Shown in pieces: positions 1 through 64,000 of a stretch of DNA of 64,000 nucleotides; the first letter of the stretch is position 1, and every line of letters begins with the position of its first letter. The position numbers were made by a program, and so were the translations under genes. Origin of the DNA: Bythopirellula sp. (lineage in GTDB: Bacteria; Planctomycetota; Planctomycetia; Pirellulales; Lacipirellulaceae); NCBI GenBank assembly GCA_965216565.1, contig OZ244170.1, forward strand, positions 4,064,001 to 4,128,000. The letters run 5' to 3'. The notes below the pieces were generated by a model that had not been told where the DNA came from, did no database searches, and saw only the letters and a list, made by a program, of their open reading frames with translations.

Positions 1-710
1 GGTTCGCCTAACCAATTGTCAATGCGGCGGTCAATGTACCGTTGACGATCGACACGATCGACAAAGTGCCGAAGGCGATCGCTTTGCTTCGCACTAACGC
101 TCTCTAGCAATTGACAGAGTGGCTGCAATCCTCTGGCCGCGTAACGCCATTTCGCCATATGCAGCCGATCGCCGAGCCCGACATTTACTAAGCGATCGTC
201 AGCATTCTGGACATGCCAGTCTCGGAGGCGTAAAGTCTCAGGCACCCCATGGAGCACTTGTCCTTCGTCGGAAAGGTAGCCCCACTCCGCGGCAAGGTAT
301 TGAGCCCCTTGTAGCAAGTAGGCTAATAGAGTGCCTGTCTTTCCGCCGCCTGAACTTCCGCAAACCAGATAGCCGCGATCTCTGTGAGTAAACGAAGTGC
401 CATGAATCCCCAGCAAACCTTTCGCTGCAGACTTGAGATTAAGCAGGGACCGCAGCAGGGGCAGACGTCTTAGGCCCGAGGGGTACGCGACGCGGAACTG
501 TTGCGTTTGCCACGCAGCATCTGGCAGATCGATCTCGATCGGCAACTGGCCCTTCGTATTCTCGACGAACCGAATCTCAATATCTCCCTCGCCATTCGCT
601 ATTTCTTCTAGCGCACCAGTTGCTTGTTTCACTATGCCAACGTCTGCCGGTGACGCATCAATGAGCGTCAGGCGTACGTGGTCATGCAAGTTGAGTGAAA
701 CGTGATTCAT
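1..710 (-). CDS. HPr kinase-like P-loop protein (partial, runs off left edge; absent from ORF track)
   Basis: Manual translation from the ATG at 710 is open to the window edge: MNHVSLNLHD...LLGIHGTSFTHRDRGYLVCGSSGGGKTGTLLAYLLQGAQYLAAEW. This is the HprK-type H..strand..GxSGxGKT pattern. It lies 40 bp downstream of the sulfotransferase, same strand. Confidence 0.7.
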   Translation of the reverse strand, partial: MNHVSLNLHDHVRLTLIDASPADVGIVKQATGALEEIANGEGDIEIRFVENTKGQLPIEIDLPDAAWQTQQFRVAYPSGLRRLPLLRSLLNLKSAAKGLLGIHGTSFTHRDRGYLVCGSSGGGKTGTLLAYLLQGAQYLAAEWGYLSDEGQVLHGVPETLRLRDWHVQNADDRLVNVGLGDRLHMAKWRYAARGLQPLCQLLESVSAKQSDRLRHFVDRVDRQRYIDRRIDNWLGE

Positions 711-750
711 AGGTGATAAGTTGCAGGTGCGCTGTGAGTTCGGCTGATCC

Positions 751-1623
751 TTAAACTGGTTGAGGGGCTTCCGCAAATCCCCAGCGCTGGGCGAGTGGTA
801 TTCCGATTAGTTCTTCAAGTTTCTCTACATCCGACCGAAAACGATCTCGAAGCAGTAGTTCTGCATGAGCTCGGATTGTCGCTCGCTCCGAATCTGCGAG
901 CTGGCGGTAAAGCAAATTGCGTATCAAGCGAGAACGCTTCACTCGTCCGCGAAATCGCTTCCAACCCAATTCGCGGCAGATTTGCGAAAGACTCTTTGTA
1001 GCACTGCAAAGTCGGTCGTATCGGGGCATGCTGGCGGGCATCACCTTGGTTTGCAACTTGGGCTCCAGGGGCATCGACGCAACACCAAGGAAATCCAATA
1101 CGCCCAGCGCGTGTTTCTGGGGATCCTGCTTCAGGTCATCGAATAATGAAATGTGTACTTGTGCGCGAGGAAAGCACTCCAAATAGTTGGCGACATACTC
1201 TGCGTAACAGCCCTCCTCGGCGATTTCAGGTGTGTCTTCAATGCGATCTTCCAACGGGCCATTCCATTTTCCATTTCGCACACCATCGAGATACATAGAG
1301 ACCGCTCGATCGATCGGATTACGCAGGCACATCATGAGTTTGATATTGGGATTCATTTCAGCAACGTAGTCACGTGCTACTTGGGAGTAGAGATACGAAT
1401 GCGAAATCTCTGCGATCACTTTCTCCGACCGGGCCTCCGCAAAATGATCTAAATACCATTGCCAACCTTGATGGAAATGGTGGTCGAAAAAATAGAGCCC
1501 TTTCGTCGGAATCATGTAGACGTCTGGATGTCGTGATAGAACGTCAAACAACCACGTCGAACCAGCTTTGCTGGTGCCGATGTAGATAAAATTCGGACCC
1601 TGATTTGATGTTGGCGTGCTCAT
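751..1623 (-). CDS. PAPS-dependent sulfotransferase (Sulfotransfer_1/3 family)
   Basis: 5'-PSB loop PNFIYIGTSKAGSTW and 3'-PB motif LRNPIDRAVSMY, the same motif layout as heparan-sulfate N/3-O-sulfotransferase-type domains. Confidence 0.9.
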   Translation of the reverse strand: MSTPTSNQGPNFIYIGTSKAGSTWLFDVLSRHPDVYMIPTKGLYFFDHHFHQGWQWYLDHFAEARSEKVIAEISHSYLYSQVARDYVAEMNPNIKLMMCLRNPIDRAVSMYLDGVRNGKWNGPLEDRIEDTPEIAEEGCYAEYVANYLECFPRAQVHISLFDDLKQDPQKHALGVLDFLGVASMPLEPKLQTKVMPASMPRYDRLCSATKSLSQICRELGWKRFRGRVKRSRLIRNLLYRQLADSERATIRAHAELLLRDRFRSDVEKLEELIGIPLAQRWGFAEAPQPV

Positions 1624-2787
1624 TTACTTCACACTGTGCGCGTTCATGTCGGTCAAGATGTCAGATAGGTAAGCCTGGAAACCTCTTTGCCAAAGGGTCT
1701 TGCGGACACCCTTGGCGATACGTCGGAAACCTCGCCCATCGCGATAGCGGTACACCGTCGCAGCCCAATGCTCCAGAAGTAGTTGGGCTTCGAACAGTCG
1801 AATGCACTTGTACGGAATGGGCTCGTTCAAGAAGTACCCTTCCAGCAGGTTCTCCTCATAACGGCGCAGTTGTTTGGCGTTGTACAGCAACCCGCCACTT
1901 AGTAGCTGTGGGCCGGAGGCTTTGACAGTCATCAGTAGTTTTGCCAGGTCTTCAAAAATGGGTGCTTCGAATCTTCCGGGCGTATCGAAAACGGTTACGC
2001 GGTTGTCGGCGTCGATAAACGCATTACGAGGGGCGTAATCCCCGTGCACTTGACCGGTAGGAATAGTGTCCGGCAGATGCTCCTGGGCATTTTCAATTAG
2101 ACGACGATGGATCTCGCTGATTCGAGTAGGACACCCTGCACGATCTTCCAAATAAGTAGAAAATCGTTCGATCGACTCCAGATAATCGTCACGCGAAGTG
2201 TTCCGCGTTTCGCAGTGCTCAAGCGGCGGTAGGTCGTGATGCTTTCTCAGCCAGCCTCCCATATGTCGGAAGGCAACTTCTAGCTTTTTAGAGAGCTGAA
2301 CATTTCTAAAGCGGTGCGAGTTATAAAGCAGTTGTCGCAAGCTAGGCTGATCGACCCACTCCATCACCATAGCCTGCTCGTCATGAAACAGATCGTAGAT
2401 GTGGACGGTACCAAATCGTGGGTCATTGTCTCCGAAGTGACCCTCAATACGTTTTAGAGCCGCGAATTCCTTGGCTGATTTCGTGGTTGGATCGGCCCGA
2501 CCAAAGAGCCGCGGGCGGTCGACGTACCCTTCGGTGCTCAGCTTTTGGGCATAGGCGATATCGCCCGGTCCCACGGGAACCTTCACGACCAGGCTGGGGC
2601 ATTTGGATTGGGACGAAAGTCGATAGATATACAGATTGCAAAAGCGACGATTGATTTCCTTAAGCAGTGTCAAGGTCCCTTCGCTATCTTCTAATCCCCG
2701 GTAGCCATGCAGTCGATCGCGCAACCTCTCTGTAATGCTGGTGGCGTCGATGGGAGCGTATTGCATGGTAGGTTGAGTCATAATCAT
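1624..2787 (-). CDS. APH/choline-kinase-like phosphotransferase
   Basis: LVVKV, MVMEWV, Brenner-type HGDYAPRN and VTVFD motifs; abuts the sulfotransferase (TAAATG) and overlaps wzx. Confidence 0.8.
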   Translation of the reverse strand: MIMTQPTMQYAPIDATSITERLRDRLHGYRGLEDSEGTLTLLKEINRRFCNLYIYRLSSQSKCPSLVVKVPVGPGDIAYAQKLSTEGYVDRPRLFGRADPTTKSAKEFAALKRIEGHFGDNDPRFGTVHIYDLFHDEQAMVMEWVDQPSLRQLLYNSHRFRNVQLSKKLEVAFRHMGGWLRKHHDLPPLEHCETRNTSRDDYLESIERFSTYLEDRAGCPTRISEIHRRLIENAQEHLPDTIPTGQVHGDYAPRNAFIDADNRVTVFDTPGRFEAPIFEDLAKLLMTVKASGPQLLSGGLLYNAKQLRRYEENLLEGYFLNEPIPYKCIRLFEAQLLLEHWAATVYRYRDGRGFRRIAKGVRKTLWQRGFQAYLSDILTDMNAHSVK

Positions 2788-4346
2788 ATCTGCTCCGCAC
2801 TGGCATTGGCTGAAAGGGCTGAATCGCCAAGACGAAATCGAGCGGGGAGCAGGCGATTGATCTCGGGGAAGAGTTCACGAATTTGTAGAGTCTTGAAATA
2901 GGCCAACCAAACGGCCCCGGTGGCAATCACTGCAAGTGTGAAGGAAACAATCCATGGTGGACTCAATAAGAATTGCAGTGCAAGTAACAAACAGCCAGTG
3001 ATGATGATCGTCAGGTGGATTCGGGCCACGATTCCCGGAATGCGAGCCAAGTGCCCGGCGCGAGTTAGCGCTTGGTGATAGGCGACGTTTTGCGCAATTA
3101 GCACGAGGGAGCTTACGGCAGCACCACCAAGTGGCCCGTAGAATGGTACAACTGCCAAATTGGCCAGCAACGCTACCAGACCGGCGCCCATGTCGATTTT
3201 CATGATCGTTTGCACGCGATCGAACACGCGTAGTGTGAGTGCATTGAATCCGAATGCCGCGTTCAAATAGATGCTAAAGGCGACGATCGAAAGCACCGGA
3301 CCTGAGCTGGCATATTCCTCGCCAAGGAGTAGCACAGTGGTCGGGGTCGCTAGAGAAAATGAAATCAGAAACAGGGGGAAAGTTAGTAACCCAATCCAAG
3401 CGGTGCTGCGCCAGTACAACTCGCTAATTTCATGTTTTTCGTCCCGCGCAAACATCCGCGCGGCCGTGGGGACGTAAAGCAGCCGGAAACTGTCGTAAAC
3501 TACCTTATTCAAATTTGCGATCGGCAAAATCGCTCGAAACGAAGCGACACCTACTGTGCCATGGAACAGTTCCAACAGCACAACCACCAGGCTTGTTCGC
3601 AGTCCAAACACGACGTCGGAGCTGAGCAGCGGAATCCCAAAGCCAAACCATTTCTTCGTGAATCGTTCGCTCTTAATTTTCTTTAGTTGTGTGAGAAGCT
3701 CTTCTTCGCGAAGTATTCGCCACAGCAACTGAGCCGAGATCAGTACTCCGACAAGTGTTGCCAGCACGTAGGCCCCTGCCAGGAAATAGGCGTCGCCACC
3801 ATATGCCATCAAGCTAATCACCGCGGCCAATCGTAAAAGTGGCGTGAGGATATACCTTCTCACGAATAGCGCCTTCACCCGACCGAAGATGGCCAACAGC
3901 TTCTCTAGCAGACTCTCTAGTGCTAGTAGCGGGGCCAGCGAGATAATGACCGCCAATACAGAAAGCGAAAGCGGATCGCTAACTACCGTAGCCGCTAGCG
4001 TGCCGTGTAGCGAAATTACCAATCCAATCAGCAACACGCCAGTCACGGCTATCGTGGAGAAGGCGACCAGCAAACTTCCCTTGACCCGATTGAGTTCGTG
4101 TTTCTCATGGTAAATGGGAACGAATCGGTTGGCTGCTTTGTCAGTCCCGAGCGCCGTCATCCGCGAAGCCAGTGCGGCAATACTGTAGCCGTAGGCAAAC
4201 GCGCCGTACCCCTCCTTGGCCAGGTACCGCACGATCAGCACCTGCACTATGAAGTTGATGGCGATCGAGATCATGCGACCGAGCAACATTAAGCTCGATC
4301 CGCGTACCTGCTTCTGGGCTTCACTCTGGGGACGTATTTCGCTCAT
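2784..4346 (-). CDS. wzx: Polysaccharide flippase (Wzx/MOP family)
   Basis: About 12-14 hydrophobic helices; IVRYLAKEGYGAF and VPFYGPLGGAA patterns; EPS context. Confidence 0.88.
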   Translation of the reverse strand: MSEIRPQSEAQKQVRGSSLMLLGRMISIAINFIVQVLIVRYLAKEGYGAFAYGYSIAALASRMTALGTDKAANRFVPIYHEKHELNRVKGSLLVAFSTIAVTGVLLIGLVISLHGTLAATVVSDPLSLSVLAVIISLAPLLALESLLEKLLAIFGRVKALFVRRYILTPLLRLAAVISLMAYGGDAYFLAGAYVLATLVGVLISAQLLWRILREEELLTQLKKIKSERFTKKWFGFGIPLLSSDVVFGLRTSLVVVLLELFHGTVGVASFRAILPIANLNKVVYDSFRLLYVPTAARMFARDEKHEISELYWRSTAWIGLLTFPLFLISFSLATPTTVLLLGEEYASSGPVLSIVAFSIYLNAAFGFNALTLRVFDRVQTIMKIDMGAGLVALLANLAVVPFYGPLGGAAVSSLVLIAQNVAYHQALTRAGHLARIPGIVARIHLTIIITGCLLLALQFLLSPPWIVSFTLAVIATGAVWLAYFKTLQIRELFPEINRLLPARFRLGDSALSANASAEQI

Positions 4347-5848
4347 GCGGTTACCCCCGAGGCTGCCTGTGCCTGCTTTGCTTCGCGTGTTGCAATCAGT
4401 GGCACACAGCTAGCCAAGGCAAATATCAGCCAGAAGAACCGAATAAACGAATAGTGCAAGAATATCCCGCACAGGAGATAGGCCAAAATCGCCATCGCAA
4501 ACATTGCCGCCAAATTGGCCAATTCAGGATCACTTTCCAAATGGGTGCGACGAACTTGGTGTAAACCGTGGAGCGTTACCCCGCACATGGCCAGAAATAG
4601 CCCTAACCCCAGCAGACCAATCTCAGAACTCAAGTGGAGGTACAAGCAATGCGCGGCACGATCTTCTTCTTGAGCCCGAAAACCGCCCACCTTGGCGTAC
4701 TTGCGATTGTAGAACGGGAAATTGCCAGGCCCGACTCCTAGCAGTGGATGCTCAGCGGTCACGCGGAGCGCGGCTAGCATTGAAGTAGCACGCCCTTTGA
4801 TGGCGCCATCCACATCTTCGGCATAGGCTGCCTTGTTGCCCGTGATTTGGCCGATGAGGGTTTGGATAGTATCCATGCGGGTCACGAGCTGAGGGAAAGC
4901 TGCAAGCATCAGCAACGACGCCGCACCTAACATCAATAAGTGCCTGCTGCGGATATAACCGGCGAAAACCATGACCATCGTAAGCATCACAAAGGCAACT
5001 GCAGCGCCACGAGAAAACGTCAATATGCAGCCAGCCGCAATTAAGAATGCTGCCGCGACATAGCCAAGTTTTGTCCAAGAAGTCTTGCGAAAGGCAGGTA
5101 GCACAGCCAGCGGCAACAGCATGAGCATGTTTTGTGCGTATCGATTCTGCTCGCCTAGGGGGCCCGCCGAACGACGCTGCTGCACATGCTGGTCCACGGT
5201 GAATCCTCTGCCCTCCATGGGCACCTGTGCAAAGCCGCCATAATTTCTAAGGTGTGTACCGGTTAGTTGCTGGATCGCAGACAAGCCACCCATGAAACTT
5301 CCAGCTACCAACAGTGCAATCACCACTTTCTGCAAACATGCACGCGTGCGGACGACGTTGCAAAGAATCAGAAACAATGCCAAACCTTCGATGACCTGTC
5401 CCTTTAGCATTTCAAGAGCCAGCCCCGGAAATCGAGCCGACATACTACTAATGACTTCCACCGCCAAGAGTCCTAATGCCCATGGCCAAGCGCGGGGGAA
5501 TACGAAAGACTCTTTTTTCGACACCAGCAAATATAGCCACACTAAAAGCAACGCCGCAGGCGGAGCAATCGCGGCTGCCACTTTGGGTACGCCGTGGAAA
5601 CGCATCGCTACAACCGGCACATTGGCAAACAGCATGAAAACGGTGAAGGCCGTGATCAAATCTGGATAACGCACCGCCAGGCAAACCATCGGAATCGCTG
5701 CGCACGCTACGAATACCAACCAGCCATTCGGAGAGGGCAATAGAAATAGCAAGCTTAGCGTCAGCGCAGCGGTTGCCAGCAGCGTGACCATTGGCCAGAC
5801 AACGCCATAACCAGTTTGATTCGTGGAAGTGGTTGAAGGTGTTAGCAA
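4343..5848 (-). CDS. wzy: O-antigen ligase / Wzy polymerase family membrane protein
   Basis: Multi-TM protein with TFSRGA, HPLLGVGPGNF and AHCLYL...EIGLLG (Wzy_C) motifs; ATGA overlap with wzx. Confidence 0.82.
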   Translation of the reverse strand: MLTPSTTSTNQTGYGVVWPMVTLLATAALTLSLLFLLPSPNGWLVFVACAAIPMVCLAVRYPDLITAFTVFMLFANVPVVAMRFHGVPKVAAAIAPPAALLLVWLYLLVSKKESFVFPRAWPWALGLLAVEVISSMSARFPGLALEMLKGQVIEGLALFLILCNVVRTRACLQKVVIALLVAGSFMGGLSAIQQLTGTHLRNYGGFAQVPMEGRGFTVDQHVQQRRSAGPLGEQNRYAQNMLMLLPLAVLPAFRKTSWTKLGYVAAAFLIAAGCILTFSRGAAVAFVMLTMVMVFAGYIRSRHLLMLGAASLLMLAAFPQLVTRMDTIQTLIGQITGNKAAYAEDVDGAIKGRATSMLAALRVTAEHPLLGVGPGNFPFYNRKYAKVGGFRAQEEDRAAHCLYLHLSSEIGLLGLGLFLAMCGVTLHGLHQVRRTHLESDPELANLAAMFAMAILAYLLCGIFLHYSFIRFFWLIFALASCVPLIATREAKQAQAASGVTA

Positions 5849-5877
5849 AATAGAACGGTCTCAATAGTTTTCAGTAG

Positions 5878-7080
5878 TTAGGCTTTCGAGCCAGCGATCT
5901 CAACAGCACGCTGAGGTTCCCACAGGTGAATGCGGCGTCCTCGCACCGTGTTGATAAAAGCAACCAAAGCTGCGGCATTCACTACACAAAAATAGGCAGG
6001 CAGAATCGCAATCTTCAGCGGACCTCGCAACACGGAACCTAGGGCAACGAAACTCAGTGAAAAGCCAACTACAGCAATCGAGTAAAAAAGGACCTGCAGA
6101 CCAAACAGTGCGGCATACACTGGGGAGTGTGTTGCCAGGATTGCGTTAACGACAAAGAGCAAAATCAGCGGGATCACCATCAATCGCCGCAAAACTTTAT
6201 GCGAAAACAGCTGAACGGAGTAGAATCCATGACGGAAGGGATTGAGGAGGTCCCGAACCATCATCACGCCCCGTAGGCCACGTGTCATCACACGAACCTT
6301 ACGCCCGAATTCGATTCCCTGCGATGCAGCCACCGGTTCGTAAGCAGCGGCCTGCTCTGCGAAAACCAATCGATGCCCCTGCTGAATCACCCGTACACTA
6401 GTGATAAAGTCGTCGGTGACTCCGTCCGGCACAGTGAGAAACAACCGCCGCCGGATCGCATAGATGGCTCCTGTTGCGGATATCACATCACCGGCTTGGC
6501 TTTCCCAACGCTTCAGCGCGCGATCCAAATTCCAATAAGCCCTTTCCCCGCCACCTTGATCGGCTTGGCCGGTGTGCTTCTGGTATCGCTGATCTCCCGC
6601 AACGCCGCCAACCTGATCGTCAGCGAATGGGGCAGCCAGCTGACGAATGGCATCGGTGGCGAACATGCTATTGGCATCGGAGAAGACTAAAATATCTCCC
6701 TTAGCACGATCCACTGCTGCGTTGAGAGCTTGCGCTTTGCCTTGTCGGGGTAAATCTAGTGCCATGATTCCTCGATTAGCATATTGGTTCATGATCGCAA
6801 CGGTTTGGTCCGTGGAACCATCAGACGCAACAATGATCTGCAGTTTGTCGGAGGGATAATCCAATTGCATCAAATTCTCGATCTTGTCACCAATGCTGGC
6901 CTCTTCGTTATGTGCGATCACAACAACTGAAACAGAAGGCGAATGCTCCTCTGCCTGCACCGGCTTGGGGAAGAGCCAGGCACGCACCGCAACCAGCAGC
7001 GGAAAGCCGAAGTAGGTGTATGCGACAACCACTACGCCGAACCAGAAAAGTATTTCGAATAAGAACATCTTTGGGATCAC
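5878..7080 (-). CDS. Glycosyltransferase family 2 (CESA-like_1 type)
   Basis: IAHNEE, DGSTD, GKAQALN, FSDAN, TDDF motifs; N- and C-terminal TM segments. Confidence 0.92.
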   Translation of the reverse strand: MIPKMFLFEILFWFGVVVVAYTYFGFPLLVAVRAWLFPKPVQAEEHSPSVSVVVIAHNEEASIGDKIENLMQLDYPSDKLQIIVASDGSTDQTVAIMNQYANRGIMALDLPRQGKAQALNAAVDRAKGDILVFSDANSMFATDAIRQLAAPFADDQVGGVAGDQRYQKHTGQADQGGGERAYWNLDRALKRWESQAGDVISATGAIYAIRRRLFLTVPDGVTDDFITSVRVIQQGHRLVFAEQAAAYEPVAASQGIEFGRKVRVMTRGLRGVMMVRDLLNPFRHGFYSVQLFSHKVLRRLMVIPLILLFVVNAILATHSPVYAALFGLQVLFYSIAVVGFSLSFVALGSVLRGPLKIAILPAYFCVVNAAALVAFINTVRGRRIHLWEPQRAVEIAGSKA

Positions 7081-8465
7081 TACCTAGAAACTGCCGTCGA
7101 ACCAAATAAACTCACAAGTTGTTCCGCATTCTGATGCAGGTCGAAATCCTCCATGATGCGCTCTCTAGCATGCTGGCCCATGCTTTGCCGAAGCTGAGGG
7201 TCTGCGGCAAGTTTGGCAAACGCATCTGCAAAACCCGCCACGTCTTTCGGCGATACCAGGAATCCAATCGCGTCGCTGTTTACGAGCTCTGGAATTCCCG
7301 AGAGTCGACTCGCTACGACCGGCAAGCCACATGCCATCCCTTCCATCAAGGCCACGGGAATTCCTTCCCGCCGCCCATCACTGGTTGGCACGCTGGGTGT
7401 AGCCAATACGTCGGAGTTCCGCAGCAGCTCCACAAGCTCATCGCGCGTTTTCGTCCCATGAAACGTCACGCGGGATTCTAGCGATAATCGCTGGGTAAGC
7501 TCTTGCAGCATCTCCAAATCTGATCCATCGCCTACGAAACTTACTTGAGCATCGATACCCTGCTGCGTGAGTTGATCGAGTGCTTCAATCAAATACCGCT
7601 GGCCTTTCACTTCGTGCAGCGTACCGACGCAGATAATATTCAGGCTGCGAATGGTTTCCTGCTGTCGTTCAGGCAGCGATCGAAATTTCTCCAGGTCCAC
7701 GCCACAGTGGATGATGTTGATCTTCTCCGCATACTTCTGACCGCAATGCTGCAGTATTTGGTCGCGATTGTAAGAGGAGATTGTCACCACAAATGCGGCG
7801 TGTGCGACTTTCTCGCGCAGCATATGTTTGAAACGATGCAGATCCGACCCATGGGCGGTAAAGCTAAAAGGAATATTCGTCAGGCGGTGAATCACATAAG
7901 CCGCCATGGCGGGGTGGTTTGCAAAATGGGCGTGAATATGTTCGACGTTGTCCCGCTTCATCTGGCGAGCGAAGGCAACGCATTTGGGATAGATCGTGAG
8001 ACCGCCAACAAGAAAATTTCGGTTTCCCAGGTTCCAACGAACAATTTGCCAAAGCGTGGAGAGGTAGCACAGCGGCTGCTGGAAGAACGTTTGCAAGTTG
8101 GCCAGAAGTATCTCGCCGTTCACAAAGGGCATGTATCGCGCTTTGGCTACGTAGCCTTCAGCTTCCGCGTGCATTACCTTCGGTTTGGGCGAAGCCGAGA
8201 GATAGTCCTTCAACTTCCGAAACAGCCCTGCCCCCGCGACTTCTTTTCCGCTGGCACTGCCTCCAAGCAATGGAAAGATCTCGACGTCGACCCCCTGACG
8301 CTCTACGGCAATCATTTCATACAGAACAAATGTCTCGGTGAGCTTAGGAAACCGCGACATCAGATAAGCAACTTTACAAATCTGTCGAGGAGCGTCCACG
8401 GCTGGAGAGTCGAAGCCGTGCTCAGTGGCCTCGGGGCATTCTATGGTCGAAGAAGGCTGGCTCAT
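7080..8465 (-). CDS. Glycosyltransferase family 4 (WcaL/AmsK-like)
   Basis: FPKLTETFV, HIHAHFA, TAHGSD, EGIPVALMEGMACGLPVV motifs. Confidence 0.92.
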   Translation of the reverse strand: MSQPSSTIECPEATEHGFDSPAVDAPRQICKVAYLMSRFPKLTETFVLYEMIAVERQGVDVEIFPLLGGSASGKEVAGAGLFRKLKDYLSASPKPKVMHAEAEGYVAKARYMPFVNGEILLANLQTFFQQPLCYLSTLWQIVRWNLGNRNFLVGGLTIYPKCVAFARQMKRDNVEHIHAHFANHPAMAAYVIHRLTNIPFSFTAHGSDLHRFKHMLREKVAHAAFVVTISSYNRDQILQHCGQKYAEKINIIHCGVDLEKFRSLPERQQETIRSLNIICVGTLHEVKGQRYLIEALDQLTQQGIDAQVSFVGDGSDLEMLQELTQRLSLESRVTFHGTKTRDELVELLRNSDVLATPSVPTSDGRREGIPVALMEGMACGLPVVASRLSGIPELVNSDAIGFLVSPKDVAGFADAFAKLAADPQLRQSMGQHARERIMEDFDLHQNAEQLVSLFGSTAVSR

Positions 8466-9382
8466 TGTGCAACTGTCGTGGCCTCCTGGCTAGCCTGTCT
8501 CGAGTCGAGAGTGGCAGCCATGTTGGGTTCAAGATGCAGGTCACCATTGCTCATGGCCACTGATGCTGCAGCGCGAATCGATTCAATCTCTGCCTCTTCC
8601 GATTCCGCCCGTTCGATTAAGCCAAATGCTGTGACTTCATCCTCGGGGAACATCGAAATACCAACTTTAAGATCAATACCCAAGTTGCGGCTAACGTCTT
8701 CCTGCATTTTGGCGGCAATTGCCAGAGCCTCCTCGCGGCTGAGCTCTGGTAGAAGAGCGAGGAAGTGTTCTTTGGTTTGGGTCAGGATGTCGCACGACCG
8801 GAGATGTTCCGACAAATACTCTGCAGCTTGTGCCGAAATATATTGCTGGATCAGCTTCTCGCGAAACTCTTGAGTGAAGCGGTCTAGGGCATTCTCTCCC
8901 TCGCCGGCTTCCGGATTGAGGGCCAGCATGGCAATTGGTCGGTGGAATAGCCGCGCTCGACGCACTTCTTGGACAACGGCCGATTGCGCTTCTTCGTAGG
9001 GAATTGTGCGAACCGTGGCATGGCTGACGATGGCAGTTGCGGCGGCGGAATGGAATTCATCAATTTTCTTCCCGAGCAGATAACTCAAAGCAATGGTCGT
9101 CCAAGTGGCCAAGATTTCGGTGACCATCAATGCAAAAGCATTCTCCTGCGGGCCGTACCCTGCCATGGCTCGAAGAGTCACCACACACACAACCGCCAGC
9201 GGAATATACCAATAGACCGAGATGCGGCGCAGCGAGGAAATTCCCAGTACCAACATACCCAGCACAGGCGCCAGGAGATAAACGAACGAGGCTAGGTTGA
9301 CCTGCTCATTAACACGTTCCACGTTGTAGAACGCGAAGAACCAGCCAAACAAAACCAAAATAGATAGATAAAGGCGTCCCAT
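8462..9382 (-). CDS. Membrane protein with degenerate GGDEF-like domain (RxxD I-site retained)
   Basis: Four N-terminal TM helices, then EVRRAR...RPIAML...LRSCDILTQTKEHFLALLPE...KVGISMFPED...LIERAE, the GGDEF-fold pattern without the GGDEF motif. Confidence 0.7.
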   Translation of the reverse strand: MGRLYLSILVLFGWFFAFYNVERVNEQVNLASFVYLLAPVLGMLVLGISSLRRISVYWYIPLAVVCVVTLRAMAGYGPQENAFALMVTEILATWTTIALSYLLGKKIDEFHSAAATAIVSHATVRTIPYEEAQSAVVQEVRRARLFHRPIAMLALNPEAGEGENALDRFTQEFREKLIQQYISAQAAEYLSEHLRSCDILTQTKEHFLALLPELSREEALAIAAKMQEDVSRNLGIDLKVGISMFPEDEVTAFGLIERAESEEAEIESIRAAASVAMSNGDLHLEPNMAATLDSRQASQEATTVAQ

Positions 9383-9464
9383 AATTGTTTGAACTTAGGT
9401 GTCCTCTTGAAGTGTCGTCTTGATATTTCTCTGCATAACTTTGTGAAATAGACTCTTGAGGTGG

Positions 9465-10115
9465 TCAGTAAGCACCCCGTTTAGAAACGATGGCGAACAC
9501 AGTTAACACCAAAATGCGAATGTCGTAGAAGAATGACTGGTTTTCCAAATACTCGATATCGAGCTGCGCGCGTTCTTCAAAATCGATATCACTTCGACCA
9601 CTGATCTGCCATAGACCGGTGATACCGGGCGTTACCTCTAATCGCTCTGTGTGTCGAAGCTCATAGGTTTCCGCTGCAAAGGACGTTGGTCGAGGGCCCA
9701 CGAGGCTCATGTTTCCGATTAAGACATTGATTAGTTGCGGCAACTCGTCCAAGCTCGTGCGACGTAAGAACGACCCCACGCGTGTAATCCGTGGATCGTT
9801 GGAAATCTTGAAGTCAGGCAGCGTGAGCTCATTCAGGTGGGCCAGTTCCTTCTTCAGTTCTTCAGCATTCGTGACCATGGTGCGGAACTTGAACATCTTG
9901 AACCGACGCCCCCCGATGCCGGTGCGATTCTGAAAGAAAAAGATTGGGCGACCATCTTCAATCCAGATAGCGGCCATGCAGCACAACATCAGTGGCAGAA
10001 ACACAGGTAGCGCACAGAGGACGACGAAGATGTCGAGAAAGCGCTTCGAACGACTAACTCGTCGTTGAATGCCAGGTGACTTGCGTAACAGGACTTGTTG
10101 CACGACAACACTCAA
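9465..10115 (-). CDS. Priming sugar transferase (polyprenol-phosphate phosphoglycosyltransferase, Bac_transf)
   Basis: KRFLD, FKFRTM, DPRITRVG, LDELPQL, SLVGPRP, PGITGLWQ motifs. Confidence 0.95.
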   Translation of the reverse strand: MSVVVQQVLLRKSPGIQRRVSRSKRFLDIFVVLCALPVFLPLMLCCMAAIWIEDGRPIFFFQNRTGIGGRRFKMFKFRTMVTNAEELKKELAHLNELTLPDFKISNDPRITRVGSFLRRTSLDELPQLINVLIGNMSLVGPRPTSFAAETYELRHTERLEVTPGITGLWQISGRSDIDFEERAQLDIEYLENQSFFYDIRILVLTVFAIVSKRGAY

Positions 10116-10133
10116 TGTCTGGAGGTGGGGAGA

Positions 10134-11567
10134 TTAACGAGAGCGGTTGGCCAGAGGGATGAAGGCCAGCATCGAGCTGCCAAGCATTCCCATCAACAAA
10201 CTGCCACCAATCACGATCTTCTTGTTGGGCCAGGCAGGCTTGATGTTAGGCGTCGGCGGCTGCAATACGGTTACGCGAAGATCAGCTCCCCCTTCATTAG
10301 CAACATCCTTCGTCAGTCGCATTTCTGTCAGCTGGACGACGATCGAGCTGTGCAGCACTTCAAGTTGTTCAATCTGTTTTTGAAGATGCAGTTGTTCTAA
10401 ACGTTGGCGGTCGACGATCTTGGCATTGGCGAGTTCTTCTTCGTACAGCTTGCGGAGTCGGTCCTCCTGCATTTGCACAGCGCGTAGTTCTCGATCGAGC
10501 ACTCGCGGGGCTCGGTCAACGAGCGTTTGCAACCGTTGTTTCCAATCGGCAATCTGCTTATTGACCGCTCGCAATTCGGGATGCTTGGCATGGTATTTTT
10601 CAACGAGTTCTTGACGCCGGACTTCGGCTTGAAATAACTCTTGTTGCAAGGCAACAGGTTCTTGCATGCTCCGCATGTCAATCTCATTGAGCATTTGCAA
10701 GGCAGCCCAACCTTGCTCGGAACTGGCGTCATTCGATTCCAACTTCGCCACTGCCTGATCCCCCGAGGGAGCATAGTTGGCAGTCACCACTTGGGCTTCA
10801 GATCTGGAAGAAGCAGAGGCCGGCAAGACAAGTGCTTCGTTCGTGCGAGACATTTCAATATCTAACGTGGCAATGCGATTCTCGAGTCCGATGCGTCGGC
10901 CGCGTACCTCTGTGTAGGCCGTCGCCAAATCTTGCAGCTGTGACTGTTGAAGTGCCCACCCTGCATCGGTACTACCCAGGACGGAACCCGTTTCGACCAA
11001 CTCGCGGAACTCGAGCCGCAATGCTTCCAGTTCACCACGAATGCCTTCTTCAGTTTGCGCTAGCGAATTAAGGGCATCGATCTGACCGCCTTGATCGAGC
11101 TTCAAGAGAAACTCTTGATAGTGCTCGATCAAATGCTCGGTAATTAGCTCACCCTGCACGCGATCGTCCCAGCGGAGAGATACGTTGAGTATCCGTGTGC
11201 CTACGATCGGTTTGACGGTTAGTTCTTCAGAAAGAATTAAGTGTAATTCTTCCGAGGTGAGCGGGCTCGTGGCAGGCCCATTCTGAAAGCTCGAGATAGC
11301 CTGGCTAACAATGTGCCAACTCGACAAGACTTCCGCTTGCGTGGCTGTTAGTTCGGCATCGCGTTGCAATGCCTCTTTCTTCTCCAGGCGTAGCAATCGA
11401 CTACCAGGCTCAAGCAGTAAATTGGCTTGGATTTCGTAGAGTGGCGTTGCTGTTTTGTAATACGCTATTCCTAGGGCCAAACAAGCCAAAAGAATGGCAG
11501 CAATCCAAAACTTTCGTCTCCACAAGCGGAGCAGAAGTTCAATAGGTGTAATATTAAAGTCGTCCAA
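10134..11567 (-). CDS. Polysaccharide co-polymerase / chain-length determinant (Wzz/GumC-like, no kinase domain)
   Basis: N-terminal TM, long coiled coil, KYHAKHPE, and proline-rich PPTPNIKPAWP before a C-terminal TM. TTG start. Confidence 0.85.
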   Translation of the reverse strand: MDDFNITPIELLLRLWRRKFWIAAILLACLALGIAYYKTATPLYEIQANLLLEPGSRLLRLEKKEALQRDAELTATQAEVLSSWHIVSQAISSFQNGPATSPLTSEELHLILSEELTVKPIVGTRILNVSLRWDDRVQGELITEHLIEHYQEFLLKLDQGGQIDALNSLAQTEEGIRGELEALRLEFRELVETGSVLGSTDAGWALQQSQLQDLATAYTEVRGRRIGLENRIATLDIEMSRTNEALVLPASASSRSEAQVVTANYAPSGDQAVAKLESNDASSEQGWAALQMLNEIDMRSMQEPVALQQELFQAEVRRQELVEKYHAKHPELRAVNKQIADWKQRLQTLVDRAPRVLDRELRAVQMQEDRLRKLYEEELANAKIVDRQRLEQLHLQKQIEQLEVLHSSIVVQLTEMRLTKDVANEGGADLRVTVLQPPTPNIKPAWPNKKIVIGGSLLMGMLGSSMLAFIPLANRSR

Positions 11568-11860
11568 AACTACGTGTCCTCAGCGCAAGAGTGGCCATTG
11601 ATTGACAATCAGCGAAGTCAGAATTCTCCCCATGCCAGAGCAGTGCAGTGCTGCTAGTCGGCGGCCGGTTGTAGAGATGGCCTCGAAGCTATGCTTCGCA
11701 TGATATTCGCTTGGCTTCACATGATCTTCACACCCCAGATTATCCCAGCCCAACTGTTTGTCAAACTAATTGCCAATCGGCAACGCGTCGTCTTTTATGT
11801 GTGTCATCAAGGACGGGAGATCGTCGCCGGCCGAGAGTGTGATCGGAAGGCACTGATGTT

Positions 11861-11920
11861 CAGATAACTGTAGCGATTTTCAATTAACTGTAGCGGATGT
11901 CACTTAAGTGTAGCGGTCAG
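11861..11920. repeat. Three 20-bp-period direct repeats, consensus CA-N2-TAA(C/G)TGTAGCG
   Basis: cagataactgtagcgatttt / caattaactgtagcggatgt / cacttaagtgtagcggtcag in the divergent intergenic region. Confidence 0.85.
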
Positions 11921-11935
11921 GGCAATTGCCCTGAC
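11916..11935. promoter_or_regulatory. Perfect 20-bp palindrome, candidate operator or hairpin
   Basis: GTCAGGGCAATTGCCCTGAC equals its own reverse complement and directly follows the phased repeats. Its function is inferred. Confidence 0.55.
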
Positions 11936-12232
11936 TCCTGATGCTGATATTAAAAGTAAAAAAAGCGCAGCGATTCTTTCAACGGGCCACGACAACGCCG
12001 CTTATTGGACAGTGACGTCGCAATCAATTGGCTAAGACTGCCGCTTTGTCATTTCGCAGAAGCGTATGCGGAGCAAACACTCTCAGCGACGTACTTGGCC
12101 TTGGATATGTGCGAAGTAGTTTTGCAAAGTTCTGAACATTGCTCACAGTCGCAATTACAATGGAAGGGCGCTTAATGCAAGCTACAAGTGCTCTCAATCT
12201 TTACTCGCACTGCCTGTCCGAAGGCTATTACG

Positions 12233-13264
12233 ATGCCAAGTTGGTTTAGTCCCTATTCCGTATATGCCAGAATGCCGCGCGACTATTGGCATGTTCGCGA
12301 ACCGACCGGTAAGCACATCGAGGTCAACTCGCTAGGCGGATATCCCATCGATATGCGCGGCAAGGCAGAGCCCTACTCGGGTGAGTCGAAAGACGGCTTT
12401 CCTCTGCGTGATCAGAATCGGGAAGGCCTACAACTGCTGCCAGTGACCGTCACGCAAATGGCCCTGGGTCACTACGATTGTTGGCTTGAAGATCAATCGG
12501 AGGAACGTGTCGATACGATTCGGCGTTGTGCCGAATGGCTTTGTGAACATCATGGTTCTTGCCCGGCGAAGCTAGACGGTTGGTCGTACCATTTCGATCA
12601 TGGACGGCTGGGGATTCGAGCACCGTTCATCTCTGCCATGGGCCAAGGCCAGGGCATTTCCTTGTTGGTCCGTGCGCACAAGATAATTGGTGACGACCGT
12701 TATTTAGAGACGTGTCACCAAGCGATGAAGCCTTTCTATGAAGGCTTAGCGGATGGCGGTGTGACAGCGTATTTGCCTGACAATGGAATCTATTTCGAGG
12801 AATATCCTTGCCAACCGTACAGTCATATTCTTAATGGGCACATGTTCGCCCTATGGGGTGTCCACGACTACGGCATCTATTTGGATGACGATAAAGCCCT
12901 GCAGCTGGCCCAAGCGGGTGCGGATACTCTCGCTAAGCTCCTGCCGCGTTACGACATTGGTTATTGGTCTCGCTATGGGCTGTTCCCTCATCCCACTCCG
13001 AACGTCGCTAGCCCCTTCTATCACGAGCTACACATCGCTCAGCTGCGCGCGATGCATCTCATGTATCGGCATCAAGTGTATGCCGACTTCGCCGACCGTT
13101 GGGAACGGCAATTCACAAGTTGGATCAATTTCACTCGGGCTGTATATGCCAAGGTGCGTATCAAGAAGTGGGTTAAGGCAACCAAGCAACAACTGGCAGC
13201 CCAAGGTATCGAGGTAGATGCTGCCACTGACATTTGGACAGGAAGTAAACAGATAGGCACGTGA
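12233..13264 (+). CDS. D-glucuronyl C5-epimerase family protein
   Basis: ISAMGQGQGIS, YFEEYP, HILNGHMFALWG, WSRY, ASPFYHELHIAQL match the C5-epim_C signature. Start is ATG 12233 or GTG 12188. Confidence 0.88.
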   Translation: MPSWFSPYSVYARMPRDYWHVREPTGKHIEVNSLGGYPIDMRGKAEPYSGESKDGFPLRDQNREGLQLLPVTVTQMALGHYDCWLEDQSEERVDTIRRCAEWLCEHHGSCPAKLDGWSYHFDHGRLGIRAPFISAMGQGQGISLLVRAHKIIGDDRYLETCHQAMKPFYEGLADGGVTAYLPDNGIYFEEYPCQPYSHILNGHMFALWGVHDYGIYLDDDKALQLAQAGADTLAKLLPRYDIGYWSRYGLFPHPTPNVASPFYHELHIAQLRAMHLMYRHQVYADFADRWERQFTSWINFTRAVYAKVRIKKWVKATKQQLAAQGIEVDAATDIWTGSKQIGT

Positions 13265-13337
13265 AGAATGCTAAAGAGATAGGTCCCAATAGCTGGCAAC
13301 GACGATAACACTTCTTTGACTAACCAGATCGCTCTTT

Positions 13338-14378
13338 ATGAAACGTATATTACTAACAGGTGCTGCTGGCTTCATCGGTTTCCATGTTGCCAAAGAGTTT
13401 CTGGCCCGCGGCGATGCCGTTGTGGGTGTGGATAATCTCAACGAATACTATGAAGTTGAACTGAAGCACGCGCGACTACGAGTCTTGGACGAGTATCCTA
13501 ACTTCGATTTCTATCGACTCGACCTCGCCGAACGGGAACATACCCAGGAACTCATCGAGAGCCAATCCTGGGACGCAATCGTTCATTTGGCAGCACAGGT
13601 GGGGGTGCGTTACTCGGTAGAAAACCCAATGGCGTATGTCGATAGCAACTTGTTGGGTTTCATGCATGTGCTGGACGGTGCTCACAAGGCAGGGGTTGAT
13701 CATTTCGTCTACGCATCATCAAGTTCGGTTTACGGGGCCAATCGCAAGATGCCGTTTTCGGTGAACGACAATGTCGATCACCCGATCAGCCTTTACGCAG
13801 CAACAAAGCGCGCCAACGAATTGTTGGCCCATTCGTATAGCGACATTGCTGGGTTACCAACTACCGGTCTGCGATTCTTTACGGTCTATGGTCCCTGGGG
13901 ACGACCTGATATGGCTGTCTTCAAGTTTGCGCGCCTGATCATGGCTGGCGAGCCGATCCCCGTGTTTAATCGTGGCAAGATGAAACGCGACTTCACGTTC
14001 GTCGACGATGTAGCCAATTCGATTGTCCGGCTAACCGATCGGCCACCCAGCAAGAATCCCATGTGGATGCCAGATTCCCAGGATCCCAGCCAGAGCCGCG
14101 CACCGTTCCGGACCTACAACATTGGTAATCATACGCCGGTGGAACTAGACCATCTGATCCATGTCTTGGAAGAGGCACTCGGTGTTAAGGCGAAACGCGA
14201 ACTACTTCCTATGCAGCCAGGCGACGTCCACATGACCTACGCGGATGTGACAACGCTAATCGAGGACGTCGACTTCCAGCCTTCCACCAGTATCGAAGAT
14301 GGCATCGCCCAGTTTGTCGAGTGGTACCGCAGCTATCATGGTGCCCAAGAAGAAAGCGCCATCTACACCGATACGTAG
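13338..14378 (+). CDS. NAD-dependent epimerase, probable UDP-glucuronate 4-epimerase
   Basis: TGAAGFIG, YASSSSVYG, YAATKRANE, LRFFTVYGPWGRPDMA, PMQPGDV motifs. Confidence 0.92.
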   Translation: MKRILLTGAAGFIGFHVAKEFLARGDAVVGVDNLNEYYEVELKHARLRVLDEYPNFDFYRLDLAEREHTQELIESQSWDAIVHLAAQVGVRYSVENPMAYVDSNLLGFMHVLDGAHKAGVDHFVYASSSSVYGANRKMPFSVNDNVDHPISLYAATKRANELLAHSYSDIAGLPTTGLRFFTVYGPWGRPDMAVFKFARLIMAGEPIPVFNRGKMKRDFTFVDDVANSIVRLTDRPPSKNPMWMPDSQDPSQSRAPFRTYNIGNHTPVELDHLIHVLEEALGVKAKRELLPMQPGDVHMTYADVTTLIEDVDFQPSTSIEDGIAQFVEWYRSYHGAQEESAIYTDT

Positions 14379-14490
14379 GCCTATTGCAACGTTAGGGGTC
14401 GGAGTTTCTGGGCTTACGCAATCGGATGGTAGGTGCGATGCGAGTCGGTCCTAAATTAGGACTAGTCGTCTGCGGTGATAGCTGGGTTCC

Positions 14491-16050
14491 TCAAGAAGTG
14501 AAAGACTTCCTAATCTTCTTGGCTTGTTTACTGATCTTCATAACTTCGTCCGAGTCTTTCCTTTCCAGATTCTTCAATTGCAGCCCCATGCGATTATTGC
14601 TTTGCAACGTTTTGTTATGTCGATCCAAAAAGTCCCAGTAGAGAGTTGTGAAGGGGCAAGCATCATCGCCTGTGGCTTCGGCGGGATTGAATCGGCAGCC
14701 GGTGCAGTAGTTGCTCATTCGCTGAATGTACTTTCCCGAAGCCACGTAAGGCTTGCTGGCCATCACACCGCCATCAGCGAATTGAGACATACCTAGCGTG
14801 TTTGGCAACTCGACCCACTCGACGGCATCGACATAAACTGCCAAATACCACTCGTGTATCGCTTTCGGATCGACGCCTAGCATCAAAGCGAATAGGCCAG
14901 TGACCATCAACCGTTGAATATGATGGGCATAACCATAGTCGAGAGTCTGCCCGATCGCTTGGCTTAAGCAATTCATTTCAGTGTCGCCGGTCCAATAGAA
15001 ATCCGGCAAAGGCTGGTTCGCTTTTAATGCGTTTCGCTGCAGGTAGTCGGGCATATAGAGCCAGTAGATGCCCCTGACGTATTCCCTCCATCCCAGAATC
15101 TGTCGGACAAAGCCTTCAACACTGTTGAGAGGTGCCTTGCCAGCTCGAAAAGCTACAACGGCTTCGTCAATCACTTCACGCGGACTGATCAACTTGAGAT
15201 TCATCGCAGCCGAGAGTCGCGAATGATACAGGTAAGGCTCATTGGTCCACATCGCATCCTGGTAGTTTCCGAAGTTGGCAAGTCGATGTTCAATGAAATC
15301 ATCGAGAGCTTGTCGAGCCTGCTTGGGCGTCACTGCCCAATCAAAGTGATCGAGACTGCCGGGGTGTTGTGCAAACTTTTCGTGGACCAGATCGAGGACT
15401 TCCTTAGTCGTCCCATCAGGGCTAAATCCCTTGGAGTCAGGTACAGCTTCGGGCCCTTGTTTTCCGAAAGAGCCCCGATTCTGTGGATCATAATTCCACT
15501 TGCCTCCCTCCGGATCTCCTCCATCCATCAGAATGTCGTGTTTCCGTCGAAGTTCTCGATAGAAATATTCCAGTCGTAGTTGCTTACGACCCGCGGCATG
15601 TTCGGCAAAGTCATCGATCGTACTCATGAAATGACGGTCAATGCGAATCTCTAGTTCAACATCAAGCCTTTGAGCACTGTCCAATAGCATTTCGCGAACA
15701 CGCCACTCCCCAGGTTCGACAACAATGAGCTTCTGGGGATTGAATTGTTGGATAGCCGACTCCAGCTCGGCGTCTAAACTCCCCTTATTTTCTGCGTCGT
15801 CTAGCTGGCGATAGGAGATGCGAAATTTTTTCCGGGCCAAGCTCTTGCGGAAATGTCGCATACTCGCAAGGAATATGGCAATGCGTGCTTTGTGCGTCCA
15901 GACGTGTGTCGACTCTTCAGCGACTTCAGCCATCCAGACGACATCTTGCTCGCGATCGAAATCATCGAACGCGCTAGAGTCTATGTCGAGCTGATCGCCG
16001 AGTACGATCACCAGATGCCGACAATTTTGAGTTGACTCTTTGTCACTCAC
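14491..16050 (-). CDS. phrB: FeS-BCP cryptochrome/(6-4) photolyase (PhrB/CryB type)
   Basis: LGDQL, GWREYVR, HHIQRLMV, DAVEWVELPN, KPY and the C-terminal Cys set MSNYCTGC...ACPF. Confidence 0.92.
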   Translation of the reverse strand: MSDKESTQNCRHLVIVLGDQLDIDSSAFDDFDREQDVVWMAEVAEESTHVWTHKARIAIFLASMRHFRKSLARKKFRISYRQLDDAENKGSLDAELESAIQQFNPQKLIVVEPGEWRVREMLLDSAQRLDVELEIRIDRHFMSTIDDFAEHAAGRKQLRLEYFYRELRRKHDILMDGGDPEGGKWNYDPQNRGSFGKQGPEAVPDSKGFSPDGTTKEVLDLVHEKFAQHPGSLDHFDWAVTPKQARQALDDFIEHRLANFGNYQDAMWTNEPYLYHSRLSAAMNLKLISPREVIDEAVVAFRAGKAPLNSVEGFVRQILGWREYVRGIYWLYMPDYLQRNALKANQPLPDFYWTGDTEMNCLSQAIGQTLDYGYAHHIQRLMVTGLFALMLGVDPKAIHEWYLAVYVDAVEWVELPNTLGMSQFADGGVMASKPYVASGKYIQRMSNYCTGCRFNPAEATGDDACPFTTLYWDFLDRHNKTLQSNNRMGLQLKNLERKDSDEVMKISKQAKKIRKSFTS

Positions 16051-16086
16051 AGGATTTTGGCCCTTTCAGGTTGCAGGTGGCTTCAT

Positions 16087-16491
16087 CTACGAGGCTTGTA
16101 GCCATCGACCGACGTAGTAACCGACGCAACTGATTGTCGCGGTGAAAAAAGTTCCCCAAGCAAGATCGATCAGGGTAATCATCCAGGGCCAATTCTTGAT
16201 TGTTGCATGATTCGTCAAATCGTAGGTAGCGTAGGTGACTAGGCCTAGGAAACCTCCAAGTGCCAGAGCCTTCCACGGAGACCCCGTGGACAAAGCAGGA
16301 GCAATGGCAAACACTACGACCCCCGCTGTAAATATTAGATAGAACGCGACTGCTGCATACCAATTTGGCTGTTCTGCTAATAAATGGCCAAGGTGATTCT
16401 TGTAGAGATTGCGTGCCACGAGCCCTAGCCAGATCGAATCGATTGCCAAGCCAGCGATGATGGTTGCTAGGTAGATTTTAAAGTACACCAT
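16087..16491 (-). CDS. DUF2177 family small membrane protein
   Basis: IDSIWLG, FYLIF, YATYDLTN, DLAWG motifs; four TM segments; ATG at 16491 chosen. Confidence 0.85.
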   Translation of the reverse strand: MVYFKIYLATIIAGLAIDSIWLGLVARNLYKNHLGHLLAEQPNWYAAVAFYLIFTAGVVVFAIAPALSTGSPWKALALGGFLGLVTYATYDLTNHATIKNWPWMITLIDLAWGTFFTATISCVGYYVGRWLQAS

Positions 16492-16802
16492 GCAAATCTT
16501 TCTAAGTGAGAATAACAAACAGACCGGATTAATTTATCTGGTTCGGTGTTATTGAGTACTCTAGGCCAGCAAAGCACTTCGACCACCTGGCCGTGGGAAT
16601 ATTATCAAAGATACTACGATCGTGATGGCATTCCTGATGTTAAGGCTTAGCTGGTTGGAAAGTATGGTGTTACAGGTTCTTTAAGTCGCCTCGCCACTTG
16701 TCATTAAGGGTATCAGGCCTAAAAAATAGAAGTATGGAATGGGCCATTTAGTCCCAGTACTCCTTGATACTACCCGGCTCAATATGGCCAGCGAGGTTGA
16801 CG

Positions 16803-18155
16803 TTGAAAATCGCAGTGATTGGGGCTGGAATCAGCGGGAATCTGGCTGCCCGATTGCTGGCCACGCGACACCAGGTACAGCTTTTCGAGGCCAATGGGTA
16901 CGCAGGCGGGCACACAAACACGGTCGACATTTCCACTCCAGAGGGACATAGAGCCGTCGATACCGGGTTCATGGTCTATAACAACGAGACCTATCCAAAC
17001 TTTTCCCGAATGCTGGCGATGCTTGGTGTCGAATCGCAAGCAACTGAAATGAGCTTCAGCGTTAGTTGCGGTGCGACTGGATTGGAGTACAACGGCACGT
17101 CGCTAAATGGACTCTTTGCTCAGAGAAGTAATTTAGTGAACCCTGGCTTCTATCGCATGCTTTCTGACATCGTGCGGTTTAACCGCAGGGGCGAGAAATT
17201 TGCGAAGGAAGCTGATCCCAATAGCTCGCAAACACTGGGTGAATTCCTCAATCGAAATCGGCTTGGCCAGCAATTCCGTAGGCAGTATTTAGTCCCCATG
17301 CTCGCGGCCATATGGTCTGCAGCGCCGAACACTGTAGAACAACTCCCTGCGTATTTCATCTTGGGATTCATGCATAACCACGGTTTGATGCGACTTCGCA
17401 ATCGACCAAAGTGGAGAACAATTGTCGGCGGTGCGAGACGGTATGTCGAAGCCTTACTCGCCCCAATTGCCAGCAGTGTTCGACTGCGAGCACCCGTTAG
17501 TCGGATCGAGCGCCAAGCAAGAGGCGTTTTGGTCCACCCTGAAAATGCGTCCCCAGAAGAGTACGACGCGGTTGTGCTAGCCACGCATGCCGATCGGTCG
17601 CTTGCCATGCTCGCGGATGCCACGTCTAGCGAACGCGAAGTCCTAGGTGCCCTGCCCTATCAGTCGAATACTGCGGTGCTGCATTCAGATAAAAACCAAC
17701 TGCCACGTAACAAACGGGCCAGGGCCAGCTGGAATTACCGAATACCGGTCGGTAGTACCGTTGCACAGAACAGCGCAAGTGTGACCTACGACCTCAATCG
17801 GTTACAGAATGTGCCAGCGATTGATCCAATACTCGTTACACTCAATCCTGCTGAAACTATCGACCCGAAAGCTATCTACCAGACGATTACCTATCGCCAC
17901 CCGGCTTTTAACCTGCAGTCGGTTGCAGCTCAGCGAAGCTGGAAGGAGATCAATGGGGTGCGGCGTACTTGGTTTTGCGGTGCATATTGGGGTTACGGTT
18001 TCCATGAAGACGGTGTAAACAGCGCACTACGAGTTGCTGGGCAATTCGGCATTTCGCTGGAACATCTCGCCACACCGATCGCCTCTATGCCGTCGCTTAC
18101 TCAGCAGCGCTCTGCATTGGCTACGAGTCCCAGCCCACTTTTAGAGGTCGAGTAA
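16803..18155 (+). CDS. FAD/NAD(P)-binding oxidoreductase (UfaD/RSP_1091-like desaturase)
   Basis: IGAGISG, GGHTNT, VDTGFMVYN..TYP, MSFSV, ASWNY, GAYWGYGFHEDG. TTG at 16803 follows a GAGG RBS. Confidence 0.88.
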   Translation: MKIAVIGAGISGNLAARLLATRHQVQLFEANGYAGGHTNTVDISTPEGHRAVDTGFMVYNNETYPNFSRMLAMLGVESQATEMSFSVSCGATGLEYNGTSLNGLFAQRSNLVNPGFYRMLSDIVRFNRRGEKFAKEADPNSSQTLGEFLNRNRLGQQFRRQYLVPMLAAIWSAAPNTVEQLPAYFILGFMHNHGLMRLRNRPKWRTIVGGARRYVEALLAPIASSVRLRAPVSRIERQARGVLVHPENASPEEYDAVVLATHADRSLAMLADATSSEREVLGALPYQSNTAVLHSDKNQLPRNKRARASWNYRIPVGSTVAQNSASVTYDLNRLQNVPAIDPILVTLNPAETIDPKAIYQTITYRHPAFNLQSVAAQRSWKEINGVRRTWFCGAYWGYGFHEDGVNSALRVAGQFGISLEHLATPIASMPSLTQQRSALATSPSPLLEVE

Positions 18156-18161
18156 GACGCA

Positions 18162-18932
18162 ATGCACAGTTGTCTCTATCGTGGAATGGTGACTCACCGA
18201 CGAAAATCGCCGGTCGAACATGAGTTTAGCTACGGCATGTTTTGGCTCTATGTTGATTTGGATGAATGGGAACAAGATAGAGAAAAGGTACAAGGACTTA
18301 CTGACCGATTCTTCGCCCCCGCCTCGTTTTGCCGTCGCGATCACCTGGGTGAAGAGAGTGCGAAGCTAAGCACGGCTGTTAAAGAGTTTGTCAAAGACGA
18401 AGCGGGCGAAGATCTAGCCGTAGAAACGGTCCGCCTACTGACGCAGCCCCGGTCTTTCGGATTTTACTTTAGCCCCTTGAATCTCTACTTTTGCTTCGCC
18501 CTCGACGGACAACTCGCCGCAGTGGTTGCCGAGGTCAATAATACGCCTTGGGGCGAACAACATTGTTATTTGCTATGGCATGGCAATCGGTTGGCAGACT
18601 CCGAATTTGAGTACCGGCACGACAAAGCATTTCACGTGTCTCCATTCATGGAGATGCATCAACAGTATGCTTGGCGAGTTGGCGTGCCGGGGGACACACT
18701 TGGTGTTCACTTGGCGGTCGAACAAGATAACAAAACGTTCTTTGACGCCGGCATGAAACTTTCTCGTCAGCCACTCACCGGTTGGACACTCGCTGGCAAT
18801 CTAGCCAGAAGCCCAGTGAACGCTATTCGAGTACTGACGGCCATTTACTTTGAAGCCTTTCGACTTTGGATAAAACGATGCCCCTACTATCCCCATCCCA
18901 AAACAAAACCCAATCGCGTGCCGGCAGCGTAG
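18162..18932 (+). CDS. DUF1365 family protein (UfaO/RSP_1090-like)
   Basis: HRR..PV.H.F.Y, LLTQPR..GFYFSP, AEVNNTPWGE.H.Y, KAFHVSPFM, IYFEA..LW.K motifs. Confidence 0.9.
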   Translation: MHSCLYRGMVTHRRKSPVEHEFSYGMFWLYVDLDEWEQDREKVQGLTDRFFAPASFCRRDHLGEESAKLSTAVKEFVKDEAGEDLAVETVRLLTQPRSFGFYFSPLNLYFCFALDGQLAAVVAEVNNTPWGEQHCYLLWHGNRLADSEFEYRHDKAFHVSPFMEMHQQYAWRVGVPGDTLGVHLAVEQDNKTFFDAGMKLSRQPLTGWTLAGNLARSPVNAIRVLTAIYFEAFRLWIKRCPYYPHPKTKPNRVPAA

Positions 18933-20143
18933 AAACCTCCGCCGGAGAGTCTCTAGGTTGGATCGATCGCTACTGTCGCAAACAGGTTCTGAAGCGGCTT
19001 GCACACTTACAGAGTGGGAGCATTGCGTTTTACGAAGAGGAAACACCCCTGGAACTTGGATTGCCATTGTCGTCTAGCGATTTGGGGGCTGACCTTTATG
19101 TGCGCAATCCTCGCTTTTTTCGACGTATCGTAACTGGCGGAACAATCGGCGCAGCCGAGGCTTATATTGACGGTGATTGGGCTGCGGATGACCTGCCATT
19201 CTTGTTGCAAATCTTTGCCGGCGATTTGAAGACGTCGAGTGAGCTCGACAGCCAATGGCGGTACTTAAAACGACCAGCAGAAATCATCTGGACATGGCTC
19301 AGACGAAACACACCGACTGGTAGTCGCAAAAACATTGCCGCTCACTACGATCTCTCAAATGAGTTCTATCGCCTCTGGCTTGACGAAACGATGGCCTATT
19401 CGGGTGGAGTTTTTCCATCCAAGAATGCAACTCTTGCCGAAGCTTCGCGAAACAAGTTTGACCTTATTTGCCAAAAGCTAGACCTTCAGCCAGGAGACCG
19501 TCTCTTAGAAATTGGAACCGGCTGGGGCGGCTTTGCGGTATACGCGGCAGAGAATTACGGTGCCATAGTAACTACGACTACTATCTCTCAGCAGCAGAGG
19601 GAATACTCGCAACAGTTGTTTGAAAACCGAGGACTCCGCGAACGCATAACATTGCTCGACAGGGACTACCGCTCTCTTGAAGGGAATTACGACAAACTAG
19701 CGAGTATTGAGATGATCGAAGCAGTTGGCCACGAGTATCTACCGTCTTACTTTGCCAAATGTGATTCCCTGTTGCGGCCAGGAGGTCGTATGGCGTTGCA
19801 AGCCATCACCATTCCCGAGCAAAGATATGATCGGTACCGTCAGTCCGTAGACTTTATCCAGCGCTATATTTTTCCCGGTGGGGCATTGCCCTCGGTAGAA
19901 GCCATTCAGCAAGCAGTAGGTAAGAACTCTGTGCTCCGGTTGATAGGAATGCAAGACTACTGCTCGCATTATGCTCGCACTCTGAAGTTATGGCGCGAGC
20001 GGTTCTTCGACAATCTGACCGAAGTCCGACAGTTGGGATTCAACGAACGCTTTATTCGCTCCTGGGACTACTACCTGTCCTATTGCATCGCAGGATTCCG
20101 TGAACAGCAAGTCGGCCTCGCACATTTACTCTACGAGAAGTAG
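18878..20143 (+). CDS. cfa: Cyclopropane-fatty-acyl synthase-family SAM methyltransferase (UfaM/Cfa-like)
   Basis: NIAAHYDLSNEFY, LEIGTGWG, SIEMIEAVG, FIQRYIFPGG, WDYYLSYC motifs. Start uncertain; overlaps the DUF1365 3' end. Confidence 0.88.
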   Translation: MPLLSPSQNKTQSRAGSVETSAGESLGWIDRYCRKQVLKRLAHLQSGSIAFYEEETPLELGLPLSSSDLGADLYVRNPRFFRRIVTGGTIGAAEAYIDGDWAADDLPFLLQIFAGDLKTSSELDSQWRYLKRPAEIIWTWLRRNTPTGSRKNIAAHYDLSNEFYRLWLDETMAYSGGVFPSKNATLAEASRNKFDLICQKLDLQPGDRLLEIGTGWGGFAVYAAENYGAIVTTTTISQQQREYSQQLFENRGLRERITLLDRDYRSLEGNYDKLASIEMIEAVGHEYLPSYFAKCDSLLRPGGRMALQAITIPEQRYDRYRQSVDFIQRYIFPGGALPSVEAIQQAVGKNSVLRLIGMQDYCSHYARTLKLWRERFFDNLTEVRQLGFNERFIRSWDYYLSYCIAGFREQQVGLAHLLYEK

Positions 20144-20152
20144 CCGTCTAAC

Positions 20153-21193
20153 ATGAACACGACAACACTTGCCGAGCACCGCTATTTGCCCGACCGCTTA
20201 GTGCGCTTCGGTATCCGTCGCTTACTAGCCGATCGGCTGCGGGGTTTGCGGACTAGCGGACCTAGCGTGGCCGAATTTGCAAAAGTGTTGCGGGCTGAAT
20301 CTAGTGTTGCCATCGATGTGGAAGCGGCGAATGCACAGCACTACGAGGTCCCCGCACCGTTCTTCCAAGCTGTACTAGGGCAAAGGCTTAAATATAGTTG
20401 TGGCTACTGGCCAGAAAGCACCACGACACTCGACGAATCAGAGATTGCCATGCTTCGGCTCACCTGCGATCGCGCAGGACTTGTCGATGGTCAGCGGATC
20501 TTAGAGCTAGGTTGTGGCTGGGGATCGTTGTCGCTGTGGATGGCCGAGAACTATTCGAACTCTCAGATTACAGCAATGTCTAATTCCGAATCACAACGGG
20601 AGTTCATCGAACAACAGGCAGCAATCCGCGGGCTGACAAATTTGCAAGTCCACACGGCCAACATTGCTGACTTCGCCACAAGCGACACCTACGACCGCAT
20701 CATCTCCGTCGAGATGTTCGAGCATGTTCGCAACTATGAAGTATTACTAAGACGAATTCGCGAGTGGCTAACTAACGACGGGCAGCTCTTTGTTCACGTG
20801 TTCTGTCACCGAAAATTTGCCTATCCGTTTGAGGTAGATTCGCAATCTGAGAGTGATGCTGGAAACTGGATGAGCCAGCACTTCTTTACCGGCGGCATTA
20901 TGCCAAGCTTTGATTTGTTTCGGCATTTTGATGATGATATGCAAGTGGTCGCAGATTGGTGGCACGATGGAACACATTACGCACGAACAAGCCAAGCGTG
21001 GCTCGAGAAGTTGGATTGCCATCGCCAGCAAGTCTGCCGCGCTTTGCAGATGGGTGACAATCCTGCATCTGTAAATCTCCAAGTGCAACGTTGGCGAATG
21101 TTCTTCATGGCATGTGCAGAATTGTTTGCTTATGATAACGGCCATCAATGGGGCGTCGGACACTATTTGCTACAGCCCCGAGTTGCCAAATGA
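20153..21193 (+). CDS. Second SAM-dependent methyltransferase of Cfa/CNMT-like type
   Basis: ANAQHYEVP, LKYSC, LELGCGWGS, SVEMFEH, FFTGG.MPS, RWRMFFMACAELF motifs. Confidence 0.88.
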   Translation: MNTTTLAEHRYLPDRLVRFGIRRLLADRLRGLRTSGPSVAEFAKVLRAESSVAIDVEAANAQHYEVPAPFFQAVLGQRLKYSCGYWPESTTTLDESEIAMLRLTCDRAGLVDGQRILELGCGWGSLSLWMAENYSNSQITAMSNSESQREFIEQQAAIRGLTNLQVHTANIADFATSDTYDRIISVEMFEHVRNYEVLLRRIREWLTNDGQLFVHVFCHRKFAYPFEVDSQSESDAGNWMSQHFFTGGIMPSFDLFRHFDDDMQVVADWWHDGTHYARTSQAWLEKLDCHRQQVCRALQMGDNPASVNLQVQRWRMFFMACAELFAYDNGHQWGVGHYLLQPRVAK

Positions 21194-21969
21194 CACTTAC
21201 GACCGCTTTGCTGATAGCAGCAACCGTCATCTCTGCCCATATGCTTGTCTTGTGGCTCATTAGTTTGCCTCTCCGCGACGTGAGCATCGTGGACATCGGG
21301 TGGGGACTTGGATTTGCAATCGTAGCGTGGGTCATCTACTTTTCGGCGGGTGCCGAAGGTATCTACATTACGACGATCGCAGTATTGCCCACCATCTGGG
21401 GACTGCGGCTTGCCGGCTACCTGGCTTGGCGCAATCACGGTGCAGGCGAAGATCGCCGTTACGCTGCCATGCGAGAGAAACACCAAGGGCGGTTTTGGTG
21501 GGTAAGCCTCTTTAAAGTCTTCGGCTTGCAGGGAATTGTGATGTGGGTCGTCGCATTGCCGATAACGGTTGCCCTGGCAACGTCATCTTCAGATCTCAGT
21601 TGGAATGGATTGTTGCTGCTGGGCTTGCTCACTTGGGTCGTAGGATTTCTATTCGAGTCCATCGGCGACTGGCAGCTAGCCCGATTCAAAGCGAAAGCAG
21701 AGAATGAGGGCAAAGTGATGGATGAGGGGCTCTGGCGGTACACGCGTCACCCCAACTACTTCGGCGATTTTCTCGTTTGGTGGGGACACTGGCTTGTGTC
21801 GCACTCACTGACGAATCAGTGGTGGACCGTTGTTAGCCCGCTTGTTATGTCGGTATTCTTGATGAAGTATTCTGGAGTCGGTCTCTTAGAAAGCGACATC
21901 ACCGATCGTCGACCTAAATATGCCGAATACAAACGGCGAACAAACGCATTTTTCCCGTGGCCACCCTAG
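21190..21969 (+). CDS. DUF1295 family membrane protein (steroid 5-alpha-reductase-like)
   Basis: SIVDIGW, WGLRL, EDRRY, DWQL, GLWRYTRHPNYFG motifs; ATGA overlap with the upstream gene. Confidence 0.9.
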   Translation: MTLTTALLIAATVISAHMLVLWLISLPLRDVSIVDIGWGLGFAIVAWVIYFSAGAEGIYITTIAVLPTIWGLRLAGYLAWRNHGAGEDRRYAAMREKHQGRFWWVSLFKVFGLQGIVMWVVALPITVALATSSSDLSWNGLLLLGLLTWVVGFLFESIGDWQLARFKAKAENEGKVMDEGLWRYTRHPNYFGDFLVWWGHWLVSHSLTNQWWTVVSPLVMSVFLMKYSGVGLLESDITDRRPKYAEYKRRTNAFFPWPP

Positions 21970-22205
21970 ATGGCTGCGGTGCCAGAATGGGAATGCGTCA
22001 CCAGTAGTGACTCCTTTATTCGACCACAAGAACACTTGTACGTCGACAGTTTCAAAATAAGGGCATGCTTCTAAAGGTCGACAGCCAAGCTAGAGTAGCC
22101 GTGGGAAAAACAACAGAACCCTCGGACTTCTGCCTTTCAGATGCGAGCTGATGTACGCTCGTAGAGTTTTTGTGAATCAAGCAAGGTTCGCACTAAACAC
22201 TTAGG

Positions 22206-25001
22206 TTACGATCCCTCAGCTTCATCCTGCTGGCTGCGGAGGTCATGCCAGTTGATGTCGCTTCTAGTGTGTAATCGACCGGCGGCTTCAGAGATATCTG
22301 GAAAAGTCTCTGCCAGCTTGGCACCGATGTCTAGAGGTCTCAAACCGATTCCTAGGCGAACGAAGAATTGTTCGGAAAGTGATGTTTGGCAAGCTGCTAC
22401 CGACTTCTGCTCTTCTCGGAGATTCTCTAGTAGTTCCCCTGGGTCGTGCTCATCTGATGTCAGTAGTGCGGAGTGTCTGAGATAACCACATTCAAGTAAG
22501 TCTGTCTTCGCTTTGCGAAGGACAGAGCGTACCAAATCGTTCGGGCTTTCACTCAGAACCCTGCCGAAGGATTCAGCTAGATGTTTCTCAAGGGTTTCTA
22601 ATAGCTTCTGACCAAGCTCCAATGGCTGCACCGCGCCACGACGAATAGTGTCGACAAACTCGGCTATTACCAGGTGGCTAAGCTCCTCAATGGGAGCTTC
22701 TAGTTCGCTTGATTCACCGGGCGACCTTTGAAACAAGAACTCAGATAGCGCTGCTGAAACTTGTTTCAGGTCAGCGTTTCGTTTGTGATGGGCTTTCTTA
22801 TTGTCTTGTTCATCCTCTTCCACCGTTGTGCTGGCAGAGATCTTTGGGTAGTGATCGAGGACCGCGCGTACAATCCAGCAGTTTGCGTATTGTCCAAAAA
22901 ACTGGGCGCTACTGTCTCCATTAGCATCAACTTCCCGCAACCAATGACTGGCAATTGTCGCCAGAAGTTCCTGCTGCTGGTTTCGATTCACTTCGTCAGC
23001 CAGATTCGACAGATTGACACACTCAAAGGGACGTAGCGAATTCAAATCAGCCGAGTCCGCCGATTCGGCAAGAAGTACTTCGTTGAGAGAGGAAGTTCGC
23101 AGGTCCGAGTTCAAGAGCAGGTAGTCTGCGATGGATTGCAGCTTAGCCGCACAATCGGAGCTGCCATTTTGCGGAAGCGAGGTGATGCTTACATCATCGA
23201 ATGGGCGATCTTGTGACTCAAACAGCGAGGCGGCTCCTTCCGGAGTGCCATCACCGCAATTGCCGTTAGTCTGAGCGTGAGAGAACTCCGTGAGAAAAGA
23301 GAGGAGATTCGACGCAGCCAGTGTGTCTCCACTACCCAACTCATAAGTATTGGCTAACAGCCCATGCACTGTCACGCTTAGAGAGGCAGTTTTGCAAAGT
23401 GCGCGTACCGCTTGGGCGACATCAATTAGCGTGCCGCTGCCGGTCCCCCCGCTTGTTCCCGCAAGCAATACGACTCTGAGATGTGCGTTGTTCTCTGGGC
23501 GTTCATGCTGCTGGGCCAGTTTGGTAATTCGTGAATGGATCGCGGAGAGTATTTCTTCGGCGTGATCTACTGCAGCAATTCTTCCGAGGGGTCGAAAGCC
23601 TCTCGTTTGCAAAGAGCGCGGGATATTGTACAGCCATCGACGACTGACCCAGCGGAGCAGATTTTGCGAATTGTCACGGTATTGTTTAGGGCGTCGCAAA
23701 GGGATATGAAGAAAATCTTCGAGCGACAATTCGCCCTTCTCACCCAGACCTCGATCGGGTTTCAATGAATCGCGATCAGTATCAATCGCAAGCCAAGCTA
23801 AAGGAGTCTCGCTCGCCAAGTCAGTTTCACCGCTGCGAGTCCAGAGTGCCCTCAGCATGCGAACTCCAATGCCGCCGACTCCGATAAACAAAGTGGGAGT
23901 TGCACTGCTGAGCTTTTCCAGATGAACATCTGGGACCTCCACATCAACGATTCGTGGATCAACAGTCGGATAGCTGAGAGGTGGGGCAACTTCCTGGGGT
24001 GGTTCAGCACATTCGGGCGTGGGGCTCTCGCCGAGTTCGTCATTCGACAAGATTTGAGTTGCAGTGTTGAAAGTGGTGGCTTCGATAGCTTCGGTGTCCA
24101 ACTCAGCAACAGGCGTGGTATCAGTGATCGTTGACGGAGTTGGGGTTACAAAGGTACTTTCTGGGTTTCCAGATTTTGGGCTCACGCCCGGTGCGTCACC
24201 TGACTTAAGTGCTGTGACAAACTCGCGGCAGTTCGAAAAGCGGTCGGCAGGGTCTTTTTGCAGTGCTTTGTCGACGACTTGACGATCTTGCTCACTAAGC
24301 GGACGCAAGTTCGGTTTCGCCAAGGTATGCTGTTTGGCCAGCTGGGCGGGAGTTCGACCAGGAAAAGGCATCGTCCCAGTCAATAGATACTGATAGACAA
24401 TCGCCAAACTGTACTGGTCGCTTCGCGAGGAGGGATTGTCGTCGAATATTTCAGGTGCCGAGTAGAGAGGTGTAATGCCACCCATCATGGAATTAAGAGT
24501 TTGAGTAGCCAGCTGTTTGACCAGGCCAAAATCTGCAACCTTAGTATGGTCGCCTACAACCAGCAGGTTTTCTGGCTTGATATCAAGATGCTGCAATTCA
24601 TGGCGTTCAGCCAAATAGTCGAGTGCTTCGGCTGCGTCCCAGAGATAGCTGAGCAGTCGCGGCTGAGATATTCCAACTTGCCCATTTGCTTGGCAGCTTT
24701 GGAATTCATCCTGGAGACTCATGTCCGCTAGCTCGGTCACGATAACCAGCCGTGACTCGACGATTTCATACCGTTCGATCGTCAGGATGAATGGATGTCT
24801 GACAGACTTGACGCGTTCAAGCGCTTTCAGCTCTCGCTCCGCCATGCCTTCGCTGCAATGGCCATAGACAAGCTTGACGGCTTTCTCAACACCACCTGGG
24901 GCAGTTGCTTTCCACACTTCGCCATAGCCCCCGGCGCCCAGTCTCTCGACAATGGTATAGCCAGTGGGTAACGGAAGGGTTGGAGTCTCAACAGCCGACA
25001 T
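22206..25001 (-). CDS. Ser/Thr protein kinase fused to a tubulin/FtsZ-like domain
   Basis: Kinase: LGAGGYGEVW, AVK, HLDIKPEN, DFG, YSAPE. Pro/Thr-rich linker. Tubulin-like: LFIGVGGIG, AIDTD, LAGTSGGTGSG. Confidence 0.88.
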   Translation of the reverse strand: MSAVETPTLPLPTGYTIVERLGAGGYGEVWKATAPGGVEKAVKLVYGHCSEGMAERELKALERVKSVRHPFILTIERYEIVESRLVIVTELADMSLQDEFQSCQANGQVGISQPRLLSYLWDAAEALDYLAERHELQHLDIKPENLLVVGDHTKVADFGLVKQLATQTLNSMMGGITPLYSAPEIFDDNPSSRSDQYSLAIVYQYLLTGTMPFPGRTPAQLAKQHTLAKPNLRPLSEQDRQVVDKALQKDPADRFSNCREFVTALKSGDAPGVSPKSGNPESTFVTPTPSTITDTTPVAELDTEAIEATTFNTATQILSNDELGESPTPECAEPPQEVAPPLSYPTVDPRIVDVEVPDVHLEKLSSATPTLFIGVGGIGVRMLRALWTRSGETDLASETPLAWLAIDTDRDSLKPDRGLGEKGELSLEDFLHIPLRRPKQYRDNSQNLLRWVSRRWLYNIPRSLQTRGFRPLGRIAAVDHAEEILSAIHSRITKLAQQHERPENNAHLRVVLLAGTSGGTGSGTLIDVAQAVRALCKTASLSVTVHGLLANTYELGSGDTLAASNLLSFLTEFSHAQTNGNCGDGTPEGAASLFESQDRPFDDVSITSLPQNGSSDCAAKLQSIADYLLLNSDLRTSSLNEVLLAESADSADLNSLRPFECVNLSNLADEVNRNQQQELLATIASHWLREVDANGDSSAQFFGQYANCWIVRAVLDHYPKISASTTVEEDEQDNKKAHHKRNADLKQVSAALSEFLFQRSPGESSELEAPIEELSHLVIAEFVDTIRRGAVQPLELGQKLLETLEKHLAESFGRVLSESPNDLVRSVLRKAKTDLLECGYLRHSALLTSDEHDPGELLENLREEQKSVAACQTSLSEQFFVRLGIGLRPLDIGAKLAETFPDISEAAGRLHTRSDINWHDLRSQQDEAEGS

Positions 25002-25037
25002 AGGACCTACTCATTTTCAGGTGAATTTATGCACTTA

Positions 25038-26174
25038 CTAAACCGTGACGGCATCCGGGCTTTCATTATGTAGAGCTTTTGGCTTTTCGATTCCGCCGAG
25101 GGCCAGATCTATTCCCAATTCGCAGATCTCTCGATGATCTTCTTCAGCTAGCCCCGCTGGTAACACGACGCGGATGCCCGATTCATTGCAGTGAGCGATG
25201 ATTCTGCCGAGCCGCTCCTTGCTGCGAGGATTCGTAGTAATTCTGCGAGCGACTGAAGGCGATAGAACTAATAGATCGGGCGAGATGTCCGCCATGCTGT
25301 CGATGCACGTAGCACCGCCTGTAAATGTATCGAATGCCAATTCAGCACCAAGTGATTTCAATTCCGAACACAGTTTAACTGTTTCCGGCGATTGCACTGC
25401 CCATTCCCAGTGAAGCAATACACCCAGTCGACGTTCGCTGGAAAGACATTCCTGGGCCAATTCGAATGCACGACACAACCGGCGGTCGAGTCCGGCATGG
25501 AGGTCAAATCGCAGGAAGAGTTTGCCTTCCGTTGAGATCGAGTCCGCGTGTCGAGCAGCAATCATCCAAGCTAGTTGCTGTAAACGCGAAGGCGTCGAAT
25601 GCGGATCACAATGCGTACATTCTTGCAACTGAGACGCGATCGATTCTCCGATTGAGATGAACGCACCTTGGTGAGAACCAGAATGGACGTCAACAAGACG
25701 GGACCGACAAAGTGGAACTGTCTGCCAAAGCAGTGTTTCGTTCAATGATCGTTGAGTCGATAGGATGGCGAGGTCTTCATCTTTCTCATCGGTTCGCTTC
25801 TTTCCCGCCAAAGGCTGCGTAACCATTCGTTCCAGGCCACTCGCTTTACGATCCGCACAGCGAAAGGTCAGTTCCATTTCACCAATGCGAACCGTATCGC
25901 CGTCTTCCAAGAAGACGCTATCGATTGGTTCCCCGTTAACATCTGTCCCATTGGTGCTTTTCAAGTCTTCGAGTTGAAAACCCTCGACACATCTCGTGAG
26001 CCGCGCATGTTCTCTCGACACACTCGTAGAATTCACCTTTAGCTTCGTGTCGTCGCCCCGCCCGATGACAAAAGGGTATTCTTCGATGACGACCGTCCTC
26101 AGTACTTGACTGTTGGCCGGATAATATTCGAGACGAGGTCGATCGTCGTTCTCGCTGCGCAAGGTAGGTGTCAC
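25038..26174 (-). CDS. FHA domain + degenerate EAL domain protein
   Basis: FHA: IGR, VSREHA, DLKSTNGT.VNG. The C-terminal EAL-like barrel has LAFDTFTGG instead of DDFGTG and no ExL motif. Confidence 0.8.
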   Translation of the reverse strand: MTPTLRSENDDRPRLEYYPANSQVLRTVVIEEYPFVIGRGDDTKLKVNSTSVSREHARLTRCVEGFQLEDLKSTNGTDVNGEPIDSVFLEDGDTVRIGEMELTFRCADRKASGLERMVTQPLAGKKRTDEKDEDLAILSTQRSLNETLLWQTVPLCRSRLVDVHSGSHQGAFISIGESIASQLQECTHCDPHSTPSRLQQLAWMIAARHADSISTEGKLFLRFDLHAGLDRRLCRAFELAQECLSSERRLGVLLHWEWAVQSPETVKLCSELKSLGAELAFDTFTGGATCIDSMADISPDLLVLSPSVARRITTNPRSKERLGRIIAHCNESGIRVVLPAGLAEEDHREICELGIDLALGGIEKPKALHNESPDAVTV

Positions 26175-26419
26175 TGGATGCTTACCTTCATAGGAGGATG
26201 AGAATTCAACAGATTAGTTGATTGGGGCTGGCGGGATTTGAGTAGCTCAAACGCCAATCTACCGGCAGCCCGCAAGCCGAAAAGTTTCGTTGTTCCACAA
26301 ATAAAGCCTAGCATGTAAGCCGAGTGGTAATCCGGATTCGTTACTCAGACCTTAAGAAATAATGCTACATTTCATTTGGGCCGAAGATTTCAGCGCTACA
26401 TCTGCAAAGCGAGGTTTCT

Positions 26420-27844
26420 GTGACAACCGATACAATCGCAACATCAATTACAATCGTTTCAACAGATCATTCCGCCTTGCGGGAACTTAGTTGGACTCTC
26501 CGTTCGCTCGGTTTTGAAAGCGTCTCCTCCGCAGACTGGAGCCAGACCGCCATGTGGCGACTCTCGGATCTTCCGGGACTATTTCTCTTGGACTCTCGTG
26601 ATACGGAAGAGATCCAGGCCTGTTTGGAAGCACCCAGATCGAAGCCGTACAGATATTGCTTGGCTTTTCACGATGCAATTTCCAAGTCCGAGGCCACCAA
26701 GCTTTTAGATTCTGGGGCCGAAGACATTGTTGCTTTCCCTGGAAATACCGGAGAATTGCTGACCCGACTTCAGGCAGGATTGCGACGCATTGAATTTGAA
26801 ACAAAACTCGAGCAGCAGATGTCCAGTGATTCCGCTTCTGGTGCCACCACGGGAAGTGGTTTTGTTCGACGACTAGAGCACAAGAATAACGACAATCTAG
26901 AGCACAAGAACAACGACAATACTGAGACGACCAACGGCGTAGTCATCGTTCTTAGTATCGATCAACAGGATATTCTGTGTACGCAATTTGGCTCCCTAGT
27001 GTCAGAGATGGCCAACAAAACCCTAGCCAATTGCTTGGTTGAGCAAATGACTGATGGAGACTTCTTCGGCTCGTTGGAAGATGGCGTGTACTTGGTTTAT
27101 CTCGAGGGCAGCAAAACTAGCGAAGGGTCCCAATTCGCGGAGCTCATCGTCAATGAATTCAAAGCCCAACAGGTTCTAGCGCCCGAATTTGGAGCACGAA
27201 TTACCTTGTCGGGCACGGTCCTAGATAACGTTAATAAGACTCCCGCACAGGAGATTGTTCAACACGCATTAGAAGCTTTCCAGCAGGTAAAAGACTCTGG
27301 AGGGAATCTGATCGTCGACGCGAATGATCTAGAGCAGTACTTCTCTGCTTGGCAGCGATCGAACACCGAAGCAAATTCTGCTAATGAGACTACGGCTAAA
27401 CATATCATGGAGCCCCTGCCCTTTGTACTGACAGCGAATGATTCACACTCAAACCATTCCGAGCCTTTGCAGTTCTACACACTGCAATCTAAGGCACCCA
27501 AACCACCTTGCTCAGTGGTCGTCGATCGCGAAGCCCGGTTGCTTGGTATAGTCGAAGAATCCTATTTCGATCGGCCTGGCACAGAATCTATCCAAGATTT
27601 GGAAGAGCATATCACCCCGACTTCGGCAACAGTTGATAAGTCTTTGCCGCTGAGTGAACTTACGGACTCCCTGGCGACGGCAGGCAGCGACTATCTGATA
27701 GTTCTCGACAACGAGAAGCCCATCGGTTACATAACGCGAGACAAGCTGGCAGCAACACACTCGATATCTGTTAACCAGCAGGAACTTGCCCCACTCTTCC
27801 GAGCGGAGCACGAACTTGAAGAGTTAGTCGTACCGGCTAGCTAG
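26420..27844 (+). CDS. Atypical receiver + degenerate GGDEF-like + CBS-pair protein
   Basis: REC-like N-terminus (LFLLD, GAEDIV.FP, ELLTRL.AGLR), GGDEF-like middle without the motif (GDFFGSLEDGVY...K.SGGN), and CBS-like segments VVDRE..LLGIV and VLDNEKPIGYIT. Confidence 0.6.
   Translation: MTTDTIATSITIVSTDHSALRELSWTLRSLGFESVSSADWSQTAMWRLSDLPGLFLLDSRDTEEIQACLEAPRSKPYRYCLAFHDAISKSEATKLLDSGAEDIVAFPGNTGELLTRLQAGLRRIEFETKLEQQMSSDSASGATTGSGFVRRLEHKNNDNLEHKNNDNTETTNGVVIVLSIDQQDILCTQFGSLVSEMANKTLANCLVEQMTDGDFFGSLEDGVYLVYLEGSKTSEGSQFAELIVNEFKAQQVLAPEFGARITLSGTVLDNVNKTPAQEIVQHALEAFQQVKDSGGNLIVDANDLEQYFSAWQRSNTEANSANETTAKHIMEPLPFVLTANDSHSNHSEPLQFYTLQSKAPKPPCSVVVDREARLLGIVEESYFDRPGTESIQDLEEHITPTSATVDKSLPLSELTDSLATAGSDYLIVLDNEKPIGYITRDKLAATHSISVNQQELAPLFRAEHELEELVVPAS
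26873..26920 (+). repeat. In-frame 24-bp tandem duplication (LEHKNNDN x2)
   Basis: ctagagcacaagaataacgacaat / ctagagcacaagaacaacgacaat, differing by one synonymous base. Confidence 0.9.
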
Positions 27845-27860
27845 TACATCGATGGAGTTC

Positions 27861-29576
27861 TCATTCCTCGCCGCTCATCGCCGTGAAGTAGTTGCGGACG
27901 GCATGATCTAGAATCTCCGAGGTTGCGACCTTAGGCAGCTCGTTGTATTCGCAGAAATGAGACACTTGGTCCAGCAAGTCACGCGCGTGGCACCGACGTA
28001 GCGGTCGACCACAAGTGTCGTAATGGTGGGAAATCAGATAGTTCAAGGCTTCCAAGGAACACTCCACACCAGTCTTTTGTGCAAAGACATTGAACAATTT
28101 CACAAACTCTTCCCGAGACGGTGCCCCTACTTCAATTTTGAATGGAATTCTTCGCAAGAAGGCATCGTCGGCCAAATCGTGTGGCTCTAGATTCGTCGAG
28201 AAAATAATCAACTGCTCAAAAGGAACTTCCACCTTTTTACCATTGGCAAGGCTGAGGTAGTCGATTCTGTTTTCCAGAGGCACGATCCAACGATTAAGTA
28301 GCTCGGTTGGATTGACTCGCTGCCGCCCAAAATCGTCAATCAGAAGACTTCCGCAATTGCTCTTCAATTGCAGAGATGCCTGGCTAACGTGGCTGACGGG
28401 GTCATGCTTCAGTTCCAGACTGTCCATGGTTAGTTCGCCACCCACAACTACGGTAGGTCGCCGGATGCGAATCCATCGATGGTCTTCATCGGAGGACTTG
28501 AGAAGTTTGCTAACACTAGATTCCACAGGTTCATGGCACGAAGCATCGAAGAACTTGATGATCTGACCATCTTCCACGATTGCATGCGGGACGAGAATGT
28601 TTTGGCCGAAGCAACGAGTGATCCGCTGAGCGACTGTTGTCTTGCCATTGCCTGGGGGCCCATAGATAAACATTCCTTTGCCAGCGCTAATTGCAGGGCC
28701 TAGCTGTGCAAGCATCTCAGGCTCAACATTAATGTCGGAAAAGGCCTTCTCGAGCTGAGCACATTTGGGTTTCTCCGTTCGAATTGTCTGTGCCTGCACA
28801 GAGTCGCAATAGTCGTCTAGCGGTACCGGTGCCGGCCCGGAGTAGGCACACTCTTGCATAGCAATACGAGCACGCTCGCGACCTTGATCGGTCAGCTGAT
28901 AGACGTGGTCTCCTAGTAGTGCGGAACCGGTAGGAGCGATATATTGTTTCTTTCTCAGATGCGAGAAAAGGTCTTCGAGAATGGCAAGCCTCAAACAGGT
29001 ATTATCGGAGATCTGCTTCCCGGTCAGCGATCCGGCATTTAACAAGATCTTGAGAATTAGGTCCTCGATGAGGGTGGAGTCTAACCCGGTTTCTTCCAAT
29101 GTACTCGGTTCTTCAGGAAGAAATGCATCGTCGAGCCCGAGTGCAGCAACCAAGGCCTCTTGGCTTTCTTCTCCAGACCGATTCCAAGGGCTCTCCTCCG
29201 CAGGCTCTTTGATATCGGGTTCTTTGGTTGCTGTCGCTGTGAGAGTGTCATCGCTAGTCATGGCTTGCTTCTTTTCTTTGGATTGAATTGTCAGTTTGCG
29301 GCTCAGTTGCCAGCCAAAATTTGTAAGTTCGTAATGCTTGGTCTTGGTTCCGGATCGCAGCAACTGCAACTCGACGAGTTGCGAGACCGCCTCACAGCAG
29401 TTCTTTGCATAGTCCGGATCTTGAGGGTTATACAACTTGTGCTTGCCACTACGGACAGCTGCTCCGCGAGTGTCGGAACGGCTGGCGATTTCCAGGCAGC
29501 CCCGGTTTTGGGCAGCTAATTCCAGTACGTCTTGCTCTTCCTGGCTCAGAGATTCCGGAGCTGTGAGTGTATGCAT
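27861..29576 (-). CDS. AAA+ ATPase with N-terminal winged-helix-like regions
   Basis: Walker A YGPPGNGKT, Walker B LLIDDFGRQ, FSTNL, AFLRRI. ATG at 29576 follows a GGAGGGG RBS. Confidence 0.88.
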   Translation of the reverse strand: MHTLTAPESLSQEEQDVLELAAQNRGCLEIASRSDTRGAAVRSGKHKLYNPQDPDYAKNCCEAVSQLVELQLLRSGTKTKHYELTNFGWQLSRKLTIQSKEKKQAMTSDDTLTATATKEPDIKEPAEESPWNRSGEESQEALVAALGLDDAFLPEEPSTLEETGLDSTLIEDLILKILLNAGSLTGKQISDNTCLRLAILEDLFSHLRKKQYIAPTGSALLGDHVYQLTDQGRERARIAMQECAYSGPAPVPLDDYCDSVQAQTIRTEKPKCAQLEKAFSDINVEPEMLAQLGPAISAGKGMFIYGPPGNGKTTVAQRITRCFGQNILVPHAIVEDGQIIKFFDASCHEPVESSVSKLLKSSDEDHRWIRIRRPTVVVGGELTMDSLELKHDPVSHVSQASLQLKSNCGSLLIDDFGRQRVNPTELLNRWIVPLENRIDYLSLANGKKVEVPFEQLIIFSTNLEPHDLADDAFLRRIPFKIEVGAPSREEFVKLFNVFAQKTGVECSLEALNYLISHHYDTCGRPLRRCHARDLLDQVSHFCEYNELPKVATSEILDHAVRNYFTAMSGEE

Positions 29577-30302
29577 AGAGCGTATTCCCCTCCCCAATCA
29601 CAAAAAGTCGCTATCTAAAGCATAGCTTTTTCTAGCGGTCGGGCTTGGATCGTTTAGCTGCCCGCAGTGGAGGCGCAGAATCTACAAATCAGGGATGCAT
29701 ATGTCCCTGCTGGGTATCGCCGGTATCCTGTGACTTGCACAAAAGGACGCTTCAAGGCTGTTGTTTTCTCTAGGGCAAGGAGGGCCATTCAATCTGGCTA
29801 GAGAGTGCTATTGCACAAACCAACGTGAGCTAGAAACGGGCAGACATAGTCTCTTCCAGAGAGATTACCCGGGCGATCCACTTTGGCAGCACCTATGATC
29901 AATCACGTCTGCTTGATATCGTCTTGCGTCTCTACCACTCTGTGATTCAGTGCTAATGAGAGGATCTGGGTGAGTGACCTTCACCCCAACTTCATTGTCG
30001 CCGAGGATTTGGTTAGACGATTCCAGCTTTAGCTAGTCTTTGCAATCTGTACTGGTTGTCCTTAGGGCCTGAGAGTCCAAGTTTTGTGATTTCCGCTTTC
30101 GAAATCGGCGCCAATTGAGTTTCCTGCCTGTACAGAGCGTCTAAGATACCGAGCGTTGGGCTTAGAGCTGATCCCTGGAAAAGGTAGACATAGACTATCG
30201 AGGTAGGCATGCATGATTGCAGGTGACCAATGTTTTCGATACTATGACTATCAGTTTGAGTTTCAAGCATCACGTCTTCTTGTCCGAGAAAAAGCACCAC
30301 AC

Positions 30303-31187
30303 GTGAATTCTAAGAAGCCAACAACTTTGGCGAACTTTATTTTCGAGGACATGGCGTCTCAGATCGAATCGACGGGAAAGATCGGTTGCAAGTTAACCCT
30401 GTCGGCCATCGCATCCCATTATGATGTCAGCTTGAGTCCCGTGCGAGTTGCCGTTGAACGGCTTGTCAAATCGGGCTATTTGTCCAGCACCGAATCTGGT
30501 CGTCTAGCATTCTGCGATACTCAGAAGAAGAAAAAGAAGTCGAAACGAAAATCTGTTCCGGCACCCATTAATTACGTTGAGTTAGTTCGAACAGATGTAA
30601 TTGCAATGAGCCTAAAGGGCCAAGAGGGTTTTCTTCGGGAACAATCGGCGACCGAGCGATACGGTATCGGTAGGACCGTCCTCAGGCCAATTCTTAGTCA
30701 GCTAGCTGGTCAAGGAATCATCGAACGAATTCCCCGGAGGGGCTGGAAAATCAGACCGTTCGACAAAGACGACCTCTGCTCGTTTATCGAAGTGCGAGAG
30801 TTGCTGGAAGTCTATGCTTTGAAACTTGCCAGACCCAGACTAGCGAAGGAGAAACTGACCGCACTTCTTGAAGCCAACCAAGGCAGGAAGTTAGATGATG
30901 AGTTCATACTGAACAATAGTCTGCACGACTATTGGATCGAACTCTCTGGGAACCACTACATCCAGCGATTTTTTCACCGGGATGCGGTCTACTATCGTAC
31001 GTTGTTCGACTATGCCACGCCTGAGGCACATCTCGTGAAGAAAATGGCTGCACAGCATTGTGCCATTCTGGAATCTCTGCTCGAAAAGAAATGGGCAAAA
31101 GCTGATAAGGCGCTGCGCGAGCACATCCAAGCGCAGAAACCGATTGTTAAACTCTTGGTCGAAAAGCTAAAAGAGTCGGCCAAGTAG
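30303..31187 (+). CDS. GntR-family (FCD) transcriptional regulator with two wHTH units, candidate HypR-like
   Basis: wHTH1 IASHYDVSLSPVRVAVERLVKSG, wHTH2 ATERYGIGRTVLR...QGIIERIPRRGW, and FCD domain EVRELLE...LH...SGN...QHCAILE...ALREHI. GTG start at 30303 likely. Confidence 0.85.
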   Translation: MNSKKPTTLANFIFEDMASQIESTGKIGCKLTLSAIASHYDVSLSPVRVAVERLVKSGYLSSTESGRLAFCDTQKKKKKSKRKSVPAPINYVELVRTDVIAMSLKGQEGFLREQSATERYGIGRTVLRPILSQLAGQGIIERIPRRGWKIRPFDKDDLCSFIEVRELLEVYALKLARPRLAKEKLTALLEANQGRKLDDEFILNNSLHDYWIELSGNHYIQRFFHRDAVYYRTLFDYATPEAHLVKKMAAQHCAILESLLEKKWAKADKALREHIQAQKPIVKLLVEKLKESAK

Positions 31188-31194
31188 TAGATCC

Positions 31195-32265
31195 TCAACC
31201 AGTTGGATGAGCAGATTTCACATCGGCTCCCCTGGCAATAAGATGTCTCCTCATAACAAATACAGTCAAGCCAACTCCAATGAGTGCGAGGCTGCCGGGT
31301 TCTGGAACCGTGTTTAGTTCGGTGGACTGTGAAGATGGAATGGTTGATTGTTCCTGCCAAATGAGAAAGTCCTGACCATCGACATCGCCATCTCCGTCAG
31401 CATCTCCGTTGCCCACGTCAGCGCCAGAGACCATGCCATAGTGGGACTCCCAATATGGGAGATCAGCCCCGTTGACGGACCCATCCTCATTAAAGTCGCC
31501 TGGTATTAGTGGTGGTTCGTTAAGTTGGAAGAGCAACGCATCGAAATAAGCGAGCCGATTCGGAATAGAGTCGTTGATGGCATCAATCTGGAATGGATAG
31601 AGCGCGTCGGTGTAGCGAAGCGCGAACCAGGGCAAGATGCTTTCGGCAATGTCTTCTCTAGTTGGGTTGTCCTGGGCATAAGTCGAGATAAACGTTGGGT
31701 CAAGTTGTTGGGCAGACAACCAACCTGGAGCCGATGAATAGTAAGAGTCGTAGGATGTGTGGGCCGCTTCATGAAACAAGATCTCTTCCAAGTAACCCCC
31801 GTACTGGTCCGCTTGGTCTGTATGTATCAAGATATTGTTGTTTCCTCCACCAAAGGGTTGAAGTCCTTGGTGAACTGTCACGGAATCGACGTCTGTGCGC
31901 ATTGATGTAGGAAGTCGCCCCACGGCACGTGCGTATTTATCTGCTTCAACTGCGGCTGCCGCTGAGTCGCCGAACTCTGGATTTATTTGGATCTCTGAGT
32001 CGAGCCCGTCGAAAAACGTGGCATCAAATAGATGCATCGGTTGGAACAGCCATTGATTGACTCGACGGTCGAATACCAACCGCTGCTGCATCCCAACGTA
32101 GGTCATCGAGTCAAACGCCGACCAGTCCTCATCGGTAATGATGTTGTCGCGGAGAAACGCAGTGCCAGAAAACGGGGGACTCTGTCCGCAAGCGTGGGGA
32201 ACGGTCGACCAGTTGCAGCTATAAAAGAGGCCAATGCAAATTGCAATTCGGTAGACCGATGGCAT
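31195..32265 (-). CDS. Secreted zinc metallopeptidase-like protein with dockerin-like repeats and PEP-CTERM
   Basis: Signal peptide; HEAAH...EDIAES gluzincin pattern; GDFNEDGSVNGADL and GDADGDGDVDGQDF repeats; VPEP + TM + RR tail. Confidence 0.8.
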   Translation of the reverse strand: MPSVYRIAICIGLFYSCNWSTVPHACGQSPPFSGTAFLRDNIITDEDWSAFDSMTYVGMQQRLVFDRRVNQWLFQPMHLFDATFFDGLDSEIQINPEFGDSAAAAVEADKYARAVGRLPTSMRTDVDSVTVHQGLQPFGGGNNNILIHTDQADQYGGYLEEILFHEAAHTSYDSYYSSAPGWLSAQQLDPTFISTYAQDNPTREDIAESILPWFALRYTDALYPFQIDAINDSIPNRLAYFDALLFQLNEPPLIPGDFNEDGSVNGADLPYWESHYGMVSGADVGNGDADGDGDVDGQDFLIWQEQSTIPSSQSTELNTVPEPGSLALIGVGLTVFVMRRHLIARGADVKSAHPTG

Positions 32266-32332
32266 GAATCGACTCTTCTCTTCCCGAAATGTTCCGCTCA
32301 GGACTTCCTAATCGAGGCTGCCCCTCCCCGAT

Positions 32333-32373
32333 AACAAAAACCTGGTCCTACCCCGCAAGAAGGCAGAACCAGG
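32333..32373 (-). terminator. Rho-independent terminator after the 32410-33165 gene
   Basis: Minus strand CCTGGTTCTGCCTT-CTTGC-GGGGTAGGACCAGG forms a 14-bp stem with G-U pairs and is followed by TTTTTGTT. Confidence 0.7.
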
Positions 32374-32409
32374 TAATCAAAAGGCATTATAGTCCTTGTT
32401 GAGAAAGAT

Positions 32410-33165
32410 TTATAGTTTCGATAAGGATCGTCTTCTCTGGACTAACAGGGTGGAAATTCCTATCCCCAACAAAGCTGTCGAAGCTGGTTCGGGAATCACC
32501 ATCAGTGAAGCATCATCAAAAGAGACGGTTGCCGCTCCAGTACCACCAAATTGACCGAGCACTCCCAGATTGTAGGCAATAACAGTCACTGGCTGGCCGA
32601 AAGTCGGAACCACTTCCGTGAATGAATGATTGACATAATCGGGATTCGTGCCGGTTTCAAAAACGTCTGCGTTAGTAAAATCTCCAAAACCGAGGAACCC
32701 ACCCGCTCCGAAGTAGGAGACGAACATTCGCACAAAAGTTCCAGCAGTATTGGGATCTCCAGGATTACCCAGGACAGTATTCGCAGTCACTTTGTAATCA
32801 ACAGATAGTTGGATTGTCTTACCCTCAAAGGCAGATGGTGCACCACCGAATCCCGCAAATGCGGCTGTGTCGATTTGTGGATCAGCACCCGGGTTGGCAT
32901 GATCCTTGGTAAGCGTGGCGTGTTCGAGGCCGTTGTTTGGCATCGTTAAGTCATTGGTAATCGCCGGATTCGCTGTGAAGAATGTCTTACGCCAAGGATC
33001 AGATGTGTTTGGATCTTCAGGTTCCAAAGGACGTGTGTCCTCGAAACCGGGGTCAGCAAGCAACTCAACAAAAGGGACCGCCGCGGCAGGAGTCACCAAC
33101 AAGCCGAGCGCGACGCATATCGCCGTCAATAACAGTGACTTTGACAAAACATACTTAGCAATCAT
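32410..33165 (-). CDS. PEP-CTERM protein with CBM-like beta-sandwich domain of unknown function
   Basis: Signal peptide; domain bounded by ELLADPGFE...FDDASL; IPEP + TM + QRRR tail. Confidence 0.82.
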   Translation of the reverse strand: MIAKYVLSKSLLLTAICVALGLLVTPAAAVPFVELLADPGFEDTRPLEPEDPNTSDPWRKTFFTANPAITNDLTMPNNGLEHATLTKDHANPGADPQIDTAAFAGFGGAPSAFEGKTIQLSVDYKVTANTVLGNPGDPNTAGTFVRMFVSYFGAGGFLGFGDFTNADVFETGTNPDYVNHSFTEVVPTFGQPVTVIAYNLGVLGQFGGTGAATVSFDDASLMVIPEPASTALLGIGISTLLVQRRRSLSKL

Positions 33166-33289
33166 TAGACAAGCCCTCCAAGAAAAAAGTGCAACCTATA
33201 ACGGATTTCAGTTTGCAACCAACAAACGTTTACTCTTCGAGTTCCTAACGTGCAGTGCTCAGAATCTAGTCTTTAATGGATTGTGACAC

Positions 33290-34225
33290 TTACCTACGAC
33301 TGTTTCGCTTTCGTAGAGCTACTAACCACACTCCTCCGGCAAATAGTAGGGCAGTATGTGGTTCGGGTATCGACGTGATAGCCGCCTGGATTGCCTGGGC
33401 ACCGTAGTTGTTCTCCCACGCAACTAATTCCGCAGAAGTGCCGCCGGCAATAGAGCCCCCTTGCTGCCACAACAAGAAATCAAAGCCATCAACATCGCCG
33501 TCCATATCGAAATCTCCCGCCAACGGAACATCGGCATCTAGCGAGACGTCATCGAATATGACGGTAGCTGTCCCTGTCATCTGATTCCCATGGGCATCGT
33601 CAGGAGCGATCAGTCCGACATTAAGATCGATCGACGTCACTTCGATTCCGAAGTTTGGGACGACCACACTATAAGAGACCGTTTGATAGTTTGGATCGAC
33701 TGCTACTGGAAACACATCACTAGGGAAATTCCCATTGGGATCCGGTTCGAAGCCACCAAATCCAAGGAACCCAACGGATTCATTAAAAAACGCCAGATGG
33801 GTCCTGACCACGACCGAGGGGGTCGTGTTTGGGTCGCTCGCATTCATATTGAACGAAGTAACTTTATAGTTACTGGTCACGTTCATCGTTATTCCCGTGT
33901 AGTCAGTGACTGCGGAAGATGCACCCAGACCAGCAAATGCACTTGAGCGAATACTCGGACCAAACGCAGTGAAAAGTTGGCCCGTATCCAGGACAATTTC
34001 GGCATGTTCCGATCCAGAAAGCGGATCGGACGTTGCATTCACCGTAGGCATTGGTTCGTTACCAAAGACCCACCCCCAAAAGCCATTTGGATCGTCAACC
34101 TCCGTTGCAAATTCAAACCCATTGTCGACTAACAACTCAATTGCGCTAGCCGAGGAGCACGATAGGCACGAAACAACACTAAAGGCCAATGCAATTTTGC
34201 TTGCCAGCAGTAATTCTTTGAACAT
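33290..34225 (-). CDS. PEP-CTERM protein, paralogue of 32410-33165, with dockerin-like repeat
   Basis: Signal peptide from ATG 34225; ELLVDNGFE...FDDVSL; GDFDMDGDVDGFDF; IPEP + TM + RKR tail. Confidence 0.82.
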   Translation of the reverse strand: MFKELLLASKIALAFSVVSCLSCSSASAIELLVDNGFEFATEVDDPNGFWGWVFGNEPMPTVNATSDPLSGSEHAEIVLDTGQLFTAFGPSIRSSAFAGLGASSAVTDYTGITMNVTSNYKVTSFNMNASDPNTTPSVVVRTHLAFFNESVGFLGFGGFEPDPNGNFPSDVFPVAVDPNYQTVSYSVVVPNFGIEVTSIDLNVGLIAPDDAHGNQMTGTATVIFDDVSLDADVPLAGDFDMDGDVDGFDFLLWQQGGSIAGGTSAELVAWENNYGAQAIQAAITSIPEPHTALLFAGGVWLVALRKRNSRR

Positions 34226-34332
34226 GGAGTAGTTTCCCCTAAAGAAAAGCGTGCGTATTTTTTGGAGTGTTTTTATTGATGTCCTGAAGCTCTGATAGCC
34301 CTTTGCGAAGTTCAAAGTCTGTAAGACAAGAA

Positions 34333-35499
34333 TTAGCACCTGAGGAGTATCCCGCACATACCCATGCCAAACATTATGACACTGCTTGGTTCTGGGGTTA
34401 AATGTGTCAATGTTTGCTCAGGAGGATCTAAGTTTACCTGCCAAACCAAAAGGTCTAATCCAGTTACGGAGCCATCCGAGTCTGCATCGCCTTGACCAAA
34501 CGTAGCGCCAGAGATTAACCCATAGTTCTCTTCCCACAATGCGAGATCTAAACCGTCTACAGATCCATCCTTGTTAAAATCTCCTGGACTCGGCTCGAAA
34601 ATGGGATATCCCTGATCTTCGAAAATTGCTATATCAACTTCTGTGAGGTCGAGTCTTTCGCCGTTCGGAATCGCACAGCCATTCATCAGAGTGTCGTCCA
34701 ACCCATCCACGCCTAGACACGTACTAAGGTGATAAAAGTTCTGACCTTCTAAAAAAGCTCCCTGAGGTACGTGCGTAACCTGAACGTCCGAACCATACAC
34801 ATCGGCCGCTGCAGCACCAGAAAAGAACATGGGGTTTGGATCACCGACCGGATCGAGTGGATCGCCATTGCCCCCGTAGTAGGTCAGCGAGTCGTAGAGA
34901 GACATGAAGCCTCCGTTGATCTCGCCGTAATTGGATGCGTTGAAACTTCGGTTCCCTGCCATGCCCAGTCCGTGCCCAAATTCGTGCATGACCACACTGA
35001 TAAAGTCACCCCGGTTAAACTGGACGGGATCGACTCGCAATTCTGGTTGTGGGTCGAACCAATAGTTGTTTTCCACAAAACTTGGGTTAAACGAGAGCTG
35101 TACGTCGAAGCCGAAAGAGGTTTCTCCAGCATTGGAACCTGTCAAAATTCTTGTCAGGGGACCTGGTTCCCAGATTGCATTCCCATCGGGGGCGGTACCC
35201 AAGAATCTTCCAAAACTGAACGTACCTCCTGCACGGGCAAGGCCAAAGTCTGAGACGACATCAACGACAATAGTTTCATTGGAATCGAATTCGCGACCCC
35301 ACTCGTCTAGAGCTGCTACGATGTTCTGTTGGAACAAAGAATTGGGATCCAGCCAACCGCGAGAAGCAAACCCACCCGTCGGGTCGTCAATATACTGGTA
35401 GTCAAAAGAGAGCCCTGCGCTACAAACGCCGGGCAACAAGAGCGTGCCCACTATTTGCGCAATCGTACAGCGCCAAAACGAATTGCGACTACTAGCCAT
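34333..35499 (-). CDS. Secreted metzincin-like metallopeptidase with dockerin-like repeats and PEP-CTERM
   Basis: Signal peptide; HEFGHGLG, a downstream His (FYHL) and TLM Met-turn-like motif; GDFNKDGSVDGLD and GDADSDGSV repeats; TPEP + TM. Confidence 0.8.
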   Translation of the reverse strand: MASSRNSFWRCTIAQIVGTLLLPGVCSAGLSFDYQYIDDPTGGFASRGWLDPNSLFQQNIVAALDEWGREFDSNETIVVDVVSDFGLARAGGTFSFGRFLGTAPDGNAIWEPGPLTRILTGSNAGETSFGFDVQLSFNPSFVENNYWFDPQPELRVDPVQFNRGDFISVVMHEFGHGLGMAGNRSFNASNYGEINGGFMSLYDSLTYYGGNGDPLDPVGDPNPMFFSGAAAADVYGSDVQVTHVPQGAFLEGQNFYHLSTCLGVDGLDDTLMNGCAIPNGERLDLTEVDIAIFEDQGYPIFEPSPGDFNKDGSVDGLDLALWEENYGLISGATFGQGDADSDGSVTGLDLLVWQVNLDPPEQTLTHLTPEPSSVIMFGMGMCGILLRC

Positions 35500-35680
35500 A
35501 AGAGGTCGAACCGGAATGAGTCGTAAGTTTTCGTCAGTAACTAGATTGAAGCGTGTGCTCTACGTCGAATCTTTATCTTGACTTTTGCACAGCGTCTCAC
35601 CCGCGCCTTCTGCAATTCAATCCTATATATACCTATAAATGGACGTCAGGCAGCAGCGAGCCATCCGCCCAGGTGTTACT

Positions 35681-35692
35681 TTTGTACACAAT
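35681..35692. promoter_or_regulatory. Candidate GntR operator TTTGTACACAAT
   Basis: 10/12 match to the palindrome at 35878, in the same divergent promoter region. Confidence 0.5.
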
Positions 35693-35877
35693 AACAAGAT
35701 TGTCTTGGCCTGGCAATGAGTTTCTGGAAAAAAAGAAAAAACAGAGCAGACTTGGATAACATGGAAGTGGTAGTTGGCCACCTAGACCTAACCTCAATTT
35801 CTTGCCTCCAGGTTTGCCACCTCTAGCTCGATAGTTTTGCTTTTTGTGTATTTTGCGCCCAATGAGAGTTGCGTTAG

Positions 35878-35889
35878 ATTGTGCACAAT
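35878..35889. promoter_or_regulatory. Candidate GntR (FadR/HypR-type) operator ATTGTGCACAAT
   Basis: Perfect 12-bp palindrome with TTGT-N2-ACAA architecture, between the PEP-CTERM array and DUF1559. Confidence 0.6.
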
Positions 35890-36072
35890 GTTAAATTCGA
35901 GATTAGTTCGACAGGAAGCCGCACTGACCGCCCCGCGAAGGGCACAGTTTTTGGTGAGAGTTTCTATTCCCCATTTGTCAGCTTTCTCCAGAGGAAGAGT
36001 AGCATGGATCTTGTTCGTACCCATGGTGTGGCCAAAGTTCGCAAGCCCACTCGATCTAAGGTAAGTGCTAAC

Positions 36073-37107
36073 ATGACTTCTTTGTCTAGCCGACGCAGGA
36101 AAATCGCCCAGCACAGCGGTTTCACTCTCGTCGAACTTCTGGTCGTTATCGCCATCATTGGAGTCTTGGTTGCCCTTTTGCTACCCGCTGTTCAGGCTGC
36201 GCGCGAGGCAGCTCGAAGAATGCAGTGCGTAAACAATCTAAAGCAACTCGTTTTGTCGGCTCACAATCACGAGAATGCCAAGGAAGTATTCCCCATGGGG
36301 TACTCAGGTCCGTGGGACCTAAATGAGAACGGCTGGAATGATCCGGAAGAAGGACCCGGTTCCGACAAATGGAGATACTCGAACATCGGGATGCTCCCCT
36401 TCCTTTTACCTTATTTAGAAGCTTCCCCTATTTACGATCGACTCGACGAACGATTGCTTCGGCAACATGAGGAGAAGGTTCCTGGAGAAATCTATGGAGG
36501 GTATTGGCTCTTGGCACCGTCGAATCCACCAAGTTGGGAGATGGTTTTTGCCAGAATTCCAGCTTTCATCTGCCCTTCTGCTCCCTCCGACGAGCCTGAG
36601 GGGGGGAGTGTCGATTCTACTTTGACCCTAGAACAAGGTTCGGATGCCTTTGTCAGCTGGACTGGTCGATTTTTTGTAAACGAAAAAGGGCATGGGCAAT
36701 CCGATTATGTTGGAGTATCGGGGGCATTCGGGCAAATACCGTCTAAGCGAGATTGGTTAGGTATTTTCGTGAATAGAAAGATTCACGGATTCAGACACAT
36801 CTCTGATGGAACGGCGAATACGCTTATGTTTGGGGAAAATCAAGGTGGGCTGGCGGGACAGCCGCTACTTGGTTTCCAAAATCCATACGTTGGAATAGCT
36901 TGGATCGGTGCAGAAGGCTGGCCCGTCATGCACGGTCTCGCGACCGGTCCTACTGCTGCGATTGATCAATTCAGTAGCACTCATCCTGGTATCGTCAACT
37001 TTGCTCTCGCCGATGGCTCCGTGAGCGGACTCAACGAAGAGATTGACGACGTAACATTACGCAATTTGGCGGGCATGGCAGATGGTCGGACTGTCGGAAA
37101 GTTTTGA
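36073..37107 (+). CDS. DUF1559 prepilin-type N-terminal cleavage/methylation protein (H-X9-DG)
   Basis: [67 protein letters not shown] at 36073. Confidence 0.95.
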
Positions 37108-37165
37108 TCATCCGTCGGCAGTTTGTTTCAACCTAACTAGACGATTGGATGCAGCTGGAGAAAGC

Positions 37166-37387
37166 ATGAGAAATAGTTGTCTCAACAAACGGCGATATAT
37201 CGTTCGGCCAGTTATCGCCCAGTTACTTCCTCTGCTTCTAATGGTTTGCCTAGGACTGTTCATCACCGGGTGTTCTTCGAATTCCGACGACATCGTCATT
37301 CCGGAGCCGGGAAGTGTACCCTTGCCGAGCATGGAGGAAGGGGATACTCCAGAACCAGGGAAGCTCAGAAGGGTAAAGATAGATTAG
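37166..37387 (+). CDS. Small putative lipoprotein downstream of DUF1559
   Basis: GGAG RBS; basic N-terminus, hydrophobic stretch, lipobox-like ITGC and a short Pro-rich tail. Confidence 0.6.
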   Translation: MRNSCLNKRRYIVRPVIAQLLPLLLMVCLGLFITGCSSNSDDIVIPEPGSVPLPSMEEGDTPEPGKLRRVKID

Positions 37388-37474
37388 CTGGTTGGATCGC
37401 TAAATTGCATTTTTCCTGCGCGACGGATAGGCCGGTGTCGCGTACGCTGCGACATGAGTGAACGTGTAGATCGC

Positions 37475-38794
37475 CTACGAATTTGAGTTCGAATTCTTAG
37501 GTGGGTCGGCACTTTCATGGCCAAGTCGACGACGAGTTTCAAGGGGGTCGATGGCAGCCAAGATTGCCAAGGTGGCAAGTTGGTACACGCTCAAGATGAT
37601 AAAGATCGTTCGCATGTCGAAGGAGGCTTCCAGCGGACTTGCCAGCTTGGCACCAATTCCGCTGGAGAGGTTCAGCATAGCCATGTACGCAGTAAACTGA
37701 GTAGCCGCAACGGGAGGCCAGGCAATCCCCATAAACATGGCAAACATTGCCACTTGCATGAATCCAGCGATTGCTGTGGCGATGAGAAACAAAACAGAAA
37801 TAGCCAAGTGGTTTTCCCAGAGAGGCTGGCAGAGCGCATGGGCCAACCAGGTGGAAGCCAACAAAAGGATAGCAATGGCAACGGTACGTTTCGCACCAAT
37901 TGCAGAAGCAACAAATCCACCTAAAAGAGAACCTCCCAGCCCAAACCACACGGAATAGTTACCTTCCAGTTGTAAGTATTCCAGACTGGTCCAGCCCAGT
38001 TCCCGTTGTAGAAAAGCCGGCCAAAACACAAGGTGTGCCATTATCGCCACTAAGGAACTCAGGGCTAGTAGAGCGGCCAAGATTGAAGATTTCACTGAAA
38101 ATGCTTTTGCTAATCGTCTGAAGAGTTGCGAAATAGTATGGTCAGCTTCGTCTTGTTTATGGCTGCCCTTAGATAAACGGGCGGGAAGAAATGTGTCAGT
38201 AGGACGTTCACGAAACAAAAGCGGGAATGCCGCAATAGAGAGCAAGATTAAGACTTGTAAGCTTGCCGCTGGTCTAATCCCCGAGGAAAGCAGGAGGCCA
38301 CCGATGAGCGCGGCACCAATGTACTGCCCTAAATAGGACGATGCGAACATAAATCCATTGGCCATTCCCCGTTCTTTTTCAGGAAGCAGATCGACTGCCA
38401 ACGCATCGACAGACACATCCTGCAAGGAAGCAAACATATTTGCCATAAGAACCAATATCCCAAGCCAACCCAGCTGAGAGGCTAAGTCAGGTAACAAGAT
38501 CATGATTCCTAGCGTCAGCGCTAGACCAAGTTGAGCAGCGAGGATCCAGGGGCGACGTCGCCCCATTGAACTGTACCGGTACCTGTCGATCAGAGGTCCC
38601 CAAACCCATTTCAATGCCCAGGGCCAACTTACTAGGGCCACCATGTTGCCCACAGCCTCTGTAGAAGCGCCCTGGTCGATTAGGAAAGTTTTGAGCCCGA
38701 CCCTTACAAAACCATCGGGCATTCCCTGGGCTGAATAGAGGACGCAAACGGTCGTTAATCGCAACGACCGTCGGTTATTGAGAGTGGGCAGCAT
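37475..38794 (-). CDS. AmpG-like MFS peptide permease
   Basis: LYSAQGMP, PWALKWVWGPLIDRY, RRRPWI, ASLQDVSVDALA, ATQFTAYMA motifs; about 12 TM segments. Confidence 0.88.
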   Translation of the reverse strand: MLPTLNNRRSLRLTTVCVLYSAQGMPDGFVRVGLKTFLIDQGASTEAVGNMVALVSWPWALKWVWGPLIDRYRYSSMGRRRPWILAAQLGLALTLGIMILLPDLASQLGWLGILVLMANMFASLQDVSVDALAVDLLPEKERGMANGFMFASSYLGQYIGAALIGGLLLSSGIRPAASLQVLILLSIAAFPLLFRERPTDTFLPARLSKGSHKQDEADHTISQLFRRLAKAFSVKSSILAALLALSSLVAIMAHLVFWPAFLQRELGWTSLEYLQLEGNYSVWFGLGGSLLGGFVASAIGAKRTVAIAILLLASTWLAHALCQPLWENHLAISVLFLIATAIAGFMQVAMFAMFMGIAWPPVAATQFTAYMAMLNLSSGIGAKLASPLEASFDMRTIFIILSVYQLATLAILAAIDPLETRRRLGHESADPPKNSNSNS

Positions 38795-38862
38795 CGGAGG
38801 TCCCCAGGTTTTTAGAGAATATTCTCTAGGCAAACTATCACAAACCGATTAAAGTTGTAATT

Positions 38863-39813
38863 ATGCATTGTGCACTAAATCAATTTTTGCGACACTCCCT
38901 ACCGCAACTTTCCGCTGGAATTTTGTTGGCTTCAGCACTCCAGCAAAGTTTGCACTCTGAGTCGGTCACTAGAATTCCTGCCGAGTTGCGGTCTGCGCGA
39001 GAACTGCCTGCGTTCTATACAAAAATGATTGATGCTGACGGGATTCTTATCCTGTCATCAGACAAATCGGAGGACGCGGCACTGGTGGAAGCGAAGTACT
39101 TGATTGTCAATGTACTGCGAAGTGCCCCCAAGCTACGAGAGGCTCTAGTTGACTCTGGATTACGCGTCACCGTAATGGCAGCCGACGAATATACGTCTGA
39201 TGTTCCGGAATACCAAGATTTGAAGCCGAAGGACTATTGGGATCGGCGGGCCCGCGGATTGGGAGGAACGCCGGAAATTCCAGTCACAAGTTGCGGGGAG
39301 GAGAATCTGCTTCACTATCCGGGCGACCCCTATGAGGGAGAAAACATTTTGTTGCACGAATTCTCTCACTCGGTTCATCTGGTCGGCATGGCGAAGCTGG
39401 ATCCCGATTTTGATACCCGTTTGAGCCATGTATATGAGTCGGCCAAAAAAAGCGGTCTGTGGGAGGGCACCTATGCGATGGAGAACCGTGAAGAGTATTT
39501 CGCGGAAGGGGCACAGTCATGGTTCAATTGCAACGCTCCCCCCGGCAAAGTGCATGGGGAAGTACGTACGCGGGAAGTCCTACGCGACTACGACCCGGAG
39601 TTAGCCAAACTTATCATTGAAGCCTTTGGAAAAAACTCGTGGCGATACACGGCTCCTGGCCTACGCTGGGGACAAGGAAACCACAAAGAGTTGACTTGGC
39701 CAGCGGACAAACGCTTTGCCTGGCCAGATTCAATTAAGGATGTCGATTTGGGAAGGATATCGAAAGCAAATAGCGTACGGAGATCTAGCAGTACGCAAGG
39801 TTCTGTAGAATAA
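38863..39813 (+). CDS. Putative secreted zinc endopeptidase, anthrax-lethal-factor-like (ATLF/PPEP-like) fold
   Basis: W...RGLGG, ILLHEFSH, YA..N.EEYFAEG, R..L..YDP.L motifs; weak signal peptide. Confidence 0.72.
   Translation: MHCALNQFLRHSLPQLSAGILLASALQQSLHSESVTRIPAELRSARELPAFYTKMIDADGILILSSDKSEDAALVEAKYLIVNVLRSAPKLREALVDSGLRVTVMAADEYTSDVPEYQDLKPKDYWDRRARGLGGTPEIPVTSCGEENLLHYPGDPYEGENILLHEFSHSVHLVGMAKLDPDFDTRLSHVYESAKKSGLWEGTYAMENREEYFAEGAQSWFNCNAPPGKVHGEVRTREVLRDYDPELAKLIIEAFGKNSWRYTAPGLRWGQGNHKELTWPADKRFAWPDSIKDVDLGRISKANSVRRSSSTQGSVE
38867..38878. promoter_or_regulatory. Candidate GntR operator ATTGTGCACTAA
   Basis: 10/12 match to ATTGTGCACAAT at the divergent junction between the MFS gene and the Hyp operon; overlaps the first codons of 38863. 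Confidence 0.45.
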
Positions 39814-39865
39814 AGAAGATTAATCGGTTAGCATTTAGAAACCGAATTGAGTCACTGGAGATAGT

Positions 39866-40789
39866 ATGAATACACAATGGCGAGGCGTATTACCAGCAGC
39901 AACAACACAGTTCCGTGAAGACGAATCGCTCGATATCGATGCGACATTGCAGCACCTAAATGCAATGGTCGATGCCGGAGTGCACGGCATGATTATGCTG
40001 GGCACAGTCGGTGAGAACTGTTCTTTGCGATTTGATGAGAAAATTGATCTCCTTAAAGCAACGGTGCAGAGTATTGGCAAACGCGTGCCCGTGCTGACAG
40101 GGGTCGCTGAGTATACAACTTCGCTGGCTTGCGGTTTCAGTCAGGCTGCACAAGACGCAGGTGTCGATGGCCTGATGGTACTGCCAGGAATGGTTTATAA
40201 ATCTGATGCTCGTGAAACAATTTCGCATTTTCGTACGGTCGCTTCGTCGGTTGACCTGCCGATTATGTGTTACAACAACCCGATCAGTTACGGCGTCGAC
40301 ATTACACCTGAGATGTTTGATGAGATGGCCGACGAACCGAAGTTCGTGGCCATCAAAGAGTCGTCAGAGAATTGCCGGCGGATTACAGATCTGAGAAACC
40401 GCTGTGGCGATCGTTACACGCTGCTTTGCGGCGTCGACGACCTTGTGCTAGAAAGCCTCGTTCTAGGTGCCGAAGGTTGGGTGTCTGGGCTGGTCAATGC
40501 GTTCCCGGCAGAAAATCGGCTGCTTTGGGATTTGGTCGCGGCAGGGCGTCTCGAGGAAGCCGTGGATGTCTATCGGTGGTATACTCCTTTGCTGCACCTG
40601 GATACCCACCCAAAACTAGTGCAGTACATTAAGTTAGCCACTGCAGAGTGCGGCTATGGTTCCGAATATGTTCGTGCACCCAGGCTGAAGCTGGAAGGTG
40701 CGGAACGTGCCGAGATTCTTGGAACGATTATCGATTCCATAGGGACGCGTCCGTCTGCTGCGAAATACGATCTGGCAGTCGTTTCTTAA
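39866..40789 (+). CDS. lhpC: DapA/NAL-family enzyme, probable delta1-pyrroline-4-hydroxy-2-carboxylate deaminase
   Basis: GTVGE, YNNP..Y.VD, Schiff-base Lys IKESS, GVDD, GLVNAFP, KLVQYIKL; located in an operon with the Hyp epimerase. Confidence 0.82.
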   Translation: MNTQWRGVLPAATTQFREDESLDIDATLQHLNAMVDAGVHGMIMLGTVGENCSLRFDEKIDLLKATVQSIGKRVPVLTGVAEYTTSLACGFSQAAQDAGVDGLMVLPGMVYKSDARETISHFRTVASSVDLPIMCYNNPISYGVDITPEMFDEMADEPKFVAIKESSENCRRITDLRNRCGDRYTLLCGVDDLVLESLVLGAEGWVSGLVNAFPAENRLLWDLVAAGRLEEAVDVYRWYTPLLHLDTHPKLVQYIKLATAECGYGSEYVRAPRLKLEGAERAEILGTIIDSIGTRPSAAKYDLAVVS

Positions 40790-40820
40790 GTGCACATTTT
40801 TCTTTTGCAGAAATCAAGAG

Positions 40821-42344
40821 ATGAATCCCATACTCATTGGCGGAAAGTGGCGACCAGCAAACGAAGTAAAATCATTTAGCGCCTCCAATCCTAAGAATGA
40901 GGAATCGTTGGAGGAAAGCTACCCAATCAGTAGTTGGGAGGACTGCAACGAGGCATTGGAAGTTGCAGCCCAAGCTGCCGAACAATTGGAAGTGGTTTCA
41001 GCTGATAAGATTTCACAGTTTCTTGAGAACTACGCGGATCGCTTGGGAGATGCAGCTCAGGAAATCTGTCAGCAAGCAGAGTTAGAGACTGCTTTAGCTG
41101 TAAGCCCCCGACTGCTCGAAATCGAGATGCCACGCACGATCAATCAGCTTCGGCTGGCTGCCCAGGCTGCTCGCCAGGAAAACTGGCGTGCCCCAACTAG
41201 CGACCCCGATGCAGGAATCTACTCATGTTACGGTTCGATTGGACCGGTATTGGTTTTGGGTCCGAACAATTTTCCGCTCGCCTTCAACGCTATCTCTGGT
41301 GGAGACTTTGCTGCAGCGATTGCAACTGGGAATCCTGTGATTTCCAAAGCACACTCTTCTCACCCAGGCACATCGCGTTTGCTTGCCGAGCAAGCCCATG
41401 ATGCTTCGGTCGAGGTGGGCCTTCCTGTAGGAACAGTGCAAATGTTGTACGGCGTTTCCAGGGAAGACGGTTTGCGAATGGTTGCCGACCCGCGTCTCAA
41501 GGCTGCCGCATTTACAGGTAGTCGTGCAGGCGGGCTTGCGTTGAAGAATGCTGCCGATTCAGTGGGCACACCGATCTACCTCGAGATGTCTAGCGTCAAT
41601 CCTGTATTCTTCCTTCCCGCCGCCTTAGAGCAAGGGAGTACAGACTTAGCGACAGAACTAACAAGTAGTTGCTTGATGGCCGCAGGGCAGTTCTGTACTT
41701 GTCCTAATATGTCGGTTTTGCAATCAAGCAATGTTGCTGATGGATTCCTAAAACGAATAACAGAATTGATGCAAGAGCGTCCTGTTGGTCCATTGCTAGC
41801 CCGGAGTGCACTGGAAAGTCTCGAACAGTCGGTGGCAACTCTTCAATCTGCAGGAGCTAAAGTGCTTTGCGGAGGTCGAGTTTCGGAGCAGCAAGGCTAT
41901 TGCTTCGAGAACACGCTGTTGAGCGTCACGGGCGAGCAGTTTTTGTCATCCCCAGAAACCTTACAGACCGAAGCGTTTGGGCCAGTGAACTTAGCGGTCA
42001 TGGTTCAAGATGATAATGAATGCTTAGCAGTCGCGAGGCATATCGAAGGGAGCCTGACGGCCAGCATTTATTCCGCAGCCGATGGTTCTGACGATACACT
42101 TTGTGCAAAACTCATGTCAGTGCTCCGCCGAAGAGTTGGTCGGCTCCTCAACGATAAGATGCCAACTGGCGTGGCCGTTTCTCCAGCCATGAATCACGGC
42201 GGACCTTTCCCAGCGACCGGGCACCCCGGATTTACGGCCGTAGGAATTCCAGCTTCTCTTCGACGTTTTACTAAGCTGGACTGTTATGATAACGTCCGGC
42301 CAGATCGCCTGCCCCCGTGTTTCGGGAGTGCATCTACAGATTAG
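40821..42344 (+). CDS. Alpha-ketoglutaric semialdehyde dehydrogenase
   Basis: NNFPLAF, FTGSRAGG, EMSSVNP, GQFCT, EAFGP, PTGVAV..AM.HGGPFPAT motifs (KGSADH type). Confidence 0.88.
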   Translation: MNPILIGGKWRPANEVKSFSASNPKNEESLEESYPISSWEDCNEALEVAAQAAEQLEVVSADKISQFLENYADRLGDAAQEICQQAELETALAVSPRLLEIEMPRTINQLRLAAQAARQENWRAPTSDPDAGIYSCYGSIGPVLVLGPNNFPLAFNAISGGDFAAAIATGNPVISKAHSSHPGTSRLLAEQAHDASVEVGLPVGTVQMLYGVSREDGLRMVADPRLKAAAFTGSRAGGLALKNAADSVGTPIYLEMSSVNPVFFLPAALEQGSTDLATELTSSCLMAAGQFCTCPNMSVLQSSNVADGFLKRITELMQERPVGPLLARSALESLEQSVATLQSAGAKVLCGGRVSEQQGYCFENTLLSVTGEQFLSSPETLQTEAFGPVNLAVMVQDDNECLAVARHIEGSLTASIYSAADGSDDTLCAKLMSVLRRRVGRLLNDKMPTGVAVSPAMNHGGPFPATGHPGFTAVGIPASLRRFTKLDCYDNVRPDRLPPCFGSASTD

Positions 42345-42374
42345 CTGGTAACTCATAAACAAGAGTTTGTATTA

Positions 42375-43829
42375 ATGGGTAATCAAGTCAGAGCAAGCGC
42401 GGAAAATGTTGACCCCTACTTCCAGTCAACATTTTCGATTGAGGAGTTTCAAAGAAGACGTTCGCAAGTTTGCGAAAGCATCGGTGATGCGGTGGCAATT
42501 ATCCAGGGCTCTGCAGCAACAGGCGCCATGGACATATTCCGGCAGCACAACGATTTCTTTTATCTCTGTGGTGTCGAAATCCCTCACGCGTATCTTTCAA
42601 TCGATGGCCGGAAGAATACTTCGACGCTTTATCTCCCTCCGTTGAACAAACGTCTGGTTGAGACAGACGGCCCAGAACTGAATGCGGACGAAGCTGAGGT
42701 TGCTCTCCGGCTTACGGGAGTCGACAAGGTCAAACCTCTCTCAGCACTGAAAAGTGAGTTACCAAAAACCTCGGTCGTGTACCTCTGCCATCAAGCGCCC
42801 GAGGGCAAGCAGGCCTACCAGGACTCGATCCGAGAGGCAGAGCAGCGTGCGAAACACGATCCTCTCACGCAGGATTCTTCTATTCTGAAGAATTCGGCGG
42901 AAAAGCTCCGTCATCACCTCGGTCAATGCACTCTTAGAGATTTGTCTCCCATCATCAATGATTTAAGGAGATTGAAGAGCTCGGCCGAGATTGAGGTGCT
43001 ACGCCGCGCAGGTGCTATTACCGCCTTGGCCCTGAGTGAAGCCATCCGCTCTACTCAACCTGGGATAATTGAGAGTCAATTGGCTGCTGTAGCAGATTAC
43101 GTTTTTTTACTGAACGGTGCACGTGGAGGTGGATATCGTCCAATTGTTGCCAGTGGTGCCAATACTTGGAACATGCATTACTATCGCAATAACTGCCGTC
43201 TGAAGGATGGTGATTTAGTCCTGTTCGACTACGCACCTGATATCGAGAATTACACAAGCGATATCGGTAGGATGTGGCCAGTAAATGGAAAGTTTAGCCC
43301 TGGGCAACGCGAACTGTATGGGTTTGTCGTAGATTATCACCTGACTCTGTTAGAACTGATTGAGCCCGGTAAGACTCCCGCTCAAATAAGAGCTCAGGCC
43401 TCCGAGCGCGTTCGACCCATTGTCTCTAAAACGAAATGGTCGAAACCCTGCTATCGCGATGCAGTGGAGAAATTGGTGGCGACAAGCCGCGCTTTTACAC
43501 ATTCAGTTGGGATGGCGGTGCACGATGATAGTGGGTACCAAGAGGACGATCGGGAGTTAGAACCCGGTCTTGTCTTTGCCTTGGATCCCCAACTCTGGGT
43601 TCCGGAAGAGAGGCTCTACGTGCGTGTGGAAGACTGCGTTGTCGTGGACAACTCCGGGGCTGAGAATTTCACAAAGGCTGCCCCTCATACACCCGATGAA
43701 ATTGAAAAATTAATGGCTGAACCGGGGCTTCTTCAAATTCGACCCGATTTGTGTCTGGAAAAGGTTCACGGATCAGAAGTGCCTGAACAAGAATCATCAT
43801 TTGGGAGATTAGCAGTTTCTCCGAGCTAA
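42375..43829 (+). CDS. pepP: Xaa-Pro aminopeptidase (M24B, aminopeptidase P family)
   Basis: FRQ..DFFYLCG, R..KS..EI, LVLFD...YTSDIGR, HSVGMAVHD, ALDP, VRVED motifs. Confidence 0.85.
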   Translation: MGNQVRASAENVDPYFQSTFSIEEFQRRRSQVCESIGDAVAIIQGSAATGAMDIFRQHNDFFYLCGVEIPHAYLSIDGRKNTSTLYLPPLNKRLVETDGPELNADEAEVALRLTGVDKVKPLSALKSELPKTSVVYLCHQAPEGKQAYQDSIREAEQRAKHDPLTQDSSILKNSAEKLRHHLGQCTLRDLSPIINDLRRLKSSAEIEVLRRAGAITALALSEAIRSTQPGIIESQLAAVADYVFLLNGARGGGYRPIVASGANTWNMHYYRNNCRLKDGDLVLFDYAPDIENYTSDIGRMWPVNGKFSPGQRELYGFVVDYHLTLLELIEPGKTPAQIRAQASERVRPIVSKTKWSKPCYRDAVEKLVATSRAFTHSVGMAVHDDSGYQEDDRELEPGLVFALDPQLWVPEERLYVRVEDCVVVDNSGAENFTKAAPHTPDEIEKLMAEPGLLQIRPDLCLEKVHGSEVPEQESSFGRLAVSPS

Positions 43830-43969
43830 TTCCTTATATTCCTCAGGAGTTTGTATTACCTTGCGATTGTGTTATCTCGTCAGTCAGAGCAACCGCAGAC
43901 TAGAATGTAGCACCCTTGAGCGATGAGCAGAGCACTTTGGGTAATCGGCTCCAGATTGGGGAATTGAAA

Positions 43970-44923
43970 ATGGATTGTCAGGAGGGGACTAGTCTACGAG
44001 TCATCGATTCCCACACGTCTGGTGAGCCAACTCGCCTTGTGATCGAAGGCGTGCCTTCCCTTGGCAACGGCGATATGGTCTCACGCCGGGAACGACTAGC
44101 GGCTGATGCCGATTGGATTCGTACATCACTCATCCTTGAGCCTCGCGGGGCACCATGGATGGTTGGCGCCGTTCTTCAAGAACCAGTTGACCCGACGTGC
44201 GCTGCCGGTGTGATCTTCTTTAATAACACAGGCTACTTGGGCATGTGCGGTCACGGTATGATTGGCATGGTAACCACACTTGCCCACCTTGATTGCATTA
44301 AGCCCGGCTCGCTTCGCTTTGAAACCCCTGCTGGCATCGTATCTGCTCAGCTGAACTCTGATGGCTCCGTTACCATAGACAATGTTGTGAGCTACCGTAC
44401 TCAGCACAATGTTCCGATAGAGATTCCAGGTATAGGCCCGGTTGTCGGGGATGTTGCCTATGGTGGCAATTGGTTTTTTCTAACGAGCGTTCCAAAAGTC
44501 GAAATGGCTCTCATCCACAGCCATACTGAGCAAGCTATGCGAATCATGGAAGCGCTCGACAACCAAGGAATCCGCGGTGACGACGGAAGTCTGATAGATC
44601 ACATAGAGTTGGTTGGTCCCCCCAGCAATTCGCAAGCAGCGCACGCGAGGAACTTCGTCCTGTGCCCCGGTGGCCATTACGATCGCTCACCATGCGGTAC
44701 GGGCACAAGTGCCAAGGTTGCTTGTCTTGCTGCAGACAATAAGCTCTCACCGGGTGAAGTATGGGTTCAAGAATCTATCACCAAGACTACGTACGAAGCC
44801 AGCTATCGTGAGGTCGATGGAGGGGTCAAGCCAACTATCAAGGGGCAGGCCTTTGTCACAGCGGACGTTAGCATAAGAATAGATTCCCAAGATCCGTTGC
44901 GTCATGGATTTAAGACCTCATAA
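43970..44923 (+). CDS. lhpA: 4-hydroxyproline 2-epimerase (proline racemase family, Cys/Cys)
   Basis: IDSHT.GEPTR, LEPRG, MCGH, YGGNWF, DHIEL, DRSPCGTGTSAK motifs. Confidence 0.92.
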   Translation: MDCQEGTSLRVIDSHTSGEPTRLVIEGVPSLGNGDMVSRRERLAADADWIRTSLILEPRGAPWMVGAVLQEPVDPTCAAGVIFFNNTGYLGMCGHGMIGMVTTLAHLDCIKPGSLRFETPAGIVSAQLNSDGSVTIDNVVSYRTQHNVPIEIPGIGPVVGDVAYGGNWFFLTSVPKVEMALIHSHTEQAMRIMEALDNQGIRGDDGSLIDHIELVGPPSNSQAAHARNFVLCPGGHYDRSPCGTGTSAKVACLAADNKLSPGEVWVQESITKTTYEASYREVDGGVKPTIKGQAFVTADVSIRIDSQDPLRHGFKTS

Positions 44924-44953
44924 AAACTCGTCCTCCCTACACCCTCTTTGTTT

Positions 44954-46210
44954 ATGAATCCTAGCCAACGAACAGCGATTGTGATTGGCGGCGGTCTCGT
45001 CGGGTGCGCAACTGCCTACTATCTTGCTCGAGATGGCTGGAGCGTACGGTTGCTAGAGCGCGATCGCATTGGCAGCGGAGCCTCATCGGGAAACTGTGGT
45101 TTCATCTGCCCAAGTCATGTAATGCCAATGGCAGTTCCCGGTGCCGTGTCTCGAACTCTGCGGACGATGCTGGGCAAAGATTCACCCGTTGCAATCAAAT
45201 TGAGACCTAGTGCATCGCTTTGGTCATGGCTCGCTAAATTTGCATTGCGGTGTAGAAGCAATCCCATGATGCAGTCGGCCTCTGCTCGACATGCGCTGCT
45301 GCAGTCGTCTATGGAACTCTATCGGCAATTAGTCGATCAAGAAGGCCTTGCGTGTCAGTTACAAGATCAGGGTCTGCTGATGGTCTACAAGTCGAAAAGC
45401 GACTTCGAGCACTTTACCGCAACCTCAGAATGCCTCAAAGAGGAATTCGGTATCTCGACGACTCGCTTAGTTGGAGATGAAGTAGCGGAATACGAGCCCG
45501 CTCTACGTCGTGGGCTGGCGGGCGGGTGGTTGTTTCCAGGAGATGCACATGTGCGTCCTGAGTGCTTACTAGACTCACTCTGCACATTACTGGACAAGTA
45601 CAAAGTGATTGTTGAAGAAGGAGTTGGCGTGAATTCCCTCAACATTCAAGAAGATCTACTTCACAGTGTCGAAACGTCGCACGGCTCGAGATCGGCAGAC
45701 GTTGTGGTTCTTGCCACTGGTGCAGAAGCACCTTTCTTTGCGAAGCCTTTGCAATGCCGTATCCCGATCCAGCCTGGCAAGGGCTTTTCGCTAACGATGC
45801 CCTACGCAGATGAGCATCCGAAGGTTCCGATGATCTTTGAAGAACATCATGTTGCAGTCACACCATTTCAGGGACAGATGAGAATTGGTTCTACGATGGA
45901 ATTCGCCGGCTACGACCGGTCTTTGAACCAGAAACGGTTGTCTCTCCTAGTGAGGTCTGCCGAAGACCATCTGGTTCATGTTCCAGATACAGACAAAGCG
46001 GAGAAATGGGCGGGATGGCGACCAATGACTTACGATGGCCTGCCATGCATTGATTGGGCTCCTGGAGCAAAGAATGTGATTGTGGCTGCAGGCAATGGCA
46101 TGATCGGATTAGCCAGCGCACCGGCAACAGGCAAGCTTGTCGCCCAGTTGGCAAGCGGAGAGAAACCTTTCATCGATCCTGAACCCTATTCTTTGCGACG
46201 CTTCCTGTAA
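44954..46210 (+). CDS. FAD-dependent D-amino acid dehydrogenase, probable D-hydroxyproline dehydrogenase
   Basis: IGGGLVG, GASSGNCG, PGKG(F)S, GSTME, W.GWRP.T.DGLP.I motifs; follows the Hyp epimerase. Confidence 0.85.
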   Translation: MNPSQRTAIVIGGGLVGCATAYYLARDGWSVRLLERDRIGSGASSGNCGFICPSHVMPMAVPGAVSRTLRTMLGKDSPVAIKLRPSASLWSWLAKFALRCRSNPMMQSASARHALLQSSMELYRQLVDQEGLACQLQDQGLLMVYKSKSDFEHFTATSECLKEEFGISTTRLVGDEVAEYEPALRRGLAGGWLFPGDAHVRPECLLDSLCTLLDKYKVIVEEGVGVNSLNIQEDLLHSVETSHGSRSADVVVLATGAEAPFFAKPLQCRIPIQPGKGFSLTMPYADEHPKVPMIFEEHHVAVTPFQGQMRIGSTMEFAGYDRSLNQKRLSLLVRSAEDHLVHVPDTDKAEKWAGWRPMTYDGLPCIDWAPGAKNVIVAAGNGMIGLASAPATGKLVAQLASGEKPFIDPEPYSLRRFL

Positions 46211-46252
46211 CGTTTTCTCCTTGGCCTAGAGCTTTCGAAAGGGATAAATTCA

Positions 46253-47053
46253 ATGGCGGCGTTACTCCAATTCGAGAACGTTTCCTATCAAGTCGGTGGT
46301 CGCTCAATCCTCGAAAATATCACCTGGTGTGTAGAATCGGGCCAACATTGGGCCGTTCTAGGAGCCAACGGCTCGGGAAAGACCACCTTACTGAAACTTG
46401 CCTGTGGATACCTCTGGCCGAACGCAGGAGGAGAAATCCGTCGATTGGGCGAAACAAGCACAGATCTACGCGATCTGCGTCGCAGCATCGGCTGGGTTAC
46501 TTCCACGCTGAATGCGCGGATAAGGTCAAATGAAAAAGTGCTCCAAACCGTCCTGTCAGGAAGATTCGGCCAGATTGGCTGGATGCCCATCGTAGGTGAG
46601 GAGCCAACGGACGAAGATCTCGAATTAGCAAGACTTTACTTGCGGCAAATGGGATTACTTAAATTCGAACATCAATCTTTCTGTCACTTATCGCAGGGAG
46701 AACAACAAAGCGTACTCGTCGCAAGAGCCCGCATGGCGCAACCTTTGCTAATCATCCTTGACGAACCCTGCATCGGGATGGATCCCGGCGTCCGTGAACA
46801 GTTCTTGGGGACACTGGCAGACTTCATTGCTGAGTCCGAGGCACCATCTCTGATTCTCGTCACACATCATTTGGAAGAGATTTTGCCTGAAATCCAGAAC
46901 GTTCTCGTGCTGAGAACTGGCCAAATCGCTGCGATCGGAAATCCGTCCGATGTGATCGATCAAGAGATCTTAGCAAATATCTACAATACTGCGCCTCCCG
47001 AGCTGGTGTACCGCGGCAACCGAACTTGGCCTGTGTGGTCTCAGGAAGAGTAA
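46253..47053 (+). CDS. ABC ATP-binding protein (ModF/YlmA-like), no cognate permease nearby
   Basis: [27 protein letters not shown] motifs. Confidence 0.9.
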
Positions 47054-47299
47054 AGCTCCAACTGAGTCGTTTCAATTGGGCGCCATGATATTCTGCTGCT
47101 GGCTAAGGTGCTGGCCGCACTTGTGGATCTACGCCCAAATGATTGCGAGTCCTGATGCACCGCATAGTGGACAGGCAAAGAATTCCTGGCTAACAGGAAC
47201 CGCGGCTTGGAAATATGTGGCAGTCATCCAGTATTAATTAGGTATCCGATGCAACCATATCAATTACTGCTCTGCGCCTTCACAGCACTATGTAGAGCA

Positions 47300-48055
47300 T
47301 CAGTAGATTGTGCGGCCACCGTTCACGTCGATTGTGGTCCCGGTGACGAAGTTGGCTTCCTCGCTCACCAGGTAGAGCAATGCCCCGGCGACGTCAGCAG
47401 GCGTACCAAACCGTCCGCTAGGTGAATCAGCTAGGTAAGCGGCTTTGTCTTCTTCACTCGCCTGAGCATGTCGCTCGACAGGGATCCAACCGGGAGAGAT
47501 CATATTGACCGTGACGCCGTAGGACGCAAATTCCCGGGCATTACTACGGGCAAGTCCAACCTGCCCTCCCTTGGCGGAAACATAGGGGCAAAACTCCGGC
47601 CAAGCTCCGGGGAAAACCTCGCTCGTGATATGCACGATTCTTCCCCAACGCTGCTCACGCATGTGGGGCAAGCAGGCTTTGGTCAACAAGAATGGACTCT
47701 TTTGGAAGAAGTCGACCATCCGTTGAAAAAAATCCCAGTCGTAGTCTTCAATTTTATTCAGGGGTTGTTCGCAAGTTGCATTGAGGACCAGGATGTCGAC
47801 CGGGCCAAGTTGGCTTTCGATTTCGGCAAGCATCGTCTCGATGCTCTCCTCGTTGGTCACATCTGCCTGGACTAGGCAATGATCTCCGCCGAGTGCCTGC
47901 AATTGGGCAAACGCATCTTCTGCAATCTCCGAATTGCCATGAAAGTTCATCGCGACTCGGGCTCCATGCCGAGCAAGGTCCAGCGCCATCTGTTTTCCTA
48001 GTCCACGGGTGCTACCAGTGACTAGCGTTACTCGGTTGTTGATAATTGGATTCAT
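47300..48055 (-). CDS. Short-chain dehydrogenase/reductase (FabG-like)
   Basis: VTGSTRGLG, DILVLNA, YVSAK, VNMISPGW, VTGTTIDVNGG. ATG at 48055. Confidence 0.92.
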   Translation of the reverse strand: MNPIINNRVTLVTGSTRGLGKQMALDLARHGARVAMNFHGNSEIAEDAFAQLQALGGDHCLVQADVTNEESIETMLAEIESQLGPVDILVLNATCEQPLNKIEDYDWDFFQRMVDFFQKSPFLLTKACLPHMREQRWGRIVHITSEVFPGAWPEFCPYVSAKGGQVGLARSNAREFASYGVTVNMISPGWIPVERHAQASEEDKAAYLADSPSGRFGTPADVAGALLYLVSEEANFVTGTTIDVNGGRTIY

Positions 48056-48095
48056 GGACGAATAGCCTACGGCACGGTCCTTTCGCTGCAAACGA

Positions 48096-49556
48096 TCAGG
48101 CAATTATTTCCTGAATTGGTGAAACGGATTCTACGCCCACCAACTTCTGATCGAGTCCGTTATAGAAGTAGCTCAATTGGTTCGGATCGAGGCCCATTTG
48201 GTGCAATATCGTAGCATGTAATTCCTTGACAGTGGTCGGACGGTCGACTGCTCGGCTGCCGAGTTCGTCGGTGGAACCGAGACTGAATCCACCCTTGATG
48301 CCACCACCGGCCAACCACATGGTAAAGCCATAGCTATTATGATCGCGGCCAGTGCCCTTAGCATACTCAGCCGTAGGCTGTCGCCCGAACTCACCTCCCC
48401 ATACGACGAGCGTCTCGTCCAACATCCCCCGTTGCTTCAGATCTCTCAACAGGGCTGCAATGGGTTGGTCCGTTTCGCCGGCGTGCTTGGTGTGGTTGTG
48501 AACCAAGTCGCCGTGGGCGTCCCAGTTGTAATCGATGTGATTGCCTCCGGAGTAGAGCTGAATGAATCGAACCCCTCGTTCAACTAGCCGACGAGCGAGC
48601 AAGCATTGCGAACCGAAGTGATGTGTCGGTTGCTGGCCAACCCCATACATGTCGAGTGTGGAAGGTGTTTCCTGTGAAAAATCAACTGCCTCCGGCGCCG
48701 ACATCTGCATCTTGAAAGCCAATTCGTAACTGGCAATGCGTGCGGCAAGATTCGAATTGTCATTGCGAGTGGCCAAGTGACGCTGATTAATTGTGGCGAG
48801 CGTATCAAGCATTTCACGCTGCAGTTCACGCGTTGTCCCCTCTGGGCGGGAGAGATTTAGCACCGGGCTGCCTTCGTGTTTGAATGTGGCGCCTTGATAG
48901 ATGGCCGGCATGTAGCCGCTGGACCAGTTTTTCGCTCCAGAGATCGGCCCCCCGGAGGGATCGAGCATCACGACAAAACCGGGTAGATTTTCGTTCGGCG
49001 AACCCAATCCGTAGTTGACCCATGACCCCAATGCCGGACTGCCCGACATCAACTTGCCCGAGTTCATCATTAGCATGGCTGAGCCATGGATGGGTGACTC
49101 GGCTGTCATGGAATGCAGAAACGCAATGTCGTCGACACAACTTCCAATGTGGGGGAACAGATCGCTCACCCACTTACCGCATTCGCCGTATTGTTTGAAC
49201 TTCCACCGCGGCTCCACAATCCGGCCTTGATTTTTCTTGCCGCCACGGCCAAAGGTATCGACGGCGACCGTCTTGTCGTCCATCCCGATCATGTCAGGCT
49301 TGTAATCGAAGGTGTCGATGTGGCTCGGACCGCCGTACATAAACAAGAAGATCACATTCTTAGCCTGGGGAGGCAGCATCGCACTCTTGGGATGAAGCGG
49401 GTTGGCAGCAGCCGATGAGAGTTCAGCCGCCTTGGCCGAATTTTCGAAGAAACCATCGCCAGCCAGCATCCCAGTCAACGCGGCCGCACCAAAACCTGCG
49501 CCGGTCTCCCACAGAAATTCGCGTCGCGTGCGGTTACAGAAATCTCTTCGTGCCAT
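48096..49556 (-). CDS. DUF1501 protein with Tat-like signal
   Basis: TRREFL, FLFMYGGPSHIDTFDYKP, LARRLVERGVRF, WDAH, WGGEFGR.P, GRDH motifs. Confidence 0.93.
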   Translation of the reverse strand: MARRDFCNRTRREFLWETGAGFGAAALTGMLAGDGFFENSAKAAELSSAAANPLHPKSAMLPPQAKNVIFLFMYGGPSHIDTFDYKPDMIGMDDKTVAVDTFGRGGKKNQGRIVEPRWKFKQYGECGKWVSDLFPHIGSCVDDIAFLHSMTAESPIHGSAMLMMNSGKLMSGSPALGSWVNYGLGSPNENLPGFVVMLDPSGGPISGAKNWSSGYMPAIYQGATFKHEGSPVLNLSRPEGTTRELQREMLDTLATINQRHLATRNDNSNLAARIASYELAFKMQMSAPEAVDFSQETPSTLDMYGVGQQPTHHFGSQCLLARRLVERGVRFIQLYSGGNHIDYNWDAHGDLVHNHTKHAGETDQPIAALLRDLKQRGMLDETLVVWGGEFGRQPTAEYAKGTGRDHNSYGFTMWLAGGGIKGGFSLGSTDELGSRAVDRPTTVKELHATILHQMGLDPNQLSYFYNGLDQKLVGVESVSPIQEIIA

Positions 49557-49572
49557 GGTTCTTAGTCAGTCT

Positions 49573-52044
49573 TTAATCGAGAAATACAAACTCATTCAAA
49601 TTATAAACCATTAGGCAGTACTGTACCAAAGCATCGTGTTCGTTGAGTCCATGCTCTGCTTGCATAGTGTTGAGCAACTTCACACTGTCCTTGATGGTGT
49701 TTTCATCGGGATCGCGTAGGAGGATCAGCCTCAATGCACCATTCACTTGGGCCCAAGGATCGTCACCCGCTTCACGCTCAACTCGTTCTGCAAGGTATCG
49801 TGCCTGATCTTGCATAAAGTCACCGTGCAACAGATTCAAGGCTTGTGCCGCTTGTGTGGTGTTGAACCGAGCTTCGCAACTCGTATCTGTCTCAGGAAAA
49901 TCAAACAGCGACAGTTCCGGAGCGATAAGGCTTCGCTTGATGTGAATATAGATACTTCTGCGTGAAGCATCGCGTCGATTCGAGGTGTGCCAATCTTTAC
50001 CTGGTTTGCTCTGAGTCGCTAATACCTCTCGACTCAACGGTGGGTAGATGCTTGGCCCATAAGTCGTGTCATTGAGTTCGCCTGATACAAACAACACCGA
50101 GTCGCGGATCTCCTCAGCCGTCAAACGACGCATATCGAATCGCCAGAACAAGTTATTCTCCGGATCGGAGGCGAGGCCCTGTGGAGAAGCAGCACTGGCC
50201 ATTTGATAGGCATTTGATAATAGAATCAACCGATGCAAAGGCTTGAGCCGCCACTCGTGGTCGATCAGATAGAATGTAAGCCAATCGAGCAGCTGGGGGT
50301 GCGTGGGTGGAGTGCCAAGCTGTCCGAAATTGTTCGCGGTTCGAACTATGCCGCGGCCAAAATGGTGCTGCCATACGCGGTTGGCCATCACGCGGCCCGT
50401 CAACATGTTGTCTGGGCTGGCGATCCATGTTGCCAACACACGCCTTCGCCCGGTCGTGCGTGCGTTGCTGTCTTGCATTGGAATGTTGGCCGTCGCTCCG
50501 CCGAACAGCTCAGGGAACTCCGGTTCCACCGCTTCGCCTGGCGCATGCGGGTTGCCCCGAAACATTACATGGGTCGTGCCGGGATGGGGTTCACACTTGG
50601 CGAGCGACAACACCCAATCTGCCGGAGGCAATGCTTCTTGTTGCAATTGAATCTTGCTTAGCTTGGTTTTGATCTCTGAATAGGTGCGGAAAGTCTCTGC
50701 GCTCATGTACTCATGAATTTTCTCGCTGAGCAGTTCCTCACGGGCCTCGGTTTCGGATCGATTTTGATCGGTGGCCGACATCTTGCGGATCGCTTGTTCC
50801 TCAAACTTTCGAGCCTGGTCACCAAATATTTTCGTCTGCTGTGCCAGCGCCACACGTTTCTTGGCGGCATCCTCTGGGGAGCAATCCCACAGGCTGTGAG
50901 TCTTGGGATCATTGTTGCGGGGAATCGCATAGGGAGTGACATCTGCAAAGAATGCCAAGAATTTGTAGTAGTCGGTCTGAGGTATGGGGTCGATTTTGTG
51001 ATCGTGGCACCGTGCGCAGCCTACCGTCAGGCCCAAGAAAGCTTGTCCGGTGGTCGAGACGATGTTATCCAGGTCGTCGTAATGTGCCTGGAGGGCGTCG
51101 ACTGGTTCGTCATCCCAAGTGCCCAAGCGATAATAGCCGGTGGCGGTGATCGACTCCTTGGTTACCTCGTCAAGTTCATCACCGGCAAGTTGTTCGCGGA
51201 TAAATTGATCGTACGGCTTGTCTTCGTTGAAGGATCGAATCACGTAGTCTCGATACTTCCAAGCGTAGGGCTTCGGCGAATCGCGTTCAAAGCTATTGGT
51301 TTCAGCGTATCGCACCACGTCGAGCCAATGTCGGGCCCACTTCTCGCCGTACCTTGAAGAATCGAGCAGCTTGTCGACCAATCGCTTGTAAGCGTCCGGG
51401 CGTGTGTCGCCTAAGAACGATTCCAGTTCCTCGACGCTCGGTGGCAAGCCAGTCAGATCGTAATAAAGACGACGAGCTAAAACAGCGCGTCCGGCCGGCG
51501 GCGCTGGTTGTAAGCCCCGCTGTTCTAGGCGATGAAGGATGAAATTGTCGATCGGGTTGCGAACCCAACTAGAGCCTTTCACTTCTGGGAGCGTGTGCCG
51601 CTCTGGTGGCACAAACGCCCAGTGCGCCTCAAACGTTGCTCCATCTTGAATCCATTGCCGAAGGACTTCAATCTCTTGCGGATTGAGAGGTTCGCCCTCC
51701 AGCGGCATACGCTCGTCCTCATCGCGAGAGGTCACACGATTGAGCAGCTCACTCTGCGCAGGCTTCCCAGGAACAATTGCATACCGCCCCGATTCGGCTT
51801 CGGCATGAGCAGAAGCTGGTTTGTGCAGGGCAAGCCCACCCTCGGCAACGTCGGGGCCATGGCAAGAAAAACAGCGTGACGCGAGTATGGATTGCACTTG
51901 TGGAAAGGATGAACCAAGTTCAGCAACCGCAGCACTCGGGAATACCGGGCAGTACAATGCGCACATCAAAGCTGCCCGATGGATAAGCAAGTTGTGGTTG
52001 CTTGACGTGAACACAATGCTACTCAAGAAAGAAGAACGCGACAC
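49573..52044 (-). CDS. PSCyt1-DUF1549-DUF1553 (PSD1) planctomycete cytochrome c protein
   Basis: CFSCH and CARCH heme motifs, HWAF.PP, NPID.FI, YGEKWARHWLD, RVMANRVWQHHFGRG, QALNL. Confidence 0.93.
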   Translation of the reverse strand: MSRSSFLSSIVFTSSNHNLLIHRAALMCALYCPVFPSAAVAELGSSFPQVQSILASRCFSCHGPDVAEGGLALHKPASAHAEAESGRYAIVPGKPAQSELLNRVTSRDEDERMPLEGEPLNPQEIEVLRQWIQDGATFEAHWAFVPPERHTLPEVKGSSWVRNPIDNFILHRLEQRGLQPAPPAGRAVLARRLYYDLTGLPPSVEELESFLGDTRPDAYKRLVDKLLDSSRYGEKWARHWLDVVRYAETNSFERDSPKPYAWKYRDYVIRSFNEDKPYDQFIREQLAGDELDEVTKESITATGYYRLGTWDDEPVDALQAHYDDLDNIVSTTGQAFLGLTVGCARCHDHKIDPIPQTDYYKFLAFFADVTPYAIPRNNDPKTHSLWDCSPEDAAKKRVALAQQTKIFGDQARKFEEQAIRKMSATDQNRSETEAREELLSEKIHEYMSAETFRTYSEIKTKLSKIQLQQEALPPADWVLSLAKCEPHPGTTHVMFRGNPHAPGEAVEPEFPELFGGATANIPMQDSNARTTGRRRVLATWIASPDNMLTGRVMANRVWQHHFGRGIVRTANNFGQLGTPPTHPQLLDWLTFYLIDHEWRLKPLHRLILLSNAYQMASAASPQGLASDPENNLFWRFDMRRLTAEEIRDSVLFVSGELNDTTYGPSIYPPLSREVLATQSKPGKDWHTSNRRDASRRSIYIHIKRSLIAPELSLFDFPETDTSCEARFNTTQAAQALNLLHGDFMQDQARYLAERVEREAGDDPWAQVNGALRLILLRDPDENTIKDSVKLLNTMQAEHGLNEHDALVQYCLMVYNLNEFVFLD

Positions 52045-52065
52045 ACTAGGCTCTCAGTATAGCCT

Positions 52066-54366
52066 TCACTCTTTACTAATAGAAATCATTAATGAAGAAC
52101 TGGGCGCAGCCTTCATCATTCTGCCAACATGCCCCCGTCCTTGATTGTTTCTACTGACTTTCTTCGAAGCACGTATCAACTGCCCTTCCTCAAGCCACGG
52201 TTGAATCAGCACCTTCTTCAGTGGATTTCCGCGGACTGTAATGGTTTTCTCAACGCGGTTTCCTTTGTCCGTTCTCTCGTAGGTGACCTGAGGCCAGTGG
52301 GTTGTTCCATCTATTTCGATCGGCACTCGAACCTCCATTGAAGTCCATTCCTCCGGCATATTGTCACTGACGGTGAACGTGCTTTCGGGAATCGAATAGT
52401 CAACTCCCGCCATGCCTTCCAGAAACAACAGGATCTTCCCTGCGTTGAAATTTGAATACTGATCACCCCAGGGAAATGGTTCTGCATCCCACGCTTCAGG
52501 GGCAATTGGGATTCCCCAATGCATGTTATAGCCCTTCAAATGAGCCAAGGCACACTTGTTGGCGTCGCGCCCTACGTGACTGTTATACATCCCGATGAGC
52601 GCGTAGTAGTTGGTGTCGGGTGTGGAAGAGAACTCTGGATCCTTCACATTCTTTAAATCTGGAATCGATCTAGACGACAGGGGAACCTTCCAAAAGAAAC
52701 CATCCTCAGAGTTTAAGGCCCAGCGCCGAGTCATCTGCAGAGCCCACTCTTCCGGAAAATAGCTATTTCGCATGTAGGCAAATCCGCTCCAGCCCAAACG
52801 GTCTGGCCCACCGCCGAAATAGCTGGGTCGATGCTTTTCCCACATATCGTTGAGCCAGTGTTCGCCGCCCTTCAAGTTGACCAATTCTAACCAACGATCC
52901 GGATTCTCTCGGTCGCGGGTTAGGATTGCCATCTCCCTCAAATATTTGGCCGCGTCGTAGTGGCAGCCCCAATGGCTGTGCATGCCGTCTTTGAAGAGGA
53001 CTTTGAAATAATCGTCGTAACAGTCATGAAGGAAGTCAACGTCTCCTGTTCGCTGATAAATTTTCCAAGCCCCGATGACGTGCTCAGTCGTGGTGCCCCA
53101 GACGGGAGAAAACCATTGGATGCCTTTGTTGTCTGGTAGTGCCCCTCCGTCTTTAGCATAGGGCAGCAATGGCTTCCAGTGTAGGACGTTGCCATAGGCA
53201 TACGTTTCCTTGTCCGCGGTCCAAGCTCCTACTTGGATCTGAAAATTTGCATCGTAGCGGTGCATCCCGAGAAAGTTGTTGACTGCCGACTGCGTATGCG
53301 GATACATCTCCCACCCCTCCTGAACGTCGATGTAGTACATCATGTGTATCGCCCAAAGGTAGTAGTAGATGTCGACCATGTCCTGATCCGAACAACGGAA
53401 GTATGGAATCTGGTAGTTCAATAAATCATTCATAGCCTTCGTTTTGTCAGACATTGCACCGTGAACGTCGTACAGCACTTCGCGAGCATCTTCCAATGCC
53501 GTCGAATACTCATCCGCCATAGCCCACACAATGGTCGTACCTTGTTCGTCACACATCGTTTCGAAAGAATAGCTGCATTGGCTGTTCTCATCGGTACTGG
53601 ACTTGAAATTCTCGATCGGGCTAGAAGTCGAAAGAACAGTGCTCATCCCGTCGTAGATCAGTTTGCCCGGCTGCGATTCACCCTGAACCGGGTGGGTAGT
53701 AACGGTGCCGCCTTCAGAGATGTGAACAACTTTATCGGTCTTATTGTGTTCAACAGTTGCGGTTGACGTGAGGCTCAAGCGAGGGACAAATAGGCTCTTG
53801 CCATCGAACAGTAGCCGTACCGGGGCATCAGCCGTGATGTGCGAGCACACGACATCGCTGTCGGCGATAAACTTCTCCTCGTGAATCTTTACTCCAGCTA
53901 CTTCGTATTCGCAGATGACTTTGTCTGGCCGCCATTTCATCGAAACGGGCGCCGGTGCTGGGTAGTTTTTGCCATCGACGATCACCGTGCCATAAGCGAC
54001 GCGCGTTTGCGAGTAAAATTCCCAGCCACGAAAGTCGTGGCCGAAGCCGCTTCCCTCATGCTGGACCAGGCCAAACCCTCTGCCTCGCAAATCGTGGAAG
54101 AAAGGGTGAGTGAGACCGATCGTTTCATCCTCATGCTTTTTCCAGCAGTGGTAGATTCCTCCAATGTAGTAGGTCTTGTTGCCCGCTAGAAATGCGTGCT
54201 TCCGCCCTTGGATTTCTTGACTCAGCATTTCGCAGTAGTCTATGTACGGCGGCTTGGTCTCGGCTGGCTTGGTCTTGCCGGTTGCTGGATTACTTAGCGA
54301 AAGGACCGCCAGCATGGCACCCACAATCAGCATGAGTGGACTGGATATCCAAAGAAGAATTCTCAT
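52066..54366 (-). CDS. Secreted (alpha/alpha)6-barrel glycosidase-like protein (MGH1/GH63-like clan, family unassigned)
   Basis: Signal peptide; N-terminal beta domain; QIPYFRCSD...IYYYLW, WKIYQRTGD..FL...Y, APEAWD, FLEGMAG..Y patterns. Confidence 0.6.
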   Translation of the reverse strand: MRILLWISSPLMLIVGAMLAVLSLSNPATGKTKPAETKPPYIDYCEMLSQEIQGRKHAFLAGNKTYYIGGIYHCWKKHEDETIGLTHPFFHDLRGRGFGLVQHEGSGFGHDFRGWEFYSQTRVAYGTVIVDGKNYPAPAPVSMKWRPDKVICEYEVAGVKIHEEKFIADSDVVCSHITADAPVRLLFDGKSLFVPRLSLTSTATVEHNKTDKVVHISEGGTVTTHPVQGESQPGKLIYDGMSTVLSTSSPIENFKSSTDENSQCSYSFETMCDEQGTTIVWAMADEYSTALEDAREVLYDVHGAMSDKTKAMNDLLNYQIPYFRCSDQDMVDIYYYLWAIHMMYYIDVQEGWEMYPHTQSAVNNFLGMHRYDANFQIQVGAWTADKETYAYGNVLHWKPLLPYAKDGGALPDNKGIQWFSPVWGTTTEHVIGAWKIYQRTGDVDFLHDCYDDYFKVLFKDGMHSHWGCHYDAAKYLREMAILTRDRENPDRWLELVNLKGGEHWLNDMWEKHRPSYFGGGPDRLGWSGFAYMRNSYFPEEWALQMTRRWALNSEDGFFWKVPLSSRSIPDLKNVKDPEFSSTPDTNYYALIGMYNSHVGRDANKCALAHLKGYNMHWGIPIAPEAWDAEPFPWGDQYSNFNAGKILLFLEGMAGVDYSIPESTFTVSDNMPEEWTSMEVRVPIEIDGTTHWPQVTYERTDKGNRVEKTITVRGNPLKKVLIQPWLEEGQLIRASKKVSRNNQGRGHVGRMMKAAPSSSLMISISKE

Positions 54367-54371
54367 CTAAC

Positions 54372-55865
54372 CTATCTCCATTCGCTTGCTAAACGGGCCC
54401 GCCGGACACCTTCCAGCGCATCGTTGTGACGCTTAATATTCGCTTCACTAGGAGCTGCACGTTGTTTCTCTCGTTGGATATATCTCTCCAGCTCGCGGAT
54501 TCTGGCGTCGAACATATCGTCGATGTCTTCGGCACCCACTTCCTCCAAATAGGTGAGCAGTCGATTGTGAAGCTGCTCGGCCCTCTCCGGCATCTGAGCG
54601 ACCAGATCGGTCGTCTCGCCAATATCCTTGATGAGATCATAGAGCTGCACTTCCTGGGTGTGCAGATTCATGACCAGCTTGAAGTCACCGTCACGAATGG
54701 CTGACATAGGCAACGTGCCACCATACCACGGGAAATGAAAAATCAACTCCTGGGTGCCCCGGTCAATAGTGCCATGGTTACTTTTCTCAAAAACCTCTCG
54801 AAGGCTGCCTCCATCATACTCCTCCGGTAAAGGATCTCCTCCAATTAAGTCATTGATCGTCGCATAGAAATCCCATCCCGCGATGGGGACATCGCAGGTT
54901 TCACCTCGCTTGACGCCAGGCCCAACTACCACCGTCGGCACTCGGATACCACCCTCCCAAAGCTGTGCCTTCCCTCCCCGTAGTGGGTTGTTGTTCCGAA
55001 ACGATCCGCCGTTATCAGAAGTGAAAATGACGTAGGTATTTTCTTTGATTCCCAGGGTCTCAATTTTTTCAAGGAGGGATCCTACACCCGTATCCAAATC
55101 TTCAATCATGGCCGCGTAAGCGAATATCGAAGAATTACGAGGGGGGTTCTCAAAGTCTCTTTGAATCACTTTCTTGCCGCGGGGAAGCTGCCGATATTTT
55201 TCGATGGTCTCCTTTCTTGCGCGATTCGAAACATGAACCGCGTAGTGCGAAACTTGCATAAAGAAAGGGCGGTCTGCAGCGACCTGTTTCTCCATGAACT
55301 CATTTGCCCTGCGAGTTACGCTAAAGATCCGTTTCGGATCATCCTCCGGCATTGGGGTTTTGTCTTTAACGACGAGATAATCTCCCTCGCCGTTGTTGGT
55401 ATTGCCATCCGAAGAATCGAAGCCCGCATGCTCTGGAGAGCGAGGATGGAATCCCCACTTTCCAAAATGCCCGGTGATGTAATCCGCATCAGCGCGTTTG
55501 ACCATCTCGGCGAGCGAGACTTCGTCTTTGCAGTCGATACCCCTCTCAGCCGCGAGAACATCGTGCACAATGGTCTGCCGAAGACGGCAAGGCGTTTTCC
55601 CAAACTGCATACCCGCGCGGGAGGGCGTGCAGGTGGGTGCGCACGCGTAAGCATTAGAGAAAACTAGTCCCTCTCTGGCCATACTCTCCAACGCGGGTGT
55701 CTGATAGTAATCGCTACGCGACTCCGGAAGGTCCGACATCATTTGTACGGAGGTGTCGGTCCAACCCTGATCGTCCGTAAACACCAGAACAATGTTCGGC
55801 TTGTCCGCAGCGCTGCAAGTCGACAATGATAAGATTGAAAACCAGAGTATTGGCAAGTATCTCAT
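54372..55865 (-). CDS. Formylglycine-dependent sulfatase (S1)
   Basis: KPNIVLVFTDDQG, CTPSR, GHFGKW, FTSDNGG, GGKAQLWEGGIRVP, LYDL..DIGE; signal peptide from ATG 55865. Confidence 0.93.
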   Translation of the reverse strand: MRYLPILWFSILSLSTCSAADKPNIVLVFTDDQGWTDTSVQMMSDLPESRSDYYQTPALESMAREGLVFSNAYACAPTCTPSRAGMQFGKTPCRLRQTIVHDVLAAERGIDCKDEVSLAEMVKRADADYITGHFGKWGFHPRSPEHAGFDSSDGNTNNGEGDYLVVKDKTPMPEDDPKRIFSVTRRANEFMEKQVAADRPFFMQVSHYAVHVSNRARKETIEKYRQLPRGKKVIQRDFENPPRNSSIFAYAAMIEDLDTGVGSLLEKIETLGIKENTYVIFTSDNGGSFRNNNPLRGGKAQLWEGGIRVPTVVVGPGVKRGETCDVPIAGWDFYATINDLIGGDPLPEEYDGGSLREVFEKSNHGTIDRGTQELIFHFPWYGGTLPMSAIRDGDFKLVMNLHTQEVQLYDLIKDIGETTDLVAQMPERAEQLHNRLLTYLEEVGAEDIDDMFDARIRELERYIQREKQRAAPSEANIKRHNDALEGVRRARLASEWR

Positions 55866-55887
55866 GGGTAATCCCCTATTCACTACC

Positions 55888-58092
55888 CTATCGAAATGAA
55901 GAAAGACCAGAGACATTAATGGTCGATCCGCTTGAGGACGCATCACTTTCTCCGCTTACGGTCACTTCAATCGTATGATTACCGGGCGAGAGATCCGTTA
56001 CCGACCAACGAAAGGGCACTCTTCGCTGATCCATCCTGCCCACATGCACATCGCCATAGCAATACTGGTTGACGCCCCCGACAGTTTTGCCATCAATCTT
56101 CACACCTGCAATGCCTGCGTTGTCGTACCGCAATCCCTCCCACTCAATGGCAGAGCCATTGAACTCAGCCGAAAAACTATTGCCTGGTTCCGAGCTATAT
56201 CGTCCACCGCCGCGTAACTCCCAGGAGCCTTCGAATTCGATTGCTCCCAGGGGAATCGACGTCTTGCCCTCGCGGTTGAAATACATCCGGTAGAACTCGC
56301 CAGTTTCGATCTCATAGAACGGGCGGAACTCTTGATTGGTGTGTAAATTCCGTGCTGGATTGACGCGTGCCTCGCCGCCGATTTCCAAATAGTCCGCTGG
56401 AATCCTCAGAGTGTCCATTGCCGGGAGTTGATGTTCTGACTGACGTGCCGTTGCTTGGACCATGACTACAGGACCACAAAGCACAGCAACCGGGGAGACG
56501 CTCCCAGGTGCAGGCTCGAGTCGGGGTGACATATCGAACGTAAGAGTCACGACGTCCCCAGCCCGCCACTCTCTTTCGATCTCTGCCCAGGTGCCTGGCA
56601 CGGCGTCCACAGAACTTGGCACACCGTTAAGAGCAACACTTACGCCATCCTGAGCCCAGAGTGGCACACGAAACTTGAGTCCAAACTGGCTTGGCTCGTC
56701 CGAGTCAATTCGAATCTCAACATTGTCATCTGCCGGAAAACGCGTTTGCTGAGTTACGCGCACGTCTCCCCCTGGCCCCTTCCAATCGACAGACGAAGGT
56801 ATAAACAGATTCACATAGAGACTCTTGTCATCATGGAAATAGATGAGGTTGTGATAATCATTGACTGTTTGAAGAAAGGAACCTTGGCAGCAGAACCATA
56901 CTGTGCTGTGCGACTTCTGTGCGCCGTAGGTGTTGTAGCTGGAGCCATACATGATCATTCCATAGTCGTTCATCGGCACCATCGCACCAACGCCGTTGTA
57001 CACCAGTCGCTCTATCCAATCGCCGTAGCGAGCGTCTCCGGTAAACTGCATCAGATAACGGCCCAGTTTGAAGCCAGCCCATGAGCCGCATGATGTTTCG
57101 AAGTGAAAACGGACGTCGACGTTGGCTGCCCCACGCCTGATGCCGATCAGCGTTTCGGGCATTCCATTGGGAACGATGAAACTCTCTTCCGGGCCATAGC
57201 CACCCGTGGCAAACAATTGGGTCTCATCGAGAAAATCATATGCGTTGACGATTGTATCTAAAAATCTCTGTTCGCCAGTCGCACTGTACGCCATTGCGGC
57301 GCTGCTCAGAGAGTTGACGTGGCTGTAAGCATGGAAGCTTCGATGCGTGGTTGCTTGTTGGAGAGTCCCAAATACATCGTCCTTAGCAGCCAATGAATCC
57401 CAAAAGTTGTCGTAATTCCACACTTTGGCGAACTTAAGATAGCGATCGTCTCCGGTCAGCTCGTAAGCTCGGTAGAGATTCTCCGCCAACGTATACCACT
57501 CAGTAGGCCGAGCGTATGGATTGGAACGGTCGAGGTTGTTCTCCGCCCAAGTGGTGATCTTGTCAAGATACACGAGGGCAACGTCGCTGCCGATGTACTC
57601 GTACACATCGACAAGACCACCTACCATTTTCTCATAGTCGTAGTGACTTCCTTTTCCTGCTTCATAGCCATAAGATCCGTCCGCGCCGATCGTTTTACCC
57701 CATTCCTCCATTAGGTGCAGGGCCCGTTGTCGCACGGCAATGTCTCCCGTAGCGCGATACATGCGAGCGAACCCTCCGAGCCATTGCCCGAATGAAAGTG
57801 GTCGTTCGCTGTACGCACCCCCCAAGTCTTTGCCTGGCGCCCATTCTCTATTTTTTAAACGAAACCCACGTAAGATATCGTTGGGCCGCAGCTGCATATA
57901 GAAGTCTCGCACCTGCAGAAACTGCTCCTGATGCCTGCTGGGTAGGAGACGCACGCCGTTGTAATTAAAGGCTCTAATTTCGCGTTTACCACGCGGAGGA
58001 GGCGGCGTGGTACTGATTGATGACTCATCGCCACTAGCTTCACCCGGCAACAAAACTAAAAACAAAATCGCCGTTACGAATATTTGCTGCAT
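55888..58092 (-). CDS. GH127/GH146-type beta-L-arabinofuranosidase with C-terminal CBM-like domain
   Basis: Signal peptide; HAYSH, ETSC and WFCCQG (Zn/Cys catalytic set), ER.VYN, LYVNLFIPS, FRVP.WA, GPVVM motifs. Confidence 0.85.
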   Translation of the reverse strand: MQQIFVTAILFLVLLPGEASGDESSISTTPPPPRGKREIRAFNYNGVRLLPSRHQEQFLQVRDFYMQLRPNDILRGFRLKNREWAPGKDLGGAYSERPLSFGQWLGGFARMYRATGDIAVRQRALHLMEEWGKTIGADGSYGYEAGKGSHYDYEKMVGGLVDVYEYIGSDVALVYLDKITTWAENNLDRSNPYARPTEWYTLAENLYRAYELTGDDRYLKFAKVWNYDNFWDSLAAKDDVFGTLQQATTHRSFHAYSHVNSLSSAAMAYSATGEQRFLDTIVNAYDFLDETQLFATGGYGPEESFIVPNGMPETLIGIRRGAANVDVRFHFETSCGSWAGFKLGRYLMQFTGDARYGDWIERLVYNGVGAMVPMNDYGMIMYGSSYNTYGAQKSHSTVWFCCQGSFLQTVNDYHNLIYFHDDKSLYVNLFIPSSVDWKGPGGDVRVTQQTRFPADDNVEIRIDSDEPSQFGLKFRVPLWAQDGVSVALNGVPSSVDAVPGTWAEIEREWRAGDVVTLTFDMSPRLEPAPGSVSPVAVLCGPVVMVQATARQSEHQLPAMDTLRIPADYLEIGGEARVNPARNLHTNQEFRPFYEIETGEFYRMYFNREGKTSIPLGAIEFEGSWELRGGGRYSSEPGNSFSAEFNGSAIEWEGLRYDNAGIAGVKIDGKTVGGVNQYCYGDVHVGRMDQRRVPFRWSVTDLSPGNHTIEVTVSGESDASSSGSTINVSGLSSFR

Positions 58093-58514
58093 CAGAGGTG
58101 ATTTCTTTCTATTCTCGGCTGTAGAACGGCCAACAGAAGTTTGTCTTAAGATAGAAATGCTCAGAAGATTCAAACTGGAGCAACTCGGCATGTGATCACG
58201 CCATATGCCGTGGAACTTGCATAGCCGCGGTTCAAGTAATCGCTACCCTTCCAAATACCACATGGCCAGATAACATCAAGGAGCAAACAGAGCCTCTTAA
58301 GTGAAACAGCTTTGATCGCCCTGGATTGCAACAAAAAGGAAAAATACAGTCCAGAAATCGAAGTTTTGTCGAGATTCCAATACAAAAATCGGTGCCTGAA
58401 GGTGTAGCCTATGGGGGTCTAGACTGGCCACCAAAGGCCAAGTTCTACGAGAGTTTCTGGGGGTGTTGGGAAGAAGAGCATTTTAATTGTTACGGCAAAA
58501 TTAAGAGGTGTGAG

Positions 58515-59588
58515 ATGGCGACGCAGCGTAAATATTCCGTCTGGTTAGGGCTGACGGCATGCCTGATTTTCGGTGCGTACATTTATCGGAGTTCACTTGA
58601 AGCATCCAATGGACCGAGCGGCAGGAAGCAATCGTCCAATCCCCGCCTGGCATTGATCGTAGGCGGCCCCGATCCTTTTTGGCAGGAAGTAATCGTCGGC
58701 GCAGAAGAGGCGTCGAAAGAGTTCGGGGCGACATTGACGGTTATCGAGCCCAACGGGACTGGATCTGGACAAACAACCGCTTTGGTAAGAATTGTCCCCG
58801 ATAATTTCGACGGACTGGCTATCAGCCCCTTGGCACCCGGCAGTCAGACACAATTGATTAGCAAGTTAGCAACGAAAATCAAAGTCGTGACCTACGACAA
58901 CGATGTTCCTGATTCACTTAGGCATTTGTACATTGGCACAGACAACGTAGCGGGAGGGCGTTTGGCCGCAGAACTGGTTATGCGCGCGTTACCCGATGGA
59001 GGCAAGATTGCACTATTTGTGGGGGACAATGAACGGCAGAACGCTCGTGACCGAAGGCACGCATTGATCAATTCACTGCGCGGCCAATCCTATAAGGGCC
59101 AAAAGGTTGATGAGGAGAATGCCGACGACGTAACTAATCCCATTCAGGCGGGAGACTATACGATCGTTTCCACGTACCTCGACGACAGCAATCCTGAGAA
59201 GGCTTTGGCTAATGCGAAGCAAGCCCTGCAAGATCATCCGCAACTTGCGGGCATGGTGGGCCTGTACGGATACAACGGTCCCGCGTGTTTAGAGGCGCTG
59301 CAAGAACTGGATAAGCTTAACGAGGTTAAGCTGGTTGCCTTTGACAATCATGAACCAACGCTCAAAGGAGTTGAAGAAGGATTGGTCGAGGGAACCGTTG
59401 TACAAGATCCCTATTTGTATGGCTACGAGTCCATCGAAACATTGTGCAAGTTGTGCCGAGGGCTGCCAGCAGCCGTACCGGTGCCTGGGGCAGGTTCCAT
59501 CGCACTACCCTCAGCCGTGGTTGATAGTAAGAATCTACAGAAGTATCAGAAGAATCTTCGGCAGCGAATTGCAACGAACAATCCCTAA
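58515..59588 (+). CDS. Periplasmic sugar-binding protein (Peripla_BP_4/RbsB-like)
   Basis: DPFW, DGLAISP, YIGTDN..GG, VAFD, VVQDPY..GY motifs; N-terminal hydrophobic anchor; GAGGTG RBS. Confidence 0.9.
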   Translation: MATQRKYSVWLGLTACLIFGAYIYRSSLEASNGPSGRKQSSNPRLALIVGGPDPFWQEVIVGAEEASKEFGATLTVIEPNGTGSGQTTALVRIVPDNFDGLAISPLAPGSQTQLISKLATKIKVVTYDNDVPDSLRHLYIGTDNVAGGRLAAELVMRALPDGGKIALFVGDNERQNARDRRHALINSLRGQSYKGQKVDEENADDVTNPIQAGDYTIVSTYLDDSNPEKALANAKQALQDHPQLAGMVGLYGYNGPACLEALQELDKLNEVKLVAFDNHEPTLKGVEEGLVEGTVVQDPYLYGYESIETLCKLCRGLPAAVPVPGAGSIALPSAVVDSKNLQKYQKNLRQRIATNNP

Positions 59589-59640
59589 ACATGTAGCTTT
59601 GCTTTGACTGTCAAAGCACTCATGATTTGGAGAGAGAACA

Positions 59641-60612
59641 GTGCCTTCTAATTTGTATTCTCGTGCCATGACTATTATCGAGCTGTTAGTCGTGATAGCG
59701 CTGATTGGGGTACTGGTTGCACTACTTCTCCCTGCCGTGCAATCGGCTCGTGAAGCCGCCCGTCGAACGCAGTGTAAGAATACGCTGAAACAGATTTCTC
59801 TCGCGGCCTTGCTTCACGAAGATACGCATGAAGCATTTCCCACGGCCGGTTGGGGCTGGACCCAACCTCGCAATGTGAAGCTCGATTCTCAAGGCCAATA
59901 TCAACGGCCAGAAATCCTGGGCGAGCAGTCGTGGGGCTGGAGATATCAACTGTTGCCCTTTATTGAATACCAAGCACTCTGGGCACTGGAAAACGATTTT
60001 GAAATCCGAGCTGCCAAACCACCACTCATCAATTGCCCCAGTCGACGTCCCCCCACGTTCTATGGAGGCCAGCAAGGAGGAATTAGTTCGACTGTGCTTG
60101 GGGATTACGTAGGCAATGGGGGGGACACAGACGAGAGCGGGTGGAATCTGCTTGGTTTGACGCCCGACCCAAGTTGCAAATGTCGGTTCCAGACCGGGAC
60201 AATTACTTGGTACGAACCAGCAGAAATTCAAGCAAAGAAGAAGCCGCTCAGAAACCCACTGGTCAAAACTAGCCTGATTACCGACGGCACATCGCGCACG
60301 ATGCTATTTGGTGAGAAATATGTGAACGGACTTTGGACGGCGGGAGGATCTTGGGGAGACAACGCAGGCTGGTATGTCGGTCGCAGCTGGGATACTCAAC
60401 GGTTTGCCGTTCGCCCGCCACAACCCGATTCATTCTTAACCCATTTAAGCCCCAGCGTCGTCAAAGGATATCGAAAATACGATCGCTTTGGTTCTGCCCA
60501 TCCCGAAAGCTTTAACTGCAGCATGGCCGACGGCTCAGTCACCTCAATCAGTTTTGAAGTCGACATGAAAGCCCTGATGCAATTCTGCAACCGTCAAGAT
60601 AGTACGTTGTAG
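59641..60612 (+). CDS. DUF1559 prepilin-type protein (H-X9-DG)
   Basis: [61 protein letters not shown]. Confidence 0.93.
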
Positions 60613-61073
60613 TGCAAATTCCTGCATCCACTAAACATGCTGCCCGTCTGACTCGGATGATTCTGATAGGCAGTTTTCTTTTTATATGCGTCTCTTGTGG
60701 CACAAACGAAGTTGTCACACAGATCCCTGAAGACCATGCTCGGCTCAAGGCCCTCGCCACCGTTTACGCCTATGCCAGTCGCGACCTGGGCCGCCCACCC
60801 AGGAATACCGACGATCTATTGCCGACTTTCGCCAAAGCGGGCATCGAGAATGCAAGTGAATACTTCCTGTCGACTCGGGACGGTACACCTTACGTCATCA
60901 TTTGGGGAGTTGACCTTGATAACAAGTACCGAGGCTCCGATTTAATACTGGTTTACGAACGCATGGGGATTGAGGGCCGTCGCCTGGCTATTGCCTGTAA
61001 TCATTCGCTCGTTGAAATTGACGAAGACAAGTTCAAGAAACTGTCTTGGCCAGCAGGTCACCAGCCCGATTAA
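60612..61073 (+). CDS. Putative lipoprotein partner of DUF1559
   Basis: Lipobox-like CVSC; STRDG.PYVI.W and LVYE..G..G.R patterns typical of small planctomycete DUF1559 neighbours; 1-bp overlap. Confidence 0.7.
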   Translation: MQIPASTKHAARLTRMILIGSFLFICVSCGTNEVVTQIPEDHARLKALATVYAYASRDLGRPPRNTDDLLPTFAKAGIENASEYFLSTRDGTPYVIIWGVDLDNKYRGSDLILVYERMGIEGRRLAIACNHSLVEIDEDKFKKLSWPAGHQPD

Positions 61074-61109
61074 TGGTTATGGTAACAGTTCGATATTAGG
61101 CCCACTTGC

Positions 61110-63965
61110 CTATTCGCCAAATGTTATTTTGATGCTCGCCGCTTGGCTATTCTCTGCCAAAGGGATACTAATGACGACTTCTCCATCAGGCTCCGACTCC
61201 GGTGTCGATTGATGAGCTCCGTCTACCCAGACTTCACAGTTCCCATCGGGCACCCCGGCTAGGTATGCTTTGGCAATATGTGCAGTGCCACTCCGATTCT
61301 CTACTGAAAACTCCAGCTGTCGTAGATCTCTATCACACACAATTGGTTTGTCGCTTGCGATTCCATCTCGAGCTAAGATCATATGAAAGCGGATATCCTC
61401 GGTAATCATATGAAACCGCTGGCCAAGTCCATCTCGACTCACGACTTGTAGCTTATCGTCGCTAGTTGTTAATGATCCTCCGTAGGCAATAATCCCGAAT
61501 AGCGGATCGTCTACCACCACCGTACAAGCGGCATTGATGCCTCCGGCCAAGCCGTGATCGATCTCGCCATCGTAAAACCAGGGGCCGCGTGAGAGATCCT
61601 TCCGCATCCAGGTGTTGCCAAACTTCTCGACCTGGAAATTCCAACCCGCCGCTCCGTCATTGCCCTCGCCCGGGTACCAGTAGCCAAACTTTGACTCCGC
61701 CGTTCCGCAATTGACTAGGGCCCAAGAACTGAGAATAGAAGCGTATCCCAGCCGCAGATATTCAGCCGGGTTCTCCGCGTAGTACAGGGCATAATCGAGA
61801 ATCGACCAACCACCCATCTGCGACATATAGCAAAGATGCGTGCCCCTTCCACTGCGAGCGCTTCCCAGTGAAAAGTAGGCCGTTTCCAACCAACCACGTA
61901 GCGCGATATTCGTGGCGAGTTGCTTTTCCATAAACGCCCGGGCATTCTCCCGGCTTACACTCGGATGCGAATACCACTTCTTCAGATTCTTGTCGTACCA
62001 TAGGTTTTCGTCGGGCTTAAGCTCGTGTTCTAAGGCATAGCGCGAAACCGCATGGGTCGACTCAAACGCAGTCCGATCAAAATGCATCTCCGACTTGTAG
62101 GGGTGAGGATCGTCGTAGATGAAGTACTTCACCTTCTTTTCCCATTCGTTGCGGAGAAAGTCTGCGTCTGCCTGGCGGCCTTCCACTTCAAGTGCAGCAA
62201 TCAGATTGACAAGATACTTCTCGTGAAAGTTCCCTTGCTTATAGGCCCAATCGCTGAATCCCTTGTGCGACCACAGCGGAGGCCCCGGCATGTAGATCGA
62301 GTAGGGAACCTCGAAGTACGCCTTCGCGGTACCAAAAGCTCGCTCGAGATATCCTGCCGCGTCGAGGTAACGAACCTTATCAGGGTTCTGCTTGGCAATC
62401 TGATAGAGATTGTAGTACAGCAGGATATAAGTGGTGTAATCGAAAGTGCGCCATAGTCGCTCTTTCCCCAGCCCTGTACCCTCGACTTTGCCATATCTAT
62501 TTTTAAGATGTTCGATGGTCGAAGGTTTCGTGGTGCCCCATTCAGCATTCCGGTTCAAATACCAATTCTCTGAACCGTAGATTCCGTAGGGATGGGGTAG
62601 TTCACTATCTGTACGTTGCAGCTTTCCCCAAACAAAATTCTCGACGAAATACTCAAGCGCCTCAATCTCCTTCGGGTTTGGATGGCCGACATTCTTCTCA
62701 GCCAAATACGCACACTTGCTGTTGGAAGGATCATCCGAGCCACCAACCATATACATCTGGAGGCCATCCCTGTCCTCCGGGCCACGCAAAACTTGGTTCC
62801 GCATGTCCCACAAACTAAACAATCCGTCGTACCATTTGGTGCGATCACGGTATTGTTGATTGCTCGTAATAAACGCGGCACGTTTCTTAAATACAGTTTC
62901 CAGTGGCAGAGTCACAAACCATTCGAGAATAAGCTTCTCGTCGTTTCCATAATTTACGGTGAGGAGATTCTCGCCCAGTCGCTCAAACCGCACTCGATAG
63001 ATATGAATATCAGGCTTTCTCTCCCCGAGATAATCAAGGTGCGTTTCGCTAGGAAACTCTGCCTGTACAGAATTAGAGTCCAGTACATTCTTCGTGCGCA
63101 GGGAGAATGTCGCCTGCAGGTCTGTTGGGACTACCATTCCCGGGACGATGTGAATATCGAACAAGCCTTGTTCGTATAAAGTATCGCGAACCCCTGAATA
63201 ATCCTGGGCCCGTTGAAACCTGAATCCATAACTAACTGTTTCCTCGGGACCAAGCGTGACACTGGTATGCTCTTTGCGCCAAGTACCGCGTTGCTCGCCC
63301 GCCCCAGAGAACGCAGAATGGATGAATGCGATCCGATCTCGATCCATGTATTCCAAGGCCGTTCCCGCCAGGGGAGTCATCACCAAGCGGTCACCCGAAC
63401 CATCGGCCCGCACCCAGTAAACAAACGACCCATGTCCGGCTATCAGGCGGTGCATGTTTAACCGCGTTTGATACGTTGAACCGCGCGTATTGATTACCTC
63501 CGGCAAAGCAATGTCGCCAATCTCTATAGGCGTATCGCTGATATTTGTAATCTTTATTCGCCAGATAAGCCCATCGTGGTCCCACTCAAACTCTTCCAGG
63601 AGTTTCAAATCGGGTCGATCTTTGCTACCGATAAGATGCGATAGGGTATATGACGTCGCAGAGCGATGGCTTGATTCTACTTTTCCCTTAGCAGCAGCAA
63701 GCGCTGTAACGAACTCTTTCCAGTCACCGCCATCAACTCGGTAATTGATTATCAAGTCACCCAGGCTGGCCCCATCTCGGATCAACTCGAGTTCGGTGTC
63801 GTCCCCTTCAAATTTAAGGCTAGTCACACCTGCTGGGCCAATCCCCACCTCAAAGTGACTGTCTTGGCCGACAGCACAATTACCTGCAATTACAAAGCTG
63901 CAGCAGAGCATTGCCTCAAGAATTGATGCTCTCAAAGTGCCAATCATTTGCTGAATAGGATTCAT
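61110..63965 (-). CDS. DUF5695 family secreted protein, probable (alpha/alpha)6 glycoside hydrolase
   Basis: Signal peptide; WRTFDY, SE..FD.TAFESTHA, YMSQMGGW, LRLGYAS.LSSWAL.N.G, GYWYPG..NDGAAG patterns, recognised by eye. Confidence 0.72.
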   Translation of the reverse strand: MNPIQQMIGTLRASILEAMLCCSFVIAGNCAVGQDSHFEVGIGPAGVTSLKFEGDDTELELIRDGASLGDLIINYRVDGGDWKEFVTALAAAKGKVESSHRSATSYTLSHLIGSKDRPDLKLLEEFEWDHDGLIWRIKITNISDTPIEIGDIALPEVINTRGSTYQTRLNMHRLIAGHGSFVYWVRADGSGDRLVMTPLAGTALEYMDRDRIAFIHSAFSGAGEQRGTWRKEHTSVTLGPEETVSYGFRFQRAQDYSGVRDTLYEQGLFDIHIVPGMVVPTDLQATFSLRTKNVLDSNSVQAEFPSETHLDYLGERKPDIHIYRVRFERLGENLLTVNYGNDEKLILEWFVTLPLETVFKKRAAFITSNQQYRDRTKWYDGLFSLWDMRNQVLRGPEDRDGLQMYMVGGSDDPSNSKCAYLAEKNVGHPNPKEIEALEYFVENFVWGKLQRTDSELPHPYGIYGSENWYLNRNAEWGTTKPSTIEHLKNRYGKVEGTGLGKERLWRTFDYTTYILLYYNLYQIAKQNPDKVRYLDAAGYLERAFGTAKAYFEVPYSIYMPGPPLWSHKGFSDWAYKQGNFHEKYLVNLIAALEVEGRQADADFLRNEWEKKVKYFIYDDPHPYKSEMHFDRTAFESTHAVSRYALEHELKPDENLWYDKNLKKWYSHPSVSRENARAFMEKQLATNIALRGWLETAYFSLGSARSGRGTHLCYMSQMGGWSILDYALYYAENPAEYLRLGYASILSSWALVNCGTAESKFGYWYPGEGNDGAAGWNFQVEKFGNTWMRKDLSRGPWFYDGEIDHGLAGGINAACTVVVDDPLFGIIAYGGSLTTSDDKLQVVSRDGLGQRFHMITEDIRFHMILARDGIASDKPIVCDRDLRQLEFSVENRSGTAHIAKAYLAGVPDGNCEVWVDGAHQSTPESEPDGEVVISIPLAENSQAASIKITFGE

Positions 63966-64000
63966 AAGATAGCCGTTAGGGGATATTGCCGCATGATCCT

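Follow-up and report, generated by a model that had tools for sequence, protein, structure and literature searches.

In Bythopirellula sp., a conserved surface-polysaccharide locus joins the full Wzx/Wzy gene set for assembly and export to a modification cassette that includes a heparan-type PAPS sulfotransferase and a homologue of the animal hexuronyl C5-epimerase GLCE. Judged from the sequence, the product is on balance likely to be sulfated and to carry a C5-epimerised hexuronate, most probably through conversion of GlcA to L-IdoA, and both modifications are predicted to take place on a cytoplasmic lipid-linked unit. It is probably not a heparin-like chain. Besides the sulfotransferase and the 343-aa epimerase, the cassette comprises an APH-like kinase, an HprK/PEPCK-like kinase, a dTMP-kinase-like P-loop protein, an ATP-grasp ligase, a CE4 deacetylase and a giant Big_9 protein.

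The locus consists of 17 genes in 23.7 kb, of which about 9.4 kb lies to the left of the 64-kb window, that is, the whole stretch of DNA analysed. Ten minus-strand ORFs overlap or are separated by at most 82 nt, which fits a single operon, whose far end lies outside the window (G000:C1:4054642). Its off-window part encodes the HprK-like kinase, the P-loop protein, the ATP-grasp and CE4 enzymes, the 1330-aa Big_9 protein and a Wza-like exporter; genes on both sides of the window border were identified by Pfam and NCBIfam matches. A search for RNA runs returned none. A preliminary description had placed the cluster at 751..14378. All the genes it named occur there, each scoring above its Pfam gathering cut-off, but its left end was drawn too short, as the operon runs beyond the window. 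The same interval also contains two genes absent from that description, those of the APH-like kinase (1624-2787) and of a 306-aa membrane protein (8462-9382). The epimerase gene is divergent from the co-polymerase gene, and the region between them (11568..12232) contains three 9-mers with a spacing of exactly 20 bp (11867, 11887 and 11907). In a pattern search, exact copies of the 9-mer within the window were confined to this region; none were found upstream of the co-polymerase gene in relatives.

The epimerase gene (12233..13264, plus strand; the ORF is open from an alternative GTG start at 12188) is present in one copy in the genome. The protein matches the Pfam C5-epim_C model at 152.5 bits (E 1.2e-44), bearing out the family assignment made earlier, and aligns with human and zebrafish GLCE in the PDB (E 3e-22). 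The five GLCE catalytic residues (list from PMC13308652) are all kept, with E190, Y191, N201, Y248 and Y263 equivalent to human E499, Y500, N510, Y560 and Y578. In the alignment to 6hzz and 6i01, the latter chain has a Tyr to Phe change relative to the former exactly at the aligned Tyr. Of the five, N201 is nearly invariant across 18 homologues and the other four are fully so. The AF2 model (pLDDT 92) gave GLCE structures as all of its eight best Foldseek matches (E 1e-11, 214-217 columns, rmsd 2.1-3.1 Å), ahead of the next fold class by seven orders of magnitude. The sequence alignment with the GLCE structures covers residues 139-307 only, and the N-terminal beta domains of human GLCE are missing. 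Human GLCE requires long chains, and thus substrate recognition must differ in the planctomycete protein.

The sulfotransferase (751..1623, minus strand; 290 aa; Pfam Sulfotransfer_1, 56.8 bits) is of the heparan sulfate (3-OST/NST) kind. Its PDB matches were 3rnl (E 2e-18), heparan sulfate 3-OST-1 (E 4e-17) and the NST domain of NDST1 (E 1e-10), and the nearest solved relatives also include 3-OST-3 and 3-OST-5. Five orthologues retain the 5'-PSB Lys, the Glu base and the 3'-PB Arg/Ser without exception. Genes for PAPS supply, which the preliminary description had suggested seeking as cysDNC, occur elsewhere in the genome, one for a bifunctional CysN/CysC protein (970 bits against a cut-off of 715) and another for a stand-alone CysC (280 bits against 163). 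The predicted UDP-GlcA supply gene also lies outside the locus, 61 kb upstream; it encodes a TuaD-like dehydrogenase that scored 496 bits on the TuaD model (cut-off 700) and 461 bits on the generic nucleotide-sugar-dehydrogenase model (cut-off 190). A hydropathy scan, cruder than a trained signal-peptide predictor, showed the epimerase, the sulfotransferase, the CE4 and ATP-grasp proteins and the three kinase-like proteins to be free of hydrophobic stretches. Modification enzymes lacking an export signal would have the lipid-linked repeat unit as their substrate rather than the finished polymer, and the absence of a hydrophobic N-terminal segment agrees with the earlier proposal that the epimerase uses a cytoplasmic or lipid-linked intermediate.

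The epimerase stays with the sulfotransferase cassette in three gene arrangements, found here, in three other Pirellulaceae genomes (G107, G108 and G109) and in two metagenome contigs (L118 and L119); all six are related and do not represent independent lineages. The 14-gene operon order seen here recurs in G107, G108 and G109 (41-76% amino-acid identity, weakest for the HprK-like gene). In G108 (L009) and G107 (L010) the epimerase gene comes after wza and converges with the Big_9 gene; G109 has it behind a Wza-like gene too, though there the contig is a separate one (L011). The metagenome contigs L118 and L119 place the epimerase gene (product about 62% identical) within the operon, immediately after that of the CE4 enzyme. 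Named orthologues come from Roseimaritima and Novipirellula/Rhodopirellula isolates. A profile of Pirellulaceae heparan-type sulfotransferases, run on the flanks of epimerase-homologue loci, found such a sulfotransferase near the epimerase homologue in 3 of 138 fetched loci (2/80 from genomes, 1/58 from metagenomes), all within the close clade. More distant homologues had no heparan-type sulfotransferase nearby in this search; since the profile derives from one family, sulfotransferases of other families may be missed there. Linkage that survives three gene orders in six loci argues that sulfotransferase and C5-epimerase homologue belong together functionally, as had been proposed.

The assembly genes, all on the minus strand, encode a 520-aa Wzx-type flippase (2784..4346; Pfam Polysacc_synt 71.7 bits; 10 hydrophobic segments), a 501-aa Wzy-type polymerase of the Wzy_C/O-antigen ligase family (4343..5848; Wzy_C 67.5 bits; 12 segments), a 400-aa membrane-anchored GT2 (5878..7080; Glycos_transf_2 84 bits; 4 segments) and a 461-aa GT4 (7080..8465; Glycos_transf_1 127 bits; 219 bits on the NCBIfam EpsE-like model, below cut-off). 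Then follow the 306-aa membrane protein (8462..9382; 2 segments), a small 216-aa polyprenyl-phosphate glycosyl-1-phosphate (priming) transferase (9465..10115; Bac_transf 223 bits; 275 bits on TIGR03025, just below cut-off) and a 477-aa co-polymerase with a Wzz domain (10134..11567; 42.1 bits), which has two transmembrane segments (hydrophobic 18-36 and 451-469) and no kinase domain. The 306-aa protein, conserved in G107-G109, has no Pfam match at E<=0.001; a degenerate GGDEF-like C-terminal domain is possible (E 0.024, below cut-off). One priming transferase, one GT4 and one membrane GT2 alongside Wzx and Wzy point to block-wise assembly of repeat units. A UDP-GlcA-specific glycosyltransferase was not recognisable in the locus, and a heparosan-type polymerase is absent; the nearest solved relative of the GT2 is 6yv7 (E 1e-21), not a GAG synthase, and it scored about 33 bits against cellulose synthases and only 22.9 bits against heparosan synthase B. 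The earlier label "GAG-like" thus applies to the tool kit only and does not extend to a heparosan-type backbone.

Among the remaining cassette genes, that of the HprK/PEPCK-superfamily kinase (374 aa, minus strand) has its 5' part of 258 codons at 3..776 and the rest left of the window (whole gene L002:9652-10776). The protein has no Pfam match and a weak FomB-kinase match, its GGGKT P-loop is kept in five orthologues, and the best Foldseek matches of its AF2 model (pLDDT 79) were PEPCK and HprK/P (E 7e-6 to 2e-4). The APH/protein-kinase-like phosphotransferase (1624..2787, minus strand; 387 aa; Pfam APH 41.8 bits) has no solved relative by sequence in the PDB; its gene occurs in all related loci, with two copies in L118/L119. 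The TFDD and HTQTH metal/base motifs of the CE4 deacetylase are invariant in four orthologues. An extended-SDR nucleotide-sugar 4-epimerase of 346 aa is encoded 73 nt downstream of the C5-epimerase on the same strand (13338..14378, plus; Pfam Epimerase 184 bits). Its best solved relatives, 5u4q (446 bits, a deposit named as a dehydratase) and the Bacillus cereus epimerase 6zl6 set (140 bits), make the label UDP-glucuronate 4-epimerase, given in the preliminary description, probable, although no curated NCBIfam model reached cut-off. Its inclusion in the locus did not hold, as the orthologues in G107-G109 (54-57% identity) lie on other contigs and adjacency is limited to Bythopirellula sp.

In the proposed pathway, the priming transferase, GT4 and membrane GT2 would build a short repeat of about three sugars on undecaprenyl phosphate. 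The CE4 enzyme may strip an N-acetyl (or O-acetyl) group, the sulfotransferase would add sulfate from PAPS, and the GLCE-like enzyme would epimerise, at C5, a uronate already having neighbouring sugars. Further ATP-dependent decorations (phosphate, amide or acyl groups) might be added by the APH-like, HprK-like and dTMP-kinase-like proteins and the ATP-grasp ligase. Wzx would then flip the unit, Wzy and the co-polymerase would polymerise it, and the Wza-like lipoprotein would export the chain, with the 1330-aa Big_9 protein as a possible surface partner.

Parts of this scheme are known from other systems. In E. coli O112ab and S. boydii type 15, whose O antigen contains L-IdoA, the Wzx/Wzy cluster encodes a 323-aa PF06662 protein, Gae (PMC3068255, PMC7685785). 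As in the planctomycete, a short member of this family, lacking the N-terminal domains of the animal enzyme, is encoded within a repeat-unit pathway. In contrast to the planctomycete locus, neither a sulfotransferase nor a deacetylase, kinases or an ATP-grasp protein is named in the available sections of these sources, and the product is an O antigen rather than a predicted Wza-exported polymer. The sole bacterial PF06662 protein with GlcA to IdoA activity in vitro according to the sections at hand, RED65_08024 of the gammaproteobacterium Bermanella marisrubri, is longer (448 aa) and was assayed with desulfated heparin or heparan sulfate in place of its native substrate (PMC4432689, PMC13308652). 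The closest known working analogy is Halobacterium salinarum, where sulfation (Agl30/Agl31) and conversion of GlcA to IdoA (Agl32) occur on a short lipid-linked glycan before transfer (PMC12624080, PMC13308652); Agl32, however, is not a GLCE homologue and lacks the GLCE catalytic residues, and the glycan is built on dolichol phosphate and N-linked to protein.

Sulfotransferases in Wzx/Wzy clusters occur in other phyla, in the synechan (xss) cluster of Synechocystis (PMC8205485) and in wps-1 of Actinoplanes missouriensis, where sulfation is putative and a heparan-type sulfotransferase is paired with a protein-kinase-like gene, as the sulfotransferase here is with the adjoining APH-like gene; no C5-epimerase is mentioned in the available text on wps-1 (PMC13390465). 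Pontiella (Kiritimatiellae, PVC superphylum) produces a measured, mostly N-sulfated exopolymer, and its candidate cluster combines genes for a GAG-type sulfotransferase, GT2 and GT4 (PMC7356697); the gene set differs from the planctomycete one, and the sections available mention no epimerase. With animal heparan sulfate maturation the locus shares a GLCE-homologous epimerase with identical catalytic residues, a sulfotransferase homologous to 3-OST and NST domains, and a deacetylase in the same cassette. The animal enzymes (NDST, GLCE, 3-OST/2-OST/6-OST) work in the Golgi lumen on a GlcA-GlcNAc chain that is already complete, whereas here the enzymes are apparently cytoplasmic and assembly is block-wise, the deacetylase is CE4 and not of NDST type, and the beta-hairpin and beta-sandwich domains are missing from the epimerase.

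Nevertheless, a true heparan-style maturation can be envisaged, with CE4 and sulfotransferase as a split NDST converting GlcNAc to GlcNS and the epimerase forming IdoA, to give a GlcNS-IdoA motif. Homologues of all three activities in one conserved cassette, the adjoining CE4 and epimerase genes in L118/L119, the NDST1 match and the N-sulfated "GAG-like" polymers of Pontiella speak for this reading, which is still unlikely given the missing heparosan-type polymerase and a CE4 family unrelated to the NDST deacetylase domain. N- and O-sulfation are indistinguishable by sequence, and the ATP-grasp ligase could equally re-acylate a freed amine. A GT64 search gave no match, and neither did its control. 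To a similarly low degree, the epimerase might use another uronate (GalA to L-altruronate or ManA to GulA), leaving the polymer without IdoA. The SDR, if a UDP-glucuronate 4-epimerase, would supply GalA, so that GalA rather than GlcA could be epimerised, and the available literature offers direct substrate proof for no short bacterial PF06662 protein. This is countered by the SDR being unlinked in three related genomes, by the intact GLCE catalytic residues and by IdoA in the sole product-correlated precedent, O112ab.

Still less probable is that the cassette decorates a protein glycan, for example on the Big_9 surface protein, or another glycoconjugate instead of a free exopolysaccharide. HprK-like kinases usually phosphorylate proteins or peptides, and the Big_9 gene is kept within the cassette in every carrier with enough flank. 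The Wzy_C family includes O-glycosylation ligases, and an exosortase-associated model of this type was the top NCBIfam match of the Wzy-type protein (87 bits, below cut-off); archaeal sulfated IdoA glycans are protein-linked (PMC12624080). Against this, the conserved co-polymerase and Wza-type outer-membrane exporter are a signature of capsule or EPS export, and the sulfotransferase is most closely related to carbohydrate enzymes. That the PF06662 protein is a lyase, hydrolase, binding protein or inactive, with only sulfation real, is highly improbable: its lower Foldseek matches do include cellobiose 2-epimerases, GH76, GH88, GH105 and polysaccharide lyases, all sharing the (alpha/alpha)-toroid, but they fall far behind GLCE and the catalytic residues are complete.

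A sulfated polymer with an epimerised hexuronate, assembled from lipid-linked units, is the reading preferred here. Sulfated EPS had been described at the outset as uncommon in bacteria. The genomic potential of this planctomycete family disagrees with this view, as a homologue of the locus sulfotransferase occurs in 66 of 100 of its genomes sampled and the Bythopirellula sp. genome has nine PF00685 matches.

The locus comprises 17 genes over 23.7 kb (C1:4054642-4078378) of a 5.21-Mb genome assembled as a single contig, and with the DNA to the left of the window examined it proves larger than the preliminary description had flagged; the genes named there were each confirmed, one by one, by Pfam matches. 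On the minus strand of the window lie ten open reading frames that overlap or are separated by gaps of at most 82 nt. In transcription order they encode a Wzz-type co-polymerase (10134-11567), a small Bac_transf priming transferase (9465-10115), a 306-aa membrane protein without a Pfam match (8462-9382), a GT4 (7080-8465) and a membrane GT2 (5878-7080) glycosyltransferase, a Wzy_C polymerase (4343-5848), a Polysacc_synt Wzx flippase (2784-4346), an APH-like kinase (1624-2787), a Sulfotransfer_1 protein (751-1623; 56.8 bits) and, with its first 258 codons inside the window (3-776), a 374-aa HprK/PEPCK-like protein that has a GGGKT P-loop. Left of the window follow a dTMP-kinase-like P-loop protein (233 aa), an ATP-grasp ligase (440 aa), a CE4 polysaccharide deacetylase (340 aa; Polysacc_deac_1, 64.1 bits), a Big_9/cadherin-like protein (1330 aa) and a Wza-like exporter (534 aa) with Poly_export and SLBB domains and a lipobox-like N-terminus. 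Divergent from this operon, across a spacer of 620-665 bp, the plus strand carries the gene for a 343-aa C5-epim_C epimerase (12233-13264) and, 73 nt beyond it, that for an extended SDR epimerase (13338-14378). By Pfam, priming transferase, flippase, polymerase, co-polymerase and OPX exporter are all present in one locus, which is genuine and conserved and, among Wzx/Wzy polysaccharide clusters, an unusually rich variant. Its GC content (52.5%) lies close to that of the genome (53.6 ± 1.5%), and no compositional island signal was seen, even though searches of 16 genomes of the same genus did not find the locus.

A scan of 11400-14700 returned four promoter-like sites and one terminator-like site, at or below the number expected from shuffled sequence. 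The divergent spacer contains, at 11867-11915, a 9-mer in three copies, two of them exact and the third with a single mismatch, spaced by exactly 20 bp; the 64-kb window has no other exact copy, and the element was not seen 5' of the co-polymerase gene of the relatives. It is possibly a regulator binding array. The 306-aa membrane protein is conserved, and its C-terminal domain resembles GGDEF domains below threshold (E 0.024), with an apparently degenerate signature motif. By analogy with other EPS systems, it could be a c-di-GMP receptor governing polymer output. Beyond the Wza gene, the flanking DNA (L001, G000:C1:4044001-4064000, positions 3-9762) encodes another Big_9/cadherin protein (1049 aa) and an efflux protein of the outer membrane, together with three HlyD-type proteins, of which one is fused to a peptidase M50 domain; these efflux and HlyD genes may constitute the machinery that secretes the giant Big_9 proteins. 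The right border is marked by ordinary genes (14491-20143), a photolyase-related DPRP protein and an amine-oxidase, DUF1365 and cyclopropane-fatty-acid-synthase trio.

The epimerase, present as a single copy in the genome, matches the C5-epim_C model at 152.5 bits (E 1.2e-44) against a Pfam gathering cut-off of 23.3, so that the assignment made from sequence alone passed the HMM check proposed with it. Among solved structures in the PDB, sequence comparison gives significant matches to human and zebrafish GLCE alone (E 3e-22 to 1e-21), with the significant alignment confined to query residues 139-307 and chain residues 343-517. The key catalytic residues of GLCE, as given in one report of 2026, are E499, Y500, N510, Y560 and Y578 in human numbering (PMC13308652). 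All five are kept in the bacterial protein, as E190, Y191, N201, Y248 and Y263, and the register of the alignment is secure because the 6i01 chain differs from 6hzz by a Y to F change at the last catalytic tyrosine. Among 18 homologues of 35-77% identity, E190, Y191, Y248 and Y263 do not vary, and N201 is retained in at least 90%. An AF2 model (pLDDT 92.1, pTM 0.91) forms an alpha-helical toroid, and its best eight Foldseek matches are all human or zebrafish GLCE (E 1e-11; about 215 aligned columns, against a chain length of about 512 residues), seven orders of magnitude ahead of cellobiose 2-epimerases and other toroid enzymes. The beta-hairpin and beta-sandwich domains that the animal enzyme has at its N-terminus are absent from the 343-aa protein. 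In two other planctomycete genomes (L115-L117; G267:C173:5490-7277 and G153:C58:49749-50159), PF06662 occurs inside giant open frames of 1583 aa, with two copies of the domain, and 1367 aa, which are multi-domain fusions unlike the 343-aa epimerase.

The nearest solved relatives of the sulfotransferase in the PDB are the bacterial protein 3rnl, the heparan sulfate 3-O-sulfotransferases 1, 3 and 5, and the sulfotransferase domain of NDST1. Four residues match 3-OST-1 in the alignment and are invariant in five orthologues: K19, which we take to be the lysine of the 5'-PSB loop, E72, presumably the catalytic glutamate, and R101 and S109, presumably of the 3'-PB motif. The CE4 deacetylase, closest to enzymes of the PgaB/IcaB type, retains in four orthologues invariant TFDD and HTQTH motifs, which we take to be the catalytic Asp-Asp and the His-x-x-x-His metal/base motifs of the family. 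The AF2 model of the 374-aa protein (pLDDT 79) is best matched by PEPCK and HPr kinase/phosphorylase. The P-loop protein has weak thymidylate kinase matches in the PDB (E 4e-5); it was also considered as a dedicated APS kinase and rejected, since BLASTP against the CysC of the same genome covers the P-loop only (E 0.14). The ATP-grasp protein matched only carbamoyl-phosphate synthetase and biotin carboxylase in the PDB, with no hint of its substrate, the APH-like kinase matched no PDB sequence at E≤0.01, and residues 25-700 of the Big_9 protein found no usable match in the ESM Atlas. In the related metagenome contigs the APH-like kinase occurs twice, flanking the sulfotransferase (L118, 2611-3564 and 4542-5618; L119, 276-1352). 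PAPS, the sulfate donor, can be made by this organism: its genome has genes for both a bifunctional CysN/CysC and a separate second CysC, a search for which the preliminary description had suggested. A TuaD-like nucleotide-sugar dehydrogenase, 61 kb upstream, scores 496 bits against the cut-off of 700 of the TuaD model and passes the generic nucleotide-sugar-dehydrogenase model. None of these three supply genes lies inside the locus.

The 14-gene operon from co-polymerase to Big_9 protein is found in the same order, at 41-76% amino-acid identity, in three related Pirellulaceae genomes (G107, G108, G109). The epimerase's nearest homologues come under the names Roseimaritima and Novipirellula/Rhodopirellula, and by this the present genome was placed in or near the Pirellulaceae. 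Divergent from the co-polymerase gene and followed by the SDR gene in Bythopirellula, the epimerase gene lies downstream of Wza and convergent to the Big_9 gene in G108 and G107 (L009, L010), and downstream of a Wza-like gene on a contig separate from that of the operon in G109 (L011). In the metagenome contigs L118 and L119, which encode an epimerase about 62% identical, it sits inside the operon directly after the CE4 gene, in the order Wzy-Wzx-APH-sulfotransferase-APH-HprK-like-P-loop-ATP-grasp-CE4-epimerase; the sulfotransferase position is missing from L119, a contig that ends just upstream of there. Three gene orders were thus seen, with the epimerase accompanying the modification cassette in each, among carriers that are relatives and not independent lineages. 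The SDR gene, listed with the cluster in the preliminary description, adjoins the locus only in Bythopirellula, and it was placed outside the conserved unit because its orthologues in G107-G109 are on other contigs. The protein has the GxxGxxG (GAAGFIG) and YxxxK (YAATK) motifs and reached the cut-off of no NCBIfam model. Among solved structures it is closest to 5u4q (446 bits), which was deposited under the name of a dTDP-glucose dehydratase, and then to the 6zl6 set (140 bits), presumably the UDP-GlcA 4-epimerase of B. cereus; both are probably UDP-glucuronate 4-epimerases. Given the adjacency in Bythopirellula, GalA, and not GlcA, could be the sugar that is epimerised.

At least 587 species genomes contain PF06662 homologues, which are rare in the phylum (3 of 300 genomes; none of 16 in the genus; in the family, 2 of 100 further genomes, one of the two above cut-off). 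Of 100 family genomes, 66 had sulfotransferase homologues, often with several adjacent to one another and none above 33% identity to the locus enzyme, and the Bythopirellula genome itself has nine PF00685 matches. Sulfation potential is thus ordinary in the family, and the locus sporadic. Several genomes of the same family carry three to six homologues of heparan-type sulfotransferases clustered within about 6-35 kb (G041:C1:5807856-5839859, G027:C2:5395180-5430900, G030:C2:97704-123438 and G058:C52:6493-12867). This suggests that heavily sulfated glycans may be widespread in Pirellulaceae. Using a profile built from Pirellulaceae sequences, and so covering that one sulfotransferase family, a sulfotransferase was detected near a PF06662 homologue at only two of the 80 genome loci and at one of the 58 metagenome loci, each of them in the close clade. 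The distant homologues are mostly Acidobacteriota proteins of about 323 aa, and GT4 genes adjoin in 69 of the 80 loci. Three distant loci were scanned against Pfam: L012 and L069 place the PF06662 homologue in a Wzx/Wzy cluster without a sulfotransferase, and the scanned part of L054 contains glycosyltransferase, methyltransferase and acetyltransferase genes and neither Wzx nor Wzy. In L012, from a Desulfobacteraceae MAG, a homologue of the membrane GT2 (11055-12203; 36% identity over 376 aa) lies 1.5 kb from the PF06662 gene with Wzy between them; the pairing of GT2 and epimerase may be older than the sulfation cassette.

A crude hydropathy scan found no hydrophobic N-terminal or membrane segment in the seven modification enzymes, and their dependence on PAPS and ATP points to the cytoplasm, both in keeping with the earlier suggestion of a cytoplasmic or lipid-linked substrate. 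In the Wzx/Wzy pathway the sole cytoplasmic glycan is the undecaprenyl-diphosphate-linked repeat unit. Together these points lead us to read the cassette as one that would modify this repeat unit, probably of about three sugars (one priming enzyme and two glycosyltransferases), before it is flipped by Wzx. The product is best read, with confidence somewhat better than even, as a sulfated, C5-epimerised acidic polymer, as predicted from the genes. Likenesses exist in several reports. Sulfation and conversion of GlcA to IdoA take place on a dolichol-linked tetrasaccharide in archaea (PMC12624080, PMC13308652), the O antigens of E. coli O112ab and S. boydii 15 combine a 323-aa PF06662 protein with L-IdoA in a repeat-unit pathway (PMC3068255, PMC7685785), and an Actinoplanes Wzx/Wzy cluster pairs a heparan-type sulfotransferase with a kinase-like gene (PMC13390465). 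Agl32 of Halobacterium was rejected as a GLCE homologue, being without the GLCE catalytic residues and not found by BLAST with GLCE, according to the two archaeal reports (PMC12624080, PMC13308652).

A closer parallel with heparan maturation can also be drawn. In some Pirellulaceae the deacetylase and the sulfotransferase would act as a split NDST to give N-sulfoglucosamine, the minimal GLCE of one domain would then convert the adjacent GlcA to IdoA on the lipid-linked unit, and Wzy would polymerise a GlcNS-IdoA polyanion, which the three kinases and the ATP-grasp ligase would further decorate with phosphate or amide. The NDST1 domain among the relatives of the sulfotransferase and the homologues of all three heparan maturation activities in a single cassette are consistent with this proposal, which we nevertheless consider improbable; likewise, a genuinely heparan-like product is possible but unlikely. 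The locus has no polymerase of the heparosan type (KfiA/KfiC, PmHS or EXT, alternating GlcA and GlcNAc). The best solved relative of the GT2 is 6yv7, and heparosan synthase B reaches 22.9 bits over about 98 residues of generic GT-A core; a genome search for GT64 (EXT-type) gave no match, with a control that itself matched in 0 of 14 genomes. In the sense of heparosan or heparan sulfate synthesis, the term "GAG-like" is not supported and fits the set of enzymes only: no alternating polymerase was recognised, and the hydropathy scan showed no export signal on the modification enzymes. Animal enzymes act on the finished polymer, whereas those of the locus are predicted to act on the repeat unit.

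Sulfated polysaccharides and PF06662 homologues in O-antigen clusters are each known or suspected in bacteria. According to a review, sulfation had not been observed in prokaryotic GAG-like polymers (PMC4432689), and in the literature searched no paper was found on this locus or on a sulfated, C5-epimerised bacterial polysaccharide. Here a sulfotransferase and an epimerase are tied by conserved linkage in species whose close relatives are isolated, and the question is thus directly open to EPS chemistry and knock-outs. Should the chemistry prove negative, the locus would be one more variable EPS cluster. If the split-NDST proposal were true, the two hallmark modifications of heparan would for the first time have a genetically defined bacterial source, in species with cultured representatives. 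Animal heparin-pathway enzymes are reported to express poorly, and a small, soluble, single-domain C5-epimerase together with a soluble heparan-type sulfotransferase would, if they work as predicted, be of interest to chemo-enzymatic heparin work. Enzymes working in this way would also help to explain the "sulfated GAG-like" material described from PVC bacteria and anammox granules (PMC7356697).
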